From: an uncultured Spirochaetales bacterium
GTDB taxonomy: Bacteria > UBP6 > UBA1177
Direction: 5' to 3'
Length of the DNA stretch: 64,000 nt
NCBI GenBank assembly: GCA_964630905.1
Contig: CAZVWR010000006.1
Coordinates: forward strand, 6,232 to 70,231
The notes below the pieces were generated by a model. The model saw only the letters and a list, made by a program, of their open reading frames with translations. It was not told the DNA's origin and ran no database searches. A program made the translations under genes and the position numbers. How positions within the stretch are numbered: the stretch's first letter is position 1; every line of letters starts with the position of its first letter. This document shows positions 1 to 64,000 of this stretch, piece after piece.

Positions 1-641
1 GTGCTCTGGTAAAGAACGAGTTCCGTCCATTTCGCAACATGTTTCGGCGGAACAAAAGGGAGCTGAGGTATGCTTGAAAGGTAGAAAGCAAGGAATTTTG
101 AGTCCGCATGTTCAATGAAGCTCATAATGTCCTCATCGGCGATTTCTATGAATTTTCTATAGATATTCTCAGAAAGCTTTGCATTGAAAAGTCCATATTC
201 CTTAAAAATAAAACTGATCAGTTCCATAAGAAGAGCGTGGTCTTTCCCCAGAATATCGGAAAACATCTCATCGAGTTCAACACTGCTGTAAGTTATCGAT
301 TTTGTGAAAAGAACATTGATGTGAGGATTGAGGATCTCTTTCATTACAGGATAGATCGACCCTGTTTCAGATTTAATTTCATGGTGGTTTTTCAGGAATA
401 TGAATATTGTTGCAAGATCGAGATATCTTTTAGCTTCGATGAGGATGTTCACCATGTCCCTGATGTAGGGTTTTATATCTTTGCCCGTTTTCAGATAAGG
501 TGAAAGTTCGACAAGAAATTCAAGATAAAGTTTTAAAGGTTTTCCCCGGTACTCTTTTGAAATGCCGGAATCTTTTCTGTCAACTGAGTGTTGATAGTCC
601 TGAAGTGTTTTATCTGTAGCTTCAGTGTTGAATCCGCTCAT
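1..641 (-). CDS. hypothetical protein, N-terminal ~213 codons only (gene runs off window start)
   Basis: Absent from the ORF track because there is no stop inside the window. The reverse-strand frame from ATG at 641..639 stays open to position 1 (MSGFNTEATDKTLQDYQHSVDRKDSGISKEYRGKPLKLYLEF...). ATGA start/stop overlap with the dapF stop (643..641). No family recognised. Confidence 0.6.
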   Translation of the reverse strand, partial: MSGFNTEATDKTLQDYQHSVDRKDSGISKEYRGKPLKLYLEFLVELSPYLKTGKDIKPYIRDMVNILIEAKRYLDLATIFIFLKNHHEIKSETGSIYPVMKEILNPHINVLFTKSITYSSVELDEMFSDILGKDHALLMELISFIFKEYGLFNAKLSENIYRKFIEIADEDIMSFIEHADSKFLAFYLSSIPQLPFVPPKHVAKWTELVLYQS

Positions 642-1447
642 CAGAACTCCGCTATATCCAGCGTCCCTTCAAAAACCTTTTCCGGAATGCCGCTCATTAC
701 AATTCTGTTCTCGCTTTTGATCCTGTATACTATCTCTCCGCCCGGGAAGAAAACTTTCCAGCTCTCATCCGGTTTTACGATATTTCTCTTTAACAGTGCG
801 TGTATTACGGCACCGCCTCCTGTCCCGCAGGCGAGAGTAAATCCGGCTCCTCTTTCTTTGACTATTACAAAAACACTTTTTGATCGCTTGTTAATGGCTG
901 TGACGATCTCGACATTTATTTCACAATTCCATGAACTGTTGTTCTGAAAATGATTGGCTATGCGATGTATTTCAGAGGCATCCGGTTTGATATGTGGAAA
1001 AAGGACAAGATGCGGATTTCCCATTGACACAGAATATGCATCAAATTTTTTATTGCTGAATTCAACAGTTTCTGTGTTTATGAGATCAGGTTTTCCAAGA
1101 TCAGCTTCGATTGAAAGTTTTCCGTTCTTGAGCTTTTCCCATTTTACCTCAAGCTCTCCTCTGCCGGTCTCGATCTTAAGAGGGTTTTTTTTCAAACCGC
1201 AATCTGTTATCAGATATGAGACAAAACATCTAAGACCGTTGCCGCACATTTGTGCAGTTGAACCGTCACTGTTAAATATTTTCATCCCGGCATCGGACGT
1301 ATCTGAGTTAAAGTGTACCAGAACTCCGTCAGCACCGACACCGAAATGCCTGTCACAGATGTTTTCTGCATTTTCAGATGTAAGAGCCGGTTCTTTGATT
1401 ATTACAAAATCGTTGCCTGTCGCTTGATATTTAAAGAAATTGATCAT
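641..1447 (-). CDS. dapF: diaminopimelate epimerase
   Basis: 268 aa. N-terminal FFKYQATGNDFVI, both catalytic Cys motifs (QMCGNGLRCF and LACGTGGGA), and a GNPH motif. Typical DapF length. Confidence 0.9.
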   Translation of the reverse strand: MINFFKYQATGNDFVIIKEPALTSENAENICDRHFGVGADGVLVHFNSDTSDAGMKIFNSDGSTAQMCGNGLRCFVSYLITDCGLKKNPLKIETGRGELEVKWEKLKNGKLSIEADLGKPDLINTETVEFSNKKFDAYSVSMGNPHLVLFPHIKPDASEIHRIANHFQNNSSWNCEINVEIVTAINKRSKSVFVIVKERGAGFTLACGTGGGAVIHALLKRNIVKPDESWKVFFPGGEIVYRIKSENRIVMSGIPEKVFEGTLDIAEF

Positions 1448-1887
1448 TATCTGCTCCGGAAAACAATGAACTTGCTCCCGAGAAAGTTCACAAGTGTGCC
1501 TGCTATTATCCCCGAAAGATTCGCAATGTCAGGAACAAAACCGCTTTGACTCGCAAAAGTTCCAAGAACAAGATTGTAAACGATATATCTCGGAATAAGA
1601 GAAATAAGACTTACTGAAAGGAATTTAATGAAAGCGTCCTTCGAAATCTGCATGTTCGCAGTTTGAGAATGGAATGTCCAGAAATGGTTTATTATGTAAT
1701 TCTGAATGACAGCCGCGGAATATCCGAAAATCGGGATGATATTGAGCAGAAGCCAGTTCTCAACACCGAAAGAGACCTTTATGAGATGGAAGATGCCGGC
1801 ATCTGTTATGAGCCCGAGTCCGCCTGTAATGCAGAATTTTACAAACTGTGTGGACATGAGCTTTTTTAAGAAACTGTCCATCAGCAC
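1447..1887 (-). CDS. GtrA-like membrane protein
   Basis: 146 aa with four hydrophobic helices. N-terminal FVKFCITGGLGLITDAGIF is typical of the GtrA family. Start overlaps the dapF start region, giving operon-like packing. Confidence 0.7.
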   Translation of the reverse strand: MLMDSFLKKLMSTQFVKFCITGGLGLITDAGIFHLIKVSFGVENWLLLNIIPIFGYSAAVIQNYIINHFWTFHSQTANMQISKDAFIKFLSVSLISLIPRYIVYNLVLGTFASQSGFVPDIANLSGIIAGTLVNFLGSKFIVFRSR

Positions 1888-2783
1888 TCGACTCTGTTAC
1901 GGCCGTTGTTCTTTGCTTCGTAAAGTTTTTTATCGGCGGCATCAATGAGAGCTGTGGCTGATACTATCTCAGGTTTATATTCAGCAACACCTGCGCTGAT
2001 AGTAACTCTTATGGTGTGCTGATTGATAAATACTTCGTTCTGGGCGACCGCAAGACGGATCCTTTCTGTCGTTAGAACTGCTCCGCTCAAAGGTGTTTCA
2101 GGAAGAATTATCACAAACTCCTCCCCGCCGTATCTCGCTATGAAATCAACACTTCTGAAAAATCTTCCGAAAAGTTTGCTCAGATTTGTCAGAACGGCAT
2201 CTCCCGCAAGATGGCCGAAAGTGTCATTGACAGGCTTGAAATGATCAATATCAATCATGACAAGTGACATTGAATGACCGTATCTTTTGCATCTTGAGAA
2301 CTCACTCTCGAGTTTGTCGTCAAATGATTTTCTGTTGTATAAGCCTGTGAGTCCATCCTTTATAGAGAACTGATAAAGCTGATCGTAATATTCAGCTTCC
2401 ATGTCGTGGCTTGATATGAATTTGAATATTGTGTTGCCGATCTTCACCCTGTCACCGTTCTCAAGCTTTTTTATGCCTGAAATTTCATCTTCATTTACAT
2501 ATGTTTTATTTGTACTTCCGAGATCCTCGGCATAGAACTGCTTGTCTTTTTTGAATATTCTCAAATGGTTGCGGCTCACACTCGGGTCATTGACAATGAT
2601 GTTGCAGTTGTCACCTCTGCCGATGACTATTGAATCATCGTCGATGTCCCTTCTTTTGCCCAGATTAGCTCCGTAGATCTCAAGCAGAATGAACCTGTCT
2701 TGACTGAAATTGAGATCTTCCCGCTTGGAAAGATCGATGATCTGAGTCGCTTTCTGTGTTTCCTCGTTTTTCTTGACTGCCAT
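1881..2783 (-). CDS. FHA domain-containing diguanylate cyclase (GGDEF)
   Basis: 300 aa. N-terminal FHA signature (IVIGRGDNCNIIVNDPSVSRNHLRI...GSTNKTYVN). C-terminal GGDEF domain (LTGLYNRKSF, RYGGEEF, I-site-like context). Confidence 0.85.
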   Translation of the reverse strand: MAVKKNEETQKATQIIDLSKREDLNFSQDRFILLEIYGANLGKRRDIDDDSIVIGRGDNCNIIVNDPSVSRNHLRIFKKDKQFYAEDLGSTNKTYVNEDEISGIKKLENGDRVKIGNTIFKFISSHDMEAEYYDQLYQFSIKDGLTGLYNRKSFDDKLESEFSRCKRYGHSMSLVMIDIDHFKPVNDTFGHLAGDAVLTNLSKLFGRFFRSVDFIARYGGEEFVIILPETPLSGAVLTTERIRLAVAQNEVFINQHTIRVTISAGVAEYKPEIVSATALIDAADKKLYEAKNNGRNRVEC

Positions 2784-2784
2784 T

Positions 2785-3558
2785 TTATCTCCTCTTAAAA
2801 ACGAATCCTACCCATTCATTTTCCTGAACTTTTTTTATAAGTTCAAAGTTATTCAGACCCATTTTCTGGATGAAGTTATCAGATTCAGATTCAAGAATTC
2901 CTGAAAGAACAAGCCATTTTGAAGAAAGCCGCTTAAGGTCGTCGGCCAGAAAATAGAGAACAGATGAAATTATGTTTGCAACTATAAGTTCACATGGTTT
3001 TTCAAACATGAAAAGGGGTTCCCTGCTTATGCTGATGGAACCTACAAGGTCATTATAGACCGCATTTTCGAAAGCATTTTCGAGCGCATCAGGATCGTTG
3101 TCGATCGCTGTAACTTCAAGTTCCGGTTTAATGCGCAGTGATGAAATTGCAAGAATGCCCGATCCGGTTCCGACATCCATCATCGAATTTACACTGCTAT
3201 CTTTTTTAAGCACTTCTTCGATCAGACTGATAGAAATTTTCGTTGTTTCGTGGTGACCTGTTCCGAAACCGCGTGAAGGATTTATAACGACATTCCCTTC
3301 CTTCCTTCTCCATGGCGGAACAACAGTTATCCTGCCGATCGAGACGGGGATAAAGTACTCTCTCCATTTTTCGACCCAGTCACCTTCAGAAATGACAGTA
3401 AGATCGAGATCTTTCAGCATTTTCAGAATGTTATCGTTCTTCTCAAAATAGAGTACCATCACATTTTCCCTTTCCATGCTTCCGAGGAATCCTTCGATCT
3501 GAAAGAAACGCTCAACCGAATAATCTCTCGGGACTACTGCCTGATACCACTGATTCAC
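2785..3558 (-). CDS. prmA: ribosomal protein L11 methyltransferase
   Basis: 257 aa. VVPPW...INPSRGFGTGHHETT and the SAM-binding motif DVGTGSGILAI are typical of PrmA. Confidence 0.85.
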   Translation of the reverse strand: MNQWYQAVVPRDYSVERFFQIEGFLGSMERENVMVLYFEKNDNILKMLKDLDLTVISEGDWVEKWREYFIPVSIGRITVVPPWRRKEGNVVINPSRGFGTGHHETTKISISLIEEVLKKDSSVNSMMDVGTGSGILAISSLRIKPELEVTAIDNDPDALENAFENAVYNDLVGSISISREPLFMFEKPCELIVANIISSVLYFLADDLKRLSSKWLVLSGILESESDNFIQKMGLNNFELIKKVQENEWVGFVFKRR

Positions 3559-3650
3559 GACTCACCATAAAACAAATAATTGGATTAATAATAATGATAC
3601 CTGTCAAAAATGCAAATTAGTTTTTATTCCGGAATGTGATGTAAAAAATG

Positions 3651-3679
3651 TTGACTTTGAGTCATTTTTAATCATTATA
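3651..3679 (+). promoter_or_regulatory. putative sigma70-type promoter for the tRNA cluster
   Basis: TTGACT (3651..3656), 17-nt spacer, ATTATA (3674..3679), about 40 nt upstream of the first tRNA. Confidence 0.3.
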
Positions 3680-3719
3680 CTTCTGCTTTGCTCTTTTTAA
3701 CAATTGAGTCTTGTATTGC

Positions 3720-3807
3720 GGAGGAGTGGCCGAGTGGTCGATGGCGGCGGTCTTGAAAACCGTTGACGTGAGAGCGTCCGTGGGTTCGAATCCTACCTCC
3801 TCCGCCA
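3720..3807 (+). tRNA. tRNA-Ser (anticodon UGA)
   Basis: Acceptor GGAGGAG/CTCCTCC, anticodon loop CTTGAAA, long variable arm, GGTTCGAATCC T-loop, encoded CCA. Confidence 0.9.
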
Positions 3808-3824
3808 TTATTTTTTGTGTTTGC

Positions 3825-3916
<92 letters not shown>

Positions 3917-3929
3917 TTTTTTTTTGAGT

Positions 3930-4006
3930 GTGCCCATAGCTCAACTGGATAGAGCGTCTGGCTACGGACCAGGAGGCTGGGGGTTCGAATCCTCCTGGGC
4001 ACGCCA
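3930..4006 (+). tRNA. tRNA-Arg (anticodon ACG)
   Basis: 77 nt. Acceptor GTGCCCA/TGGGCAC, anticodon loop CTACGGA, GGTTCGAATCC T-loop, encoded CCA. Confidence 0.9.
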
Positions 4007-4018
4007 CGGTCTTTCAGG

Positions 4019-4516
4019 ATGGAAAGAGAAATCAGTTATATGAAACAGGCACTTGAACTTGCTCAGGAAGCAGGTCTGCAGGGAGAAGTTCCTGTAGGTG
4101 CTGTAGTGGTCTTTGAAAATAGAGTGATCGGAAAAGGATATAACAGGAGAGAATCGACCAATTCTCCATTGTCCCATGCAGAGATCGAGGCTATTCTTGA
4201 AGCTTCAGAAAACATCGGAAGCTGGAGACTTGAAGATTGTGAGCTTTATGTAACACTTGAGCCGTGCATCATGTGCAGCGGTGCAATTCTCCAGTCAAGG
4301 ATCAAAAGAGTTGTTTTCGGCCCCAGAGACCCGAAAGCTGGAGCTGTCAGATCTCTTTACAATCTCCTTGAGGATAAAAGGTTGAATCATAGAGTTGAAG
4401 TGGTAGAAGGAGTTTTGTCTGATGAATGTTCTTCAATACTTACCGGTTTTTTCAAAGATATAAGAAGCCGTCAGAAGAACGCAGTGTTAAAGACAGAGCA
4501 GAATAATGACTTTTAA
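4019..4516 (+). CDS. tadA: tRNA-specific adenosine deaminase
   Basis: 165 aa. Cytidine/deoxycytidylate deaminase zinc motifs HAEIEAI and EPCIMCSGAI. TadA-like length. Confidence 0.9.
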   Translation: MEREISYMKQALELAQEAGLQGEVPVGAVVVFENRVIGKGYNRRESTNSPLSHAEIEAILEASENIGSWRLEDCELYVTLEPCIMCSGAILQSRIKRVVFGPRDPKAGAVRSLYNLLEDKRLNHRVEVVEGVLSDECSSILTGFFKDIRSRQKNAVLKTEQNNDF

Positions 4517-4518
4517 GC

Positions 4519-4610
4519 GGAGAGATGTCCGAGTGGTTGAAGGAGCCTGACTCGAAATCAGGTGCGCTCTTTACGGGGTGCCTGGGGTTCGAATCCCTAT
4601 CTCTCCGCCA
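4519..4610 (+). tRNA. tRNA-Ser (anticodon CGA)
   Basis: Acceptor GGAGAGA/TCTCTCC, anticodon stem CCTGA/TCAGG with loop CTCGAAA, long variable arm, encoded CCA. Confidence 0.9.
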
Positions 4611-4634
4611 TATTTTCTTTTCGATCTTTTAAAC

Positions 4635-4725
<91 letters not shown>

Positions 4726-4738
4726 TTTTTTTTATTAT

Positions 4739-4831
4739 GGCCGGGTACTGTACAACAAGCCCCGCAAACCCCGTCAGGTCCGAAAGGAAGCAGCGGTAGC
4801 GGATCGTTTGTGTGTTGCAGTTTTCCCGGCC
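4739..4831 (+). ncRNA. ffs: signal recognition particle RNA (small/4.5S type)
   Basis: Contains the conserved domain IV motif GTCAGGTCCGAAAGGAAGCAGC with a GNRA tetraloop. Terminal helix GGCCGGG...CCCGGCC is followed by a T-run (TTCATTTTTT). Confidence 0.8.
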
Positions 4832-4884
4832 TTCATTTTTTAAGGTTATTTTCAGAAAAATGACACTCGAGTTCACTTTTTGCA

Positions 4885-4912
4885 TTGACTAAATCAGTAA
4901 AATTGTTAGAAT
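4885..4912 (+). promoter_or_regulatory. putative sigma70-type promoter
   Basis: TTGACT (4885..4890), 16-nt spacer, TAGAAT (4907..4912), about 30 nt upstream of ATG 4944. Confidence 0.35.
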
Positions 4913-4943
4913 TCTGTTGATTGTGTGTTATTGGAGAGAAAAT

Positions 4944-7268
4944 ATGGTTAAATTTCTTAACATTCGAGTGGGATTCAGAGTTTTGACAGTCGCAGTTGTT
5001 TTTTTTGTTTCTGCATCTCTAAGCGGCGAATCTTTTGTTTCAATACAGGGTTATCCTCAGGAAAGATCTGAAGTTCCCGATTATCAGTTCCAGACACAGA
5101 CAACCATGGTGCTTAACCAGACGATAGACAGGATCCTTTATCCGGTTATCGGTTTTCCGGCAATGGTCACAGCGGCTGATCCCGAAATGTCCTTCATAAT
5201 CCGGTCTGAGAATATTCCTGAAATAGATAACATCAGGATAGTTCGCGAAATAGGTGGCAATGTTAAAGAATTTCAGGATCTTATCCCTTATTCCATTGAG
5301 CAGTGCGGATCTGGTCTTTATAAAGTCAAGATGATAGTTCCGGTAATTCTTCCAAGTGTAAGATATGACTTGAGCGTTAAACTTAAAGGCGAAGAATTTC
5401 CAATTATATCAAGGAATTCTGTGTTCTTTTCTGAATTTGATGCGTCCACGAAATTTTTTATCTGGGCCGATCCGCAGATAGAGGACCTGCAATCAAAAAT
5501 GGCTGGAGATCTCAATTACAATTCGGGGGAATATCCTTACAAAAGCGATTCGATCCTCGATTTTTCCAGGCAGGAGGGGATCATAAAAACCACCATATCG
5601 AACCTTAACATGGGTGACCGCCATTTTGTTACAATGCTTGGTGACATAGTTTTCGGGATTAATTATCAGAGAGAATATGAAGACATTCTTTCACTCATTG
5701 TCAATCTTGAAATTCCGTTTTTCCCGGTTCCGGGCAATCATGACGGGTATGCGAAGTTCACTGAACAGAACAACCTTTTCTCGCCGCTTGACTGGGATGG
5801 TTTGCAGTACTGGACGAAATTTGTGGGTCCGCTTCACTATGCGTTCAATTTTAACGGGCAGACATTTCTGATGCTTAATACTTATGACGGAACTCCGCAA
5901 AGAAGGGCGGCAGGCGATGCTCTCGGAATTGGTGATAATGCGGCGGTGCCGGTCAGCAACTGGGGCGGATTCCTTACCGACAGGTCTCTTAGCTGGATAG
6001 AGATAATGATGGATGACTATGATGTTTTCGGCCTTTTCAGCCACATGCTGCCTCTTGGACAGAATGCGACAGGTCTATATCATCCGATGAGAAAATTCCC
6101 GAAAGATTCTATAAAATATAAAGAAAATCAGGAATGGAATATTGAAACTTCAGAATGGGACAGCGACCTGACTGATCTTATATTCAACGAAACAGATAAG
6201 ATTAATACAGGTGTCAAGACCGCTGAATATATGACAAAGCAGTCTCCGTCCCCGATATATTTTTCAGGGCATACCCATCAGGATAGAATATATCTTTTTG
6301 AAAAAGGGGAAGAACTTGTTCCTGAAAGCGGAGTTTTTGCTGCTGATGACATGGAATTTATAATGACTACAACTGCCGCTACAAGTGGTCAACTATATTG
6401 GGGATTCAGGAAAGTTGATGTCGGTGTGACGGGGGATGTTTCCTATAATTATACCTGCGGCAGAGGTGTAAACTGTATGCCCAGCAGTGAAACGGAAAAA
6501 GGTTTTCAGTCAGTTCCGGCAGGGAATATGTGGGTGACATACACATGGAACTCTTTTGGAAATGATAATGAATCGATCTTCACGGGCGGAGACGGATTTT
6601 CAGACACGGTAAATGCAGAGGTTATGAATTATCTGCCGACAGAGGAGCCGGTGACTTTGAGATTTTTTATGCCGGCAGGTAAAAGTTATAAGATCGAAAA
6701 TCCTAAGTTCCATATATCAAATGCGGCTGTTTCAAAGGATATGACAACTCTTATCCTGACAGTGAAGGGAAGTGTTGCCGCCGGTTCGGAAATGGATAAA
6801 TTCCTTGCGAAGGATTTTTCAAGGAAAGTTGAATTTGTAACAGTTACCCCGTCCACTGCGACAGCTGTTGAGCCGCAGATCGAATATCCGCAGACAATTT
6901 TTGAAGATGAGCCGCTAAGTGCTGAAGTTAAGAACGGTGATGATTTCCTTTCACTTGTCTGGATAAGGAACAAGATCGAGTTTGCACAGGGCGAGACCTT
7001 TTCTGTAAAGTTTGATAACTATCAGGATGTTGAGACGATCTTCCTTATTTATATTGATAAAAGCGGGGTTCACGGCACAGCACTCTTTAAAACTGATATT
7101 CAGAAGCGTCCTGAAGAAGAACCCGATGAAGAAGTATCTGAAGAAATTGAAGAAACCGCTGATCCCGATGTGACAGAAATTAATGAAATTCAGGAAGATT
7201 CCGATGAAGATTCCAACACAGAAGAACCAAAAAAGAAAAAGTCCGGCTGTTCAGTCACTGTGATTTAG
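4944..7268 (+). CDS. secreted metallophosphoesterase with acidic C-terminal spacer and SGCSVTVI tail
   Basis: ORF track 4917..7268. ATG 4944 is preferred because of GGAGAG about 6 nt upstream. Signal peptide MVKFLNIRVGFRVLTVAVVFFVSASLSG. Calcineurin-like motifs GDIVFG, PVPGNHDG and FSGHTHQD. The C-terminus is D/E-rich, then KKKKSGCSVTVI-stop. Confidence 0.8.
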   Translation: MVKFLNIRVGFRVLTVAVVFFVSASLSGESFVSIQGYPQERSEVPDYQFQTQTTMVLNQTIDRILYPVIGFPAMVTAADPEMSFIIRSENIPEIDNIRIVREIGGNVKEFQDLIPYSIEQCGSGLYKVKMIVPVILPSVRYDLSVKLKGEEFPIISRNSVFFSEFDASTKFFIWADPQIEDLQSKMAGDLNYNSGEYPYKSDSILDFSRQEGIIKTTISNLNMGDRHFVTMLGDIVFGINYQREYEDILSLIVNLEIPFFPVPGNHDGYAKFTEQNNLFSPLDWDGLQYWTKFVGPLHYAFNFNGQTFLMLNTYDGTPQRRAAGDALGIGDNAAVPVSNWGGFLTDRSLSWIEIMMDDYDVFGLFSHMLPLGQNATGLYHPMRKFPKDSIKYKENQEWNIETSEWDSDLTDLIFNETDKINTGVKTAEYMTKQSPSPIYFSGHTHQDRIYLFEKGEELVPESGVFAADDMEFIMTTTAATSGQLYWGFRKVDVGVTGDVSYNYTCGRGVNCMPSSETEKGFQSVPAGNMWVTYTWNSFGNDNESIFTGGDGFSDTVNAEVMNYLPTEEPVTLRFFMPAGKSYKIENPKFHISNAAVSKDMTTLILTVKGSVAAGSEMDKFLAKDFSRKVEFVTVTPSTATAVEPQIEYPQTIFEDEPLSAEVKNGDDFLSLVWIRNKIEFAQGETFSVKFDNYQDVETIFLIYIDKSGVHGTALFKTDIQKRPEEEPDEEVSEEIEETADPDVTEINEIQEDSDEDSNTEEPKKKKSGCSVTVI

Positions 7269-7372
7269 ATTAAGAATATTACCCATTCCTGTCAAAACAT
7301 AAAAACACGAAAATTGCAAAAAAACGGTGTTTTTGTATCATCATTTTAATTAACTGTTTTTTGGAGATGATC

Positions 7373-8173
7373 ATGAAAGCGGCAATTATTCAAAACAATC
7401 CTGTATGGGGCGAAAAAAGCAGCAATATTAATGATTTGATAGAACTGATGGAAAAAGAGAAGGCAGATATTTATATCCTTCCCGAAATGGCTTACACCGG
7501 ATATCAGATCACTTCAAAAGAGGAGGCGGAAACCCTTGCCGACTCGGTTGATTCAGAAAATATCGGCCGTTTTGTGAGTTGGTCAAAAGAACATGACAGT
7601 GCAGTTATTCTCGGCTTTCCGGAAAAAGCGTCTGACGGTCATATTTATAACTCAAGTGTAATGATCACTCCGGAAGGGGAAGTGCACATTTACAGAAAAA
7701 CACACCTTTTTTATAAGGAGAAGCTTTTTTTTGCTCCCGGCAACACAGGATTTGATGTGTTTGAGTGGAGAGGAGTTAAAATCGGGCTTGCAATATGCTT
7801 TGACTGGTATTTTTCTGAAAGTTTCAGAACACTTGCGTTAATCGGGGCGGACATTATAGCACATTGCTCAAACCTTGTTATGCCTCACTGCCAGACAGTT
7901 GACTATGCCAGAGCAATTGAAAACAGAGTTTTTATTGCAACGGCAAACCGCATCGGATCTGAAGAAAGAGACGGCGAAAAACTCACTTTTACTGGTCAGA
8001 GCGTTCTTGTTTCACCCAAAGGAGAATATCTTATAAAAGCTCCGGCTGAAGAAACAGGGTGTTTTACGGCTCAAATTGATGTTGCAATGTCCCGCAATAA
8101 AAAAATTAATGAATTCAATGATGTAATTGCAGATAGAAGAGAGCTGTTCTATTGGGATCATCCTGTGAAATGA
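7373..8173 (+). CDS. carbon-nitrogen hydrolase (nitrilase superfamily)
   Basis: ORF track 7361..8173. ATG 7373 follows GGAG. Glu-Lys-Cys triad contexts YILPEM, YRKTHLF and LAICFDWYF. Confidence 0.85.
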   Translation: MKAAIIQNNPVWGEKSSNINDLIELMEKEKADIYILPEMAYTGYQITSKEEAETLADSVDSENIGRFVSWSKEHDSAVILGFPEKASDGHIYNSSVMITPEGEVHIYRKTHLFYKEKLFFAPGNTGFDVFEWRGVKIGLAICFDWYFSESFRTLALIGADIIAHCSNLVMPHCQTVDYARAIENRVFIATANRIGSEERDGEKLTFTGQSVLVSPKGEYLIKAPAEETGCFTAQIDVAMSRNKKINEFNDVIADRRELFYWDHPVK

Positions 8174-8188
8174 TCTGATAACGGGAGT

Positions 8189-11100
8189 TTATTCAATAAC
8201 AGTCAGTTTTTGTGACTGGTCGTTATGTTTCTGTTCGGGGTTGTAGTATGGGTTGACTGATGATTCGCCGGTCGCCCCTTCCATCGGATAGTCTGCAAGA
8301 AGTTCAAAATTGAATGTAGCGGTCGCGCCGTTTGCGATGTGGTTGATGTAGAGTATCACCTGTCTTGGTGTGGTTTCATATTTCTGGAGATATGTTCCTG
8401 CTTCAACAGCGGTATCAAGCTGTGCCGGAATAAGTGTGAATCCCGGTGCGATACCGATGCTTGCAAGGACCATGCTCACTCCGGCGTCACTTACATTTTT
8501 AACTGTGACTGTGACTCCGACTGTATCGTTCACATTCAGAGAGGTCTTGTCATAGTTGACATCAATCGTGAGCGGACCTGTTGAAGTGTCATCTTCACCC
8601 GGAATGTACCATGTTGCGGTTGCCTGATACATCATGCTTCCTTCACCTGTGAAATTGATCTCGATATTGTTCTCACCGTAAACAAGGTGCTCTTTGAAAT
8701 CGATCAGACGGAGCACATCAGAGTTTTCAGGAGTGATGACTATTGTGGTTTCAGGTGAACCGTTAGCACTCACTTTTACAGTCGCGTCAGCTTCTGAAGT
8801 GCCGTTGTTGAGCGATTCGATCATGAATCTCAATGCAAGGATAGTTCCCTGAGTCGTTGACCAGTTGCCGAAAGAATCCTTCTGTCTTACAAGCCAGTTA
8901 AGTATCTGACCTGCAACATCTGAATATCCGCCTTTGTCAAGAAGGAGAAGTCCTATAAGAGCGGTCGTTTCAAGATTTGCTCCATCGCCACTGCTGTAAG
9001 TCTCTGTATTTACAGTCTGTTCCCAGTGTGCTCCACCTTCTTCATCTTCGATTTTCTTGTCGAGGATGTCGCTGATGAGCTTATTTATGACAGTTGCACT
9101 TCCACCATTTTTTACAAGTGCGATAGCGGTCATTGCCATTGAATATGTGTCTTCAGCTTTTGAAGCGTTGTTTTCAAGATATTTCACAGCGTTCTTTCTT
9201 GCAGTTTCCTCTTTGTCAGCCCTTGAAAGTGCCCATGCTCCATAAGCTGTTGTTCTTAAAAGTGAATTCTCAAAATTATTTATCGCCCCTTCAGCAATTC
9301 CGCCGCTAGTAGGAATAAATGACCCGTCAGAGTTCTGTTTTGAAGCCATCCATGCCGCAGTTCTTGTGATAATGGCAGGATCGACCTCGTGGACTGCGCT
9401 CATGTCAACAAATTCAAGAAGTCCGTAAGCAGTGAGAACAAAATGGGCAGGTTCAGCACCGAACCATTCAAATCCGCCGCCAGTGACTTCATAAGTGAGA
9501 AGCCGCTGATAACCCTGAGTTATGAAATCCCTTGCCTTAAGCTCGATCTCAGGGGTCAGGGTATCCGTTGCGATCATGTACTGAAGCACAAGAATGTTCG
9601 GATATGTAGCAGATGAAGTCTGTTCAAAACAGCCGTAAGGCATCTGGAACATCGAATCAAGCCCTTCAACAGCCTGAGACATGATGCCGGGATAGATTTT
9701 AACAAAAAGTTCAGCACTGTCAGCGATCGCATTTTCAGGAATTGTGATCGTAATGCTCTTGTTTCCGTTCAGCAGTGCACTTTCCGATTTGTCAGCCATT
9801 ATTCCGTCAGGTTTTACGGTGACACTTCTTTTCACAGCGTCTGACATTTTTGAACCGTGTGCGAATACTGTGAGAGAGTGTTTTCCTATTTTAAGAACTT
9901 TTATCGGGAAATATGCGGCTGAAACCGAATTTGCCGGAACTGTCACTTCAATCGCGGATGAGCCTGTCATTTCAAACCACTCCTCAGAATCGGCTTCAAG
10001 AGTAATTTTCTGAGATTCATTAAGGTAATTGTAAATTCCGACAGGAACAGCAACTTCATCGTTTTGCGTAAGGAAAACAGGGAAATCAATGTCAACGAAG
10101 AAATCCTGGAAAACTCTTATGCTGTCAAGAGAACTGCCAAGACCGCCGTTCAAGCTGTTGGCAAGAGATGTAACTCTCCATGTGGTAATTGAGTCAGCCA
10201 TCAGCACTTCAAGTTCAGCGACGCCCTTTTCATCAGTAATGAGCTGAGGATTGTAGTAAAGCGTTTCAGGGAACCATTCACGAACTTTAACTTTTGCATT
10301 CGGTTCACCGCCGGTATCCCCTGAATCACCGCTGTCTCCGTTATCTTCAGGATCCCCGCCCGTTGCCGCTTCATCGCTTACCTCACCGTTATCCATTTCG
10401 CCCCATTGTGCTTCACAGACCTTTATTTCCATTGTGATGTCGTCTTTTGTTCCTGCTGTTTCATCAGGTCCTGCCGAGATCAGAGTTGCAAGAGCTTTTT
10501 CGTAATCTGCGGTTCCGGGAGTTCCCGACATGATGTTGTCCCACGGGTCGGTGTTTTCAGGTTTTGCGAGTATTTTATCAAGTTCTTCCTCAGAGATCGC
10601 TCCGTTTGTGCAGTCAGAAGTTTCGCCGTTATCAAGAGCTTTAAAAATTGCATCAGCTTTTGCTTTTGCCGCCGCCGTAGAAGCTGAAAGATATGCGTTT
10701 TCAGATTGGGAGTAGTCATCCGCCGCAACGCCGTGGCTTAAATTGCCCGCATTTCCTGCAAAGAACGCATCGGCTTTCTTTTCAATCTCTTCTGCCTGTT
10801 CTTCATCTTCAACAGGGGTTACGATCTCTTCATAACTTGTGCCGTAGATCGCATAAGTCGATTCCATCACAGAACTTTCGATGTTGAAATATGTCTGTTC
10901 CATTCCCGGAATGAAATCCATCACATGGAAGACGGCTTCATCAACCATTGCAACTCCGAGTGCCGCAACGACCGGTTTACCTTCAGCATCTTTTATTTTG
11001 AACTGCGCTTTTGCCGTTTCTCTAGGCTTATATTCTTCTTTATCAGTAGAGAATTCGATATTGAGCGAACTTGATCTTCTTACATACACTCCCTTGGAGG

Positions 11101-13072
11101 AACGGATGATATTTCCTTCTTTTGTAAGGTAATAAGCAAGAATTTCAACAGGTCCGTGCATCGTTTCATCAAGAGTGATGTCTGTGCTCCCTTTTCCTTC
11201 CTTGAATTCGACAGTCTTCATCAGTCTTATCTGCCCGTCTGCTATCACATCGATATACGCTCTGTCGGGAAGCATTGACGGCTGCGGCATTTCAGGGTCG
11301 TATCCCGTAAAAATGTTGACGGTCATCGTATCTCCGGTGCCATAAATAGACGAATCTGTCGAAAGGAATACAAATTCGCTGTTGTCGTCTTTGGTGAAAA
11401 TAACATCGCTTTCAAATGTCTTGTCTTCGTATTTTACTGTAACTTTTACAGCTTCAGAATCTGTGAGAGCCATTTTAAACTCTGCAAAACCGCTTTCGCC
11501 GACAGTTATCTTTTCGGAATTTTCACCTGCTTTTACAGTGACTTCAGCCGCGAGCGGAGTTCCGTTCGGATCGGTGAGTATGAAGTACATATCCTGCTCA
11601 ATTCCGGGAAGCATTTTTCCTGCGGCCGGAACAAGTGTTGCGATCACAGGGGCTTTTACAACTTTTATTGTTTTAACTGTGGACTGTTCGTGGTCTGCGG
11701 TATCTGTGACCGTTATCTCAAATTTTACGGTTGCCTTTCCCTGATCAAGCTCGCTTCCTGTAAAATAGTCAGGAAGTTTTGCCTCAAAATTATATTTTCC
11801 ATCTTTAGTCAGAGTTGCATCAATTATTTTCACAGTATTTTCAGACACATCGAAAGTTTTTACTTCGATATGGACACTTCCTCCGCTCACCGGCTTTCCG
11901 TAGAAATAATTTGAAGTTATAGATCCTTTTACAGTTTCGCCGGGCATGTAAAAGCCTTTGTCGGCTTTGAAATCTATCCCGAACTTAGGAAGCACATATC
12001 TTTCGACAGTTATGGTCTTTTCAGAAGAAATATTCCCGTCAACTAAAGCAGAAATTGTGTAATTTCCGAGATTTACAAGATTTGCAAGTTTGAAGTCGGC
12101 GGCAAATATTCCGTATCCGCTGGTTTTTCCCTTTTCTTTATATACTTTATTGCCTTTCGGGTCGGTTATTTCAAGAGTTATGTCGCTGTCTGTGATCGGG
12201 TTCTTTGCAGGAAGTTCAAGTGAAAGTGTCCTGATGTGAATTGTCTGACCGGGCTGATAGAGAGGTTTGTCGGTTGTCAGAAGTATTTTGCTCAGTTGTT
12301 CCGCAACAACTTCAGTTTCAACGCTTCTTGTTCCGTATGCGGTTTCAGTTGTCACCACCATTTTAAGGGTGCCGAAAACCGATTCATCAACAGAAACAGG
12401 GACGGATGCCATTCCGGATTCATCAGTTTTTGCAGTGAATGTTCCGACAAGTTCCTCTCCGCTGAAAAGTTCGACATTGAGGTCTTTGTTCATGATAGGG
12501 TCGCCGCTCATTATCGGGTCGCCAGAAAGGACATCATTAACAAAAAGACGGAAAATTGATTCTTCACCCTTAATTATCTGAGCACTTCCAAGTATCTGGG
12601 TTTTTATTCTGGGTGATATCCGAAACATTGAAAGTTTGCCGTTGAGGTCGTAATCACTCCATTTTATTGAATATTTCATTAACAGGTTCGAAAGGTCCTC
12701 AAGCCCCGGAACATAATCTTTTCCGAGTTCGATTACTATTTCATTTGTAAGTGGAGTAATTGTCGATTTCACAGATCTTGTCAGATTTTCCACATTCGTT
12801 CCGTCAAGCTTGTCCACATTGACTGAAATATCGGCCATGATCGAAGGTGAGCTGCTTTCAAGCTGTGCAGGAATGTTAAGAAGGTATTTTTCCGATTCAT
12901 AGGAAATATAGATCTTAGCTTCATTTACTTCAAGAGGCCCTACTTTTATGACCCGGTCGCTTTCATCGTCAAAAGGATTTTTCTTTTTTCCTGTCTTAGA
13001 AGCCGAATTTTCACAGGAAAAAAGAAAAACAGCAAAAATCGTCATAATTACTGTCAAAAACTTAACTTTCAT
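8189..13072 (-). CDS. bacterial alpha-2-macroglobulin family lipoprotein
   Basis: 1627 aa. Lipobox (VFLFSC). Acidic bait-like insert (GGDPEDNGDSGDSGDTGGEPN) followed by WFPETLYYNP. Thioester-type motif MPYGCFEQT. Overall MG-domain-scale length. Confidence 0.9.
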   Translation of the reverse strand: MKVKFLTVIMTIFAVFLFSCENSASKTGKKKNPFDDESDRVIKVGPLEVNEAKIYISYESEKYLLNIPAQLESSSPSIMADISVNVDKLDGTNVENLTRSVKSTITPLTNEIVIELGKDYVPGLEDLSNLLMKYSIKWSDYDLNGKLSMFRISPRIKTQILGSAQIIKGEESIFRLFVNDVLSGDPIMSGDPIMNKDLNVELFSGEELVGTFTAKTDESGMASVPVSVDESVFGTLKMVVTTETAYGTRSVETEVVAEQLSKILLTTDKPLYQPGQTIHIRTLSLELPAKNPITDSDITLEITDPKGNKVYKEKGKTSGYGIFAADFKLANLVNLGNYTISALVDGNISSEKTITVERYVLPKFGIDFKADKGFYMPGETVKGSITSNYFYGKPVSGGSVHIEVKTFDVSENTVKIIDATLTKDGKYNFEAKLPDYFTGSELDQGKATVKFEITVTDTADHEQSTVKTIKVVKAPVIATLVPAAGKMLPGIEQDMYFILTDPNGTPLAAEVTVKAGENSEKITVGESGFAEFKMALTDSEAVKVTVKYEDKTFESDVIFTKDDNSEFVFLSTDSSIYGTGDTMTVNIFTGYDPEMPQPSMLPDRAYIDVIADGQIRLMKTVEFKEGKGSTDITLDETMHGPVEILAYYLTKEGNIIRSSKGVYVRRSSSLNIEFSTDKEEYKPRETAKAQFKIKDAEGKPVVAALGVAMVDEAVFHVMDFIPGMEQTYFNIESSVMESTYAIYGTSYEEIVTPVEDEEQAEEIEKKADAFFAGNAGNLSHGVAADDYSQSENAYLSASTAAAKAKADAIFKALDNGETSDCTNGAISEEELDKILAKPENTDPWDNIMSGTPGTADYEKALATLISAGPDETAGTKDDITMEIKVCEAQWGEMDNGEVSDEAATGGDPEDNGDSGDSGDTGGEPNAKVKVREWFPETLYYNPQLITDEKGVAELEVLMADSITTWRVTSLANSLNGGLGSSLDSIRVFQDFFVDIDFPVFLTQNDEVAVPVGIYNYLNESQKITLEADSEEWFEMTGSSAIEVTVPANSVSAAYFPIKVLKIGKHSLTVFAHGSKMSDAVKRSVTVKPDGIMADKSESALLNGNKSITITIPENAIADSAELFVKIYPGIMSQAVEGLDSMFQMPYGCFEQTSSATYPNILVLQYMIATDTLTPEIELKARDFITQGYQRLLTYEVTGGGFEWFGAEPAHFVLTAYGLLEFVDMSAVHEVDPAIITRTAAWMASKQNSDGSFIPTSGGIAEGAINNFENSLLRTTAYGAWALSRADKEETARKNAVKYLENNASKAEDTYSMAMTAIALVKNGGSATVINKLISDILDKKIEDEEGGAHWEQTVNTETYSSGDGANLETTALIGLLLLDKGGYSDVAGQILNWLVRQKDSFGNWSTTQGTILALRFMIESLNNGTSEADATVKVSANGSPETTIVITPENSDVLRLIDFKEHLVYGENNIEINFTGEGSMMYQATATWYIPGEDDTSTGPLTIDVNYDKTSLNVNDTVGVTVTVKNVSDAGVSMVLASIGIAPGFTLIPAQLDTAVEAGTYLQKYETTPRQVILYINHIANGATATFNFELLADYPMEGATGESSVNPYYNPEQKHNDQSQKLTVIE

Positions 13073-13262
13073 GGTTCTCTCCCCATATTGTTAAAAAAAA
13101 CAAGTGGCTCTTTAGTTCTATAAACAGCGGAAATTTATTTAAATATTCTACTCAAGATGCGATTTTTTACAAAAAAAACCATTCGTCTGGAAGAAAATCT
13201 GTTTTATGGAAACAAAAATAGTTGAACGATTGAGCAAATGTTCAAGTAAGTGTCTGGACTAT

Positions 13263-13289
13263 TTGACTAAAACCGGTTTTTGATATAAT
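13263..13289 (+). promoter_or_regulatory. putative extended -10 promoter
   Basis: TTGACT (13263..13268), 15-nt spacer, TGaTATAAT (13281..13289), about 35 nt upstream of ATG 13325. Confidence 0.4.
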
Positions 13290-13324
13290 CTTTTGCGGTT
13301 TTAAATGAATTTTTCAAAGGTCTT

Positions 13325-15436
13325 ATGAAGGTTACGATTCTGATTTTCACACTTTTTCTGTTTTCCTGCAATTCGGGCAATTCAACATTGGATACAGATA
13401 ATTTTTCTGATGCTGACAGTTCTGATTATGATGAAGCTGAAGATGTTTGTGATAATGATATTGAAGAGTTAATTGACGAAGAGCCGGACGAAATTCCTGA
13501 TATTGTCTATCCTGAGCCGACATGTATTGAAATATATGAGGGAGATCCGAAATCAAAATTGTGTTTCGGTCCTGTGAAAACAAAAGTGAAATGCAACGGT
13601 TTTCCCAAAGACGGAGAGTACACAATCATTCTTAATGAAAACAACCTTATCGGCAACACAAGTGATCCGATGGATATAAATGATGATTTTGTGTTTTTTC
13701 CGATTTATCCTAAAAATGAGAATATCCGTGCAAACATTTATGGCTGCAATAGGCTTGACGGATATCTTTATGAAATTGTTTCTTCCAAATACAACCATCA
13801 GTATTTCACTGTTGATCATAATTTGATAGTTTTTATGGTATGGGATTCAGACTCTAAACTATTGCTGGGGAATCTTATAACAAATGAACTTAAGGAATTG
13901 AAAGACTGGGGAGGGCATGGAAAACTTCAATTAAACTATCCTTATCTTACTTATCTTGGCGGTGTTAGAAATCCACGGATTCTTAACCTTGAAACAAATG
14001 AAACGGCAGAGCTTAACTGGCTGAAAGGACCGTTTCCGAGGAATGACGGGAAACATCTTGTGCTGACCGGTTATTATAAACAGCCGGGAGAGGGAGATGA
14101 TGACACTCCTTTCGGGTCAGCCGCATGGATAGTTGATATGGAGACACTTGAAACAAGGCCTCTTAATGTTACGGCTTCATTTGCCGAAGGAGTTGTCAAT
14201 ATAGAAGGCGATTATGTTTTTATCGGTTCAGGTCGAGATACGGTTTATTATGAAGACTATCCGATGCAGTACAGCGGAATGGATATTTACACATTCAACC
14301 TTAAAACAAAACGGGAAGAAAAGATGACTCCTGAGATAAAAGGGATCTTTGAAGGGAACAGCATTAGACCGAGCTTTGAATATCCATATTTTCATTATGT
14401 TTCGAATGAGGATGACTATCTGTACAGCGGAGGAAGTTTTATTTACAATATTGAAACAGAGGAAGTAACTCCCTTCTGGGAAGGGACAGGAGATCAGTGG
14501 ATTTACATAAAAAACAGATATGTTCTGATGGGCAGTAATTATCGTCATGGGTTATCAAAAATATCCAATCTTCCCAGAGAACATGACGACAGTCAGTGTC
14601 ATGACAACAATATCTGCACCGATGACAGATATTTTGTAACAGACGGAAAATGTCATTTTATACCCAACCATGAAAGATGTGATGACAATGATGTTGATAC
14701 ACTTCTTGATGTCTGCGTTGAAGGGATCTGTCAGGGATACTCAGGAACAGGCACAGATGAAGGAATGGTTTATGTCACTGCCGGCAGTTTTATTTATGAC
14801 GGACTTGAATTCAGGATAAAAAAACCGTTTATGATGGATATATTTGAAGTTACCAACAGTGATTATGAAAAATGTGTTGAATCAAAAGCATGTGTCCAGC
14901 CGTTAAAGAACCGTTCGCTGACAGTGATAGATTATTATGGCAATCCGCTTTATGACAACTATCCTGTTCTTTATGTGAACCATTATGAAGCGCAAATCTA
15001 CTGCAACTGGCTCGGAAAAAGACTACCCACCGAATTTGAATGGATGAAAGCGACATGGGACGGCACAGAGAAAACTTATCTCTGGGGAGAAGAGGAACCG
15101 ACAACAACGAATTATTATGCAAGAACAACAACAGGTTTTCTTGGAGCCGTCGGATATGATGTTGTCGAAGTCGGTACATTCCCTGTTGATAAAACAGTTT
15201 CCGGAATTATGGACATGTCAGGCAATGTCGGAGAGTGGACAACAAGTGAATGGAACTATGACCTCTGTGTTGAACCACCTTGTGAAGGATATTTCGGCTC
15301 AGACCTTGTCGTTGTCAAAGGCGGAGGAACTGACACCGGACCTGAACTTAAAACCAGACACCCCTACACTCCGTGGACACACTCATTTTTTACCGGATTC
15401 CGATGTGTGAAAGATGTGGGAATAAAACTTGATTGA
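13325..15436 (+). CDS. lipoprotein with C-terminal FGE-sulfatase (SUMF1-like) domain
   Basis: 703 aa. Lipobox LFLFSC, then an acidic linker. C-terminal region has MVYVTAGSFIYDG, FEVTNSDYEKC, YCNWLGKRLPTEFEWMKA, DMSGNVGEWT and FTGFRCVKD, typical of the formylglycine-generating-enzyme fold. Confidence 0.8.
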   Translation: MKVTILIFTLFLFSCNSGNSTLDTDNFSDADSSDYDEAEDVCDNDIEELIDEEPDEIPDIVYPEPTCIEIYEGDPKSKLCFGPVKTKVKCNGFPKDGEYTIILNENNLIGNTSDPMDINDDFVFFPIYPKNENIRANIYGCNRLDGYLYEIVSSKYNHQYFTVDHNLIVFMVWDSDSKLLLGNLITNELKELKDWGGHGKLQLNYPYLTYLGGVRNPRILNLETNETAELNWLKGPFPRNDGKHLVLTGYYKQPGEGDDDTPFGSAAWIVDMETLETRPLNVTASFAEGVVNIEGDYVFIGSGRDTVYYEDYPMQYSGMDIYTFNLKTKREEKMTPEIKGIFEGNSIRPSFEYPYFHYVSNEDDYLYSGGSFIYNIETEEVTPFWEGTGDQWIYIKNRYVLMGSNYRHGLSKISNLPREHDDSQCHDNNICTDDRYFVTDGKCHFIPNHERCDDNDVDTLLDVCVEGICQGYSGTGTDEGMVYVTAGSFIYDGLEFRIKKPFMMDIFEVTNSDYEKCVESKACVQPLKNRSLTVIDYYGNPLYDNYPVLYVNHYEAQIYCNWLGKRLPTEFEWMKATWDGTEKTYLWGEEEPTTTNYYARTTTGFLGAVGYDVVEVGTFPVDKTVSGIMDMSGNVGEWTTSEWNYDLCVEPPCEGYFGSDLVVVKGGGTDTGPELKTRHPYTPWTHSFFTGFRCVKDVGIKLD

Positions 15437-15549
15437 TTCCTGCTTTTTGGGTTGCTGCTATAAACAAATCTTAAAATTGTTATTTATGTTAAATTATGTA
15501 AAATATCTGCGTATTCAGGTTTATTACTTTTTTTGATAGGGAGTGAAAG

Positions 15550-16869
15550 ATGAAACTCAATCTGTTTATCGCTGTTATTTCAGCGGTTTTCTTTTTTATG
15601 GGCTGTTCAAGTGGTGAAAGCAAAACAAATGATGACTCCAAAACTGATGATTTTGTGAAGACAGATGACGAGGCGGTGATAGACAACGAAGTGACAGACG
15701 ATGCAGTTGATCCGGTCTGTGGCAATGCAACTGTTGAAACAGGCGAAGTTTGTGACGGCGGTGAGAAGGATTGCAAAGTTCTTGATTCAGCAAAATGGGG
15801 TTCAGGCAAAGCGGCATGCAAAACCGACTGTTCAGGATATGACGAAACAAACTGTGTTGAAATAGTACTTTGCGGAAATGAAACTGTCGATACAGGTGAA
15901 GAGTGTGACACAAAAGATGAAATACCATGTGAATCAATAGATGTGATCTATGTTTCAGGAACGGCAACATGTTCTGATGAATGCAAAATGGATCTTACAG
16001 GCTGTGTAAAAAAATGCGGTAACGGGACAGTCGATGAAGGCGAAGATTGCGAATATAAAGAAGGTGAAGAGACGCAGTATTCCATCAGTTGTCACAAACT
16101 GAGCTGGCTTGAATATAAAAGCGGTGACGCTGTCTGCGGAACTGACTGCAAATGGGATAAAACCGCATGTGTGGCTCTTGATGTTGTTCCTCAGTACGGA
16201 GTTCTTACCAAGATAGGACTTAATGAAGTTGGCACGATTACTGATTCAAAAAAGTTGTGTGTACCAAAAGAAGGCGAAGATGGATGCGATTTCGATGCTC
16301 AGTATGCGTTAGGTGCTGTAAAAAAAGGTCCGGATATATCAGGAAGCTATGGTAACAACAAAACATTCCTTCAAAAACCCAATATATTTTCAGGAAAAAC
16401 AGGCGACAAATACAGTCTTGCAGTAAACAAGGGATTTGATCCGCTTCCGGAGAAGTTTTTTACGCTCTTTGCTTCAATTGCATATACTCCAATCACTTTT
16501 GATAATATCGAAATGTTTGGACCTCAGGTGGTGTTGATGTTCAATTCCGAAACGATTCCCAACACAACGCCAGGCACAGAAGATTACTATAATATCGGTG
16601 GAATAGGAGATGATGATATAATTATTGCTATCGGTGAACAGTTTGTTTCTTCTGATACGATAGATGTGGATTCGCTCTGTATTGCCGCAATCGCTTTTGG
16701 AAAGAAAATGGTGGTTTCCAATGCATTCAATGTTATGCAGGATGGCGGCGGCGGATCCATAACTTTTTCAGGTTTTGACATTCCCCTTTACCACCCGACC
16801 GAAACTCCGCTTGGAGATCTTACTGAAATGGTTAAGGAATACGGACTTGAGAACATTTGCGACAAATAA
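15550..16869 (+). CDS. lipoprotein with four myxobacterial-type cysteine-rich repeats
   Basis: 439 aa. Lipobox FFFMGC. About four repeats of CGNxTVxTGExCDGG...C...G.A.C..DCSGYD...C (for example VCGNATVETGEVCDGGEKDC, LCGNETVDTGEECD, KCGNGTVDEGEDCE). The C-terminal ~230 aa are unassigned. Confidence 0.75.
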   Translation: MKLNLFIAVISAVFFFMGCSSGESKTNDDSKTDDFVKTDDEAVIDNEVTDDAVDPVCGNATVETGEVCDGGEKDCKVLDSAKWGSGKAACKTDCSGYDETNCVEIVLCGNETVDTGEECDTKDEIPCESIDVIYVSGTATCSDECKMDLTGCVKKCGNGTVDEGEDCEYKEGEETQYSISCHKLSWLEYKSGDAVCGTDCKWDKTACVALDVVPQYGVLTKIGLNEVGTITDSKKLCVPKEGEDGCDFDAQYALGAVKKGPDISGSYGNNKTFLQKPNIFSGKTGDKYSLAVNKGFDPLPEKFFTLFASIAYTPITFDNIEMFGPQVVLMFNSETIPNTTPGTEDYYNIGGIGDDDIIIAIGEQFVSSDTIDVDSLCIAAIAFGKKMVVSNAFNVMQDGGGGSITFSGFDIPLYHPTETPLGDLTEMVKEYGLENICDK

Positions 16870-16884
16870 AACAGGGGGCGTAAA

Positions 16885-18261
16885 ATGAAAATCAACAGAA
16901 CAATTTTCAGACAGTATGATGTTCGTGGACATGTCAATGTGGACCTGACAGAGGATTTTGCATACAGCCTTGCAAGAGGATGTGCCGCATATTATAAAAA
17001 AGAACTTCCTTCAATTAAAAAAGTGAGCATCGGTCATGACGCAAGAGAAAGTTCACCCCTTTTTGCTAGTGCACTCATCAAAGGTTTCAACGACAGCGGA
17101 ATAGATACAGTTTTCATCGGAATGGTTCCCACCGGTCTTCTTTATTTTTCGATGTTCAACCTTGATGTGCAGGCATCGGTCATGATAACGGGAAGCCACA
17201 ATCCGCCTGAATACAACGGTTTTAAGATCAATCTTATTGACCTTCCTGTTTACGGAGACGGCATACAGAAGATAGCTGATATCATGGAAGGAGATGATTT
17301 CATCGACGCGAAAGTCAAAGGGAAGAATAGTGAATACAACATCATTCCCGATTTTGAAAAGTATATTCTCAAAAACATAAAAATTCAAAATCCTGAGAAA
17401 TTAAAGATAGTTGTGGATTCAGGCAATGGAGTTGGCGGTTTTGTCGCAGTTCCTATCTTAAGAAAAATGGGTGTAAATGTCATAAGTATTTTTGAAGAGC
17501 CGGATGGAACTTTCCCCAACCATCATCCCGACCCGACAGTTGAAAAATATATTCAGGACATGATAAAGACAGTCATTGCTGAAAAAGCTGATTTCGGTAT
17601 CGGTTATGACGGTGATGCAGACAGGATCGGACTTGTTGACCGTAACGGAAAGATAATCTGGGGTGATAAAATTCTCACTATTTTTGCCAGAAGTATCCTT
17701 GAAGAAGTCCCAGGCGCAACGATAGTAGGTGAGGTTAAATGCAGCAAGACTCTTTATGACGATATTAAGAAAAGGGGCGGAAAAGGGATAATGTGGAAAG
17801 CAGGACATTCGCTTATCAAAGCAAAGATGAAAGAGACCGGAGCCGCATTCGGCGGAGAGATGAGCGGACACATATTTTTCAAGCACCGCTTTTTCGGATA
17901 TGACTGTGCGATATATTCAACTTTCAGACTTCTTGAGATAGTTTCAAAAATGGAGATTGTCGATTTTGACAAACTTCTCGTTGGAATTCCTGAAACTTTT
18001 TCAACGCCTGAGATCAGAGTTGAAGTTGATGACCTTAAAAAATTCGGGATTGTAGAAAATGTCGTCAAATATTTCAAAAATGAAGGACTTGATGTGAATG
18101 ATATTGACGGAGTAAGGGTCACTTTCGATGACGGCTGGGGGCTGATGCGTCCGAGCAACACCCAGAATGTAATAGTGCTTAGAGTCGAAGCTGATTCGTT
18201 GAAAAGAATGAATGAAATAAAAGAGTTACTTGAAAGAAAACTTGATGAGTACAACAGATAA
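16885..18261 (+). CDS. phosphomannomutase/phosphoglucomutase
   Basis: 458 aa. Active-site loop [13 protein letters not shown], metal loop GYDGDADR, and GEMSGH sugar-binding motif. Confidence 0.9.
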
Positions 18262-18273
18262 CCGGAGTAATAC

Positions 18274-19524
18274 ATGTCAAAAGCATTAGCGATGATCCTT
18301 GCCGGAGGGCAGGGGAAAAGACTTGCACCACTCACACTTGACAGAGCGAAACCTGCCGTTCCTTTCGGAGGAACATACCGGATAATAGACTTTGTTCTGA
18401 GCAATTTTGTCAACTCCGGTTTCATGCAGATAAAAGTTCTGACACAGTTCATGAGCAATTCACTCAACCAGCACATTTCAAGGAACTGGACACTTTCACC
18501 GACATTCAACCAGTATGTCGATTCAGTCCCGGCACAGATGAGAACAGGGGATAACTGGTATCTTGGAAGTGCCGATGCGATATTTCAGAACCTTAATCTG
18601 ATAAAGGATGAATCACCGCGTCATGTGTTCGTTTTCAGCGGAGACCACATCTATAAAATGGATGTTTCGCAGATGTATAATTACCACAACATCAAGAATG
18701 CTGATATGACAATTGCGGCAATTCCTGTTCCCATCGAAGAGGCAACTGAATTCGGTGTGATCGAAATAGACAAGGATTACAGGATGATAGGTTTTGAAGA
18801 AAAGCCGAAAAACCCGAAATCAATTCCGGGAAGACCAGACACTGCTCTTGTCAGCATGGGCAACTATCTTTTTTCGACAGATATCCTTGTAAATGCTGTG
18901 ACAGATGATGCAAAAGATGAATCGAGCGTTCACGATTTCGGGAAGAATGTCATTCCTGCACTTTTTCCATACAAACGGGTTTTTGTTTATGATTTTCTCA
19001 AGAACAGCATCTATATGCCTACCGAGAACGATTATGAAAAACCTTACTGGAGAGATGTCGGAACAATAAAAGCATATTTTGATTCACATATGGACCTTGT
19101 CTCAGTGTCACCTGCAATAAATCTCTACAACAGGAACTGGCCCATATTCGGTTTCCCCGAAGTGAACATGCCGCCTGCAAAATTCGTCTTTGCCGATGAA
19201 AAGAACAAAAGGCTCGGCGTTGCGACAGATTCAATAATTTCAGAAGGCTGCATTGTTTCAGGCGGAAGTGTCAACCGTTCAGTTCTTTCACCGGGTGTGA
19301 GGGTGAACAGTTATTCATCGTTAAAGAACTGTATCATTTTAAACGATGTGAACATAGGAAGATATTGCGAACTTAAAAATGTCATTGTTGACAAGCATGT
19401 GACGATCCCTTCTGATACAAAAATCGGTTTTGATCTTAAAAAAGATATTCAGAGAGGGTTCACTGTTACTGAAGAAGGAATAGTTGTAATTCCGAAAGGA
19501 TACAATTTTCAGGAGGACAGATAA
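18274..19524 (+). CDS. glgC: glucose-1-phosphate adenylyltransferase
   Basis: 416 aa. N-terminal [14 protein letters not shown] and [11 protein letters not shown]-terminal left-handed beta-helix region. Confidence 0.9.
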
Positions 19525-19527
19525 TTT

Positions 19528-21705
19528 ATGACAAAACTGGTTTTTCTGTGGCATATGCATCAGCCGTATTACAAGGATACAACAAGGGATCTTTATCTCA
19601 TGCCGTGGGTTCGTCTTCACTGCCTGAAAGGTTACTATGACATTCCGGTCTCGATCGAGAAATACGGTGTCAAAGGTGTTGTCAACATGGTCCCTTCACT
19701 CATTGAGCAGATAATTGACTATGCTGATAACGGAGCAACTGATGCGTGGCTTGATCATACGATCCCCAATCCTTACGACATGAAGGAAGAGGAAAAGGCT
19801 TTCGTTATCAGAAATTTTTTCATGATAAACTGGGAGCGTCTTGTCAAGCCCTCTCCGAGATACCATGAAATACTGAACAAGAGAATCCGTTACGAGAAAA
19901 AACTCAATTGGAGCGAAATGGCGAAGCTTTTTACCAATGATGAGATATTTGATCTTCAGATTCTTTTCAATCTCAAATGGTTCGGCTTCATGGCACGGGA
20001 AAAATATCCGAGACTGAAAGAGCTCGATGAAAAGGACAGGGGTTTTTCCCAGAAAGATAAAGAAGACCTGCTTGATATCCAGAAAAAAGTTCTTTCCGAG
20101 ATAGTTCCCCTTTACAGAAGACTGGCGGAATCAGGTGCCATTGAGTTGAGTTTCACCCCTTTCTATCATCCGATTGCTCCGCTTCTTTTTGATACTAACA
20201 CTGCTTCAAGAAGCTCAGGAGCACCTCTTCCGGAAAGATTTGTCTATCCTGATGATGCAAAATGGCACATCGAAGAGGGGAAGGCCTATGCGTCAAAGAT
20301 ATGGGGCATGGAGATAACCGGAATGTGGCCTGCAGAAGGTTCTGTAAGTCCTGAGATCATTGAGCCGGTGTTCAACGCGGGTGTCAAATGGATAGCGACA
20401 GATGAAGGGATACTGCTTAATTCTCTGGGAACGCAGAATAAGGCGTCGGTCCTTTACAGACCTTACCGGCTTAAATTGAATGAAGAAAAGCATTTAACCG
20501 GTTTTTTCCGTGATAAATATCTTTCCGATCTTCTTGGATTTTCATTTTCGAGAATGGAACCTCAAAGAGCTGTCGATATTTTCATGAACTATGTGAGAAG
20601 CGTAAGTTTCAATCTTCCCAATGGTCATCCGGAACCCGTTGTTTCTGTCATTCTTGACGGTGAGAACGCATGGGAGTCATATCCTGGTAACGGAGAGCAT
20701 TTCATAAAAGAGCTTTTTACAAGACTGAGTGAAAATACTGAAATAAAAACAACTACTTTTGGAAATATTACCGATACGGAAGATCACAACATTATGCAGC
20801 CGATCAGCAGGTTGTTCTCCGGTTCGTGGATAAACAGCAACTACGATATATGGATAGGCAACGATGAAGATAATGAAGCATGGGTATATCTGAAAAGGGT
20901 GAGAGATTTTTATGAACGGTACAGAAAGAACAACATCGTTACTCCGAAAATTGATGCAGAGGTTATGCGATGTCTCTACCGTGCTGAAGGAAGCGACTGG
21001 TTCTGGTGGTACGGTCCTCAGTTCTCGACTGAGAATGACTGGCTTTTTGACCGGCTTTTCAGAAGACATCTTCGAAAGGTTTACAATCTTCTCGGGGTTG
21101 ACTATCCGACATTTCTTGATATTCCGATTACTTCTTCAACAGGTGACACTTCTATCATAAGTCCGACAAATGTTATAAAGCCTGCCGTATCAGGCAGGAA
21201 TGACGGTTACTATGAATGGGCTGGAGCAGGGGTCTTTGAAAATTCGAGAAAGACTGGCGGGGCAATGTATAACTCAATTAAGGTAACCGACCGTATTCTT
21301 TATGGATTTGACAGGGACAATCTGTTCTTCAAGATTCAGCTTGTGGATCCGCTCAGTTTTTATGAGCACAAAAGATATTTTCTCAAAGGGTTCATAATGA
21401 ACGGGCGTGACATCGATTTTGTTCTGCCGATGATGAGGATAAGTCCAGCTGATTTTGCAGTCCGTTTCAACAGTGAATCGGGATATCTTTCCGAGGTTAT
21501 AGGGGCAGGTTCCGCTTCTTTTGAAGATGTTCTTGAACTGAAACTGAATTCAAAAAAGTCGGGAATGAAACCCGGAGACAATGTTAAGATATATTTTAAG
21601 ATAGTTTCCAGTGACGGTATCGAGCTTGAAAGGGTTCCTGTTTCGGGTTCGATAGAGCTCACAATTCCTGATGAGGCGACCCTTTTTACACTTTGGGATG
21701 TTTAA
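19528..21705 (+). CDS. glycoside hydrolase family 57 alpha-glucan enzyme
   Basis: 725 aa. GH57 signature FLWHMHQPYY, WPAEGSVS (nucleophile region), ILDGENAWE and SDWFWWYG. Confidence 0.85.
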   Translation: MTKLVFLWHMHQPYYKDTTRDLYLMPWVRLHCLKGYYDIPVSIEKYGVKGVVNMVPSLIEQIIDYADNGATDAWLDHTIPNPYDMKEEEKAFVIRNFFMINWERLVKPSPRYHEILNKRIRYEKKLNWSEMAKLFTNDEIFDLQILFNLKWFGFMAREKYPRLKELDEKDRGFSQKDKEDLLDIQKKVLSEIVPLYRRLAESGAIELSFTPFYHPIAPLLFDTNTASRSSGAPLPERFVYPDDAKWHIEEGKAYASKIWGMEITGMWPAEGSVSPEIIEPVFNAGVKWIATDEGILLNSLGTQNKASVLYRPYRLKLNEEKHLTGFFRDKYLSDLLGFSFSRMEPQRAVDIFMNYVRSVSFNLPNGHPEPVVSVILDGENAWESYPGNGEHFIKELFTRLSENTEIKTTTFGNITDTEDHNIMQPISRLFSGSWINSNYDIWIGNDEDNEAWVYLKRVRDFYERYRKNNIVTPKIDAEVMRCLYRAEGSDWFWWYGPQFSTENDWLFDRLFRRHLRKVYNLLGVDYPTFLDIPITSSTGDTSIISPTNVIKPAVSGRNDGYYEWAGAGVFENSRKTGGAMYNSIKVTDRILYGFDRDNLFFKIQLVDPLSFYEHKRYFLKGFIMNGRDIDFVLPMMRISPADFAVRFNSESGYLSEVIGAGSASFEDVLELKLNSKKSGMKPGDNVKIYFKIVSSDGIELERVPVSGSIELTIPDEATLFTLWDV

Positions 21706-21723
21706 TTAATTAAAGGTGGAATA

Positions 21724-22734
21724 ATGATAGAAGGAAGTTTAAGGCGCGATCCTCTTCACAGGCTGTGGGTTGTTTTCGCTCCCGAGAAAGTTGATACGAT
21801 AATACAGAAAAGTTCCGAAAACGAAGCAAAATTCGATATTGATCCGTTTGTTCCGGGGCTTGAATATTCAACAGGAAAGGATATTCTAAGCAGGATCAAT
21901 CCGGCATATGCCGACAAAGGGTGGTCTTCAAGGGTTTTCCCTGCAAAGAACCCGATACTCAAAGTCGAGAATGAAAAGAAAAGTAAGGGTGTGGGGCTTT
22001 ATGATGTTATGTCAAGGATAGGGGCGCACGAAGTTGTCGTAGAAACTCCTAAGAACAACATATTCTTTGACCAGCTTTCGATTGAAGAGATAGCTGATGC
22101 GTTCAGCATAATAAGGGACAGAGTGAACGATCTTAAAAAGGATTCCCGTTTCAGATACATAATGGTGACAAAGAACAGAGGTCTTGCCGCAGGTGGGACG
22201 ATAAATCATAACTATTCAGAAATAAAGGCATTTCCATTCATTCCTCCTATAGTTCAGTATAAGCTTGAAAGTTGTAAGCAGTACTACATGATGAAAGAGA
22301 GATGCCTTCTTTGTGATATAATTGAACAGGAGCTTTTCGACCGCAAGAGGGTGATATATGAAAATGATCAGTTCATTGCGATCTGTCCTTATGCCAGCAG
22401 ATATCCTTTTGAGATAATGATACTTCCAAGAAAACACTCTAATATTTTTGAAAAGATACCGGAAGAATCGGTGAAAGAACTTGCAAAGATAGCAAAAGTT
22501 GTTTTCTATAAACTGAGAAAAGGGCTGGATTCTCCTGCTTATAACTGTGTTTTTCATTTTCAGCCGGTAAACAGCGGAGCGGATGAAGTTATTGAAAACC
22601 TCTCATATCACTGGCATCTGACAATAATTCCAAGGTTGACGAGAATTCCTTCAGAAATGCTTGAAGCAGGAGTCTATGTCAATCCGACTTTTCCTGAAGA
22701 AGCGGCAGAATTTTTAAAGAATATCAGGGAGTAG
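21724..22734 (+). CDS. galT: galactose-1-phosphate uridylyltransferase-like nucleotidyltransferase
   Basis: 336 aa. Two HIT-like halves, Cys site ERCLLCD, His motif SYHWHLTIIPR. Lies in the glycogen block. Confidence 0.7.
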   Translation: MIEGSLRRDPLHRLWVVFAPEKVDTIIQKSSENEAKFDIDPFVPGLEYSTGKDILSRINPAYADKGWSSRVFPAKNPILKVENEKKSKGVGLYDVMSRIGAHEVVVETPKNNIFFDQLSIEEIADAFSIIRDRVNDLKKDSRFRYIMVTKNRGLAAGGTINHNYSEIKAFPFIPPIVQYKLESCKQYYMMKERCLLCDIIEQELFDRKRVIYENDQFIAICPYASRYPFEIMILPRKHSNIFEKIPEESVKELAKIAKVVFYKLRKGLDSPAYNCVFHFQPVNSGADEVIENLSYHWHLTIIPRLTRIPSEMLEAGVYVNPTFPEEAAEFLKNIRE

Positions 22735-22800
22735 GGGCGACATTTATGACGCCCGGCATTCTGGGAAGGGCGCGATGAATCGTGCCCCTACTATTTTTCC
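22735..22800 (+). terminator. GC-rich hairpins between convergent genes (putative terminator)
   Basis: Hairpin 1 is GGGCG(22735..22739)/CGCCC(22750..22754). Hairpin 2 is GGGCGCGA(22768..22775)-TGAA-TCGTGCCC(22780..22787), followed by TATTTTT. The outer inverted repeat GTAGGGGC/GCCCCTAC spans the whole spacer. Confidence 0.45.
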
Positions 22801-23192
22801 CTGTCCCATTTCCAGCGTCCGTTACCGCCCCAGTTCATCATTTTTGTATAACCTTTCTCTTCAAGCTTTTTTATAACCATCTGTGCCCTTCCGCCTGTTT
22901 CGCAGTAGAAAATGAGATATTTATCTTTCGGAAGTTCATCAAGCCGGTCCATGACAGTTGAAGAAGGGAAAGATTTTGCCCCCGGAATATGCCCTTTTTT
23001 ATAAGCAGATTCAGGCCTTACATCAATTATCCAGATGTCATCTTTGGGTTTTTCGACCAGTGCCTTCAAACTTTCCGGCTCAAGATACTGCTTGAGCGTT
23101 TCCCCTTCGCTTGAAACATAACCCTCGTGGCATGAAGTCACAAGGAACAGCGCCGATAAAATAACAGCAGAAAAAACGATTTTTCTCAACAT
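22791..23192 (-). CDS. rhodanese-domain lipoprotein
   Basis: ORF track 22791..23216. ATG 23192 is preferred because of GGAGGTG upstream. Lipobox LVTSC. Active-site loop FYCETGGRAQ. Confidence 0.8.
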   Translation of the reverse strand: MLRKIVFSAVILSALFLVTSCHEGYVSSEGETLKQYLEPESLKALVEKPKDDIWIIDVRPESAYKKGHIPGAKSFPSSTVMDRLDELPKDKYLIFYCETGGRAQMVIKKLEEKGYTKMMNWGGNGRWKWDREK

Positions 23193-23253
23193 GGAACACC
23201 TCCAAAATAAAAACATCTTTCATAATCATCGTCAGTTAAAAATAATTGTCAAT

Positions 23254-23282
23254 TTGCTTTAAAAACTGACGAACTGTATAAT
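23254..23282 (+). promoter_or_regulatory. putative sigma70-type promoter
   Basis: TTGCTT (23254..23259), 17-nt spacer, TATAAT (23277..23282), about 43 nt upstream of ATG 23325. Confidence 0.4.
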
Positions 23283-23324
23283 CTCACAGTTTGTAAGTTA
23301 TCACTTTTTTTTCGATGAGGTATT

Positions 23325-24800
23325 ATGACAGACAGCAAACAGGTTCAGCAGCATCAGGCAATTTTGGAGCGTATTGCAAGGAAAGTTATGGTTGAAAGGG
23401 GTCTTGAGCCCGATTTTCCGAAAGAAGCGGTTTCTCAGCTCAACAGGATCCTTGCTCCGGCTTCTCTTGAAGTTGACAATGTGAAAGATCTCAGACATCT
23501 GCTCTGGTGTTCGATAGATAACGATGATTCACTTGATCTGGACCAGCTTACTGCCGCAACTCTTCTGCCGGACGGATCGGTGAAGGTTTTTGTCGCAATT
23601 GCAGATGTTGATGCAATTGTAAAAAATTACACAGCGATAGATCTTCATGCAAGGTTTAACACTCTTTCAGTTTATACTGCGGCTATCATATTTCCGATGC
23701 TTCCTGAAAAGTTGTCCAACAATCTGACTTCATTGAATAAAAACGAAGAACGGCTTGCAGTTGTTGTCGAAATGGTGATCCCGGAGGACGGTTCTTTAAA
23801 AAGTTCCGCCATTTACCGTGCGGCAGTTGAAAACCATGCAAAGCTCTGCTACAACGATGTTTCTGCATGGCTTGAAGGAACTGCCCCCGCACCAAAAGAG
23901 CTGAGTGCTGCGAAAGGACTTGAAGAAAGCATCAAGCTTCAGGATAAAGTTGCACAGAAACTGAGGTCACACCGTTATGAAAACGGGGCGCTCGATCTTG
24001 AGACAATTGAAGGAAAACCTGTTTTTGAAGGAAGTGTTCTTAAAGATTACAGAATTGAAAAAGGGGGTCGTGCAGATCAGATAATTGAAGATTTCATGAT
24101 CGCGGCAAACGGTATCGCTGCAAGATTTCTTGCCGCAAAGAAATTCCCGTCGATACGCCGTATTGTAAGAGTTCCTAAAAACTGGGAAAGGATAGTTGCC
24201 CTTGCAGGCGAGCAGAATTTCACCCTTCCTGCAAAACCCGATTCAAAAGCACTTGAAAAATTTCTCATAAAAGCAAAGATGGACGATCCGGTAAGATTTC
24301 CAGACCTTTCTTTGAGTGTTATCAAGCTGTTAGGTCCAGGGGAATATGTTGTTGAACTGCCCGGGGAAACTTCGACAGGACACTTCGGACTTGCAGTAAA
24401 GGATTATGCACATTCCACAGCACCCAACCGGAGATATCCCGATCTTATAACTCAACGGCTGATAAAGGCGGCACTTGCAGATCAACAGCCGCCATATTCA
24501 AAAAAAGAACTTGATGACATTGCTAAAAACTGCACAAAACAGGAAGATGCCGCAAAGAAAATTGAAAGACAGGTGACAAAATCAGCCGCCGCACTTCTGC
24601 TAGGCTCAAAGATAGGTGAGGATTTTGAAGCAATAGTTACCGGCGCATCCGAAAAAGGGACATGGGTACGGCTTCTGGAACTTCCGTTTGAAGGAATGCT
24701 CTCAGCAGGTTTTGAAGGACTCGAAGTAGGCGAACGGCTCACAGTCAGACTCCTGAAAACCGATGTGGAAAGAGGGTTCATCGATTTCAAAAAGGTGTGA
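23325..24800 (+). CDS. RNB-domain exoribonuclease (RNase II/R family)
   Basis: 491 aa. RNB motifs IDNDDSLDLDQL and HSTAPNRRYPDLITQR. C-terminal S1-like segment (GTWVRLLELPFEGML). Confidence 0.85.
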   Translation: MTDSKQVQQHQAILERIARKVMVERGLEPDFPKEAVSQLNRILAPASLEVDNVKDLRHLLWCSIDNDDSLDLDQLTAATLLPDGSVKVFVAIADVDAIVKNYTAIDLHARFNTLSVYTAAIIFPMLPEKLSNNLTSLNKNEERLAVVVEMVIPEDGSLKSSAIYRAAVENHAKLCYNDVSAWLEGTAPAPKELSAAKGLEESIKLQDKVAQKLRSHRYENGALDLETIEGKPVFEGSVLKDYRIEKGGRADQIIEDFMIAANGIAARFLAAKKFPSIRRIVRVPKNWERIVALAGEQNFTLPAKPDSKALEKFLIKAKMDDPVRFPDLSLSVIKLLGPGEYVVELPGETSTGHFGLAVKDYAHSTAPNRRYPDLITQRLIKAALADQQPPYSKKELDDIAKNCTKQEDAAKKIERQVTKSAAALLLGSKIGEDFEAIVTGASEKGTWVRLLELPFEGMLSAGFEGLEVGERLTVRLLKTDVERGFIDFKKV

Positions 24801-24897
24801 ACCGTCAAATTCAATAAGTGTGAAACTGAAAATGCGGTTGACATAGTTTCATAATTATATAAAATTAAATAGTTTTTTTGAGTTATGGAGTTGTAAG

Positions 24898-25155
24898 ATG
24901 CCGGAAATCAGCAGATTTTATGGAATTTTGATTTTGATGCTTTACAGTGATCACAATCCGCCACATTTTCATGCTAAATATGGTGAATATGAAGTGACTG
25001 TAGATATTGAAACCGGTATTGTTACCGGCAGCATGCCAAAAAGGGCTCTTTCTTTAATCCTTGAATGGTATGAGATTCATGTTGATGAATTAAAGGAGTT
25101 GTGGAAACTGGCTGAGTCAAGAAGTCCGCTTAAAAAAGTTCCGCCATTGCCTTAA
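24898..25155 (+). CDS. DUF4160 family protein
   Basis: 85 aa. N-terminal MPEISRFYGILILMLYSDHNPPHFHAKYGEYE is characteristic of DUF4160. Confidence 0.8.
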   Translation: MPEISRFYGILILMLYSDHNPPHFHAKYGEYEVTVDIETGIVTGSMPKRALSLILEWYEIHVDELKELWKLAESRSPLKKVPPLP

Positions 25156-25166
25156 AGGAGGGAAAA

Positions 25167-25421
25167 ATGTTTCTGAGTGTTAAAAGTGCAATTTATTTAA
25201 ATAGTTACACTTTGAGACTTACATTCAGTGACGGTGTTGTGAAAGATGTAGATCTTTCAAATGAGCTGTACGGACAGATTTTTTCACCGTTAAAAGACAT
25301 CTCTTTTTTTAAAAAGGTGAAAGTCTCTTCAGAGCTTGGAACAATATTCTGGCCGAATGATGCTGATTTTGCTCCTGAATTTCTTTATGAGATCGGTGTT
25401 CCCGCTGATGAAGCCGCTTAA
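25167..25421 (+). CDS. DUF2442 family protein
   Basis: 84 aa. LRLTFSDGVVKDVDLS...GTIFWPNDADFAPEFLY is typical of DUF2442. Starts 11 nt after the DUF4160 gene. Confidence 0.8.
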   Translation: MFLSVKSAIYLNSYTLRLTFSDGVVKDVDLSNELYGQIFSPLKDISFFKKVKVSSELGTIFWPNDADFAPEFLYEIGVPADEAA

Positions 25422-25465
25422 CTGAATTTTTCAATCTTTCCTATACACACAGTTTCTCTCTAAAT

Positions 25466-25494
25466 TTGCAAGGTCAAAAAGTTTAATGTATAAT
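25466..25494 (+). promoter_or_regulatory. putative sigma70-type promoter
   Basis: TTGCAA (25466..25471), 17-nt spacer, TATAAT (25489..25494), about 45 nt upstream of ATG 25540. Confidence 0.4.
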
Positions 25495-25539
25495 CGGTTT
25501 TAAGATTTTTGACAGTCGTTTAATCTTGCGGGGTTTACA

Positions 25540-27093
25540 ATGATAAAACGGATTTTGTTAATGATTTCATTGGTTTCTTTGTTTTCTCCGATTTTTTCTG
25601 CAGAAAAAGACCGTCTTGCAGTTATGGATGTTGCTGATGAAGCGAAACTGTTTAACAAAACAACAATTGCCAATGTCACAGATTATATTTTCACAAAGTT
25701 GCAGGGAACAAAGATTTATTGGATGGTTCCGAAAGCTGATAGAGACACAGCGCTCGAGCAGGCGATTGAAGAAACCGTAAAAGGGTCAAGAAGAGAATGC
25801 GTTGATGAAAAGTGTCAGTTGTCACTCGTGGCTCAACTTCAGGCGAATTTCTTAATAAATACAAAGATCAAGAAACTTTACGAAGGAACTTGCAACATCA
25901 GCATCAGCAAATTCGATGTTGAAAAAAGAGCCGGAGTAGATTCGTGGGAAGAAAAATTCAACTGTACCGAAAAAGGACTTTATGAAACAATTGACGGGTT
26001 TGATTTTGGTGGAAATAAAGACAATAAAAGAGTTCTTAAGCAGGATAAGATGGCGGATGAAAATGCCTGTAAGTATGCGAAAGAGAAAAATAATTTAGAA
26101 ATATGGGAAAAATATATTGAAAAATACCCGAAAGGCGAATGTGAGTTTGAAGCAACGGTAAAAATAGAAGAACTGAACAAAAAGAAATCTGAAAAAGATG
26201 AAAACACAAAAACATCTTCAGGCAAAATCATTCCGCCCCCCAAAGAAAAGGAACTGAAAAAACCAGCTGATCTGAAGGTGAAAAATTTGTCCAACTGGTC
26301 AAAAAAAGCACCGAAAGAAATGACTTGGAATGATGCAAAAACATACTGTGCAAATTTAAATGAAGATGGATATTCAGATTGGAGATTGCCGACTATTTCA
26401 GAACTCAGAACACTTATCAAAAACTGTCCTGCTACTGAAACTGGCGGAGCTTGCAAAGTTACAAGTGATTGTTTGTCTTCGAAATATTGCATTAATAAAG
26501 CTTGTGGTGGCTGCTCAAATGCATCTGACGGCAGATATTCCAAACTTAGTGATACAAAAAAATGGTTCTGGTCGTCTTCGGCGCTATCAGATGATGCAGA
26601 ATACGCTTGGCTTGCGGGTTTCTACTATGGAGATGTGAGCAGCGGCAGCAAGGGCTACAAGGGCAATGTCCGTTGTGTGAGAACAAATCTAAAAACATCG
26701 GCTGGAACTTGGTCTAAAAATTTGACACATCGAATGGACTGGGTTGATGCAAAAGCATATTGCGATAACTTAAAAGAATCTGGTTATTCTGGTTGGAGAA
26801 TGCCTACAATATCAGAGCTTAGAACTCTGGTGAAAGAATGTTCAGCAACAGAAACAGGTGGATCGTGCGGTGTCAATGATTCGTGTTTATCTGAGAGCAA
26901 GTGTCGGAATAATAATTGTAACGGTTGCCCATCATCAGATGGAAAATACTCAATATTCAATGACATAGGACGGTTCTGGTCGTCTTCAGAAAGAAAAGAG
27001 GATAAAAGATTCGTGTGGTTTATAAATTTCTTTAACGGCAGTGTTTACAGTGACACTAAAACAGGTAGCGGATTTGTTCGCTGCGTCCGATAA
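25540..27093 (+). CDS. secreted protein with two DUF1566 (Lcl C-terminal-like) domains
   Basis: 517 aa with a signal peptide. Two ~125-aa repeats carry W.DAK.YC.NL...GYS.WR(L/M)PTISELRTL, Cys-rich inserts, and end in VRCVR. Confidence 0.75.
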   Translation: MIKRILLMISLVSLFSPIFSAEKDRLAVMDVADEAKLFNKTTIANVTDYIFTKLQGTKIYWMVPKADRDTALEQAIEETVKGSRRECVDEKCQLSLVAQLQANFLINTKIKKLYEGTCNISISKFDVEKRAGVDSWEEKFNCTEKGLYETIDGFDFGGNKDNKRVLKQDKMADENACKYAKEKNNLEIWEKYIEKYPKGECEFEATVKIEELNKKKSEKDENTKTSSGKIIPPPKEKELKKPADLKVKNLSNWSKKAPKEMTWNDAKTYCANLNEDGYSDWRLPTISELRTLIKNCPATETGGACKVTSDCLSSKYCINKACGGCSNASDGRYSKLSDTKKWFWSSSALSDDAEYAWLAGFYYGDVSSGSKGYKGNVRCVRTNLKTSAGTWSKNLTHRMDWVDAKAYCDNLKESGYSGWRMPTISELRTLVKECSATETGGSCGVNDSCLSESKCRNNNCNGCPSSDGKYSIFNDIGRFWSSSERKEDKRFVWFINFFNGSVYSDTKTGSGFVRCVR

Positions 27094-27101
27094 GCAAAAT
27101 A

Positions 27102-27164
27102 TCACAATAGGGGTCAGGGGTTTCACAATAAGGGTCACACAATAAGGGTCACACAATAAGGGTC
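27102..27164. repeat. four copies of a 14-bp direct repeat CACAATA(A/G)GGGTCA
   Basis: Copies start at 27103, 27123, 27137 and 27151. The last three are perfectly tandem. Begins 9 nt after the stop of the DUF1566 gene. Confidence 0.7.
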
Positions 27165-27211
27165 AGGGAGCAATATTTATATATAAAAATGTGACTTTAG
27201 TTGCCGCCAAC

Positions 27212-27254
27212 ACCCTAAACAAACTCCACTTTTCCCCAGTTTTCTGGTGAGTAA
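27212..27254. repeat. left copy of the ~43-bp direct repeat flanking the toxin-antitoxin cassette
   Basis: ACCCTAAACAAACTCCACTTTTCCCCAGTTTTCTGGTGAGTAA aligned with 28137..28178 CCCCTAAATCAATTCCACTTTTTTCAGTTTTCTGGCGAGTAA. About 36 matching positions by eye. Confidence 0.6.
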
Positions 27255-27411
27255 GATAATCTTATCCATATTCTTGCAAAATTAATCTAATTGCTGCATT
27301 ATCTATTGTTGGCTAAATCTGATGGAGCGTAGAATTTTGGATGCACTTGACAAAACTTGCTTTATATGATAAGAAATTGTTTGTAACAGTTCATTGAAAA
27401 ATGGAGTGAAA

Positions 27412-27774
27412 ATGCGAAAAGTTGAATTGCTGGTAACGCCTGACGGAAAATGTCCGGTAAGAGATTTTATTGACACATTGCCGATTAAAACACAGGCAAA
27501 AACTTATGCGACATTTAAAATTGTGCAAAACATGAGGATCGTTCCTGAAAAATTCTTTAAAAAGATGACAGGTTCTGACCTTTACGAAATACGAGTTTTG
27601 CATGATAAGATGCTTTACCGGTATCTTTCGTTTTTTCACAACGGAAATATCGTTATTGTGGCTCACGGATTTGAAAAAAGAAGTAAAAAAACTCCTGAGC
27701 GTGAAATGACAACAGCAATTGAACGGATGAAAGGTTTTAAAGAACAGTTCAAGGAGGTAAGTCATGAAAAATAA
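27412..27774 (+). CDS. type II toxin, RelE/ParE superfamily (Gp49/HigB-like)
   Basis: ORF track 27394..27774. ATG 27412 follows GGAGTG. LLVTPDGKCPVRDFIDTLP...LYEIRVLHDKMLYRYLSFFHNGNIVIVAHGFEKRSKKTP is typical of the phage Gp49-like toxin family. Confidence 0.8.
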   Translation: MRKVELLVTPDGKCPVRDFIDTLPIKTQAKTYATFKIVQNMRIVPEKFFKKMTGSDLYEIRVLHDKMLYRYLSFFHNGNIVIVAHGFEKRSKKTPEREMTTAIERMKGFKEQFKEVSHEK

Positions 27775-28069
27775 AGGTTACAAAACAGAAAGTCTTGACA
27801 AAACAATTGAAAGATTTGTTGATAAAAACAGTGCAAAAGAACAGCTTTTAAATGAAATGTACGAGGAAATGAAACTTGGTATCATCATGGATAATTTAAG
27901 AGAACTCAGAAAGAAAAAAGGGCTTACTCTCAAAGAAGTTGCAGAACTTATGAATTCATCAGAAAGTGCGATGTCGAGACTTGAGAAACAAATTAAAAAT
28001 GTAACAATCTCAACGCTTGCCAGATATGCCAAAGTGCTCGGTCGAAAGATCGAAATTAGGGTCGTGTAA
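27764..28069 (+). CDS. HTH (XRE-type) antitoxin
   Basis: 101 aa. Overlaps the toxin gene by 11 nt. HTH segment LRELRKKKGLTLKEVAELMNSSESAMSRLE. Confidence 0.8.
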   Translation: MKNKGYKTESLDKTIERFVDKNSAKEQLLNEMYEEMKLGIIMDNLRELRKKKGLTLKEVAELMNSSESAMSRLEKQIKNVTISTLARYAKVLGRKIEIRVV

Positions 28070-28136
28070 ATTTTAACGACATAAATGGACACCACCCTAA
28101 CATCTAAATATATTCTCATCCTTAATTCACTCCAAA

Positions 28137-28178
28137 CCCCTAAATCAATTCCACTTTTTTCAGTTTTCTGGCGAGTAA
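28137..28178. repeat. right copy of the ~43-bp direct repeat flanking the toxin-antitoxin cassette
   Basis: See 27212..27254. Weaker similarity continues about 40 bp further on both sides (…AATCTAATTGCTGCATT vs …AAATCTGCATTG). Confidence 0.6.
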
Positions 28179-28215
28179 ATTAATTCAATATCATATCTCA
28201 AATCTGCATTGTTTT

Positions 28216-28244
28216 TTGACACCTTAATCCACTGAAGCTATACT
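28216..28244 (+). promoter_or_regulatory. putative sigma70-type promoter
   Basis: TTGACA (28216..28221), 17-nt spacer, TATACT (28239..28244), about 30 nt upstream of ATG 28276. Confidence 0.4.
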
Positions 28245-28275
28245 CCGTTGCAATAGTTTTTAGGGATGTTTTGTC

Positions 28276-31200
28276 ATGCATCAGTTCATCAGAATAACAA
28301 ACGGTTGTGAGAACAATCTGAAAAATGTGAATGTTGAGATAGAAAAAGGGAAGTTCACGGTTGTTACGGGAGTTTCGGGAAGCGGTAAATCATCGTTGGT
28401 TTATGACACAATATTCAAGGAATCTCAGCGGTTATACTTTTCTACATTTCCAAGCTGGAGCAGAAAATATCTCGGTGTCGCAAACCGCCCGAAAGCTGAT
28501 TCAATTACAGGTCTTGATGCTGCAATTGCGATAGATCAGAAAAGTTCTGTTTCAAATCCGAAGTCGACTGTCGGAACTTTTTCAGGGATTTATGATCATC
28601 TGCGGCTCCTTTTCGCAAGGTTTGGAAGTGATGGAGTTCAAACAGGCGGTTTTTCCCGTTCACTTTTTTCATTCAATCTCGAAAAAGGATGGTGTGAAAA
28701 GTGCAAAGGTTTCGGTGTTGAAGATTTTCTTGACCCTGATCTCATTGTTGCAGAGTGGTCAAAATCGGTTAGAGAGCGGGCGTTGAAGATAACAGCACCA
28801 AACGGATACATCATCTATTCACAGGTGACTCTTGAAGTGCTTGACACAGTTTTCAAAGAGCACGGTTTTTCAATTGACACTCCGCTTGATCAACTGACTG
28901 AAGAACAGCTCAATGTCATGTTCTACGGCTCAGACCGGATAAAAGTGCCGTTTGGAAAGCACACTCTTGAAAGCAGGATGAAATGGACAGGCATCACAGT
29001 AAAACCAAGAGAAGAGGGGTTCTATCCCGGTTTCATTAATGTTATGAACGACATTTTAAAAAGAGACCGCAACGCAAATATCTTAAGATTCGTCCGGTCA
29101 GTTCCGTGTTCAGAGTGCAACGGGTCGCGACTTAACCCGAAAGTGCTCAAAGTGCTTTACAGATCAAGGAACATTGCTGAAATTGCCGACATGACTTTTG
29201 TGAAACTTGTTGAATTTCTTGAAGGTGTTGAAATAAAGAACGATGGTGAAAAAACACTTGTGCGGCAGATAGAAAAAATGGTAAAAACACTTATAAATTC
29301 AGGGCTTTCGTATCTTACTCTTTCGAGGACGGCAGACTCTCTTTCATCAGGCGAAGTTCAGCGGATCAGGATATCAGCGTTATCGGAAAGTGCCATTCGC
29401 GGGGCAACTTTTATTTTTGATGAACCCACTGCCGGTCTTCACGGTTTAGAATCGGGAGCGGTGATCGAACTCATTAAAAAGATAAGAGATAACGGCAACA
29501 CAGTGATAGCAGTCGAGCACGATATCAATACAATTCTCAATGCCGACAACATAATTGAAACAGGCCCCGGCGGTGGAGTCAACGGCGGAAACATAATCTT
29601 TTCAGGCAGTTTGCACGATTTTTGTGCCTTTGGGAAAGATATTATCTCTCCGACATTAAGAGCAATGCTTGAAAAAAGAGTTCCAAACGATACTGCATCT
29701 GAAAAAGATGAAATGATTCTAAGCAATTGCAACATTAATAATCTTGAAAATGTGACAGCGGTATTTAAGTCAGGTTCCATAAATGCGATATGCGGTGTAA
29801 GCGGATCGGGAAAGCGGTCGCTGATGAATTGTCTGATCGCAAAATTTGAAAAAGAATCAGCACCTTACATAAAGATAGACAGAACTCCGATAGGCAGAAC
29901 TCCGAGATCAAACCCTGCAACTTACACCGGAATAAGTGACAAAATAAGAGACATTTTCGCGTCACTCGTTTCATCAAAAAAAGCGAATCTTACAAAAAGC
30001 CATTTCTCTTTTAATTCTGAAGTGGGCAGATGCCCAAAATGTGAAGGGGCTGGAGTGATAGAAATAGGAATGAAATTCATGGGTTCTGTCAGAACAGTTT
30101 GTGAACTATGCAATGGAAAAAGATTCAACGATGAAGTTCTGAAAGTAAAATATAAAGATAAGACAATTTCAGATGTGCTGGATTTGTCAGTTGAAGAAGC
30201 CATTGAATTCTTTAAGGAATATCCTCAAATTGCAAAAACGCTCAAGATCCTTGATGATCTTGGCACAGGGTATCTTAAATTAGGACAGACATCTTCATCT
30301 CTTTCGGGCGGAGAAGCGCAGAGAATTAAACTCGCCACACACCTTTCAAAAGCAAAAAGGGGAGGAAATATTCTTTTTGAAGAGCCGTCATCGGGTCTTC
30401 ACTCTCTGGATGTGAAAAAACTCATCTGCGTACTTAAATCAAATATCAGCGAAGGTGATACAATATTTGCCATAGAAAACAATCCCTGCTTTATCATCGA
30501 AAGCGGTCACATCGTTGAACTCGGTCCGGATAGCGGTGAAAATGGAGGTGAAATCGTTTTTTCAGGAAGTCCGCAGGATCTGCTTGAGAAAGGATCGACT
30601 AAAACAGCAGAAGTCATCAGAAACTTTGTCAATAACAGCATGATGTTGACTGGTGTCGGGAATCATCACGATAACTATCTGGAAAAATTGGAGAATGATC
30701 TTGTTATAGAAGGGATTGAAACAAATAACCTTAAAAATATCACGCTGAGAATAAAGACGGGGAAGCTCAATGTTGTTGCGGGGGTTTCAGGCAGCGGCAA
30801 GACAAGTCTTTGTTTTGACACACTTTTTACTGAGTGCATAAACAGTTTTCTTGAAGGTGTTTCACCTTATGTCAAAACACAGATACTTAAAAAAAGAACT
30901 GATGAGATTTCAAAAAGTGAAGGGTTGATGGCACCTGTGGGGATTTCGGGGAAATTTACTGCAACAGGGGTCAGATCTACAGCCGGCACAGTCAGCGGAC
31001 TTTATGAGATACTCAGAATGCTCTATTCAAGGGCAGGAAAAAATAAAACCGGTGAGCCGTGCAGATTTTCGGCAGGGGACTTTTCATTTAATTCTGAAAC
31101 AGGGTCATGTGAAAAATGTCACGGAACAGCGGTAATTCTGCAGACAGACATAAAAAAAATTGTCACAAATCCTGAAAAGTCTTTCATCAACGGAGCCATA

Positions 31201-32961
31201 GACGGAACAAAGCAGGGAAAATTTTATGGTGAGGCATCGGGTCAGTTTGTTCACACCCTCATTGCAGCAGGGAATGAACTGAACATTGATTTTTCAAGGC
31301 CGGTTGCGGAACTTTCTGAAAATGAATTGAATATTGCTCTTTTTGGAGTTGCCGACAGAGAGTTTGCAGTTTCATGGCATTTTAAGAGGGGTACAGTTGA
31401 GGGGACTCACAATTTCAAAGGAAAGTGGACAGGGTTTGCAAATCTCATAACTGATGAATTTTACAGGTCAATCGGCAATAAAAATGAAAGTGTATTAAGA
31501 GATCTGATGGAAGAGGTCGTCTGTCCTGAATGTAATGGAAAGCGACTGAAAAAGGAACTGCTTGAAGTTGAATTTGCTAAAACTGAAGTTGCAGCGATAA
31601 ACAGTTTTTCAGCGATAGAATTAAAAAAGTTCATTGATAACGGACTGAATATGACAGAGCTTGAAAAAGCTGTTTTAAATACGCTGAAACCCGAAATGGA
31701 AAGCATACTCAACCGTCTGATAAAACTGGGACTTTCCCACATCTCAATTGACAGGGCAACTTCGACGATGTCACTTGGTGAAAGAGAACGGCTGAAGCTC
31801 GCAAAGAGCTGTCACGACGGACTGACAAACATAATTTACATAATTGATGAGCCGTCAAGAGGGGTAAGTGTAAAAGAGAGTGAAAATCTTGTTTCAATTC
31901 TGCGTGAGCTTACTGAAAAAGGGAACACAGTTGTTGCTGTGGAGCATGAGCCGGCAGTTATAAAATCGGCCGATCACATAATTGAACTTGGACCGGGATC
32001 GGGTCAGAAAGGGGGCGAGATCATTTTTGAAGGAACGGTTGAAAAACTCCTTGAAAAAGAGACTCCCACAGCTTTATCGCTCAAGTTCGTTCCCGAAAAA
32101 AGGATGTTGCATCTATCTGAATTTATTGAATTTAAAGTTGATGGTCCAAGAAATATTAAAAAGTTTGACCTCAAAATTCCATTAAAAGCGACAACTGTCA
32201 TCACAGGAGTTTCAGGAAGCGGCAAGACAACACTTTTAAAGGAAGTGATAGCGAAACGACTTGCATGCAAAGAAATTTTCTATAGCGAAAACCGTCCATT
32301 TCTGAGTACAACAAAACTTTCAACTGTTGCAACGATCACCGGCTTAAGCGATCTTGTTAAGAAGAAATTCGGCAAAGGTTTTAAAATAACTAAAGATAAT
32401 CTCTGCAAAAACTGCGGAGGGAGCGGTTACACAACTGTTTCACTTGATTATATCAGCGATTCTGAATCTCTCTGTCCTGATTGTGAAGGTTCCGGATACC
32501 GTGGCGATATACTCAATCAGAAATATAGAGGAAAGAACATATATGAACTCCTTTCAATGGAAGTCGATACAGCTCTCAAATTTTTTGCTGATGATAGCAA
32601 GATCATGAAAATATTGAATATTATGAATGACTGCGGACTCGGTTATCTCCATCTTGATCAGCAGACGAATTCCCTTTCAACAGGAGAAGTTCAGCGGCTT
32701 TCGCTTGCCGTCACCCTTTCAAAGTTTCTCCTGGGAAATGATTCAGAAAACAAGTTCTTTTTATTTGACGAACCGTCAACAGGACTCCATTTTTCAGACA
32801 TCACGCATCTGCTCAAGCTTTTCAGATCACTCAATGAAAAAGGGCACACAGTCATAATTGCAGAACATCGAAGTCAGATAATTCAAAATGCAGACTATAT
32901 CGTTGAACTCGGACCCGGAAGCGGCAAAGAGGGCGGGGAACTGCTTAATCAATCTACTTAA
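28276..32961 (+). CDS. tandem-duplicated UvrA-like ABC ATPase (four nucleotide-binding modules)
   Basis: 1561 aa. Four Walker A motifs (GVSGSGKS / GVSGSGKR / GVSGSGKT / GVSGSGKT). Four signature motifs (LSSGEVQR, LSGGEAQR, MSLGERER, LSTGEVQR). Four Walker B motifs (FDEPTAGLH, FEEPSSGLH, IDEPSRGVS, FDEPSTGLH). UvrA-type CxxC zinc modules (CEKCKGFG, CSECNGSR, CPKCEGAG, CELCNGKR, CEKCHGTA, CPECNGKR, CKNCGGSG, CPDCEGSG). Confidence 0.85.
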   Translation: MHQFIRITNGCENNLKNVNVEIEKGKFTVVTGVSGSGKSSLVYDTIFKESQRLYFSTFPSWSRKYLGVANRPKADSITGLDAAIAIDQKSSVSNPKSTVGTFSGIYDHLRLLFARFGSDGVQTGGFSRSLFSFNLEKGWCEKCKGFGVEDFLDPDLIVAEWSKSVRERALKITAPNGYIIYSQVTLEVLDTVFKEHGFSIDTPLDQLTEEQLNVMFYGSDRIKVPFGKHTLESRMKWTGITVKPREEGFYPGFINVMNDILKRDRNANILRFVRSVPCSECNGSRLNPKVLKVLYRSRNIAEIADMTFVKLVEFLEGVEIKNDGEKTLVRQIEKMVKTLINSGLSYLTLSRTADSLSSGEVQRIRISALSESAIRGATFIFDEPTAGLHGLESGAVIELIKKIRDNGNTVIAVEHDINTILNADNIIETGPGGGVNGGNIIFSGSLHDFCAFGKDIISPTLRAMLEKRVPNDTASEKDEMILSNCNINNLENVTAVFKSGSINAICGVSGSGKRSLMNCLIAKFEKESAPYIKIDRTPIGRTPRSNPATYTGISDKIRDIFASLVSSKKANLTKSHFSFNSEVGRCPKCEGAGVIEIGMKFMGSVRTVCELCNGKRFNDEVLKVKYKDKTISDVLDLSVEEAIEFFKEYPQIAKTLKILDDLGTGYLKLGQTSSSLSGGEAQRIKLATHLSKAKRGGNILFEEPSSGLHSLDVKKLICVLKSNISEGDTIFAIENNPCFIIESGHIVELGPDSGENGGEIVFSGSPQDLLEKGSTKTAEVIRNFVNNSMMLTGVGNHHDNYLEKLENDLVIEGIETNNLKNITLRIKTGKLNVVAGVSGSGKTSLCFDTLFTECINSFLEGVSPYVKTQILKKRTDEISKSEGLMAPVGISGKFTATGVRSTAGTVSGLYEILRMLYSRAGKNKTGEPCRFSAGDFSFNSETGSCEKCHGTAVILQTDIKKIVTNPEKSFINGAIDGTKQGKFYGEASGQFVHTLIAAGNELNIDFSRPVAELSENELNIALFGVADREFAVSWHFKRGTVEGTHNFKGKWTGFANLITDEFYRSIGNKNESVLRDLMEEVVCPECNGKRLKKELLEVEFAKTEVAAINSFSAIELKKFIDNGLNMTELEKAVLNTLKPEMESILNRLIKLGLSHISIDRATSTMSLGERERLKLAKSCHDGLTNIIYIIDEPSRGVSVKESENLVSILRELTEKGNTVVAVEHEPAVIKSADHIIELGPGSGQKGGEIIFEGTVEKLLEKETPTALSLKFVPEKRMLHLSEFIEFKVDGPRNIKKFDLKIPLKATTVITGVSGSGKTTLLKEVIAKRLACKEIFYSENRPFLSTTKLSTVATITGLSDLVKKKFGKGFKITKDNLCKNCGGSGYTTVSLDYISDSESLCPDCEGSGYRGDILNQKYRGKNIYELLSMEVDTALKFFADDSKIMKILNIMNDCGLGYLHLDQQTNSLSTGEVQRLSLAVTLSKFLLGNDSENKFFLFDEPSTGLHFSDITHLLKLFRSLNEKGHTVIIAEHRSQIIQNADYIVELGPGSGKEGGELLNQST

Positions 32962-33589
32962 ATGTGATCTGTATATCTTTTATATTCTCAATGTTATTTG
33001 CCTTTATGACTTCAGGTGTTTCACTTATCTGGATCTTTGCGGTGGTGGATTTTGAGCTGAAATTCGTTTCGTTCAGTTCAAAATAGACATTATAAATTCC
33101 ATTCTCTGCGGGTTGGAAGGCTATGTCATCGATTTTCCAGGTCAATTCGGGCACATGGTTATGGTTCATTCTTGATGCACCGGTTACTGCATCAACCATT
33201 CCGTTACTTCCGTAATTTGATTTTGATGCCCATCTCTGCAGTTTGCTTTTGTAATTGCGTGCCCAGGCACCGAGAGTCTGAATATAACTCCCGTCCTCTT
33301 TTTCTATCCATACAGCAAAAACATTTCTGGGTGCATACTGTCCGTTGTAGCTGGTTGTAGTAACGGTCAGGGACATCGTTACCGGAGTCGGAGTGTTGTT
33401 TTCATCAGGCACAACGGTTTCATCAGGCACAGCAGCTTCATCGGGTGTAACTGTATTATCAGGCGTAACTGTTTCATCAGATATAGCGGTTTCATCGGGA
33501 GTAACTGTTGCCTTGTCGGTACGATCAAAATTGTCACAACCGGCAAAAATTACAGTAAGCAGAGAAATTAGTATGAGCTGATTTCTCAT
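32954..33589 (-). CDS. lipoprotein, DUF2271-like
   Basis: 211 aa. Lipobox VIFAGC. Six (T/A)V(T/V)PDE-type heptad repeats. Then FAVWIEKEDGSYIQTLGAW...LQRW...VDAVTGASR, which resembles DUF2271. The 3' end overlaps the UvrA-like gene by 8 nt (convergent). Confidence 0.6.
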   Translation of the reverse strand: MRNQLILISLLTVIFAGCDNFDRTDKATVTPDETAISDETVTPDNTVTPDEAAVPDETVVPDENNTPTPVTMSLTVTTTSYNGQYAPRNVFAVWIEKEDGSYIQTLGAWARNYKSKLQRWASKSNYGSNGMVDAVTGASRMNHNHVPELTWKIDDIAFQPAENGIYNVYFELNETNFSSKSTTAKIQISETPEVIKANNIENIKDIQITFK

Positions 33590-33612
33590 TTTTTACTCCG
33601 TATAATTCGGGT

Positions 33613-34587
33613 TTATTTAAATATATGTCCGATCCTTTTTAAACGGAGGTCAATGACATCAAGAATGCTTTCGCCAAACTGAACTGAAAACCAGACAAAT
33701 AGCGGTTTTCCCTGAAGGTTTTCTCTCGGGACAAATCCCCAGTATCTGCTGTCAAGACTGTCATCACGGTTATCACCCATGACGAAATAATTTCTTTGCG
33801 GGACTGTGAACGATCTGTTGCAGTATTTGCAGTACTGCTCGATCTCTTCTCTTCTCTGCTCGTTTATCGCATCGTTATAGATCACTTTATACTGTCTGCC
33901 GTTCTCATTTGTTTCAATGAACTGCGTTGTTGTTGCTTTTTCGCCTCTTGATGAGGTGTAGGTCACTTTGCCTGAAAATTCCCTGATGAGCTTTTTCCCG
34001 TTCACATAGACATCTGTTCCGCTTAGAAGGATGGTGTCTCCGGGAATCCCGACAACTCTTTTAACGAGTGCTTTTTTCTGCGGTTCCGGCTCAGTGAAAG
34101 TGATTATTTCGCCCCTTTGCGGATCTGAAAACTCAACGAACTGATTTTCAGCGAAAGGAAGTGTAAGACCGTAAACGAACATTGCCACAAAAAGATTATC
34201 GCCTATTTCGATTGTATTTACCATACTTCCCGTCGGAACGCGGTATGAACCGATCACAAAGAATTTAAGTACAAGTGCAATGAGAACAACAAGCCACAGT
34301 TCATCAAAAAGCTCGGCGAGTGCGTTCTGTTTATATTTGTCAAAATGGAGCTTGAAGTTGTGATCTATGTCATAAAGCAGTTTCTGTGCATCTTCGAGCT
34401 TCGCATGTCCTGTCTGGTGTTTTCTTATAAGTTCTTCCGTTGATTCAAGATTTGAAACAATGCGCTTTTCGACAGTTTCAGGCAGAAGTTTCCGTTTCTT
34501 CTTTATCCAGCCCATCTGCCTTTGTCTATTCTGGATCTTTTTAATCAGCTTGTTGAGTTTCATTTTTGTAAACATCACCGCCTCCAA
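33613..34587 (-). CDS. lepB: signal peptidase I with long Lys-rich N-terminal extension
   Basis: 324 aa. Catalytic Ser context VPTGSMVNTIEIGDNLFV, Lys context VKRVVGIPGDTI, and GDNRDDSLDSRYWGFV. The single TM helix sits only at about residue 95. Confidence 0.85.
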   Translation of the reverse strand: MEAVMFTKMKLNKLIKKIQNRQRQMGWIKKKRKLLPETVEKRIVSNLESTEELIRKHQTGHAKLEDAQKLLYDIDHNFKLHFDKYKQNALAELFDELWLVVLIALVLKFFVIGSYRVPTGSMVNTIEIGDNLFVAMFVYGLTLPFAENQFVEFSDPQRGEIITFTEPEPQKKALVKRVVGIPGDTILLSGTDVYVNGKKLIREFSGKVTYTSSRGEKATTTQFIETNENGRQYKVIYNDAINEQRREEIEQYCKYCNRSFTVPQRNYFVMGDNRDDSLDSRYWGFVPRENLQGKPLFVWFSVQFGESILDVIDLRLKRIGHIFK

Positions 34588-34641
34588 TAAGTACGGTAGA
34601 AAATACCCGAAATCATCTGAATTGCAAGATTATAAACAGAT

Positions 34642-36471
34642 TCAGATCACTGAACAGCCACAGCCGACTTCTTCTTCGTCTTCCGGGATGTTTTCTTTGT
34701 CTGAAGAGGTATCACCGGTGTTTCCTGTGTCGGTGTCATCGTTAGCGCTGTTGCCTGTATCTCCGGTGTTGCCGGTGTCGTCTGGAACTTCAACTTCTCC
34801 TCCGCATGCCATACTTTCAGGTTTGTAGAGCATGTTCTTCACCTTTTTTTCATCCATCGGTTCACAGGTGTTGTCAAAAGTGACTCTCACGGGAAGGCCC
34901 TGATTGGTTTTATATGCCTGTCCTTCGCCTGTTTTTGCATCCCAGATGGAAGCTGAATTGGTAAACGAGGCATTTTTGGGTGCTTCATCAGAAGGTTTTA
35001 CAAGAAATCTCAAAAGTATTCTGTCACAATCTGCCTCATTTTGACAGATATTAAATGATTCTGAGATCTTAAGTCCTGCTTCAAGAGGAAATCCGCCATT
35101 GTCAGAAAAGTCCTTGAAGCATGTTCCGGTTCCGGTTTCATCTATCTGGAAGGTACCGGGGATATAAGACTGTATACCCGAAACAACATCTTTCACCATT
35201 ACCGATTCAGCCGGCTCGTGGCCGTGATTTTCGACAACTATCTGATATCCGAAAATGGTTTTGGGACATACTTTGTCACTCTGGGAGAGGGGAGTGAGGA
35301 TGAACTTTTCGTTTTTCTGCGGAATGTCAAAAGCTGGAAGTCGCGTATCAACAGACAGGATCACATAGTTTGTGAGGACAATATCAGCACCGGTCTTGAT
35401 GTAGAAATTCATGGAGTTCGTGCCGTATTGAAGGTGAGGGTTAAAGATGGAATCGGGAACTTCAGGATCGTACTGAAGAAAAAAAGTATCGACATCAAAT
35501 GAAAGCTCAGTCCTGCATTCGGATTGTTCACCTTTATAATTGATCGTTCTGAACTTGCTGTTAAAAGGCTGATTAAGAGGATTGCATGCCTGATCACCGA
35601 TCTCACCCAGAACAAGAGCAGAAGGAGCAAGACCTCCCTGAAGTTCAAGAGATTCAGGAGCTTTAAGGTAGTCATCTCCGTCACTTGTAACAAATGATAT
35701 TTTTACAGCTGCATTTTCAGGAAGTTCAAAATTTGAGATATTTATGGTGGTCGGATTACTTGTGGTATTTGAGCTCCAGTCCATGCCGCTGTACAGATAG
35801 ATCCGTTTTCTTGCGATCTGCGATGAACCGTAAATGAAAATAAGCTGCCAGCCGCCGATCATACTTGCACTGGAGCAGTATGCGTGATCGATTCCACTTA
35901 ACTGACAGTCGTAGATGTCGTCAACTCCTTTCACATTGTATTCGCCGGTCATGGGCTTTATTTCACCTGAATTGATGTCATACTGCATTTCCCTGATAAT
36001 GTCAGTCACGTCAACTCTGTAAACATAATAGTAGTATTTGGACATGAGTTCGGTTTTATAATATGATTCAAACTCAAAACCCTGCGTGGAAGCTGTATTT
36101 CCCTGCAAAGTCGCAGTAACGGTGTGTTCACTGCCGTCAGGAATTGTAAGCGTTACTGAATTGTCTGTAAGAGCCATTTTGTCTGAATCGTTGACAGAGG
36201 CAAACCAGACTAATATTGCTTTTTCGATTACAGCATCTGCAGGAACATCTGTATCAAGAAGAAAGTCAGAAGCACCCGTTATGCCGATTGAAGTGTCGCC
36301 TTGAGGTTCATACTGAGAATGGTCTGCAGTATCAAGAAGAAGTGATTTTGAAATGATGAAATAATCAAAAGCTCCTTCATATTCCATGATGGGCAAGTTG
36401 CTTATCGGCAGAGCTGAAACTGATAATAATAACAATGTGTTGAGAACAAGTGACTTCGTAAGATTTTTCAT
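34642..36471 (-). CDS. secreted DUF11-containing protein with acidic spacer and GCGCSVI C-terminal tail
   Basis: 609 aa with a signal peptide. DUF11-like segment (VENHGHEPAESVMVKDVVSGIQSYIPGT). C-terminus is PDDTGNTGDTGNSANDDTDTGNTGD...EDEEEVGCGCSVI-stop. Paralogue of 45943..47910. Confidence 0.7.
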   Translation of the reverse strand: MKNLTKSLVLNTLLLLSVSALPISNLPIMEYEGAFDYFIISKSLLLDTADHSQYEPQGDTSIGITGASDFLLDTDVPADAVIEKAILVWFASVNDSDKMALTDNSVTLTIPDGSEHTVTATLQGNTASTQGFEFESYYKTELMSKYYYYVYRVDVTDIIREMQYDINSGEIKPMTGEYNVKGVDDIYDCQLSGIDHAYCSSASMIGGWQLIFIYGSSQIARKRIYLYSGMDWSSNTTSNPTTINISNFELPENAAVKISFVTSDGDDYLKAPESLELQGGLAPSALVLGEIGDQACNPLNQPFNSKFRTINYKGEQSECRTELSFDVDTFFLQYDPEVPDSIFNPHLQYGTNSMNFYIKTGADIVLTNYVILSVDTRLPAFDIPQKNEKFILTPLSQSDKVCPKTIFGYQIVVENHGHEPAESVMVKDVVSGIQSYIPGTFQIDETGTGTCFKDFSDNGGFPLEAGLKISESFNICQNEADCDRILLRFLVKPSDEAPKNASFTNSASIWDAKTGEGQAYKTNQGLPVRVTFDNTCEPMDEKKVKNMLYKPESMACGGEVEVPDDTGNTGDTGNSANDDTDTGNTGDTSSDKENIPEDEEEVGCGCSVI

Positions 36472-36485
36472 TTTTGACCCTCGCT

Positions 36486-37772
36486 TTATTCAACTTTTTC
36501 AAATATTGCAACAGTAACTGTTCCCCATGAATCAGTGAGTTCTTCAACAGAATAGAAAGATATATAAGGCGACGAAACTGAATCGATGGAGATCTTGGGA
36601 TTTATATCGTGACTTTCTGTTCCGAATACTTTTCCGTATAGAAGCCTGGTTGTAGTAGTGTTAAAAATTCCAAGAAAAATGTTGTTCTTTGCCGGAAGAT
36701 CACTGCCGACGGGCGGAATTTTTCCACCTGTAATAAAATCACCTTCAACATATCCGGTTATGTAAATATTCTTTTCAGCATCAAAATCCATACCCGTTGC
36801 GACCGAATCACTTTGAGCCGGAAAGCTGTATATAGCTTTTATTTTTCCATCGAGCCCCATCTGGTAAGTTACAGCAACACTTTTTCCTTCTTTTTTCATG
36901 CTTCCTGTGACAAAGAACGAGTAGATGAGAGGGGCCGATATTTTCCAGAAATTGATCGAATCATACATTTTTTTCCAGTGGGCTGATCCATCAGGCTTAA
37001 ACTTTATTACAAAACCTTTCATGCCACCGGAATCATTGGACGCCCCTCCTGTGACAATATTGCCTCCAGAATAACCTGCCGCAAGAAGATAACCGTCGCT
37101 TCCGATAGTCAGACCCTGAACGGAATCAAATTCCAGTGTGCCGAACTGGGTTATAAACTGTTTTTCCCCTTTATTGTTATATTTTGCGACGAAGCAGTCC
37201 TTTCCACCTGACTCTTCAGTTCCATCAAAAGATCCCTCGACTCTTCCACCGGCAAAAATGTTCATTTCGCTGTCTGTTGTTAGAGCATATACCGAAACTG
37301 ATTTTCCGTTATCGATTTCGATTGTATCTATTAATGTGCCGGTTTCAGGATTAAAGCTCATAACGAATCCTGTCTGGGGAAATTCTGTCCCTTTTGAACG
37401 GTCTCCCCCTGCAAACAGAAAATAGCCGCTTGTCTCTTTATTTCCGCAGGCGAGGACATTTATTGACTGAACTGACTGATCGTCAAGAAATATGCGCCAC
37501 TTTTCTTTTTTGTCCTTAAAACCTGTAAGATAGGCCTTACCATCCGACTCTCCGCAAATGAACACCATTCCGGCACAAGATACAGAATCGCGGACGGTTT
37601 TTTCGTTCAGTTCAGCGGTTTGTAAAGAAAAATCTAAAGAAATTTCTTCATCAGCGATATCAACATCAGCGACATCTTCATCGTTAATTATGTTCCCGTC
37701 ATTTTCGCTGTTGTTATCTTCACAGGAAAATATCAGAGATGTAAAAATAAGGATCATGACAAGATATTTCAT
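36486..37772 (-). CDS. lipoprotein with SBBP-type beta-propeller repeats
   Basis: 428 aa. Lipobox LIFSC and an acidic linker. Repeats such as GGKDCFVAKYNNKGEKQFITQFGT...D.V.GLTIGSDGYLLAAGYSGGN are typical of SBBP propeller blades. Confidence 0.7.
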   Translation of the reverse strand: MKYLVMILIFTSLIFSCEDNNSENDGNIINDEDVADVDIADEEISLDFSLQTAELNEKTVRDSVSCAGMVFICGESDGKAYLTGFKDKKEKWRIFLDDQSVQSINVLACGNKETSGYFLFAGGDRSKGTEFPQTGFVMSFNPETGTLIDTIEIDNGKSVSVYALTTDSEMNIFAGGRVEGSFDGTEESGGKDCFVAKYNNKGEKQFITQFGTLEFDSVQGLTIGSDGYLLAAGYSGGNIVTGGASNDSGGMKGFVIKFKPDGSAHWKKMYDSINFWKISAPLIYSFFVTGSMKKEGKSVAVTYQMGLDGKIKAIYSFPAQSDSVATGMDFDAEKNIYITGYVEGDFITGGKIPPVGSDLPAKNNIFLGIFNTTTTRLLYGKVFGTESHDINPKISIDSVSSPYISFYSVEELTDSWGTVTVAIFEKVE

Positions 37773-37790
37773 TGAAAAACTCCGGAATGT

Positions 37791-40700
37791 TTATGAATCG
37801 AGCGTGCAGCCCTCATCTATCTGACCGTTACAGTTATTGTCTTTTTCATCACAAATTTCAGGTTCCGGAATGCAGCCGGGAGGAGGAGGACAACCTTCAT
37901 CAATTTCACCGTCACAATCGTTATCTATTCCGTCTTCACATATTTCAGCCTCTGGAACACAGACATCGCAACCCTCGTCAATGTCACCGTCACAGTCGTT
38001 ATCTTTTGTGTCACAGCTTTCCGGTTCAGGGACACATGTCGGATCGCATCCTTCATCTATCTTTCCATCGCAATCGTTGTCTTTGTTATCTCCGCATATT
38101 TCAGGGCTTGGAATACATGTCGGGCAACCTTCGTCCACATTACCGTCACAGTCATTATCTGTTTTATCCCAGCAGATTTCCGGTTTCGGTATGCAACCGC
38201 CGCTTCCAGGGCATCCTTCATCAACAGATCCGTTACAGTCGTTATCTATTCCGTCACCGCAAACTTCAGGACCTGTCGGGACACAGCTTGGGGTACATCC
38301 TTCATCGATCATGCTGTTGCAGTCGTTATCTATTCCGTCACCGCAAACTTCAGGACCGGTGGGAGTACAATCAGGAGTTGTCGGGCATCCTTCATCTATC
38401 TGTCCGTTGCAATTGTTATCTATTCCGTCACCGCAAACTTCAGGACCTGTCGGGACACAGCCGGAATAAGTGCAGCCCTCATCAACTATGTCATCACAGT
38501 CATTGTCAAATCCGTCACAGACTTCAGGCTGAGGAATACAAGTCGGACAACCATTGTCAACAATTTCGTCGCAGTCATTATCAAGTCCGTCTCCGCAGAT
38601 CTCCGGTTCGACAATACATCCGCCCGGATCGCAGTTTTCATCGATCAGTCCGTTGCAGTTGTTGTCAATGCCGTCATCACAGACTTCGGGGCCTGTCGGA
38701 ATACATGCAGGACATCCATCATCAATGATTCCGTCGCAGTCGTTATCAGTATTATCTCCGCAGATCTCCCATCCGCAGTCACATGTTATTCCGTCATCAA
38801 CGAGTCCATTACAGTTGTTGTCCTGATAGTCACACACTTCATTTGTCGGGGTGCAAGTAACCTTACATGCAACTCTAATGTTTACACCTACTTTGGAAGG
38901 ATCACTTGAAGAAGAAGCATAACTCTTGAGGTCGTTGCATGACTGTCCATTCAGTTCAAGAGTCTGTGTTCCGCCATCATATGTCCATCCGTTCGGAGTC
39001 CCGGGTGCTACAGAATAGAAAGTTCCGTTATTATCAATTCTTACCTGCATTCTTGTCGGGTCGTCGTTGCCTCCGTTAAGAGGAACTGTGACAGTGCACG
39101 GTATCATGGAGGCAGAAATTGAATTAAGTGCCGCAATGATGCTGTTGGTGTCAGTGATCTTATACCATGTGGTTGTTCCGCCTGCCGCAGCAAGTTGTAC
39201 CATATTGCTTTCGTTAACTCCTGCAAATCCCATATAATAAACTTTTATTCCGGCATTTTTAAGATTCGTTGTGTAAGTCAGTGCGTCAGACATACTGAAA
39301 TCGGCTGATTCAGCGTCTGTAATGACAACAACTGCCTTTCCTCTATCTGCAGAAAGGGTATCAGGTGTAAATTCGTAGTATTGTCTGATCCTTGTGTTGT
39401 TAAGTGCATAAGGAAGCGGTGTTCCTCCGTTAGGGGAGACATTGCACGGACTAAAATTGGCAAATGTAACATTATTTCTTAGATCGATACACTCTTTCGG
39501 TTCATCACTGTCACTGCTTGTTCCCGGAAAGTATGCTGCTCCGACATTAAAATCTGTTGAGAGCTGAGTGGCTTTTGAATTAAGAGCAGACATCAGCACT
39601 TCCCATCTGGTTCCGGGATCATTGCATTCACCCCATCCGTCATCTCCGTTTGTGCAGGCATCCATCGATCCCGAATTATCAAGAAGGAAGTAAACATTGG
39701 GCTTGATCCTTGTTCCGGTGACATCAGCGGTTTCACAAGGTGTCGGGACAGTTATTGCTTCACAGGCATCACCGATCCCGTTTGCAGGATTTGTGTCAAC
39801 CTGATTAAAGTTTGCTATATTGGGGCAGTTGTCACAGACATCACCCACACCGTCACCGTCTGCATCAGCCTGTCCTGCATTTGAAACTTCAGGGCAGTTG
39901 TCATAAGGGTTTTCAACTCCGTCACCGTCAATATCATTGTCATACGGTTCCTCTTCACAGGCATCACCGGTTCCGTTACTGTTTGAATCTGCCTGATTGA
40001 AGTTCGCGGCAAGAGGACAGTTGTCACAGACATCGCCTACACCGTCACCGTCAAAATCAGCCTGTCCTGAATTGCTTACGGATGGGCAGTTATCAACAGA
40101 ATTAGGAATAGTGTCTCCATCGCTGTCAGCACATGCGGAAGGATCCTGATTTGCATTTGCAACAGTAGGACAGTTGTCGCACACATTGCCGACTTTGTCA
40201 CCGTCGCTGTCTTCCTGATCCGCATTGGCAAGGGTCGGGCAGTTGTCTTCCCAGTCATAAAGTCCGTCATTGTCTCCATCTGCATCAGCACAGACTGTCG
40301 GATCCTGATCGGCATTCGGAATTGCAGGACAGTTGTCACAGGCGTTGCCGACTTTATCTCCATCTGTATCAAGCTGATCAGCATTGGCAACGGAAGGGCA
40401 GTTGTCTTCCCAGTCAAAAAGCCCGTCTTTATCCGAATCAGCCGCTTCACAGGTCGCTATATCCTGATTGGCATTCGGTATAAGAGGACAATTGTCGCAT
40501 GCGTCACCGACACCGTCTTTATCTGTATCTGTCTGTGAAGGATTTGAAACCGTCGGACAGTTGTCGTCCCAGTTGACAAATCCGTCACCATCGACATCAA
40601 TTGTTGCAGATTCACAGGCATTACCTGTTCCGTTGCTGTTACTGTCTGCCTGATTGGCATTTGCAATTGCAGGACAGTTGTCACAGACATTTCCCACCCC

Positions 40701-42440
40701 GTCCTTGTCTCCATCTTCCTGTCCGGGATTATAAACATCTGGACAGTTATCGTCCCAGTTGTAAAGTCCGTCGTCGTCAGGATCTGCATCTTCACAGGCG
40801 TCACCGATACCATTGCTGTTTGAATCTGTCTGAAGAGCATTAGCGATCGGAACGCAGTTGTCACAGGCATCGCCTATTCCATCACCGTCAGTATCTGTCT
40901 GAGCGTCATTGGAAACAGTCGGGCAGTTGTCATAAATATCATCTATACCGTCGCTGTCGCTATCGGTAACAGCAGGTTCACAGGCATTTCCAGTGCCGTT
41001 GGTGTCATCATCAAGCTGGTTGTAATTTGCCACATTTGGACAGTTGTCACAGACATCGCCGATCCCGTCTTTATCTGTATCAAGCTGATCATTGTTTGCA
41101 ATATCCGGACAGTTGTCGGTAGCATCAACAATTCCGTCACTGTCGCTATCGGTATTAAGCGGACTTTCCTGACAGACATCACCCATTCCGTTGCTGTCAG
41201 AATCAAGCTGATCATAATTCGCAAAAAGAGGACAGTTGTCACATGCATCTCCAAGAAGGTCGCCGTCGCTGTCTTTCTGGTCAGAATTCGGAACTGTCGG
41301 ACAATTATCAGCACTGTCAAGGATACCGTCGCTATCTGTGTCAACATTCTCACAGGCGTTTCCTTCTCCATCGGTATCATCATCAAGCTGATCGGCATTT
41401 GCAACGGCAGGGCAGTTATCACAGGCATCACCCACACCGTCACCGTCTGAATCGACCTGACCGGGATTATGAGTGTTTTCGCAGTTGTCAGATTCGTCAG
41501 GAATACCGTCCCCATCCTTGTCATTGGGTTCGCAGGCGTTCCCTACACCGTTTCCGTCATAGTCAAGCTGTTTTGAATTTGCTACTTCAGGACAGTTATC
41601 GCAAATATCACCGATTCCGTCTTTGTCAAGATCTTCCTGATCCGGATTGGATGCATATCTGCAGTTATCATTAAAATCAAGGATTCCATCCTCATCTGTA
41701 TCAACAGGTTCACAAGCGTCACCTACATCGTTGGAATCCGAGTTTATCTGATCGTGGTTTGCTGTATAGACGCAATTGTCACATACATCACCAATGCCGT
41801 CACTGTCTGTATCAAGCTGATCTGAGTTTTCGATGAAAGGGCAGTTGTCAACAAGATCTCTGAATCCGTCATGGTCTGTGTCAAGAAGGAGTGTATCGTT
41901 CTGGCAGACATCACCGACACCGTCCTTATCTGTATCGGTCTGTTTAATATTGGCGTGATTCGGGCAGTTGTCACAGACATCACCTTTTCTGTCTTTGTCA
42001 GCATCGAGCTGGTCGGCATTTTTGATGTCAGGACAATTATCATTGCAATCCATAATCCCGTCACCGTCTGTATCAAAGTCAAGAACATCGCATCCGCAAA
42101 TTCCGGGATCTGTTTTTTCAGGATTGTCGGGACAGAGGTCGATTATGTCTTCATCTGTTTCAACAATATTGTCCGGGTCTTCATTGTCAACAGGTTCATC
42201 ATCATCCGGAATAACCTCGTTATCTTCAGGCTGATTATCATCTTTTTTCACAGTATCCTTGTCGGGAACTGTAACTTCATCATCTGTTACAGGAAGGGAG
42301 TCTGACGAACCTTCATCATCGGTAATGTTGTTTGTGTCATTACCGCCTGTGTTGTCATCAACCTTGCTTTTTTTCCCGCTGTCACAGGATGCAAAGAAAA
42401 TAATTGAAAAGATTACAATAATAAAAGAAAGTTTCTTCAT
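37791..42440 (-). CDS. giant lipoprotein: thrombospondin type-3 repeats + vWA domain + MopE-like DNDCDG repeats
   Basis: 1549 aa. Lipobox FFASC. By my count, 26 DNC-containing TSP3-like units (DxDxDGxGDxCDNCPxxxNxxQxD). vWA MIDAS YFLLDNSGSMD. 13 C-terminal units of the type CxPxPEICGDGxDNDCDGxIDEGC. Confidence 0.85.
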   Translation of the reverse strand: MKKLSFIIVIFSIIFFASCDSGKKSKVDDNTGGNDTNNITDDEGSSDSLPVTDDEVTVPDKDTVKKDDNQPEDNEVIPDDDEPVDNEDPDNIVETDEDIIDLCPDNPEKTDPGICGCDVLDFDTDGDGIMDCNDNCPDIKNADQLDADKDRKGDVCDNCPNHANIKQTDTDKDGVGDVCQNDTLLLDTDHDGFRDLVDNCPFIENSDQLDTDSDGIGDVCDNCVYTANHDQINSDSNDVGDACEPVDTDEDGILDFNDNCRYASNPDQEDLDKDGIGDICDNCPEVANSKQLDYDGNGVGNACEPNDKDGDGIPDESDNCENTHNPGQVDSDGDGVGDACDNCPAVANADQLDDDTDGEGNACENVDTDSDGILDSADNCPTVPNSDQKDSDGDLLGDACDNCPLFANYDQLDSDSNGMGDVCQESPLNTDSDSDGIVDATDNCPDIANNDQLDTDKDGIGDVCDNCPNVANYNQLDDDTNGTGNACEPAVTDSDSDGIDDIYDNCPTVSNDAQTDTDGDGIGDACDNCVPIANALQTDSNSNGIGDACEDADPDDDGLYNWDDNCPDVYNPGQEDGDKDGVGNVCDNCPAIANANQADSNSNGTGNACESATIDVDGDGFVNWDDNCPTVSNPSQTDTDKDGVGDACDNCPLIPNANQDIATCEAADSDKDGLFDWEDNCPSVANADQLDTDGDKVGNACDNCPAIPNADQDPTVCADADGDNDGLYDWEDNCPTLANADQEDSDGDKVGNVCDNCPTVANANQDPSACADSDGDTIPNSVDNCPSVSNSGQADFDGDGVGDVCDNCPLAANFNQADSNSNGTGDACEEEPYDNDIDGDGVENPYDNCPEVSNAGQADADGDGVGDVCDNCPNIANFNQVDTNPANGIGDACEAITVPTPCETADVTGTRIKPNVYFLLDNSGSMDACTNGDDGWGECNDPGTRWEVLMSALNSKATQLSTDFNVGAAYFPGTSSDSDEPKECIDLRNNVTFANFSPCNVSPNGGTPLPYALNNTRIRQYYEFTPDTLSADRGKAVVVITDAESADFSMSDALTYTTNLKNAGIKVYYMGFAGVNESNMVQLAAAGGTTTWYKITDTNSIIAALNSISASMIPCTVTVPLNGGNDDPTRMQVRIDNNGTFYSVAPGTPNGWTYDGGTQTLELNGQSCNDLKSYASSSSDPSKVGVNIRVACKVTCTPTNEVCDYQDNNCNGLVDDGITCDCGWEICGDNTDNDCDGIIDDGCPACIPTGPEVCDDGIDNNCNGLIDENCDPGGCIVEPEICGDGLDNDCDEIVDNGCPTCIPQPEVCDGFDNDCDDIVDEGCTYSGCVPTGPEVCGDGIDNNCNGQIDEGCPTTPDCTPTGPEVCGDGIDNDCNSMIDEGCTPSCVPTGPEVCGDGIDNDCNGSVDEGCPGSGGCIPKPEICWDKTDNDCDGNVDEGCPTCIPSPEICGDNKDNDCDGKIDEGCDPTCVPEPESCDTKDNDCDGDIDEGCDVCVPEAEICEDGIDNDCDGEIDEGCPPPPGCIPEPEICDEKDNNCNGQIDEGCTLDS

Positions 42441-42487
42441 TGAATTCCCCCGAAATAAACAATATTATAATTTCTTATAGCACATAA

Positions 42488-42515
42488 ATATTATTTCTAT
42501 CTTTATTTTTGTCAA
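42488..42515 (-). promoter_or_regulatory. putative sigma70-type promoter of the minus-strand secretome operon
   Basis: On the minus strand: TTGACA (42515..42510), 16-nt spacer, TAATAT (42493..42488), about 48 nt upstream of ATG 42440. Confidence 0.3.
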
Positions 42516-42520
42516 GTAGT

Positions 42521-43225
42521 CTATAGTTTGTTGAAATCTATAGTGTTTTTCTTTGCAGCTTTTGAAATTGTTTCAATGAACTCTTTTCTGCTGATGAATT
42601 CAGCTCCAAGTGACTTTAAATGTTCAGTTTCGACCTGACAGTCAACGATGGGGCACCTTGCTTTCTCAAGCACTTGCATAAATGTTATGAAAGCCGCTTT
42701 TGAGGCGTTTTCGTATATTGAGAACATGCTTTCTCCAAAAAAGGCCTTTCCGAGCATCACTCCGTAAAGTCCTCCGGCAAGATTACCGGTTCCTGCCACC
42801 CATGCTTCAACGCTGATGGCGTATCCGAGCCGGTGAAGTTCATTGTACGATTTTTCCATCTCATCTGTAATCCATGTACCTTCCTGTCTAACCCGTACCT
42901 CATGCCGGCAGCGGCTTATTACTTGAGGGAACGCTTTGTTGAAAGTGATCTCGAAAACCCCTTTTTTGAGCAGTTTGCCCATGCTTTTTGAAACATGAAC
43001 TTTTTCAGGGAAGATCACAAACCTCGGATCAGGCGACCACCAGAGTATTTTATTGCCAAGATAGTTGAACTTGCTGTTTTCCGAGTACCACGGGAATATT
43101 CCTGATCTGTAGGCAAGAAGAAGCCGCTCTGGAGAAAGATCTCCGCCTATTGCAAGAAGTCCGTCGGGTTCAGAATGTTCAACAGGTGGAAAATCTAAAA
43201 TGTCAGGAGAAAGGGCATATATCAT
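42521..43225 (-). CDS. aat: leucyl/phenylalanyl-tRNA--protein transferase
   Basis: 234 aa. LLLAYRSGIFPWY, WWSPDPR and FFGESMFS motifs. 4-nt overlap with clpA. Confidence 0.85.
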   Translation of the reverse strand: MIYALSPDILDFPPVEHSEPDGLLAIGGDLSPERLLLAYRSGIFPWYSENSKFNYLGNKILWWSPDPRFVIFPEKVHVSKSMGKLLKKGVFEITFNKAFPQVISRCRHEVRVRQEGTWITDEMEKSYNELHRLGYAISVEAWVAGTGNLAGGLYGVMLGKAFFGESMFSIYENASKAAFITFMQVLEKARCPIVDCQVETEHLKSLGAEFISRKEFIETISKAAKKNTIDFNKL

Positions 43226-45480
43226 TTTGAAATGTTTCTGATGACAAGTTCTTCTTTGTTTATGTCAATATTTACAGTCCCCCCTTTCCTGAGTTTTCCG
43301 AAAAGTATTTCATCAAGAAGGAGTTTCTCCATTTTCTCTTCAACGATCCGTGCTGTTTCTCTCGCACCGAATTCCTTGGAAAAACCGATAGTTGAAAGAT
43401 GTTCAACCGCTTTATCCGTTATATTTATCGTAATCTTCTTTTCAGCCATGCGGATTCCCAGTTCACGGATATTTTTCAAGACGATATTTTTAACGATCTC
43501 GGGATTAAGCGGCTGAAAATAAACTATGGAATCAAGACGGTTCCTGAACTCAGGCGAAAATGTTCTGTTCACTGCATCAATAAGTGCTGACGATTCAAAT
43601 TTTCTTTCGCCAAAACCAGTCATGGCTTTGCCTATCGATTTTGCTCCTGCATTGGAAGTCATTATAATTATTGAGTTTTTAAAGTCAGCTTTTCTTCCGG
43701 CACTATCAGTAAGAGTTGCATAGTCCATTATCTGAAGCAGAGAGTTGTAAATATCGGAATGGGCTTTTTCTATTTCATCAAGCAGTAACACACACGATGA
43801 CTGTTTTCTTATCGCTTCTGTCAGCAGGCCCCCTTCTTCATATCCGACATATCCCGGAGGTGCTCCGAACAGTTTTGCAACAGTGTGTTTTTCCTGATAT
43901 TCGCTCATGTCGAAACGGTGGAGAGGGAGTTCAAGTTTTTTTGCAAGAACCCGTGCAAGTTCAGTTTTTCCAACGCCGGTCGGACCTGCAAAAAGGAATG
44001 ATGCGACAGGTTTTTCAACAGGCTTAAACCCCGCCATGCTCCTCTTGACTGCTTTAACAACATTTTCAACGGCATTTGACTGACCGAATATTTCACTTGA
44101 TATTTCAGTTTCGAGGTTTTTAAGTGCTTTGAGCTTGTCAACGCTGACAGTATTCTCTTTCTTTCCTGTTGCAATTGCTATTACCTGTTCTATCTGCTCT
44201 TTCTTTATTGTTTTCAGTGGGTTAGTGCTCATTGCGTTGAGAGATCCCGCTTCGTCGATTATGTCAATGGCTTTATCGGGAAGAAATCTTTCGGAAATGT
44301 ATCTGCTTGAAAGTTCAGCGGCCGCTTTCAATGCATCATCGTGGTATTTAACTTTGTGAAACTGCGCATAGTTTTTGGACAGACCGCGAAGGATCTCAAT
44401 AGTCTGAGCGATCGTCGGTTCAGGAATATCAATCTTCTGGAATCTTCTTGTGAGTGCCGAATCCTTTTCAAAATGTTTTCTGTATTCATCATAAGTTGTC
44501 GCTCCGATGAACTTTATCAATCCATCTGTAAGAAGCGGTTTGAGCATATTTGAAGCGTCAATGCTTGAGCTTCCGGCACTTCCGGCACCGACAAGTGTGT
44601 GAATTTCATCAATAAAAAGGATAAGATTGTCAACTTTCTCAAGGGCGGCAATTATCTTTTTCATTCTCTCTTCAAAGTCACCGCGGTATTTTGTTCCGGC
44701 AAGGACATTGCTGAGATCAAGTTTCAAAATTGTGTGGTTCAAAAGCTGATGCGGCACTTCACCTTTCACTATCATCTGTGCAAGGCCTTCTGTTATGGCT
44801 GTTTTGCCGACTCCCGGTTCTCCCACATGAACGGGATTGTTCTTTTTCCTTCTCAAAAGGACCTGGATCGTTCTTTTTAATATATCCTCTCTTCCTATGA
44901 TCGGGTCAAGTTCATTGTTGGTAGCTTTTTCTGTAAGGTCGGTTGTATATTTTTTCAAAAGTTTTTCAGGACTTATCTCTTTTCTTTCCCGCTTTCCAAT
45001 TCCAGGGATCTCTTCATCATCATCAGCGGAAATATCGTCATCTTCATCGTCTTTTTCCGTTAAACCGTGTGAAACCACAGAAAGCAGGTCATATCTTTCA
45101 AGTCCTTCATTTTTAAGAAGATATGAAGCAAATGATTCTTCAAGGTCATAAATTGCAACAAGGACATCTCCGAGTTCAACTGTCGCACGGTTGGAGCTTG
45201 CCGCCTTTGATGCGGCGTTGTTAAGCATAAGCTGGAATCCCTCAGACTGAATTACTTCTTTTTTTGCCTGAGATTTCGGTATGTTATGCTTGAGGTAGTC
45301 TTTCATCTCCTTTTTGAGGATATCAATGTTAAGCTGAAGCTGTTCAAGTATTTCCAGCCCGTCCGCATCAAAAAGGATGCTGTAGAAAACATGTTCTGCC
45401 GTGACATACTCATGTTTTTCGTTTTTCGCTTCGTAAAAAGCGGAAAGAATTATATTGTTTAGTCTTTTTTCAAGCTGCAT
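43222..45480 (-). CDS. clpA: ATP-dependent Clp protease ATP-binding subunit ClpA
   Basis: 752 aa. Clp N-domain and two AAA+ modules (GEPGVGKTAI and GPTGVGKTEL). No middle coiled-coil of ClpB size. Confidence 0.9.
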   Translation of the reverse strand: MQLEKRLNNIILSAFYEAKNEKHEYVTAEHVFYSILFDADGLEILEQLQLNIDILKKEMKDYLKHNIPKSQAKKEVIQSEGFQLMLNNAASKAASSNRATVELGDVLVAIYDLEESFASYLLKNEGLERYDLLSVVSHGLTEKDDEDDDISADDDEEIPGIGKRERKEISPEKLLKKYTTDLTEKATNNELDPIIGREDILKRTIQVLLRRKKNNPVHVGEPGVGKTAITEGLAQMIVKGEVPHQLLNHTILKLDLSNVLAGTKYRGDFEERMKKIIAALEKVDNLILFIDEIHTLVGAGSAGSSSIDASNMLKPLLTDGLIKFIGATTYDEYRKHFEKDSALTRRFQKIDIPEPTIAQTIEILRGLSKNYAQFHKVKYHDDALKAAAELSSRYISERFLPDKAIDIIDEAGSLNAMSTNPLKTIKKEQIEQVIAIATGKKENTVSVDKLKALKNLETEISSEIFGQSNAVENVVKAVKRSMAGFKPVEKPVASFLFAGPTGVGKTELARVLAKKLELPLHRFDMSEYQEKHTVAKLFGAPPGYVGYEEGGLLTEAIRKQSSCVLLLDEIEKAHSDIYNSLLQIMDYATLTDSAGRKADFKNSIIIMTSNAGAKSIGKAMTGFGERKFESSALIDAVNRTFSPEFRNRLDSIVYFQPLNPEIVKNIVLKNIRELGIRMAEKKITINITDKAVEHLSTIGFSKEFGARETARIVEEKMEKLLLDEILFGKLRKGGTVNIDINKEELVIRNISK

Positions 45481-45483
45481 CAG

Positions 45484-45798
45484 TTACTCCTTTTCGATAA
45501 TACATTTCAGCGGAAACCCGCTTTTCTTAGCCTCGCTTTTCACCTGATTAACTTTTGTCAGTGCGATATCATAAGGATAAATTCCTGCGATCCCCTGACC
45601 GTTATGATGTATATTAAGCATGATCTCTGTCGCTTCAAGAGGGGACTTGCTGAAAAATTTCTTCAGAATATCAATGACAAACTCCATTGTCGTATAGTTG
45701 TCATTCAGCATTATCACCTTGTACATCGACGGCTTTTTCACTTTGCTCGCCGGACGGCTTTTGAGTTTTGTTGTCCCCTCAGGTGTAAGGCCTGCCAT
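45484..45798 (-). CDS. clpS: ATP-dependent Clp protease adaptor ClpS
   Basis: 104 aa. The core MYKVIMLNDNYTTMEFVIDILKKFF is typical of ClpS. Immediately upstream of clpA. Confidence 0.9.
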   Translation of the reverse strand: MAGLTPEGTTKLKSRPASKVKKPSMYKVIMLNDNYTTMEFVIDILKKFFSKSPLEATEIMLNIHHNGQGIAGIYPYDIALTKVNQVKSEAKKSGFPLKCIIEKE

Positions 45799-45859
45799 TT
45801 GTCACCCCGTTAAAAAACGGAGATTTCTACCACAAATCCCTGATTTTGTAAATATTTCA

Positions 45860-45889
45860 ATTGTATGAGTTGATAATAACAACTTGCAA
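45860..45889 (-). promoter_or_regulatory. putative sigma70-type promoter for clpS-clpA-aat
   Basis: On the minus strand: TTGCAA (45889..45884), 18-nt spacer, TACAAT (45865..45860), about 60 nt upstream of clpS ATG 45798. Confidence 0.35.
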
Positions 45890-45942
45890 TTTCTGTTTAA
45901 TACTTTAAAATTTATCCAGCTTTAAACATTTTGGAGGGAACA

Positions 45943-47910
45943 ATGAAAATAAAAACAGTTTCTTTTTTGTTTGTTGTGTTTTTCTGCACGGCATTAAGCG
46001 GGGTAATACACGGAAATATGATCGGTGGTGATCCGTATGAAAGCTGGGAAGACGGCGGACAGGATTTTTTCGTAATGTTCAACTCAAATATTGATAACAA
46101 ACTGACTCTTTTCGGTGAAGATACTGACAATCCGCAGGGTGATACCTGTGTTGATGAAAGTTTGTTCACTCTTACCGATTTTCATATTCCCGAAGATGCG
46201 ATAATCGAAAAGGCATATCTCATCTGGATGGGGGCAGTGGATCCTGCAAAGTTTGATGATCCGACAGACAACAGTGTAAAGCTTAAGTTCATTCAGGAAT
46301 CTGAACTTGATCCTGTCATCCATGAAGAAACCGTGACAGCCGGAACAACAGGGAAACTTTTGACAGATACTGGAAGTTTCGAGTTTGAATCGCTTTATTT
46401 TCAGGATGATGTGAAAAATGGATGCAGTGAATCGGAAGCTGGTCAAATTATTAAGGGACAATATCTCGGATATTTCACATATCGAGTTGATATTACTGGT
46501 TTTTTTGACAGAATTTCTGAAATGAACGCGGAACTGGAAAGACCTGAAGACGGGAAGTATTACGGAACTTATGTTTTCAGTGATCTTGACTGTACTGAGC
46601 ACGATTATTACCGGTGCAGCAATAAAATGTTAAGTTCATGGGCGATTTTCATTGTTTACCGTTCACAGCATATCAGACCGCAAAGGGTATATTTCTACAA
46701 CGGTCTTGCTTTCATCCATGGTGACAAATCAGTTGCATCAATCAGCGGTTTTGAACTCCGGAGAAACCCGTCCATCCATCTTACAACGATGATCGCAGGT
46801 GGAGATATCAAACCTGTAGAATTAAATCTTCCGGAAGAAGGAATTTTACTTCAAGGTGAAGGTGCCACGAGCAGGTTCCGTCTTTACAACGAATGCAATC
46901 CTCTTATGGGAAGCTATGTCGAGGTTTTTAATTCCGTTTCATCGATCGCAAACTGGAGTCTTGATGCGACAGAAAACATTAAATGTGTTTCCAATTTCGG
47001 TATTGATGTAGATACATTTGTTCTTGATAGTGATGACATCAATCTTCAGGAGCATTTGAAAAAAGGTAACACTTCAATGGAAATTACTCTTTCAGTCAAT
47101 CAGGATGAGATATTCACTAATTTCATGGTTCTTTCAGCTAACCAGACAGCAGAAGGTCCAAATTTCGATATTCCGCCTGAAGCAAGCGACCCGTCAAAAT
47201 CTCAGTTCAATTTTCCATATGACCGCGAAAAACATTTCTGTGCATGTCCATCAAACGATGATGGAAAAGTTAAGGATTATTACTGCGAAACTGTCAACAG
47301 CAGAAGGGAGTTCTTTTATTTTATCAAAGTTCAGAACTGGGGTGAAGATGATGCGGAAGATGTTGTGGTGAGTGATGAGCTTGATAAAAGTCTTGAATAT
47401 ATTCAGGGATCTACTGAAATGGCGACACAGTATTCTCCTGAACTTGATGTCTATACGGACTGGAAATTAATTCCTGACAAACCTGATGGAGTTTTTCCTC
47501 TTTCCGGAACAGGTTATAAAGTTGCTTCAAAAATGCTTTCGTGCGATCAGAGCAACTGGACATGTCAGGATACAGTTTTTATCAGATATAAAGTTAAGCC
47601 GAAAGCAGGTATGCCCAAAAGTTATTATTTTTCAAATATTGCTCTTATTAAAGACAAAAACAGCGATGAAGCTTATAAAACCAACCTGTCATATCCGCTT
47701 AAACTTAATCCCACAACCTGTGAAATTGACACAACCTGTCCTGCTCCGACCAGAGAAATGTGCGGAGGAGCTCCTTATCCATGCGGACCTGAGGATATTC
47801 CTTGCGATGATTCAGACAATATTGAAAACAATGATAATGACAACATAATTGATGACGAAAACTCAGATAATGATACAAATTCAACAGGTTGCGGCTGTTC
47901 TTTTTTATAG
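45943..47910 (+). CDS. secreted DUF11-containing protein with acidic spacer and GCGCSFL C-terminal tail
   Basis: ORF track 45931..47910. ATG 45943 follows GGAGGG. Signal peptide. Shares with 34642..36471 the blocks P.DA.IEKA.L.W, TDNSV.L, FEFES.Y, YRVD.T and W.(L/I)F(I/V)(I/V)Y. DUF11-like NWGEDDAEDVVVSDELDKSLEYIQGS. The D/N-rich tail ends NSTGCGCSFL-stop. Confidence 0.7.
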   Translation: MKIKTVSFLFVVFFCTALSGVIHGNMIGGDPYESWEDGGQDFFVMFNSNIDNKLTLFGEDTDNPQGDTCVDESLFTLTDFHIPEDAIIEKAYLIWMGAVDPAKFDDPTDNSVKLKFIQESELDPVIHEETVTAGTTGKLLTDTGSFEFESLYFQDDVKNGCSESEAGQIIKGQYLGYFTYRVDITGFFDRISEMNAELERPEDGKYYGTYVFSDLDCTEHDYYRCSNKMLSSWAIFIVYRSQHIRPQRVYFYNGLAFIHGDKSVASISGFELRRNPSIHLTTMIAGGDIKPVELNLPEEGILLQGEGATSRFRLYNECNPLMGSYVEVFNSVSSIANWSLDATENIKCVSNFGIDVDTFVLDSDDINLQEHLKKGNTSMEITLSVNQDEIFTNFMVLSANQTAEGPNFDIPPEASDPSKSQFNFPYDREKHFCACPSNDDGKVKDYYCETVNSRREFFYFIKVQNWGEDDAEDVVVSDELDKSLEYIQGSTEMATQYSPELDVYTDWKLIPDKPDGVFPLSGTGYKVASKMLSCDQSNWTCQDTVFIRYKVKPKAGMPKSYYFSNIALIKDKNSDEAYKTNLSYPLKLNPTTCEIDTTCPAPTREMCGGAPYPCGPEDIPCDDSDNIENNDNDNIIDDENSDNDTNSTGCGCSFL

Positions 47911-47987
47911 TTCAAGGTCAGGGGATTGCTTTTTCAAACAAACGCCGTATTATCAACAAGGTCTTTTTCGACGGTTCTTTCAAAATT

Positions 47988-48332
47988 GGGGACGACATGG
48001 TTTCGACGGGGAGGCTGGAGCTTTCAAGTTGCATGCCGAGGCGCCGCTGGCCTCGTAAAAAGCGGCAAAACAAGAAAAGCAAATAATTTTGCACTAGCAG
48101 CTTAAGCTGCTCGTCAGTCTGCGGTAATTCTCGCGGCTTCAGAACTGGCGCTAAACAGCGGGATAGCAAACTGAACCCCTCCGCAGGGTGAGGTAAGCGA
48201 AATCAAGTGCGGAAAAGTGTGACGGATCCTGCTGCCGGGAGCCCGATCACTTACTAAATCGGACAGCTAAGCATGTAGACGCTCGATTGACCCCCTTTTC
48301 GGACGCGGGTTCGATTCCCGCCGTCTCCACCA
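47988..48332 (+). ncRNA. ssrA: transfer-messenger RNA
   Basis: 5' GGGGACGACATGGTTTCGACGGGG. Tag reading frame ends GCAAATAATTTTGCACTAGCAGCTTAA (…ANNFALAA-stop, stop at 48103..48105). 3' tRNA-like end GGACGCGGGTTCGATTCCCGCCGTCTCCACCA. Confidence 0.9.
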
Positions 48333-48446
48333 TTCGACTCGCTAAAGCTTTGGTTGGCAAAATATTCAAATTTATTCCTTTGACATAATTTTTTCTTAAT
48401 AGTATTCTGTTTTGATTGTTCAGTGTGTGATAATAAGGAGAAAAAA

Positions 48447-49013
48447 ATGGTTAAAAGATTCGATCCTGCAAAACTGCATGAGCTTGTGAAAGAAGTGGCA
48501 AATCTGGAAATGCCGAAAGAGGAGAAGTTCAAACTGCTTGTTCAGAAAATTGATCATGAATATCCCGGGAAGCTCAACAGAAAGGAATTTTCGTGGATCT
48601 TCAACAATGCTAACGGAGCAATGGGGATTATGACACTTTTATACGGATCTCTGAGCGAATATCTCATAATTTTCGGTTCACCGATCGGGACTGAAGGACA
48701 TTCAGGAAGATACTGGGCGAATGTTCACGACATAATGATCGAAGGGGAGATGTGGACTTATGATGAAGGAACTATTGACCGCAAGGTTTTCAAGCCGGGT
48801 GACTGGGCGCATCTGAAGTTCAGAAGATCAAAGGGCTACTGCATCCGCGAAGAAGGCTGGATGCTTGAATATACATCGGGCGCTATTCCTACAATGCTTC
48901 CGATGGGAATATGGGACAACCTTTTCAGCAATCTTGACCTCAAAAGCGTAGTTCAGCTTTTCTGGCAGTACGGCGGCATGGTGATAAAAAATCTGTTAAG
49001 AGGAAGATTCTGA
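48447..49013 (+). CDS. ERG2 / sigma-1 receptor family protein
   Basis: ORF track 48423..49013. ATG 48447 follows AAGGAG. By-eye alignment with the recalled human sigma-1 receptor: [47 protein letters not shown] vs [47 protein letters not shown], and [12 protein letters not shown] vs WMVEYGRGVIPS. Confidence 0.8.
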   Translation: [188 protein letters not shown]

Positions 49014-49017
49014 AAAT

Positions 49018-49866
49018 ATGAAGGATTATTTTTCAAAATTTTCCTTTCTGCTGGACCTTGTTTCTTTCGGTGCAGTAGTAATTTTTGCAAACTATATGGA
49101 ATGGACGGCAAAAGATCTGCTATGGAGTTTGTGGATAAGCAGTCTGACAATCGGTTATTTCACTCTTTTAGCAGGTATCGGCGGAAATATGATCAGGGGA
49201 AGGATGGCTGATGAGCAGATCCCACAGAATGAAAGTAAAAACGAAAAGCAAGTTCCACCAGGAGCACCTCTTGCTGTGTTTTTCCTTATACCGATCGTGG
49301 CAATATTCCGGTTTTCAATTATCACCCTTATTTTTGCTGTTTTAGCCGCAATAAGTGTTACGGCGGCAGTCATTAAGTACAAAAGGGAACGGGCAGGACT
49401 GGATAACGACCATTTTTTAATCAATTTTATGCTTAATTTCCCAGCCGGTTTATTTCTACTCATTTTTTTTACGATCCATTTCGGCGGATTTCATTTTGTC
49501 CACAGCATTTTTCTTAACGGCATGTTCCCGATATTAAATGAAACTCCGTTCGGTAAGACTCCCGGTCAAACCGGATTTTTCTTTTTTGATCTAATTGAGG
49601 TAAGCTTCCGTAATTACTGGCTTTTTATTGTTGCAAGCGCCGCGTCATCATTTGAGAGCATTTTTAAAACGATGAAAGGGCGTGAGATAAATTTCATGCT
49701 TGAGCCGTATAAAAATGTCGTAAAAATGCATTTAATGATTTTTGTCATCGCCTTTGCAGGAATGGCAGGACTTTATAATTTCATACTTTATGCAACGCTC
49801 ATCCTCTATTTTTTTCCTGTCGGGAAAATGATCAGAAAAAAGAAAACAGATGCTGTCTCTGTTTGA
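49018..49866 (+). CDS. polytopic membrane protein, unknown function
   Basis: 282 aa with about 7 hydrophobic helices. Starts 4 nt after the ERG2-like gene, suggesting an operon. No family recognised. Confidence 0.6.
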   Translation: MKDYFSKFSFLLDLVSFGAVVIFANYMEWTAKDLLWSLWISSLTIGYFTLLAGIGGNMIRGRMADEQIPQNESKNEKQVPPGAPLAVFFLIPIVAIFRFSIITLIFAVLAAISVTAAVIKYKRERAGLDNDHFLINFMLNFPAGLFLLIFFTIHFGGFHFVHSIFLNGMFPILNETPFGKTPGQTGFFFFDLIEVSFRNYWLFIVASAASSFESIFKTMKGREINFMLEPYKNVVKMHLMIFVIAFAGMAGLYNFILYATLILYFFPVGKMIRKKKTDAVSV

Positions 49867-49925
49867 CATTTACAGTAACAATTCTTATCATATCGATGCT
49901 TTTAATTTGCAGAGGGAGGGAGTCT

Positions 49926-51308
49926 ATGAAAAGATTTTTTGCAACACTTGTTTTATTAATGTTTATTTTCACAACAGGGTGTGATGAATCAAAAACCAAA
50001 AAACCGGCAAATGATTCAAATAACGACACTTCAGATAACGATTCTTCAACAGATGATGAAGAAACAGATGATGAAGAAACAGGTGACTGCGGAAACAACA
50101 TTGTAGAAACCGGCGAAATATGTGACGGCGGACTCAAAAACTGTACAGAGATAAATCCGGCGCTCTACATTTCAGGCAAGGCAAAATGTAAAAGCGACTG
50201 TTCAGGCTGGGACACTGTCACTTGCGAAGAGACCGATGCTGTCTGCGGCAACGAAACAGTTGAAGTTCCTGAAGTTTGTGACGGAAATATCGAGAACTGT
50301 ATTGATATTGATCCTTTAAAATATAAAGGCGGAAAAGCTAAGTGCAACAGAAACTGTGACGGTTTTGATACAATAACCTGTGAAGAGCTTGACGACTACT
50401 GCGGTGACGGAAAGATATCAAACACTGAATTTTGTGACGGGGATCTTAAAGCATGCATTGATATTGACAGCAAAATATATTCAGGTGGAACGGCTGAATG
50501 CAAAGATGACTGTTCCGGTTATGATGTTGCAGACTGTGTTGAGATAGTTGCTGTATGCGGAGATGAAAAGGTTGAAGGCAAGGAGGTTTGTGAAAAAGGG
50601 GAACTTAAAAACTGCGTTGAAATAAACTCAACCCTGTACAAAGGCGGCAAGGCATACTGTGAAGATGACTGCAGTGCGTGGGATGCAATAACATGCGAAG
50701 AAAAAGGGAGTATTCTGTTTTCAGATGATTTTGAGAACGGTGACTCAAAATGGACTCTCACCGGTGACTGGGAGATCGGGTATCCCTATTATGATATTTC
50801 GGGAGTGACGGTTAATGAAGCCGTGAGCGGTGACCAAGTCCTTGCAACCAAACTGACAGACGGTTACACTGTGAAAGTGATCAGCATTGCCGCAATAAAA
50901 GACAAGATAACGATTCCTGAGACAGGGAATTTTGTCCTCACTTTTTCTGCTTATGTGAATACTGATTATGATGCAGGAACCAGTTCAGATGCCAACAGCT
51001 GGTTTGACGGAATGATAGTGACCTATGCTTCCGGTCTTGAAGCTCCGGTGGAAATTCCGCCAAGCACAGACAATGCAGATCTGATCGGATCTTTCAAAGG
51101 ACTTACCGACGGAACAAATTATACAACTTTCTCAGGTGTTCGGGGAACAAGTGTGAATAACTCCTATTCAAAGTTTTCCTATGATCTCTCTTCGATCTCA
51201 GGAAAAACAGTGACAATAGAGTTTAAATTTTATTCTGATACCATTCAGGGCGGAAGCGGAAGTTTTCCCGGAATATATATTGATGATGTTGTAATTGCGG
51301 AAGAATAA
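49926..51308 (+). CDS. lipoprotein with five myxobacterial-type cysteine-rich repeats
   Basis: ORF track 49863..51308. ATG 49926 follows AGGGAGGGAG. Lipobox IFTTGC and an acidic linker. Five units of CG(N/D)xxVExxExCDG...C..I......G.A.C..DCSG(W/Y/F)D...CEE. The C-terminal ~200 aa (FSDDFENGDSKWTLTGDWEIG...) are unassigned. Confidence 0.75.
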   Translation: MKRFFATLVLLMFIFTTGCDESKTKKPANDSNNDTSDNDSSTDDEETDDEETGDCGNNIVETGEICDGGLKNCTEINPALYISGKAKCKSDCSGWDTVTCEETDAVCGNETVEVPEVCDGNIENCIDIDPLKYKGGKAKCNRNCDGFDTITCEELDDYCGDGKISNTEFCDGDLKACIDIDSKIYSGGTAECKDDCSGYDVADCVEIVAVCGDEKVEGKEVCEKGELKNCVEINSTLYKGGKAYCEDDCSAWDAITCEEKGSILFSDDFENGDSKWTLTGDWEIGYPYYDISGVTVNEAVSGDQVLATKLTDGYTVKVISIAAIKDKITIPETGNFVLTFSAYVNTDYDAGTSSDANSWFDGMIVTYASGLEAPVEIPPSTDNADLIGSFKGLTDGTNYTTFSGVRGTSVNNSYSKFSYDLSSISGKTVTIEFKFYSDTIQGGSGSFPGIYIDDVVIAEE

Positions 51309-51318
51309 GGAGGACAAA

Positions 51319-52842
51319 GTGTCTGATACTCAAAAAGTGATTTTAGTGATTCTTGATGGTTTCGGGATCAGGGAAAGCAGTGATTTCAATGCAGTGAAAA
51401 TTGCAAAAAAGCCGAATATTGACAGGCTGTTAAAAGAGTGTCCGTCAACTACTCTTGACGGTTCGGGGTTATCTGTCGGGCTTCCGAGAGGGCAGATGGG
51501 TAACAGCGAAGTAGGGCACATGAATATCGGCGCAGGAAGAGTTGTATATCAGGATCTGACAAAAATTGATAAAGCGATAGAAGATGGCGAATTTGTTAAG
51601 AATTCCGTTTTGATGGATGTTGCAAAAAAGCTTAAAGTATGCGGCGGAAAACTGCATCTGATGGGACTTGTTTCTCCTGGCGGAGTTCACAGTTCGATGG
51701 ATCATCTCCACGCCATTCTTGAATTTGGAAAGAAAGAGCAGATTAATGTTGTTCTGCACTGTTTTCTTGACGGTCGTGATACGCCGCCTCAAAGTGCGGT
51801 TGATTATATCCGCGAACTTGAAAAAAAGATGAAAGATGAAGATCTTGGCGTTATCGGCACAGTAACAGGCAGATTTTATGCGATGGACAGAGATAACCGC
51901 TGGGAAAGAGTTGAAAAAGCTTATAATGCACTACTTCTGGGAGATGGACTTAACGCCAAGAGCGGCCTTGAAGCGGTTGAACAGTCATATAAGCGCGGCG
52001 AAAACGATGAGTTTGTGAAACCGACTGTAATTGTTGATGAATCAGGCAGTCCGAAAGGGTTGATGAATGACGGTGACGCAGTAATATTCTTTAATTTCAG
52101 ATCTGATCGCGCCAGAGAGATATCTGCTGCTCTTAACTTTGATGATTTTGATAGCTTTGAAAGAAAAAAGAGAGCAAAATTCTGCGTTTATGCCACAATG
52201 ACAAGATACAGAGCCGATTTTCCTTTTCCAGTTCTTTATGATGCTGAGAAGTTGACTAACATTCTTGGTGAAGTGATAAGTAAAAGCGGCAAAACACAAC
52301 TCAGAATTGCTGAAACAGAAAAATATGCCCATGTCACATTCTTTTTCAATGGCGGCAAAGAGAGCGTTTTTGAAGGTGAGGAGAGGATACTTGTTCCTTC
52401 ACCCAAAATTGAAACTTATGACCTTAAACCCGAAATGAGTGCCTATGAAGTGACAGACAAACTCATTGATTGTATTGAGAAATATGATCTTGTCATCCTT
52501 AATTTCGCAAACCCCGACATGGTAGGGCACACCGGAATATTAAGTGCCGCAGTCAAAGCCATAGAAGCAGTTGACGAATGTGTAGGCAGAATAACCCGGA
52601 AAATAAAAGAAGAAGGACGGGTAATGATCGTCACAGCAGATCACGGCAACAGCGAACAGATGATCGATGAAGTGACAAAAGCTCCCCACACAGCACACAC
52701 CACAAACCCCGTACCCTTTGTTATCTGTAATTATCCGGTTGAAAAACTCAATCCTGGCATACTCGCCGACATCGCCCCCACCATCCTCAAAATAATGAAC
52801 ATCCCGATCCCGAAAGAAATGACCGGGAAGGTACTTTTTTAA
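51319..52842 (+). CDS. gpmI: 2,3-bisphosphoglycerate-independent phosphoglycerate mutase
   Basis: ORF track 51295..52842. GTG 51319 follows AAGGAGG. LVILDGFGI, MGNSEVGHMNIGAGR, NFANPDMVGHTG and TADHGN motifs. Confidence 0.9.
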   Translation: MSDTQKVILVILDGFGIRESSDFNAVKIAKKPNIDRLLKECPSTTLDGSGLSVGLPRGQMGNSEVGHMNIGAGRVVYQDLTKIDKAIEDGEFVKNSVLMDVAKKLKVCGGKLHLMGLVSPGGVHSSMDHLHAILEFGKKEQINVVLHCFLDGRDTPPQSAVDYIRELEKKMKDEDLGVIGTVTGRFYAMDRDNRWERVEKAYNALLLGDGLNAKSGLEAVEQSYKRGENDEFVKPTVIVDESGSPKGLMNDGDAVIFFNFRSDRAREISAALNFDDFDSFERKKRAKFCVYATMTRYRADFPFPVLYDAEKLTNILGEVISKSGKTQLRIAETEKYAHVTFFFNGGKESVFEGEERILVPSPKIETYDLKPEMSAYEVTDKLIDCIEKYDLVILNFANPDMVGHTGILSAAVKAIEAVDECVGRITRKIKEEGRVMIVTADHGNSEQMIDEVTKAPHTAHTTNPVPFVICNYPVEKLNPGILADIAPTILKIMNIPIPKEMTGKVLF

Positions 52843-52851
52843 GGAGGTGTT

Positions 52852-53541
52852 TTGTCTGACTCTGAACTCTTAATACCAAATCATGGCGGTTATAGGAACC
52901 TCAAAAGTTTTAAGGTTTCTCAACTGGTTTATGATTTGACAGTGCGTTTCTGTGACAAATTTATTGATAAAAAGAGCAGAACTCATGATCAGATGGTTCA
53001 AGCTGCAAGGAGTGGCGTTCAAAATATTGCGGAAGGTTCACAGGCATCAGGAGCTTCAAAGAAATTTGAATTGAAGCTTACCAGTGTTGCAAGAGCCAGT
53101 CTTGAAGAGTTGAAACTTGATTATGAAGACTTTTTGAGACAGAGAAAATTGTCAGTTTGGACAAAAGATGAACCATTGAAAAAAGAGTTGGTTGATAAAA
53201 GGTTTGAAAATGCTGATGATGTTATCAGGTGGATAAAGGAAAAAAGTTTAGACAGTGTAAATAGACAAAATGGACGGAATGGACAGAGTGGACAGAAAAA
53301 TATAGATAAACCGTCCATTGAGTCCACTAAGTCTATTGAGTCGACTGAAGTTGCTGAGTCTTCTTTTAAATATCAGACTGTTGAAGCAGTTGCAGCGAAT
53401 TCAATTCTTGTTTTGATTTCGGTTGCCTGTTTTCTTCTGGACAGGCAGATTTCACGGCTTGCCGAAGATTTTGAAAAAGAGGGTGGTTTCACTGAGCGGC
53501 TTTACAGGGTTAGGAGTGCGAAGAGGAAATGGGGCAAATGA
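52852..53541 (+). CDS. four-helix-bundle protein (23S rRNA intervening-sequence protein family) with C-terminal extension
   Basis: 229 aa. KVSQLVYDLTVRFCDKF...QMVQAARSGVQNIAEGSQ...ARASLEELKLDYEDFL is typical of the four-helix-bundle family. Low-complexity linker (NGRNGQSGQ, SIESTKSIESTE). Extra helical C-terminal part. Confidence 0.7.
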   Translation: MSDSELLIPNHGGYRNLKSFKVSQLVYDLTVRFCDKFIDKKSRTHDQMVQAARSGVQNIAEGSQASGASKKFELKLTSVARASLEELKLDYEDFLRQRKLSVWTKDEPLKKELVDKRFENADDVIRWIKEKSLDSVNRQNGRNGQSGQKNIDKPSIESTKSIESTEVAESSFKYQTVEAVAANSILVLISVACFLLDRQISRLAEDFEKEGGFTERLYRVRSAKRKWGK

Positions 53542-53630
53542 TGAAAGATCGGAAAGAGAAGAAAAAATCAAAGACAATTTGGCGTGGAGTTATTTTATTT
53601 ATTTTTTCGATGGTTTTGGGGTTGAATTAA
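53538..53630 (+). CDS. possible 30-aa small membrane protein
   Basis: Below the ORF-track size cut-off. ATGA overlap with the preceding stop. MMKDRKEKKKSKTIWRGVILFIFSMVLGLN has a basic N-terminus plus one hydrophobic helix. No homology evidence. Confidence 0.3.
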   Translation: MMKDRKEKKKSKTIWRGVILFIFSMVLGLN

Positions 53631-53650
53631 TAATGATAAAACATTAAGAG

Positions 53651-55450
53651 ATGTTAGAATTAATAACGGAGAAATGTATGTCTCAAAAGATTGAAAGTGA
53701 CAAGCTGCTGGTAAAGGATGTTTTTACAAAGTGGTATAGAATTCCAGAGTATCAGCGTCCTTATGTTTGGGGGTCTGATCAAGTGATTGAGCTGTTGGAT
53801 GATGTGTATCAAGCAAGCAGCACGAATCCCCAATCTCAATATTTTCTTGGTTCGATGGTTCTGAGAAAAAGACAAAAAAAAGAAGGTTCTCTTGAATATG
53901 AAGAGTTTGACTTGCTTGATGGACAACAACGGCTAACCACCTTGTTTCTTCTTACTGCTGTAGTGCGAGATTTAACCCCATCAACAAACAAAAGCAGGAT
54001 TGAAACATGTAGAAATAGCATTTTCCAGATGGAAAACAGTGATGACAACATTCCCGAAAGAATGAGAATCGTTTTTGACATAAGAGATAAGGTTCGAGAT
54101 TTTATAAATAATTTTGTTAAAAATGATAAAAGCACAGAAAACGAGGATGAATTAAAATCACTTTCAGTAAAAAAAGACGAAGATATCTCAATAAGAAATA
54201 TGGCCAATGCAATCTTAGAAATGAGAAAATACTTTAGCAATAATAGCAAGTCTATTGATAATTTTTTCCCGTATTTGCGTTCTAATGTGTTGATGATTTA
54301 TGTTGCTGCAGAAGAACTTGAAGATGCCTTCCATCTCTTTACAGTGATGAACAACAGGGGCATTAAGCTGAGAAATAGTGATATTTTAAAAGCCGAAAAT
54401 CTTGCACTAGTTAAGAATGAAGTTGACAGGTCTTCTTACGCTAGAAAATGGGAAAATATTGAAGAGTTTTTTGGTGAAGATTTTGATAATTTCCTTTCTC
54501 ATATTAGAACAATTCTTGTTAAATCCAAAGCAGGATATAATTTGTTAAAGGAGTTCGAAGAAAATATCTATAATCCGCGTGAATTTGACCGTGAAATAAA
54601 AGAATATAAAAGTAAGCCGGCATTGTTGACAAAAGGAAAGGAAACATTTGATTTTATTGGAAAATACCATGAGCACTACAAATTTCTTTTTGAAGATGAA
54701 AATTACCAGATAAACAATAATTTTGAGTTTCACAACCTAATTGTTCTTATGAAAAAAGGATTTGAGGCTGATTTTTGGATAGCGCCTCTTTTACGGTATT
54801 ATGATAAATTCAGAACAAATAACTTGGTTGAATTTTTAAAAAAGCTTGATAACAAGTTTTCATCAGACTGGATAATAGGACTGACTCCTACTTCCAGAAT
54901 AGAAAATGTGAATGCTATAATTAGGAAAATAGACAATTCAGATAAATCGGAGGCAGTTTTAAATTCTAAGACCTTGCAAATCAATATTGATAGACTAATT
55001 GATGCTATACATTCACCAATGTATGGTAGAAGGTGTGCAAAGTATATTATGTTAAAAATAGATAAAATTATTTTGGGTAGTAGCACAAAGCTTAATCCTC
55101 CAGAAACGGTTAGCATTGAACATATACTTCCACGGAATCCAAGTCCAGGAAGTGAATGGCTAAAAATATTTAATGAGTCAGAGCGAGAAGAGCTTACAGA
55201 TAAAATTGGCAACCTAATGTTGATCTCCCGGAGAAAGAATTCTTCTCTAAATAACTATGATTTCAAGTTTAAAAAAGAGAAATACTTTAAAGAAAACATA
55301 GAATTATTTAGCAATTCAATAAGAATATACAAGGATAACTCGAATTGGTCTCCAGACAGCCTGAAAAAAAATCATTTATTCCTTTTAAAAGAAATAGCGA
55401 AGGAGTATGGTTTTTCTCTAAGCGAAGAATTTATGAAGACTTATGAATAA
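53651..55450 (+). CDS. GmrSD-type DUF262/DUF1524 nuclease (putative type IV restriction / defence)
   Basis: 599 aa (an alternative in-frame ATG at 53678 follows GGAGA). DUF262 motifs IPEYQRPYVWG and LLDGQQRLTTLFLL. DUF1524 His-Me finger context SIEHILPRNP...IGNLMLISRRKNSSLNN. Visibly more AT-rich than its neighbours. Confidence 0.8.
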   Translation: MLELITEKCMSQKIESDKLLVKDVFTKWYRIPEYQRPYVWGSDQVIELLDDVYQASSTNPQSQYFLGSMVLRKRQKKEGSLEYEEFDLLDGQQRLTTLFLLTAVVRDLTPSTNKSRIETCRNSIFQMENSDDNIPERMRIVFDIRDKVRDFINNFVKNDKSTENEDELKSLSVKKDEDISIRNMANAILEMRKYFSNNSKSIDNFFPYLRSNVLMIYVAAEELEDAFHLFTVMNNRGIKLRNSDILKAENLALVKNEVDRSSYARKWENIEEFFGEDFDNFLSHIRTILVKSKAGYNLLKEFEENIYNPREFDREIKEYKSKPALLTKGKETFDFIGKYHEHYKFLFEDENYQINNNFEFHNLIVLMKKGFEADFWIAPLLRYYDKFRTNNLVEFLKKLDNKFSSDWIIGLTPTSRIENVNAIIRKIDNSDKSEAVLNSKTLQINIDRLIDAIHSPMYGRRCAKYIMLKIDKIILGSSTKLNPPETVSIEHILPRNPSPGSEWLKIFNESEREELTDKIGNLMLISRRKNSSLNNYDFKFKKEKYFKENIELFSNSIRIYKDNSNWSPDSLKKNHLFLLKEIAKEYGFSLSEEFMKTYE

Positions 55451-57056
55451 TAATATTAACCCCCAATACGACACAATAATCATAGGTGCGGGACTTAGCG
55501 GTCTGACTTGCGGAGCGCTGCTCAGTCGTGCCGGGATGAAAGTTGCTGTGCTTGAAATGGATGCGAAACCCGGTGGTTATCTTGCGGGTTTTGAAAGGAA
55601 GGGTTTCCGTTTTGATTCTTCGATCCACTGGCTTAATCAATGTGGTGAAAACGGTCTTGTGACAAGGGTTTTTAATGCGATAGATACTGATCATCCGAAA
55701 GTTTCTTTGCAGCAAAACATCAGAAAAACGGTGACAGATTCGTTCAGTTATCTTCTTACAAACAATCCAGATGAATTGAGAGATGCTCTGATTGAAAAGT
55801 TCCCTCATGAAAAGAGCGGAATAATGCGGTTTTTTAAAGATGCATGGAAGATCGCAAAAGGTTTTAAAAATTACGGAAGCAGTTTTCGCAGTATGCAGAC
55901 AAGGGATCTTTTTGAAAAGCCGTATTACGGATTGAAAATGGCAAAGTTCGGGCTGACATTCATTCCGCACGCTTTCTACGGTGGGGATGAAGGGGTTATT
56001 AAAGGTCTGAAAAGATATTTCAGCGATCCGGATCTTCTTAAATTCTGGTCTGCCGAAAGCGATCTTCTTTCGTGTCTTATCCCTATCGCATGGGCTTACA
56101 ACAAAGATTTTCAGCTTCCTCCGACTGGTGGCGGACAGGTTTTTGCAAACTGGCTTTCAGGATCAATTGTTAAATCAGGCGGGGATATATTTTATAAAAC
56201 AAAAGCAGGGAAAATTGTTAATGCCCGGAAAAAAGCAGTTCAGGTAATTGCAAATAATAATGGAACTGAACTTAAATTTGATGCCCGTTTTGTAGTTGCG
56301 GCAATGGATGTGGAAACCCTTTATGAAAAAATAATGGACATTTCACTTTCTGAAGACAAGTTCCTGAAAAGATTGAGAAATGCAGAGCTTTACAGTTCAG
56401 CGGTAACAGTCTCGATCGGGCTTGACTGTCCTGCGGAATCGCTTGGATTTAATGATGATCTGACATTGATATCAAAAGAGAACATAAAGAGGTCTGACCA
56501 TATCTGCAGCGATCCTTTGAAAAGCGACATATCGGTTTTTTCTCCTTCAGTCAGAGACAGTTCAATGGCTCCTGCCGGTAAAGGGACTCTCACAATATAC
56601 TGTCCTGCATATTACAGTGATTTCAAAGAGTTATCTAAAGATGAATATGTGAAATTCAAAAATGATTTTGCACGGATTCTCATTGACCGTGTTGAAACGG
56701 CATTATCAAAAGAGATCCAATCTCATATTGAGTTCATGGATGTTGCAACTCCTGTCACATATCACCGCTACACAGGTAACAGAGAAGGCGTAATGATGGG
56801 TGCAAGACCGGGAAAGGCAAATTATAAAGCAAAAATAGCACATTACAAAACGCCGCTTGAAAATGTTTTCCTGTGCGGTCACTGGTCTGCTCTGGGCGGA
56901 GGTGTTCCTATCGCAGTTTCAACTGCTGCAAATGCGGCATTGCTTGTCCTGAAAAAGGATAAAAGCACTGTTTTTAAACCGCTTGGTAAATATTTTGACG
57001 GTTCAGTTTCAGTTCAAGACTTTAATAAGTATTTGAAAAGATCGAAAAATATCTAG
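55443..57056 (+). CDS. FAD-dependent oxidoreductase, phytoene desaturase (CrtI-like) family
   Basis: 537 aa. N-terminal dinucleotide fold YDTIIIGAGLSGLTCGALLSRAGMKVAVLE. C-terminal GHWSALGGGVP. Confidence 0.8.
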   Translation: MNNNINPQYDTIIIGAGLSGLTCGALLSRAGMKVAVLEMDAKPGGYLAGFERKGFRFDSSIHWLNQCGENGLVTRVFNAIDTDHPKVSLQQNIRKTVTDSFSYLLTNNPDELRDALIEKFPHEKSGIMRFFKDAWKIAKGFKNYGSSFRSMQTRDLFEKPYYGLKMAKFGLTFIPHAFYGGDEGVIKGLKRYFSDPDLLKFWSAESDLLSCLIPIAWAYNKDFQLPPTGGGQVFANWLSGSIVKSGGDIFYKTKAGKIVNARKKAVQVIANNNGTELKFDARFVVAAMDVETLYEKIMDISLSEDKFLKRLRNAELYSSAVTVSIGLDCPAESLGFNDDLTLISKENIKRSDHICSDPLKSDISVFSPSVRDSSMAPAGKGTLTIYCPAYYSDFKELSKDEYVKFKNDFARILIDRVETALSKEIQSHIEFMDVATPVTYHRYTGNREGVMMGARPGKANYKAKIAHYKTPLENVFLCGHWSALGGGVPIAVSTAANAALLVLKKDKSTVFKPLGKYFDGSVSVQDFNKYLKRSKNI

Positions 57057-57706
57057 CTTCCGAAAAGCTTCCTTTTTACTTCCTTTGAATATGTGTAGGC
57101 ACTTGTAACACTGAAAAAGATCGATCCCCAGATAAGGATATAGCCCCATAATCTCGGATCCCAGTCGATATTAAAAAGTCCTTTCAATGTATTCTGATTA
57201 ATCATGAAAAAAGGGAGCGCGAACATTTGGAACATTGTTTTCATTTTGCCACCCTGACCTGCGACTACGACAACTCCTCTTTCAACGGCTACAGAACGGA
57301 TGCCGAAAATATAAAACTCCCTCGCAAGGATTATGATGACTGGAAGAACATGCATTTCACCCATCGATACAAGAAGAACAAGAGTGAGATTTACAATGAA
57401 CTTGTCGGCAAGAGGATCAAGAAGCTTGCCTGTCACTGTGACCGTTCCGTGCTTTCTTGCGATATATCCGTCAAAGAAATCTGTTACTGTCGCTATTGTA
57501 TAAAATATCCATGACCACAATCTTGAAACCGGTGTGTCATACCATATCAGGAAGAGGACGAAGGGGACGAAAAATATCCTGATCCCAGTAAGAAGATTCG
57601 GGATCGTAAGAACATCCTTCTTGAAGTTTATCAATCTGTCAATGATGACCTTTCTTCTGCCGAAATCACCATTGTTCTTTTTATTTTTTCTGAATTTTTT
57701 CACCAT
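57053..57706 (-). CDS. pgsA: CDP-diacylglycerol--glycerol-3-phosphate 3-phosphatidyltransferase
   Basis: 217 aa. CDP-alcohol phosphatidyltransferase motif DFFDGYIARKHG...GKLLDPLADK. Multi-TM. Confidence 0.8.
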   Translation of the reverse strand: MVKKFRKNKKNNGDFGRRKVIIDRLINFKKDVLTIPNLLTGIRIFFVPFVLFLIWYDTPVSRLWSWIFYTIATVTDFFDGYIARKHGTVTVTGKLLDPLADKFIVNLTLVLLVSMGEMHVLPVIIILAREFYIFGIRSVAVERGVVVVAGQGGKMKTMFQMFALPFFMINQNTLKGLFNIDWDPRLWGYILIWGSIFFSVTSAYTYSKEVKRKLFGS

Positions 57707-58302
57707 AATTCCCTGCCCGTGTAATTCTTGTAGAAGTCTGACACCTTTTCAACATATGCAACTGTTTCGTTGAAAGGTGGTATTCCGTTATAATATGTGA
57801 CAGCGGCTGGCCCTGCATTGTATCCGGCAAGTGCATTTTTTGTGTTTTTAAACCGTTTGATCATTTTTTTAAGATAGAGTGTGCCGCCCATTATATTCTG
57901 TTCCGGATCGAATACATCTTTTACTCCCACCTCGGTCGCAGTTCCCGGCATAAGCTGCATCAACCCCTTTGCACCGGCGGAAGAGACAGCTTTTATGTCA
58001 AAAAGGGATTCAGCCTTAATTACACTTTTTATGAGATGAAAGTCAACTCCGTGTTTAATTGAAGCTTTCTGAATTATATTATCAAACTTTGACTCACTTC
58101 CCGGCTTAAGTGCATAGCCTTTTTTGTGTTTAACTTCACCTTTTGACTGGTAGAGAGGTTTGCATGAGCGGAGATCTACACACTGATTTGTGAATGTATA
58201 TCTATCCTTGATTGGATCATAAAAATAATAAATCCTGATGCTGGAGTAGAGCAGGGAGGTCGTTATCAGAAACAAAACCGAAGATCTCATAAGAAATTTC
58301 AT
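57700..58302 (-). CDS. lytic transglycosylase (SLT domain)
   Basis: 200 aa with a signal peptide. KAESLFDIKAVSSAGAKGLMQLMPGTA and LAGYNAGPAAV motifs. Confidence 0.8.
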   Translation of the reverse strand: MKFLMRSSVLFLITTSLLYSSIRIYYFYDPIKDRYTFTNQCVDLRSCKPLYQSKGEVKHKKGYALKPGSESKFDNIIQKASIKHGVDFHLIKSVIKAESLFDIKAVSSAGAKGLMQLMPGTATEVGVKDVFDPEQNIMGGTLYLKKMIKRFKNTKNALAGYNAGPAAVTYYNGIPPFNETVAYVEKVSDFYKNYTGRELW

Positions 58303-59627
58303 TTTTTACCCTGTTTTTCAAGAGATTCATAGTACATGAGCCGTTTTTTCAGCCCTTTTGCCCTGAAGTTGTCAGGCTGGAGCTTTGTTATTATGGTAAG
58401 AACCTTCATGCAGTCGGGGATAAGTTTCTGGAATTCATATATCTCTGCAAGGATAAAAAGAACTTCGATATCGGGGTCCTTTAACATTGTGAGTTTAAGA
58501 ATGTCTTCTTTTATCGGAGGATATTTGACACTCTTTTCAAAGTCGTTCCATCGCGGAGATTTTTTCCATATTGCAAGGACCTTTTTTTCCAGTGCGTCGG
58601 GGTTTTTAGTCTGATCGTAAATGAGTCCGAATATCTCTGCCGCACCTTCAAAGTTACCAAGGCGGAGCAACGCTGTCCCTTTGAAAATGGCTTCGTCATA
58701 TTCCTTCAAACGGGCAAAATCTGTTCTGCTTTTGATGGGCCCGTATCTTTTCATAAGCTTATCAATATCAGCTCTCTCCTGAGGATTTCTAAGCATTTCA
58801 TAATTTTCACTGACAACCCGGAAGAATTTTTCCGCCCGTTCCCTGTTGATGGCTATAACATCACCCAGACGGTCGGGGTGTATTTTCTGTACGATCTTCA
58901 GGTATGAGTTGTGAAGTGCTTTTTCATCAAAATCAGATGAAACCCCGAACAGATGATAGACATCCTTGAATTTTTCGTTGATATCAAGAAAATTCACAAG
59001 CTTCTGATCTTCACTAAGTTCAAAAACCTGTTCAACTGTTTCATCGTCACCCACCTTTTCATCGAACATATTGGTTCTATTCAGCATTTCCACTATGTTC
59101 GCCCGTTCTTCATCCGTTGATTTCACAACACTTGCAAATCGTGTGAGAAGAAGAAAGAAGATTGTCCTGTAGTGTTTTTTGAAATTGGAGAAGATCTCGA
59201 TCCGTTTCTGACCGATGAACGATTCAAGTTCTGTATGAAGAAAATTCATTGAGCTCGCATCAGGTCTGATCGAGAAGTGTTCTGTGGCAATGGGTTTTAT
59301 GGAGGCGACAATATAAGAGCGGTCGATATTCTCAACTATGCGGAAGATGAAATCAAGTGAGTCATATTCCTTAAGATTCATTTTAAATCCCTCAGGGAGT
59401 TCGGTCTTGAGCATGAAAAATGTGTCCGGCGGGAGTTTTGCAAGCTGAAGGAGAGGTCGCTCACAATAGGATTTGCCTCCTGTGATGATTATATTGAAAC
59501 GGTCTTCTCTGCCGATTACATTGACTATCCCTGAAAATTTCCCCAGATGAAGGGTGGAAAGAAGTTTCTCAATACGGATCTTCAGTTGTTTTTCTGAATT
59601 AATATACTGGCTTATAACATCGCTCAT
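58299..59627 (-). CDS. J-domain protein with TPR-like C-terminal region
   Basis: 442 aa. J-domain with HPD motif (YHLFGVSSDFDEKALHNSYLKIVQKIHPDRL). Helical repeat C-terminus. Confidence 0.7.
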   Translation of the reverse strand: MSDVISQYINSEKQLKIRIEKLLSTLHLGKFSGIVNVIGREDRFNIIITGGKSYCERPLLQLAKLPPDTFFMLKTELPEGFKMNLKEYDSLDFIFRIVENIDRSYIVASIKPIATEHFSIRPDASSMNFLHTELESFIGQKRIEIFSNFKKHYRTIFFLLLTRFASVVKSTDEERANIVEMLNRTNMFDEKVGDDETVEQVFELSEDQKLVNFLDINEKFKDVYHLFGVSSDFDEKALHNSYLKIVQKIHPDRLGDVIAINRERAEKFFRVVSENYEMLRNPQERADIDKLMKRYGPIKSRTDFARLKEYDEAIFKGTALLRLGNFEGAAEIFGLIYDQTKNPDALEKKVLAIWKKSPRWNDFEKSVKYPPIKEDILKLTMLKDPDIEVLFILAEIYEFQKLIPDCMKVLTIITKLQPDNFRAKGLKKRLMYYESLEKQGKK

Positions 59628-59634
59628 TTGACAT

Positions 59635-61296
59635 TTACATAAGAAAGTTTTCTTCGAGGGCCGTCATCAGACTGCCTCTTTCGCGGTCTGTTCTTTCCTG
59701 TATCTCTTTTAATTCAGACATATATTCCTGTTCCCGCCTCCCTTTAAGAAAAGGTTTTGCAACAGCCGGAAAAAGTTCAAGAAGGAGTGCATCTTTTTCA
59801 TTTAATGCAAGTTTCCTTCCGCCGAACTCTTTAAGTATTTCATTAGCCTGTTTTACATGTTTTGATGTGTCATACGGGATCTCTTCCCTGTGTCCTGCGA
59901 TCTTCTGTCTGAAATCGGGATCAACAGGCCACGGAGTATGACCATAAACTCCTTTTACAAGATTTACGAACTGAATCGAAGTGTTATCATAAAATCCTTT
60001 TTTCTGTTCTTCGTTTATTACGCAACTGACTGCCTGAATACCGACTATCTGGCTTGTGGGGGTTACAAGAGGAGGAACGCCTGCATCAAGCCGGACTATG
60101 GGAACGGTCTTGAGAACTTTTTCCAGAAGATGGCCGAGATTTGCCGCCTGAAGCTGCGAAAGCATGTTGGTGTACATTCCTCCGGGGATCTGAGCGATCC
60201 TGACAATTTCATCAGGAGCAGGGAAATTGAAATATTTTTCTATCGCCTGTGTCAGAGCGGTGACTTTGTCGGTGTCATCTTTTTTTGCGGCATCTATTGC
60301 ATCATCAAAAAGCTTGTCTATTTCGGGCGGAAGCTTATCTTTTGCAGGATCGAAATCGAGCGGGAACATTTTGTACTGATCAAAATCGCACAATTCCCGT
60401 CTCATTTCAAAGAGCTCTTTTCTGATCTTTCTTACTGCATCAAGATTTACACCGGTATCGATCCCGAGCTTTGTTGCAAAGACCTGTACAAGTTCAAAAG
60501 CCGGAGCCGCCGGACCGCCTGCAAAAGGCATAATTACGGTGTCAACAATGTCAACACCCTTCACTATAGCCATCAGGACGCTTCCGAGACCGTATCCCGG
60601 GGTACAGTGGGTGTGAAGGTCGATCGGTATTGAAACATTTTTTTTCAACGCCGATATGAGCAGAGATGAGGTTTCGGGATCTATCAGTCCTGCCATATCC
60701 TTTATGCTGATCATGTCGGCACCCATTTTTTCAAGCTCGATGGACTTTTTCACAAAGTAATCGACTGAAAAAAGGTTTGAAGGAAGTTTCTTCCCTTTTA
60801 AGAATGCGATTACTTTGTCTTTGAATGAGAATTTCGGATCGACGGTATAACAGACACAGCAGTCGGCTAAGCCATTGTTCTCCTTCACATATTTTATGGT
60901 GGACTTCATATTTTCAAGGTCATTAAGGGCATCAAATATTCTCATTATGTCAATACCGGACTTGATGGCATTACGGTTGAACCCTTCAATAACATCTTCA
61001 GGATAGGGATTGTATCCGAAGAGATTTCTTCCTCTTGAAAGTGCCGTGAGCTTGCTCGCAGAACCGATTCCCTCTTTAATCTTTTCAAGCCGGTCCCAGG
61101 GATCTTCATTAAGATAACGCATTATTGAATCCGGAACAGCTCCGCCCCACACTTCCATTGCATAGAAGTGAGCTTCCCGATACATTTTAAGGACCTTGTC
61201 CACCTGTTTCTGATTCATTCTTGTGGCAAACTGTGACTGCTGGCCGTCACGGAGAGTAAGATCTCTGACAAGGAGTTTTTTCATTTTCAACCTCAT
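59635..61296 (-). CDS. oxaloacetate decarboxylase alpha / pyruvate carboxylase B-type carboxyltransferase (5S) subunit, no biotinyl domain
   Basis: 553 aa. LTLRDGQQS, DLHTHCTPGYG and a PYC_OADA-like middle region. No AMKM biotin attachment motif at the C-terminus. Confidence 0.85.
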   Translation of the reverse strand: MRLKMKKLLVRDLTLRDGQQSQFATRMNQKQVDKVLKMYREAHFYAMEVWGGAVPDSIMRYLNEDPWDRLEKIKEGIGSASKLTALSRGRNLFGYNPYPEDVIEGFNRNAIKSGIDIMRIFDALNDLENMKSTIKYVKENNGLADCCVCYTVDPKFSFKDKVIAFLKGKKLPSNLFSVDYFVKKSIELEKMGADMISIKDMAGLIDPETSSLLISALKKNVSIPIDLHTHCTPGYGLGSVLMAIVKGVDIVDTVIMPFAGGPAAPAFELVQVFATKLGIDTGVNLDAVRKIRKELFEMRRELCDFDQYKMFPLDFDPAKDKLPPEIDKLFDDAIDAAKKDDTDKVTALTQAIEKYFNFPAPDEIVRIAQIPGGMYTNMLSQLQAANLGHLLEKVLKTVPIVRLDAGVPPLVTPTSQIVGIQAVSCVINEEQKKGFYDNTSIQFVNLVKGVYGHTPWPVDPDFRQKIAGHREEIPYDTSKHVKQANEILKEFGGRKLALNEKDALLLELFPAVAKPFLKGRREQEYMSELKEIQERTDRERGSLMTALEENFLM

Positions 61297-61480
61297 ATCC
61301 CAAACATTTCAAATATCACAAGCGATCACACGGAGGCATTTTATTAATAACGGCGCTTAATTCAATAATATTTACAAAAATACTTCTAAATTATCAGAAT
61401 ATATAAAAAATTGACTGTTTAAGCAGGTTCGTTATCATTCCACCGGAAAAAGAGTGTTTTGATTTTTTCAGGGTGTTAAA

Positions 61481-62314
61481 ATGAAAGTCCTTATCGCCGC
61501 TTCAGAGCTTCAGCCGTTTGCATCGTCAGGAGCTCTTTCTGAAACATTGAACTGTCTGATCTGCAGTATCTCAGGTTATTTAGATATCGAATTTGTAATG
61601 CCGCTCTACAGTATGATAGATGAGAACCAGTATGCGATAAAGCCGACAGGAAAGGGATTCCAGGTGCCTGTTGCAGATAAGATCGAAAATGCCGAGATCT
61701 GGGTGGGAAAACACCCTGAATCGGGTGTCAAGGTCTGGTTCGTCGCAAGCAGATACTTTGAAAGGGACGGGCTTTACGGCAATATTACAGGAGACTATCC
61801 TGACAACTCAGAAAGGTTCGTTTTCTTCTCAAGGGCGGTACTTGAACTTGCTAATGTCATATCAAGGCCGGACATAATTCACTGCAATGACTGGCAGACG
61901 GCACTGATTCCTCTTTACATGAAGGAAGTGTATCAGAAGAACGGACAGATGACAGATGTTAAGACAGCTCTTTTCATTCATGATGTAAGATTTCAGGGAA
62001 GGTTCTGGCTTTACGATCTCTATATCCTGAACCTCGGTTGGGAGGTCTTTTCGCCTGAAAAGCTCGAGTTCTATAACGACATTAATTTTCTGAAAGGCGG
62101 CATTGTTTACAGCGATGTTCTTTTTGCGGTCAATGCGGATTATCTTACCAGAATATGCAGTGATTTGGAAGGGTGCGGGCTTGACGGTATTTTAAGAAAG
62201 TACGGAGCAAAACTTTTCCCGGTCTGTGAAACCTGCAGAACTTTTTCGTGTGAGGACTGGAAAGGGGAAAGGCTCGGGAAAAGGATGCTTGAACTTTATA
62301 CCAGGTCTGTATGA
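61481..62314 (+). CDS. glycogen/starch synthase N-terminal domain-only protein (degenerate KTGGL)
   Basis: 277 aa. By-eye alignment to the GlgA N-terminal half (IIHCNDWQTALIPLYMK, LFIHDVRFQG, INFLKGGIVYSDVLFAVNADYLTRI, GLDGILR). ASSGALSETL replaces the KTGGLADV motif. No GT1 C-terminal domain. Confidence 0.7.
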   Translation: MKVLIAASELQPFASSGALSETLNCLICSISGYLDIEFVMPLYSMIDENQYAIKPTGKGFQVPVADKIENAEIWVGKHPESGVKVWFVASRYFERDGLYGNITGDYPDNSERFVFFSRAVLELANVISRPDIIHCNDWQTALIPLYMKEVYQKNGQMTDVKTALFIHDVRFQGRFWLYDLYILNLGWEVFSPEKLEFYNDINFLKGGIVYSDVLFAVNADYLTRICSDLEGCGLDGILRKYGAKLFPVCETCRTFSCEDWKGERLGKRMLELYTRSV

Positions 62315-63156
62315 AGAATCTCCTTTGCATTTCTTTTCTTTTGGTTCTTTTTAATGCTGAAGTATTTGCTGTCGGCGAAAAAGATGCCGATATCATTATG
62401 AAAATTGATGAAGGGATAATAAATCTTACAGAAAAATATATCATAATAACTGCAACAGGGACTCCCGGCATTAATATTTCAAATGTCAATACTGCCAGAA
62501 TAGATGCTGAAAAAACTGCACGGAGAAATTTAACTGTCCGTCTTGAAAAAGCTCTTTCAAAACTGATCCTTGAGAACGGAATCAGTCTTGGAAAATATCT
62601 TTCAGAAAAAAAAGAGACCGGATTTTTTACAGGTCTGATAAAGAAAGAGGACATTGGAGAACCTGTTTCTTCAAATTATTATTCAGACGGTTCAGCGGAC
62701 CTTCAGTACAATGTCCCGATATCGAAGTATCTTGGTCAGATAAAGTTAAAGACTATGCCTGATATATGTAAGAGCGATGATATAAAAACAACATCTTCCG
62801 GGAATTCCGGGAATCTTTCTGATGATGGAAAAGATGTCCTTGTCATCGAGATAAGGAACGGGAAATTAGATCCTGCTCTTTATCTTAAAATTGAAAATGA
62901 AAAAGGTGAGCTGGTCTACAGTTCGTGCATTTCTAAAACCGTGCCTCCAATGATGATAATGAAAGATCCAGGACGGCTTCTTGATGCATTAAGTTCAAAA
63001 GACAGTTTTATGACCGTCAATTCTCTTAAAATTAAGAACGGCTCTACTGTCGTGATAAAGAACACCGATTCCGAAAAGATATTAAATGAAATGAAACAAG
63101 GTTCTCTGAAGGAAGGTAAAGTAATATTCCTGATCAGAAACAAGGAGGGGAAATGA
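62311..63156 (+). CDS. secreted hypothetical protein
   Basis: 281 aa. Signal peptide MKNLLCISFLLVLFNAEVFA. ATGA overlap with both flanking genes. No family confidently recognised. Confidence 0.55.
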   Translation: MKNLLCISFLLVLFNAEVFAVGEKDADIIMKIDEGIINLTEKYIIITATGTPGINISNVNTARIDAEKTARRNLTVRLEKALSKLILENGISLGKYLSEKKETGFFTGLIKKEDIGEPVSSNYYSDGSADLQYNVPISKYLGQIKLKTMPDICKSDDIKTTSSGNSGNLSDDGKDVLVIEIRNGKLDPALYLKIENEKGELVYSSCISKTVPPMMIMKDPGRLLDALSSKDSFMTVNSLKIKNGSTVVIKNTDSEKILNEMKQGSLKEGKVIFLIRNKEGK

Positions 63157-64000
63157 TCTCTAAAGCAAAAATAAACAGATTCATTTTCGACAAAAAGGGG
63201 TGGATACCTGTACTTTTTGCCGCAGTATTCTTTTTCTGCGTGTTGTTTGCTCCTACAATTACGACAATCCTTATCGCATCATTTTTTGCTGCATACGCCA
63301 TAGATCCTCTTGTTATTTTCATGTCGGAAAAGCTTAAACTTCCCCGTTCTTTTGCCAGCGGACTTGTGATCTTTTTCATAGTCCTCACAGTTCTTCTCCT
63401 TCTGCTGATCGTGCTTCCCGGAATAGTTAGACAGCTTTATAGAATTTTTGCCAACTTTGATTCGATAGTGGCCGCTCTTTGGGACTGGATGAACAATTTT
63501 GCCGCCGGTTTCGGGATAGACCTTGATGAACATTTTAAAAAGGATGATCTTGTCGGCAGGTTGACAGCTTTCTCGGAGCCTGTTTTGAAATCTGCAACCA
63601 ATACCGTCGGGGTGGTGTTCAGCAAGACTTTCGGGCTTCTTTCCCTCCTTTTCAGTTTTATAATTTTTATAGTTATAACTTTTTTCACAAGCTCCAGATA
63701 CCCCAAAATAAGAGCTTCAATATTTGAGCTTTTTCCACCTGCAAAACAGGAATATATAAAAGGATGGCTCTGCAAATTCGACAGAGTCCTGTCGGGTTTT
63801 ATAAGGGGACAGCTTACAGTCTGTTTCGTTCTGGGCTGTCTTTATGCGGGTTCATTTACCGTTGCGGGAATTGAAAATGCCGGAAGTCTCGGAGCGATGA
63901 TAGGGATGCTCTGCATTGTTCCCTATGTCGGACTTTTTGCAGGCATAATAGTCACGATCCTTCTTGCTCTGGTTTCGGGAGGCGTTGTAGCTCTGTTTAA
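63153..64000 (+). CDS. AI-2E family transporter (PerM/UPF0118), partial at window end
   Basis: Absent from the ORF track because there is no stop in the window. ATG 63153 overlaps the upstream stop (ATGA). Open to position 64000. MISKAKINRF...FAAYAIDPLVIFMSEKLKLPRSFASGLVIF...FIRGQLTVCFVLGCLYAGSF...LCIVPYVGLFAG is typical of the AI-2E family. Confidence 0.8.
   Translation, partial: MISKAKINRFIFDKKGWIPVLFAAVFFFCVLFAPTITTILIASFFAAYAIDPLVIFMSEKLKLPRSFASGLVIFFIVLTVLLLLLIVLPGIVRQLYRIFANFDSIVAALWDWMNNFAAGFGIDLDEHFKKDDLVGRLTAFSEPVLKSATNTVGVVFSKTFGLLSLLFSFIIFIVITFFTSSRYPKIRASIFELFPPAKQEYIKGWLCKFDRVLSGFIRGQLTVCFVLGCLYAGSFTVAGIENAGSLGAMIGMLCIVPYVGLFAGIIVTILLALVSGGVVALF

Follow-up and report, generated by a model that had tools for sequence, protein, structure and literature searches.

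A single-chain double UvrA-like protein with class II-type architecture and one degenerate ATP site

Background

Whether a protein that carries two UvrA-like units in one chain still serves excision repair, or has turned to other work on DNA, is the question raised by a single gene in the 64,000-nucleotide stretch of DNA analysed here (the window). UvrA is a homodimer and its four ATP sites cannot, as a consequence, be changed singly; a natural single-chain form with one decayed site provides a route to dissecting the roles of the proximal and the distal sites. A search of the full-text literature found no fused or duplicated UvrA, only classes I, IIa and IIb being described, and functional data on any member of the double-length family to which the present protein belongs were not found in the searchable literature. 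A review by Goosen and Moolenaar from 2008 reportedly names a duplicated UvrA class. The family is widespread and already annotated in the databases, but apparently unstudied.

Methods

The open reading frame (ORF) was called on the window, its motifs were located by a motif scan, and its domains were assigned with Pfam and NCBIfam models. The two halves of the protein were aligned with each other, with solved UvrA structures, with class I and class II references and with the members of the double-length family, and NJ trees were used for the phylogeny of the halves. Class II was defined according to PMC9328131 and PMC10192343, and the pairing of Walker A and signature motifs into proximal and distal sites follows PMC6486640. 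The AF2 models cover each half separately.

Results and discussion

Gene and domain architecture

The gene is a single ORF on the forward strand (28276..32961), with an ATG start, and encodes 1,561 aa followed by a stop. A preliminary description of the window had read this chain as two complete UvrA-like halves with four ABC modules and eight CxxC elements, and both points are borne out: the four ABC modules were counted in the ORF, as were the eight CxxC pairs, which make up two zinc modules in each half and four in all, and the halves are colinear over 773 residues with 32% identity (E = 4e-114). Each unit has the make-up of the UvrA superfamily, with tandem ABC modules and an insertion domain flanked by CxxC pairs. 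PF17755, the UvrA insertion domain, matches the protein in two stretches and NCBIfam TIGR00630 matches it in five, with 1240.8 bits for the whole protein, while the UvrA structures in PDB are matched with E-values down to 1e-168 by half 1 and 1e-122 by half 2. The main parts of the gene are:

28276..32961, + strand: fused double UvrA-like protein (ORF; TIGR00630, 1240.8 bits; identical ORF in an independent assembly)
28276..30630, + strand: N half, aa 1-785, a complete UvrA-like unit of class II architecture (structure alignments, multiple alignment, AF2)
30631..30693, + strand: linker that connects the halves, about 21 aa, non-conserved (family comparison)
30694..32958, + strand: C half, aa 807-1561, a second and more divergent UvrA-like unit of class II architecture (alignments, AF2)

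By the family-wide measure the linker is 22 aa long here (family median 18, range 0-74). The family itself comprises at least 120 homologue clusters of 1,518-1,768 aa, which cover 92-100% of the query for nearly all matches. Most of the clusters derive from metagenome genomes of Bacteroidota and bear the label "excinuclease ABC subunit UvrA"; besides being common in this phylum, the family occurs in some unclassified anaerobic-digester and rumen bacteria.

Other double-length UvrA proteins are likewise single chains with four ABC modules that are annotated as UvrA, but they differ from the present protein in several respects. Against NF001885/PRK00635, a model of 1,809 positions with a cut-off of 3054, the protein scores 811.5 bits. 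The UvrA of the Ralstonia solanacearum megaplasmid (1,945 aa, QKM15752.1) has two halves of class I length and is without the insertion motif of the family described below, and the relatives P0040 and P0044 (1,755-1,768 aa) are set apart by a UvrB-binding domain in the N half.

Absence of the UvrB-binding domain

The UvrB-binding insert had been thought lost from both halves because of a spacing between the first Walker A and the first signature estimated as some 120-130 residues shorter than in E. coli UvrA. The distance was found to be 324 aa for half 1 and 329 aa for half 2; in E. coli UvrA, where it runs from 31 to 487, it is 456 aa, so that the halves are shorter by 127-132 residues. Alignment to solved UvrA structures confirms the loss. 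Among the solved UvrA structures, the alignment of half 1 skips residues ~145-273 of the B. stearothermophilus protein and that of half 2 residues ~121-266 of the T. maritima protein, and in the multiple alignment residues ~118-268 of E. coli UvrA have no counterpart in either half. PF17760, the UvrB-binding domain, is absent from the best 25 of the 30 Pfam matches of the query and from the domains precomputed for P0001, a relative with 93% identity, and is listed for P0040 and P0044. Because these two relatives keep the domain, its loss from the N half was, to judge from the sequences, probably secondary. The junction and the zinc modules lie as follows:

28630..28656, + strand: junction at aa ~119-127, the place taken in class I by the UvrB-binding domain together with zinc module 1; ~150 residues absent (alignments)
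28693..29118, + strand: zinc module, CxxC at aa 140 and 278, around the N-half insertion (DNA-binding) domain (PF17755, motif scan)
30031..30111, + strand: C-terminal zinc finger of half 1, CxxC at aa 586 and 609 (motif scan, multiple alignment)
31108..31533, + strand: zinc module, CxxC at aa 945 and 1083, around the C-half insertion domain, which is without the N-half motif and has a confidently predicted beta-hairpin (motif scan, alignment, AF2)
32404..32484, + strand: C-terminal zinc finger of half 2, CxxC at aa 1377 and 1400, of the CxxCxGxG type (Pfam, motif scan)

Each half shares the layout of the class II proteins (D. radiodurans UvrA2, PDB 2VF7; Ecm16, PDB 7SH1; DrrC), namely two ABC modules, an insertion domain and two zinc modules, with neither the UvrB-binding domain nor the first zinc module, and half 1 aligns with Ecm16 in one stretch. 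Class II proteins, however, are single units of 750-890 aa (755-888 aa among the references) which form homodimers with equivalent ATP sites, whereas two non-identical units make up the 1,561 aa of the present protein and one of its ATP sites appears dead; the gene also lies outside any biosynthetic gene cluster. Class I UvrA (E. coli; B. stearothermophilus, PDB 2R6F; C. thermocellum, PDB 9GXK) gives the strongest sequence matches (E = 2e-168 for half 1, 1e-120 for half 2) and shares the ABC motifs, the insertion domain and the C-terminal zinc finger. It is dimeric rather than fused and possesses the UvrB-binding domain of ~150 residues and zinc module 1 that both halves lack, and it differs also in Q-loops 2, 3 and 4 and several other motifs, which are non-canonical here.

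The earlier likening to UvrA2/DrrC-type paralogues holds for the loss of domains; descent from their clade is not evident from the comparison. When only shared columns are considered, both halves are closer to class I UvrA than to the class II proteins sampled. In the NJ tree, which includes few single-length references, the halves show no reliable grouping with class II (33% bootstrap for the N halves, C halves and class II together, 57% for the class II clade), and the N and C halves appear as sisters with 48%.

ATP sites and their decay

The motifs of the ATP sites are located as follows:

28369..28392, + strand: Walker A 1, aa 32, GVSGSGKS, canonical; with signature 2 forms proximal site 1 (motif scan, family alignment)
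29341..29355, + strand: signature 1, aa 356, LSSGE; pairs with the degenerate Walker A 2 as distal site 1 (motif scan)
29791..29817, + strand: Walker A 2, aa 506, CGVSGSGKR, degenerate, Ser/Thr to Arg, in ATP-binding domain II of half 1 (motif scan, family alignment)
30301..30315, + strand: signature 2, aa 676, LSGGE, canonical; identical in 111 of the 121 family members (family alignment)
30370..30390, + strand: Walker B of domain II of half 1, ILFEEPS, degenerate, Asp to Glu (motif scan, family alignment)
30472..30480, + strand: H-loop of domain II of half 1, IEN, degenerate, His to Asn (family and multiple alignment)
30781..30804, + strand: Walker A 3, aa 836, GVSGSGKT (motif scan)
31768..31782, + strand: signature 3, aa 1165, MSLGE, non-canonical; pairs with Walker A 4 as distal site 2 (motif scan, family alignment)
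32206..32229, + strand: Walker A 4, aa 1311, GVSGSGKT (motif scan)
32674..32688, + strand: signature 4, aa 1467, LSTGE; pairs with Walker A 3 as proximal site 2 (motif scan)

Judged by these motifs, proximal site 1 is fully canonical and in half 2 the signatures and Q-loops of both sites are non-canonical, while distal site 1 is predicted to be dead, as it combines the GKR of Walker A 2 with a Q to R change in the Q-loop of ATP-binding domain II, the D to E change in Walker B and the H to N change in the H-loop. An asymmetry of the ATPase sites had been proposed on account of a degenerate third signature, and MSLGERER followed by IDEPSRGVS is indeed present at that place. The asymmetry stands, but the third signature is not its main sign, the change being a mild one in which the Ser and the second Gly are kept; it is strongest in ATP-binding domain II of half 1, which had been overlooked.

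The gene belongs to a subclade of 26 of the 121 sequences, every one of which lacks the Ser/Thr of Walker A 2, with the Walker B change in most of them and the H-loop change in many. Signature 1 becomes LKSSE or LNSSE in those relatives in which Walker A 2 is fully lost, as is to be expected of partners in one site. The dead ATP site is the one unusual feature of the gene, which is otherwise an ordinary member of an existing, uncharacterised family.

Insertion-domain motif and predicted folds

The insertion domain of the N half contains a motif that is specific to the family:

28948..29031, + strand: 28-residue motif PFGKHTLESRMKWTGITVKPREEGFYPG, aa 225-252 (family alignment)

In the form PFGKHTLESRMKW.GIT.KPRE it is present in 119 of the 121 family members, whereas no class I or class II reference has it, nor does the Ralstonia double UvrA. 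Residues 230-242 form the least confident stretch of the AF2 model of the N half. Both halves are confidently predicted to fold as UvrA (pLDDT 87.0 and pTM 0.82 for the N half, 86.7 and 0.78 for the C half), and the top structural match and best superposition of the N-half model is D. radiodurans UvrA2 (TM 0.85).

Probable function

On balance we lean towards regarding the protein as a single-chain, pseudo-dimeric and UvrB-independent UvrA paralogue of the class II type, which would scan DNA outside UvrABC repair. Neither unit has a UvrB-binding domain and the protein is thus most likely unable to load UvrB. Its two units, each with two ABC ATPase modules, one DNA-clamping insertion domain and two zinc modules, and joined by a short variable linker, would pair within the chain to give a stand-alone, ATP-driven scanner of duplex DNA, probably working outside classical excision repair. 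The class II protein Ecm16 acts independently of UvrA, UvrB, UvrC and UvrD, its ATPase activity being required (PMC9328131), and the sequence of its insertion domain determines substrate specificity (PMC10192343); the present family has a highly conserved motif of its own in that domain. By analogy with Ecm16 and DrrC, distorted or ligand-bound DNA might be recognised and then released or remodelled with ATP. The mimicry of the dimer by one chain and the link to drug or toxin tolerance, both suggested in the preliminary description, are likewise inferences.

In normal UvrA the activity of the distal site promotes dimerisation (PMC6486640). Covalent joining plausibly made such ATP-promoted dimerisation needless, so that one site would have been free to decay, and a parallel for this may be seen in heterodimeric ABC proteins with one degenerate site. 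Heterodimeric and single-chain ABC proteins of this kind, which are mostly membrane transporters, pair non-identical ATPase units, one site being degenerate and its partner canonical. The logic of non-identical pairing is shared as an analogy only, the present protein being a soluble, predicted DNA-binding ABC protein with four sites.

A more specific proposal, which we put forward tentatively, is that the four sites became specialised after the joining, with one canonical driver, one dead site and two altered ones, to yield an asymmetric UvrB-independent DNA scanner with its own recognition motif. If true, DNA repair would have its first case of a principle known from ABC transporters, the 'degenerate-site heterodimer', and the protein would lend itself as it stands to probing the role of the individual UvrA ATP sites. 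In a rarer variant, the fused protein would be the only UvrA of its lineage.

It is unlikely that the protein is a working damage sensor of excision repair, that is, a single-chain UvrA which passes lesions to UvrB through another surface. Public pipelines label it UvrA and the whole protein passes the cut-offs of TIGR00630 and NF001503, but these are reached only by summing the halves, which score 709.3 (half 1) and 548 (half 2) against the TIGR00630 cut-off of 729.8, and 723.9 and 524.9, respectively, against the NF001503 cut-off of 1147. As the halves fall below the equivalog score and are without the UvrB-binding domain, the "excinuclease UvrA" labels, and with them the family annotations that imply excision repair, are probably misleading in this respect. 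Signature domain II takes part in the UvrA-UvrB interface of normal UvrA and aids the contact there (PMC6486640), so that a weak UvrB contact is possible; however, the proximal and distal sites are both required in UvrA (PMC6486640), one distal site appears dead here, and UvrA and Ecm16 are not interchangeable (PMC9328131). A uvrC gene lies ~2 kb from the gene of one relative, which, together with the UvrB-binding domain kept in the N half of P0040 and P0044, favours a repair role to some extent and suggests that the ancestor of the family may have worked in excision repair.

Genomic neighbourhood

Within the 64-kb window no uvrB, uvrC or canonical uvrA was found, and a genome scan for a canonical uvrA yielded only close relatives of the query. 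The homologue loci that were compared have no conserved neighbours, and the surroundings of the gene offer no clue to its function. The gene had been placed in an accessory strip next to a toxin-antitoxin cassette. Such a pair (a Gp49/HigB-like gene and an HTH gene, 27394-28069) does adjoin it just upstream, but the case for a strip is weak, as the GC content is unremarkable, the flanking genes are housekeeping ones and the gene has a strong promoter-like site of its own:

28216..28244, + strand: sigma-70-like promoter match, TTGACA-17-TATACT, 11/12, 32 nt upstream of the ATG (consensus match only)

The toxin-antitoxin-like pair and the PADLOC matches to mad3 (313 bits) and mad8 (144 bits) would suit a component of anti-phage defence, such as a MADS-like or ABC-ATPase defence module. 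This is very improbable, since E. coli UvrA as a control obtains 341.6 bits for mad3, more than the query, and 124.4 bits for mad8, which points to generic UvrA homology rather than a specific match to the MADS system; moreover, other mad genes are absent nearby, the neighbourhood differs among homologues and the gene has its own promoter-like site.

Conservation and origin of the joined form

Several catalytic motifs are degenerate, and this gene, like the two relatives nearest to it, has a truncated C-terminal tail, as would befit a decaying relic without present function. Such a state is hardly credible for a gene whose frame is intact over 4.7 kb and family-wide, whose halves both have confident predicted folds, and whose family alignment has many invariant columns, among them those of proximal site 1 in its entirety and of all eight CxxC pairs. 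Within the subclade, pairwise identity averages 61% for the N half and 54% for the C half. That adjacent uvrA-like genes were merged by misassembly or a sequencing frameshift, a concern raised in the preliminary description and suggested by nothing except the unusual length, can be dismissed in view of the identical 1,561-aa ORF on an independently assembled contig, the 94-95% identical copies in the nearest genome, the full-length coverage of the query in the clusters described above and the co-divergence of the N and C halves.

In the NJ tree the N halves form one clade (bootstrap 100) and the C halves another (99), with mirrored topology; the N half of this gene falls in the former and its C half in the latter, and the homology is colinear over the full length. 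As each type of half is monophyletic, the joining, whether by internal duplication or by fusion of two paralogues, happened once, long ago. Across the family the C halves are less conserved than the N halves.

Architecture of the double UvrA

The double UvrA is encoded by a single ATG-initiated frame of 1,561 codons:

28276-32961, + strand, double UvrA-like ORF

A motif scan identified Walker A, signature and Walker B motifs, four of each, together with eight CxxC pairs, at positions matching those in the preliminary description of a 1,561-aa chain with two UvrA-like halves and four ABC modules. Pfam models recognised ABC_tran and, twice, the DNA-binding (insertion) domain of UvrA, and the NCBIfam UvrA models matched five stretches (TIGR00630, 1240.8 bits; NF001503, 1232.8 bits). 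The N half (aa 1-785) and the C half (aa 807-1561) are colinear over 773 residues with 32% identity, and each retains the C-terminal zinc finger and the zinc module flanking the insertion domain, so that the eight CxxC pairs represent four zinc modules. The halves were modelled separately with AlphaFold2, and both models are confident (N half: pLDDT 87.0, pTM 0.82; C half: pLDDT 86.7, pTM 0.78), the N-half model superposing best on D. radiodurans UvrA2 (TM 0.85).

At the C-terminus (window 32935-32958), the protein and its two closest relatives, P0001 and P0002, stop 4-7 residues past the last GPxxGxxxG motif and lack the ~25-residue tail of most family members and of class I and class II UvrA. 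The DNA-inserting residues of C. thermocellum UvrA are Y62, Q65 and F66 (PMC12796330); at the equivalent positions, aa 61-65 of ATP-binding domain I in each half (window 28456-28470 and 30868-30882), alignment with an inferred numbering offset places W/K/Y in the N half and Y/T/Q in the C half, which suggests that both aromatic DNA probes are kept by the N half only.

Absence of the UvrB-binding domain

Half 1 aligns with B. stearothermophilus UvrA (2R6F) from residues 10-125 on 29-144 and then from 120-447 on 274-596, skipping about 130 residues, and half 2 likewise skips residues 121-266 of T. maritima UvrA (3PIH). A multiple alignment of both halves with class I UvrA, the excision-repair type that carries the UvrB-binding domain (E. 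coli, Enterococcus, Bacillus), and seven plasmid-borne class II UvrA, which lack it, revealed no counterpart of E. coli UvrA ~118-268 in either half. Walker A and the first signature are separated by 324 residues in half 1 and 329 in half 2, versus 456 in E. coli UvrA. These results bear out the earlier suggestion that the UvrB-binding insert is absent from both halves, each of which matches the layout of class II UvrA (Ecm16, UvrA2; PMC9328131, PMC10192343).

ATP sites

The proximal site of UvrA comprises ATP-binding domain I together with signature domain II, and the distal site ATP-binding domain II together with signature domain I (PMC6486640).

Table. ATP sites of the double UvrA
Proximal 1: Walker A 1, Q-loop IDQ, Walker B FDEP, H-loop VEH, signature 2 LSGGE; fully canonical
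Distal 1: Walker A GSGK-R, Q-loop IDRTP, Walker B FEEP, H-loop IEN; every catalytic element degenerate
Proximal 2: domain 3, signature 4 LSTGE, Q-loop ISGKF; non-canonical signature and Q-loop, with Walker A, Walker B and H-loop retained
Distal 2: domain 4, signature 3 MSLGE, Q-loop SENRP; non-canonical signature and Q-loop, with Walker A, Walker B and H-loop retained

Signature 2 (LSGGE) is nearly invariant across the family (111/121 aligned sequences). The Walker A Ser/Thr of domain 2 is absent in all 26 closest sequences among the 121 aligned (at least 47% identity); most of these 26 show Asp to Glu in Walker B and many show His to Asn in the H-loop. The most decayed members have an unrecognisable Walker A 2 (KTSFEKR) and a decayed signature 1 (LKSSE or LNSSE), a joint decay predicted by the distal-site pairing. 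Most other family members (Bacteroidales-type) have four canonical sites. The ATPase asymmetry previously proposed is correct, though its chief lesion lies in domain 2 (distal site 1) and not, as had been thought, in signature 3.

Probable role and alternative explanations

The double UvrA is interpreted, with moderate confidence, as a UvrB-independent, single-chain, class-II-type UvrA paralogue, which would scan DNA without UvrB and would draw on a reduced, specialised set of sites for its use of ATP. A working excision-repair damage sensor is improbable: the UvrB-binding domain is missing, each half alone scores below the UvrA model thresholds, and Ecm16 and UvrA are not interchangeable (PMC9328131). 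Membership of a defence system is very improbable, as the PADLOC mad3 and mad8 matches are generic, an E. coli UvrA control scoring higher (mad3). A decaying relic is effectively excluded. So is an assembly artefact, the misassembly considered in the preliminary description, given an identical ORF in an independent assembly and at least 120 full-length homologue clusters.

Distribution and origin of the family

The double UvrA is neither an artefact nor rare. A contig of 10 kb, assembled independently (run SRR10083294), encodes exactly the same protein, fragments 94-95% identical to it occur in a sludge-digester metagenome genome (Go_SlDig_bin_48), and a search of 5.8 billion proteins yielded at least 120 homologue clusters of 1,518-1,768 aa, nearly all with 92-100% query coverage and 39-93% identity. 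Named homologues are annotated 'excinuclease ABC subunit UvrA' and belong to Bacteroidales, Bacteroidota, Aminicenantes, Chlorobi and Rhodothermaceae metagenome genomes. Double-length UvrA is already curated as NCBIfam NF001885/PRK00635 (1,809-position model), but the present protein falls far below its cut-off. A double-length protein is also encoded on Ralstonia solanacearum megaplasmids:

L023 (CP052119.1) 660-6497, annotated uvrA, 1,945 aa, four Walker A motifs

Both its halves are of class I length, and it is therefore a different kind of double UvrA. Half 1 of the present protein was matched by 134 Ralstonia plasmid records.

A distance-based (NJ) tree with few outgroups was constructed from 26 family members split at the linker and class I, class II and Ralstonia sequences (721 well-occupied columns). 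The N halves form one clade (100/100 bootstraps) and the C halves another (99/100), with mirrored branching order, and the present protein's subclade (26/121 aligned sequences) is monophyletic in both (100 and 100). The halves were therefore joined once, before the family diversified. The sister grouping of N and C clades, which would denote internal duplication rather than fusion of two paralogues, has 48% bootstrap support in this few-outgroup tree. Within the subclade the N halves are more conserved (mean identity 61% versus 54% for C halves).

On shared columns each half resembles class I more than it resembles class II or its partner half (similarity N-class I 0.44, N-C 0.37, N-class II 0.38). 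P0040 (1,755 aa) and P0044 (1,768 aa), from Rhodothermaceae/Chlorobi metagenome genomes, carry the PF17760 UvrB-binding domain in the N half and lack it in the C half. Their N halves (946-953 aa) are nevertheless placed inside the N clade, so that loss of the domain from the N half is probably secondary; the two proteins may represent an ancestral condition ('class I plus class II') in which a single UvrB can be bound. The suggested link with UvrA2/DrrC is thus one of architecture and need not reflect descent from that lineage.

Motif of the N-half insertion domain

The N-half insertion domain contains a family motif:

aa 225-252, PFGKHTLESRMKWTGITVKPREEGFYPG

Its core occurs in 119/121 family members and was not found in C halves, class I/II references or the Ralstonia double UvrA. 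Residues 230-242 are the least confident stretch of the otherwise confident N-half model, as is typical of a segment ordering only upon partner binding; the C-half insertion domain is modelled confidently as a beta-hairpin instead. Since the DNA state recognised by Ecm16 is set by insertion-domain sequence (PMC10192343), the motif is the best candidate for the substrate determinant of the family.

Gene surroundings

The source bacterium comes from anaerobic digesters, and housekeeping genes of its chromosome flank the double UvrA gene (glycogen metabolism, rhodanese, RNase II, signal peptidase, Aat, ClpS, ClpA). Upstream lie an Lcl_C protein gene and two small cassettes:

24898-25155 and 25167-25421, + strand, DUF4160 and DUF2442 small genes, resembling a second two-gene cassette of the toxin-antitoxin kind
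27394-27774, + strand, Gp49/HigB-like toxin gene (PF05973), 11-nt overlap with the next gene
27764-28069, + strand, Cro/C1-type HTH gene, directly upstream of the UvrA-like gene

The last two are likely a toxin-antitoxin pair. Such a pair does adjoin the gene, as earlier noted, but the 'accessory strip' then proposed is a weak reading, the flanks being housekeeping and the GC content unremarkable. A strong promoter-like site (11/12 consensus match) lies 32 nt 5' of the ATG, and the downstream gene is convergent. No neighbours common to three homologues were found, and uvrB, uvrC and class I uvrA are absent from the 64-kb window. The contig of the relative P0003 carries, ~2 kb upstream of its double UvrA and on the opposite strand, a gene showing that this lineage has excision-repair nuclease genes:

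L011 6049-7833, - strand, full-length uvrC

Other genes of the window include:

53651-55450, + strand, GmrSD-type (type IV, modification-dependent) restriction endonuclease, strong PADLOC matches
8189-13072, - strand, bacterial alpha-2-macroglobulin, 1,627 aa, with MG2, MG3, bait region, TED and receptor-binding domains
37791-42440, - strand, thrombospondin type 3 repeat protein, 1,549 aa, with ~20 repeats, MopE-like metal-binding motifs and a VWA domain

The GmrSD-type gene is located where the window has its lowest GC content (0.34) and may thus mark a small defence islet. An alpha-2-macroglobulin-like gene also lies near the double UvrA of the relative P0023 (L010 1-3940), probably by coincidence. 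The thrombospondin-repeat gene lies where the GC content of the window is highest (0.47-0.48).

Follow-up and report, generated by a model that had tools for sequence, protein, structure and literature searches.

A short C-terminal cysteine tail conserved on unrelated exported proteins of UBP6 as a candidate sorting or anchoring tag

We have found that unrelated exported proteins of the bacterial lineage UBP6 share a genuine and conserved tag at the very C-terminus, in which an invariant cysteine is followed by a few mostly hydrophobic residues and then by the stop codon. Three such proteins lie in the window, i.e., the whole stretch of 64,000 nucleotides that was analysed. The reading that we favour, with a probability of roughly 0.55, is that these tails are a lineage-wide C-terminal sorting or anchoring tag of UBP6, which corresponds to the motif of the tripartite Cys-type signal of the same lineage.

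The sequence-only reading of the window had described three ORFs with a common Cys tail, and their coordinates and the endings GCGCSVI, GCGCSFL and SGCSVTVI are borne out (Table 1). Its ATG starts also match the public gene calls (P0121, 774 aa). As it had said as well, each protein has a signal-peptide-like N-terminus and a D/E/N/T-rich linker. Protein 1 starts with a signal peptide, continues with two beta-rich regions of adhesin/pilin-like character, among them a DUF11-like domain, and ends in the linker and the tail. Protein 2, a DUF11-domain paralogue of protein 1, has 655 aa when counted from the ATG and 659 aa when the TTG at 45931 is taken as the start. Protein 3, with 774 aa from the ATG or 783 aa if the TTG at 4917 is used, is an exported metallophosphoesterase (Pfam Metallophos). 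In structure prediction the linker and tail are disordered, while structure comparison of the folded part gives likeness to sortase-anchored pilins and adhesins. A gene for an S26 signal peptidase, probably the housekeeping LepB, adjoins protein 1. It is kept only in the close relatives of the window and has been rejected as a linked enzyme.

Table 1 Positions of the three tailed proteins, their linkers and their tails in the window.
Feature	Positions	Strand	Details
Protein 1	34642..36471	minus	609 aa, C-terminal end EDEEEVGCGCSVI
Protein 1 linker, acidic, low-complexity, disordered (residues 559-602)	34666..34797	minus	sequence, pLDDT ~30
Protein 1 tail GCGCSVI	34645..34665	minus	translation; stop TGA at 34642-34644
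Protein 2	45943..47910 (ATG) or from 45931 (upstream TTG)	plus	C-terminal end NDTNSTGCGCSFL
Protein 2 linker, D/N-rich	47806..47886	plus	sequence
Protein 2 tail GCGCSFL	47887..47907	plus	translation; stop TAG at 47908-47910
Protein 3	4944..7268 (ATG) or from 4917 (TTG)	plus	C-terminal end KKKKSGCSVTVI
Protein 3 linker, acidic, KKKK at its end	7107..7241	plus	sequence
Protein 3 tail SGCSVTVI	7242..7265	plus	translation; stop TAG at 7266-7268

For a background rate, 352,076 internal positions were taken as pseudo-termini, which gives a rate of 9.3e-4 for the tail pattern. On this background, the probability of finding at least three tails among the 55 ORFs of the window is 2e-5. Enrichment over background, which had been proposed as a check, is also found in the window and related loci together (1.33 Mb of related DNA, UBP6 / "Ca. 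Asafiota"): in this sample, collected around a single bait family, 63 of the 938 ORFs carry the tail where 0.87 are expected (binomial p ~4e-93). The 63 tails are not restricted to the bait family, since 26 of them fall into six further unrelated clusters, i.e., S8 subtilases, a metallophosphoesterase, one family of ~500-aa and one of ~1000-aa proteins, and two singletons. Signal-peptide-like N-termini are present in 54 of the 63 tail ORFs, as compared with 409 of the 938 overall, and the other nine tail ORFs are apparently partial or likely have miscalled starts. We regard the tag as confined to signal-peptide proteins. That is, the earlier description of three proteins in one window was too narrow, as the tag is used across the UBP6 phylum, a lineage known only from MAGs. 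In the loci collected around protein 3, one further tail, that of a paralogue, was seen among 49 flanking ORFs, which suggests that genome-wide usage may be modest, perhaps 1–5%.

The motif was derived from 196 non-redundant short tails and compared with 58 long tails, i.e., those of the tripartite form. The short-tail consensus is charged residues (D, E or K), then G-C-[SA]-Φ-x-Φ-Φ, then the stop: the cysteine is present in 100% of the tails, glycine precedes it in 90%, and S, A or T follows it in 98%. The linkers ahead are 83% polar and 35% acidic, compared with 51% and 13% at other C-termini. Short tails finish 3–6 residues past the last cysteine, and the final residue is I, L, F or V. The earlier suggestion of a CaaX box does not hold as a rule. 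The spacing C-a-a-X fits the last cysteine of proteins 1 and 2 but not that of protein 3, and exactly five residues follow the last cysteine in 145 of the 196 tails (74%), whereas three follow it in only 11. In GCGCSVI, it is the first cysteine that occupies the consensus position.

That the cysteine stands at a nearly fixed distance from the free carboxylate suggests recognition of the chain end itself. This would suit a recognition signal without lipidation, where a PDZ-type protease, a secretion system or a surface receptor reads the free C-terminus together with the cysteine, and where the outcome is release, secretion or non-covalent docking. Non-polar C-termini are classical PDZ ligands in tail-specific proteases, which fits as well, as does the result that no lipidation enzyme is linked to the tail genes in the sampled loci. 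However, the invariant cysteine and a core common to the TM-anchored signal point to thiol chemistry of the MYXO-CTERM kind, and tethered surface proteins typically stand on long acidic stalks. We regard such a recognition signal as quite unlikely.

The tail is strongly kept where its surroundings are not. About 106 of 108 full-length homologues of protein 1, down to 42% identity, retain it, and the two that do not are short, apparently truncated entries. Similarly, nearly all of the full-length homologues of protein 3 (about 75) keep the tail, with orthologues ending in a K-rich stretch followed by [SK]GC[SA]xxx[ILF] and the stop, while the upstream linker is not conserved in either family. 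The family of proteins 1 and 2 has members with short and members with long tails. Among relatives, protein 2 has its closest homologues in proteins of ~1050 aa that carry the long tripartite tail (72.7% identity in locus L062), and many representatives of 620–690 aa carry short ones.

These data bear on the reading that the tails are non-functional remnants, i.e., decayed or truncated long signals, or artefacts of assembly or gene calling. Such a reading could refer to the nearest homologues of protein 2, which are ~400 aa longer and have full tripartite tails. Against it, the tail is kept over ~40–100% identity in two unrelated families, its motif positions are 90–100% conserved beside hypervariable linkers, and more than 180 independent assemblies agree on it, which excludes assembly truncation. 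Also, no TM helix with a basic cluster is encoded in any frame beyond the stops of proteins 1–3, where the sequence-only reading had likewise seen no TM segment. We further scanned 180 nt beyond each of the 63 short-tail genes for nonsense truncation. Of 17 hydrophobic-plus-basic matches, most belong to the following gene, being its signal peptide or N-terminus, and the rest were inspected individually; the one apparent remnant, in locus L070, is antisense to another gene. Recent nonsense truncation of long tails is rejected, since no TM remnant lies downstream of these genes. An alternative genetic code or read-through is rejected as well, in agreement with the sequence-only reading, because all three stop codons are in normal use in the window, all three terminate short-tail genes, and nothing TM-like lies past the stops. 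Judged from the conservation data, the remnant reading is effectively refuted.

In the same genomes, and often in the same loci, we observed 62 proteins with a full tripartite signal, which consists of a G-C-[AS]-Φ-x-x-Φ core, a polar spacer, a TM helix and a K/R cluster. The short and long forms lie within ~20 kb of each other in 16 loci, and the 58 long tails have the common core G-C-[AS]-[VI]-x-x-[VAL]. When the two forms are compared by sequence, the short tag ends exactly where the long form goes on with its acidic spacer, TM helix and K/R cluster. As both share the same core, the short tail can be read as the Cys-type signature motif without the membrane anchor. The kinship to the Cys signature of MYXO-CTERM that had been proposed is supported by this full form, and in addition by protein 3, whose distant, high-GC homologues at 24–28% identity (P0203–P0207) carry a classical MYXO-CTERM (GC[AG]SCS, TM helix, RRRRR).

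The boundary between the two forms also allows a reading in which the sorting protease cuts the long form between +5 and +6, behind its hydrophobic pentapeptide, and the short tail is a gene-encoded copy of the mature C-terminus, which skips the protease and goes straight to modification or receptor binding. Position +6 is the stop in 179 of the 196 short tails, with a single D kept there in a few, and it is E, D or P in 43 of the 58 long tails. Moreover, the polar spacer between motif and TM helix resembles that of LPXTG signals, a contrast drawn by Haft (10.1101/2023.06.07.544157). Yet a CPBP/Rce1-type cut would be expected directly distal to the modified cysteine, and at +3/+4 the short tails are more hydrophobic than the corresponding segment of the long form. 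We consider this pre-cleaved state unlikely. The greater hydrophobicity suggests that the short tails may have diverged in function from the long-form motif.

A tail of 5–7 residues is too short to span a membrane, so that the inner-membrane holding step of the long form is missing, which counts against the favoured reading. It is conceivable, though we hold this only tentatively, that the short tail suffices by itself as an extracytoplasmic 'C-x5' signal for lipidation and anchoring, a bacterial periplasmic counterpart of CaaX. The modifying enzymes of Cys-type sorting signals would then read no more than the cysteine and a hydrophobic C-terminus of five residues, and MYXO-CTERM-class signals could dispense with the TM helix and basic cluster, which would act as a mere tether.

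Disulfide tethering, in which the tail cysteine bonds to a membrane-anchored long-form partner or to an envelope protein, might be suggested by the CxC seen in 44 of the 196 short tails and in 22 of the 58 long ones, and by the frequent adjacency of short- and long-tail genes. However, most tails have a single cysteine, and unrelated enzymes such as the S8 protease and the phosphoesterase are tagged without a long-tail neighbour in the window. Many of the tail-bearing organisms, according to record titles, come from reducing anaerobic habitats, e.g., rumen and digesters, which likewise disfavours a disulfide. This makes the disulfide reading very unlikely.

For a processing enzyme, we looked for CPBP motifs in every protein of the sampled loci that is predicted to have four or more TM segments, without a match. 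Pfam found no CPBP among 20 membrane proteins near tail genes either, which were instead transporters, BrkB, Lgt, M50, M48/HtpX, BacA and UbiA. Lgt is thus encoded in the lineage. One Rce1-like CPBP gene was found, only in locus L022. Its best NCBIfam likeness is to MrtJ and MrtS, with Mrt scores far under the cut-off; it has no counterpart in the other loci, and no match to the myxosortase core model NF040914 is listed for it within the 1.33 Mb of loci. Overall, the tail genes in the sampled loci show no consistent linkage to a CPBP, rhombosortase-like or acyltransferase gene, and when the 938 ORFs were clustered by neighbourhood, no further recurrent candidate came up.

A membrane UbiA-family prenyltransferase encoded beside tail genes might be thought to attach a prenyl group to the cysteine in a CaaX-like manner. 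In 12 rumen-clade loci a three-gene cassette is kept despite different flanks, comprising the protein 1 orthologue and an S8 subtilase, both with short tails, and the UbiA enzyme, which keeps its Asp-rich motifs intact at identities down to 46%. In addition, the enzyme that lipidates Cys-type signals is an open question (PMC11980579). On the other side, this subfamily is limited to one clade and is absent from the window and from the loci of its close relatives. Its 44%-identical orthologue in the MAG SLOD01 is not near any tail gene, and the UbiA beside a tail gene in locus L021 is only 26% identical and has lost one motif Asp. Furthermore, the UbiA enzymes that are known draw on prenyl diphosphates of the cytoplasm and have small molecules as acceptors. 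UbiA as a general tail enzyme is therefore rejected, the cassette being kept in the rumen clade and not generally, and S-prenylation by it seems most improbable.

The sequence-only reading knew of no described equivalent, and this stands: NCBIfam, Pfam and the literature (on MYXO-CTERM/myxosortase, CPBP/lipidation and UBP6) gave no TM-less form, and no NCBIfam or Pfam model covers the short tail. We compared the tail with the criteria for tripartite C-terminal sorting signals in 10.1101/2023.06.07.544157. It occurs on at least seven unrelated clusters whose members mostly (54 of 63) have signal peptides, and homologues elsewhere carry another signal (MYXO-CTERM in the case of protein 3), while the motif-TM-basic architecture is absent in the short form and present in the long form.

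Among known systems, MYXO-CTERM (TIGR03901; MrtX, MrtC, MrtP) resembles the tail in an invariant cysteine in G-C(-G-C) near the C-terminus, in its use on many unrelated signal-peptide proteins per genome with a disordered linker ahead, and in its occurrence at the same position on the distant homologues of protein 3. Unlike it, the short tail has neither TM helix nor Arg cluster and gives no match to TIGR03901 (cut-off 20 bits), and the host is UBP6 and neither Myxococcota nor Bradymonadales. The long form of UBP6 also stays below that cut-off (at most 15.9 versus 20), with a polar spacer before the TM helix and a basic cluster that is K/R-mixed, not Arg-rich. JDVT-CTERM (NF033191), likewise a Cys-type tripartite signal, is the best-scoring NCBIfam model for the long tails (26.1 bits versus 27), and its protease MrtJ (NF033192) is the best NCBIfam match of the Rce1-like protease in L022. 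However, JDVT-CTERM is found about once per genome, adjacent to its protease, and its TM helix contains a DP motif nine residues after the cysteine, whereas UBP6 has many clients per genome, no linked protease, no DP motif and, in the short form, no TM helix at all.

The eukaryotic and archaeal CaaX box (Rce1-type CPBP) shares with the tail a cysteine at a short and fixed distance from the free C-terminus, with aliphatics after it and no TM helix, and myxosortases are Rce1 homologues. But the UBP6 spacing is C+5, not C+3, its substrates are exported while those of CaaX are cytosolic, and no FTase/GGTase is implied. The N-terminal lipobox of Lgt/Lsp is similar in the [SG]-C-[SA] core and the invariant cysteine beside a hydrophobic segment, and Lgt is present in the lineage as noted. 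In contrast to L-[ASTVI]-[GAS]-C at the end of the N-terminal h-region, the UBP6 tag is C-terminal with inverted topology, has charged residues before the cysteine and about four hydrophobic ones after it. LPXTG/sortase signals differ in motif and chemistry and in the TM helix and charged tail that the short form lacks, and UBP6 has diderm-typical features (N-terminal lipoproteins, Lgt).

Under the favoured reading of a lineage-wide tag, the layout would be a charged boundary, G-C-[SA] and four mostly hydrophobic residues on a long disordered acidic stalk. The protein would be exported by Sec, and the hydrophobic tail would place the invariant cysteine at the periplasmic face of the inner membrane. 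There, by analogy with MYXO-CTERM, the enzymes of the long form would act on the short tail, namely an Lgt-like enzyme that lipidates the thiol, perhaps joined by a protease of the CPBP/Rce1 type that would strip the residues after the cysteine. In the end the protein would stand on its acidic stalk, tethered by a lipid and probably located at the cell surface. In MYXO-CTERM the cysteine is needed for MrtX cleavage, the working model is lipidation, cleavage distal to the cysteine and T2SS export, and Lgt is the leading candidate for the lipidating enzyme (PMC11980579). One protease superfamily serves both long (MYXO-CTERM) and short (CAAX) signals (Haft, 10.1101/2023.06.07.544157). By this analogy, lipidation of the cysteine and surface tethering by the long-form machinery are likely, and we infer cleavage of the tail and surface localisation on the same grounds.

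Throughout the phylum UBP6, many unrelated exported proteins carry just the signature motif, beside others with the full form. To our knowledge, all described prokaryotic C-terminal sorting signals are tripartite, e.g., LPXTG, PEP-CTERM, PGF-CTERM, GlyGly-CTERM and MYXO-, JDVT-, Synerg- and CGP-CTERM, and the function assumed for their TM helix is that of keeping the substrate at the membrane, where an intramembrane sorting enzyme can act on it. Should the motif work by itself, recognition would not require the TM helix, and the gap between CaaX processing and myxosortase-type sorting would be smaller. It would also provide a minimal tag of 7–8 residues for finding the Cys-modifying enzyme, the enzyme that modifies the invariant cysteine of MYXO-CTERM being an open question in the field (PMC11980579). 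If the C-x5 reading is true, UBP6 would hold both states, as a natural experiment joining MYXO-CTERM-type sorting and CaaX. Annotation pipelines that seek tripartite signals will miss such presumed surface proteins of UBP6 in rumen, digester and sediment.

By direct translation, we have found the three ORFs and their tails as the sequence-only reading had described them. All three have hydrophobic, signal-peptide-like N-termini, and a D/E/N/T-rich linker precedes each tail. The G+C content of the window is 41%, and TAA, TAG and TGA are all ordinary stops. The claimed absence of a hidden TM segment past the stops also holds, since no frame downstream of the three genes encodes a TM helix with a basic cluster.

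Coordinates of the features discussed (window positions, or positions in related UBP6 loci where an L number is given)
Feature	Position	Strand	Remarks
Protein 1	34642..36471	(-)	609 aa; ends ...EDEEEVGCGCSVI; stop TGA
Protein 2	45931/45943..47910	(+)	ends ...NDTNSTGCGCSFL; stop TAG
Protein 3	4917/4944..7268	(+)	ends ...KKKKSGCSVTVI; stop TAG
tmRNA gene	47988-48332	(+)	immediately 3' of protein 2
Four tRNA-Ser, one tRNA-Arg, small SRP RNA	3720-4834	(+)	just upstream of protein 3
S26 signal peptidase I	33613-34587	(-)	directly downstream of protein 1; ~90-residue basic N-terminal extension
ERG2 / sigma-1-receptor-like protein, then DUF6498 multi-TM protein	48423-49866	(+)	ERG2-like: Pfam E = 1.8e-58
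1627-aa lipoprotein	8189-13072	(-)	GCFEQ thioester-like motif
1549-aa lipoprotein	37791-42440	(-)	thrombospondin-type-3-like and Cys-rich CxxDNDCDGxxDEGC repeats
UbiA cassette (example)	L013:9974-14653
Rce1-like CPBP protease	L022:14075-14710	(-)	PF02517, 51.7 bits
Open frame past a tail gene's stop	L070:11789-11950		~50 codons

The tag peptide given by ARAGORN for the tmRNA (GAKQRDSKLNPSAG) looks wrong; the translated frame ends in ...KANNFALAA and a stop, a typical tmRNA tag ending. Mechanical ORFs at 4562-4885 have been rejected as proteins, being translations of the tRNA and SRP RNA genes. The ERG2-like protein is unexpected in a bacterium. The 1627-aa lipoprotein looks from its sequence like a bacterial alpha-2-macroglobulin. 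The DEGCTLDS end of the 1549-aa lipoprotein (DEGCSIDS in L004) is the end of its last repeat and has been rejected as a tag.

For the enrichment analysis, the tail pattern was defined as [GAS]-C, an optional second xC, a small residue and a short end of mostly V/I/L/M/F/W, from which charged residues and Pro are barred. Its background rate is 9.3e-4 (352,076 internal pseudo-termini), and at this rate 3 matches in 55 window ORFs have p = 2e-5. GTDB species genomes were scanned with the protein-1 family alignment, yielding 79 loci (1.27 Mb), all from unclassified MAGs. These include 'bacterium UBP6_UBA1177/UBA1196/UBA1209' and many rumen and gut MAGs, as well as digester and sediment MAGs to which submitters gave the label Spirochaetales or Sumerlaeota; 'Candidatus Asafiota' is the name given to UBP6 (PMC11382960). 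The window and these loci together amount to 1.33 Mb and 938 ORFs (minimum length 90 aa), of which 63 carry the tail where 0.87 would be expected (p ~4e-93), in a sample biased by the fact that all 79 loci were obtained via one protein family. When this bait family is excluded, 26 of the 63 tails remain, in six more clusters that share no similarity with one another: S8 subtilases (16 of the tails), the metallophosphoesterase, one family each of ~500 aa and ~1000 aa, and two singletons. Signal-peptide-like N-termini are over-represented, at 54/63 of the tail ORFs vs 409/938 overall; the remaining nine are apparently incomplete ORFs at the ends of loci or ORFs with a probably miscalled start. 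In addition, polar residues make up 83% and acidic residues 35% of the 32 residues before the tail, compared with 51% and 13% at other C-termini. The suggestion of a real tag is borne out in related MAGs and extends well beyond the three window proteins. Genome-wide, probably a few percent of proteins use the tail, not more, since in three loci obtained with protein-3 orthologues the 49 flanking ORFs include only one further tail, which belongs to a paralogue.

Conservation is seen in two unrelated families. The window's protein 1 is also recorded in an NCBI contig (101 kb) and one Logan assembly. Of the 120 homologues listed for it, those of full length down to 42% identity are P0001-P0108 without two entries that are short and apparently truncated; their C-termini consist of an acidic linker and a tail, for example DDDSGCALTLI, DDAGCALIFI, VGCSCSVVSF or GCGCSLVM. 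In about 75 homologues of protein 3, a metallophosphoesterase unrelated to protein 1, the tail (SGCSAIIL, KGCSITVF, GCGCSVVF and similar) follows a K-rich stretch. In both families, the linker is hypervariable and the tail is kept.

We have aligned 196 non-redundant short tails with the last Cys as position 0 (100%). Positions -6 to -3 are D/E/K-rich, -2 is S/G/C, -1 is G (90%) and +1 is S/A/T (98%), followed by L/V/I/A at +2, I/T/L/V at +3, I/F/L/V at +4, I/L/F/V at +5 and the stop at +6. Five residues follow the Cys in 145/196 tails (range 3-6), 12/196 have one extra D, and 44/196 have a CxC doublet. The proposed likeness to a CaaX box (C+3) cannot be generalised; it is a by-product of the doublet, since the Cys five residues from the end of GCGCSVI and GCGCSFL is the first one, not the last.

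Truncation would make the tails artefacts. Stops after the short tails use all three codons in about genomic proportions, and no decayed TM-plus-basic segments lie in the 180 nt that follow each of the 63 tail genes; most downstream hydrophobic-plus-basic matches are the next gene's signal peptide or N-terminus. The sole in-frame case, past the stop of a GCGCSVI gene in L070, encodes a hydrophobic stretch and KRFFFRKNK; the opposite strand there carries the 3' end of a 612-aa gene, so that this is probably a coincidence.

The same genomes carry a complete tripartite C-terminal signal on 62 proteins (for example, ...DDGGCAVSALPETSNSTLYVVLAALASMLALAAAKLFASKK), whose core, G-C-[AS]-[VI]-x-x-[VAL], is that of the short tail. 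At +6, where the short tail stops, the long form has E/D/P instead, then about six polar residues that lead into a TM helix and a K/R cluster. Both forms occur within ~20 kb in 16 loci. In the protein-1/2 family, members of ~600-700 aa mostly have short tails and those of ~1000 aa mostly long ones, with exceptions both ways. The ~1000-aa long-tail paralogues form tandem arrays of up to four genes (L037, L061, L048, L052 and others), which often adjoin ~400-aa or ~500-aa short-tail proteins, so that both tail types stand side by side. In relatives, protein 2 is matched most closely by long-tail proteins of ~1050 aa (L062, 72.7% identity), which is domain and tail turnover inside the family and not an artefact: protein 2 possesses a linker of its own and a canonical tail, and the stretch up to the tmRNA gene neither has space for a longer form nor contains remains of one. 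The scores of the long tails fall slightly short of the curated cut-offs, with 26.1 vs 27 for JDVT-CTERM and 15.9 vs 20 for MYXO-CTERM; the short tail matches no curated NCBIfam model. Protein-3 homologues at 24-28% identity (P0203-P0207) bear a textbook MYXO-CTERM end with GCASCS..., a TM helix and RRRRR. The relation to MYXO-CTERM that had been proposed is supported. Judged from this shared core and these homologues, the short tail is the evolutionary counterpart of a Cys-type sorting signal, cut to its signature motif.

As a modifier of the Cys, a UbiA-family prenyltransferase is suggested by gene order. In 12 rumen-clade loci (L006-L018), a short-tail protein-1 orthologue, a short-tail S8 subtilase and a ~270-aa UbiA protein with intact NxxxDxxxD and DxxxD motifs form a cassette, kept despite different flanks. 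However, this subfamily is restricted to the rumen clade and the window lacks it; the orthologue in MAG SLOD01 has no linkage to tail genes, and in L021 a distant UbiA paralogue adjoins the tail gene. We have treated the link as a clade-specific association, not a general mechanism.

For MYXO-CTERM, the Cys is needed for cleavage by the CPBP/Rce1-type myxosortase MrtX, and in the working model the protein is exported by Sec, retained in the inner membrane by its TM helix, lipidated at the Cys (Lgt being the leading candidate, not an established enzyme), cleaved distal to the Cys and carried to the surface by the T2SS (PMC11980579; 10.1101/2023.06.07.544157). Since the motif is homologous and the long form coexists, the most economical reading of our analysis is that short-tail proteins would share the long form's Cys-directed machinery; the hydrophobic pentapeptide would stand in for the TM helix and bring the Cys to the membrane. 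Alternatively, the long form may be cut at +5/+6 and the short tail may mimic the cleaved product, which fits the sharp stop there. As for candidate enzymes of a shared machinery, the UBP6 lineage encodes Lgt (L028) and many N-terminal lipoproteins. The sole Rce1-like protease in 1.33 Mb, in L022, is separated by 2.3 kb from a protein-1 orthologue with a short tail, has QEFLYRG as first motif and is most similar in NCBIfam to MrtJ and MrtS, far below cut-off; the remaining loci hold no counterpart. No Lgt or Rce1-like gene is consistently linked to tail genes in the window and 79 loci, as would be expected of a housekeeping enzyme that serves many clients. Four closely related loci (L050, L054, L058 and L064) have long-tail genes at a distance of 3-4 kb from a gene for HtpX/M48, a protease whose clan includes the type I CaaX protease Ste24; plain synteny is the probable reason. 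The S26 signal peptidase beside protein 1, an adjacency kept in L005 and L020 but not in more distant relatives, is probably housekeeping LepB.

To our knowledge, the described prokaryotic C-terminal sorting signals are all tripartite. A TM helix is presupposed in Haft's criteria (10.1101/2023.06.07.544157) and in both myxosortase papers. In agreement with the initial impression that no equivalent had been described, NCBIfam release 20, Pfam and the literature searched contain no TM-less Cys tail; we therefore rate the UBP6 short tail as a previously undescribed TM-less variant among Cys-type C-terminal sorting signals, and in UBP6 even the long form is uncatalogued. The short tail differs from MYXO-CTERM in lacking the TM helix and basic cluster, in scoring below cut-off and in lineage, and from the CaaX box in spacing and compartment. 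Although it falls outside both definitions, it may work like either of them.
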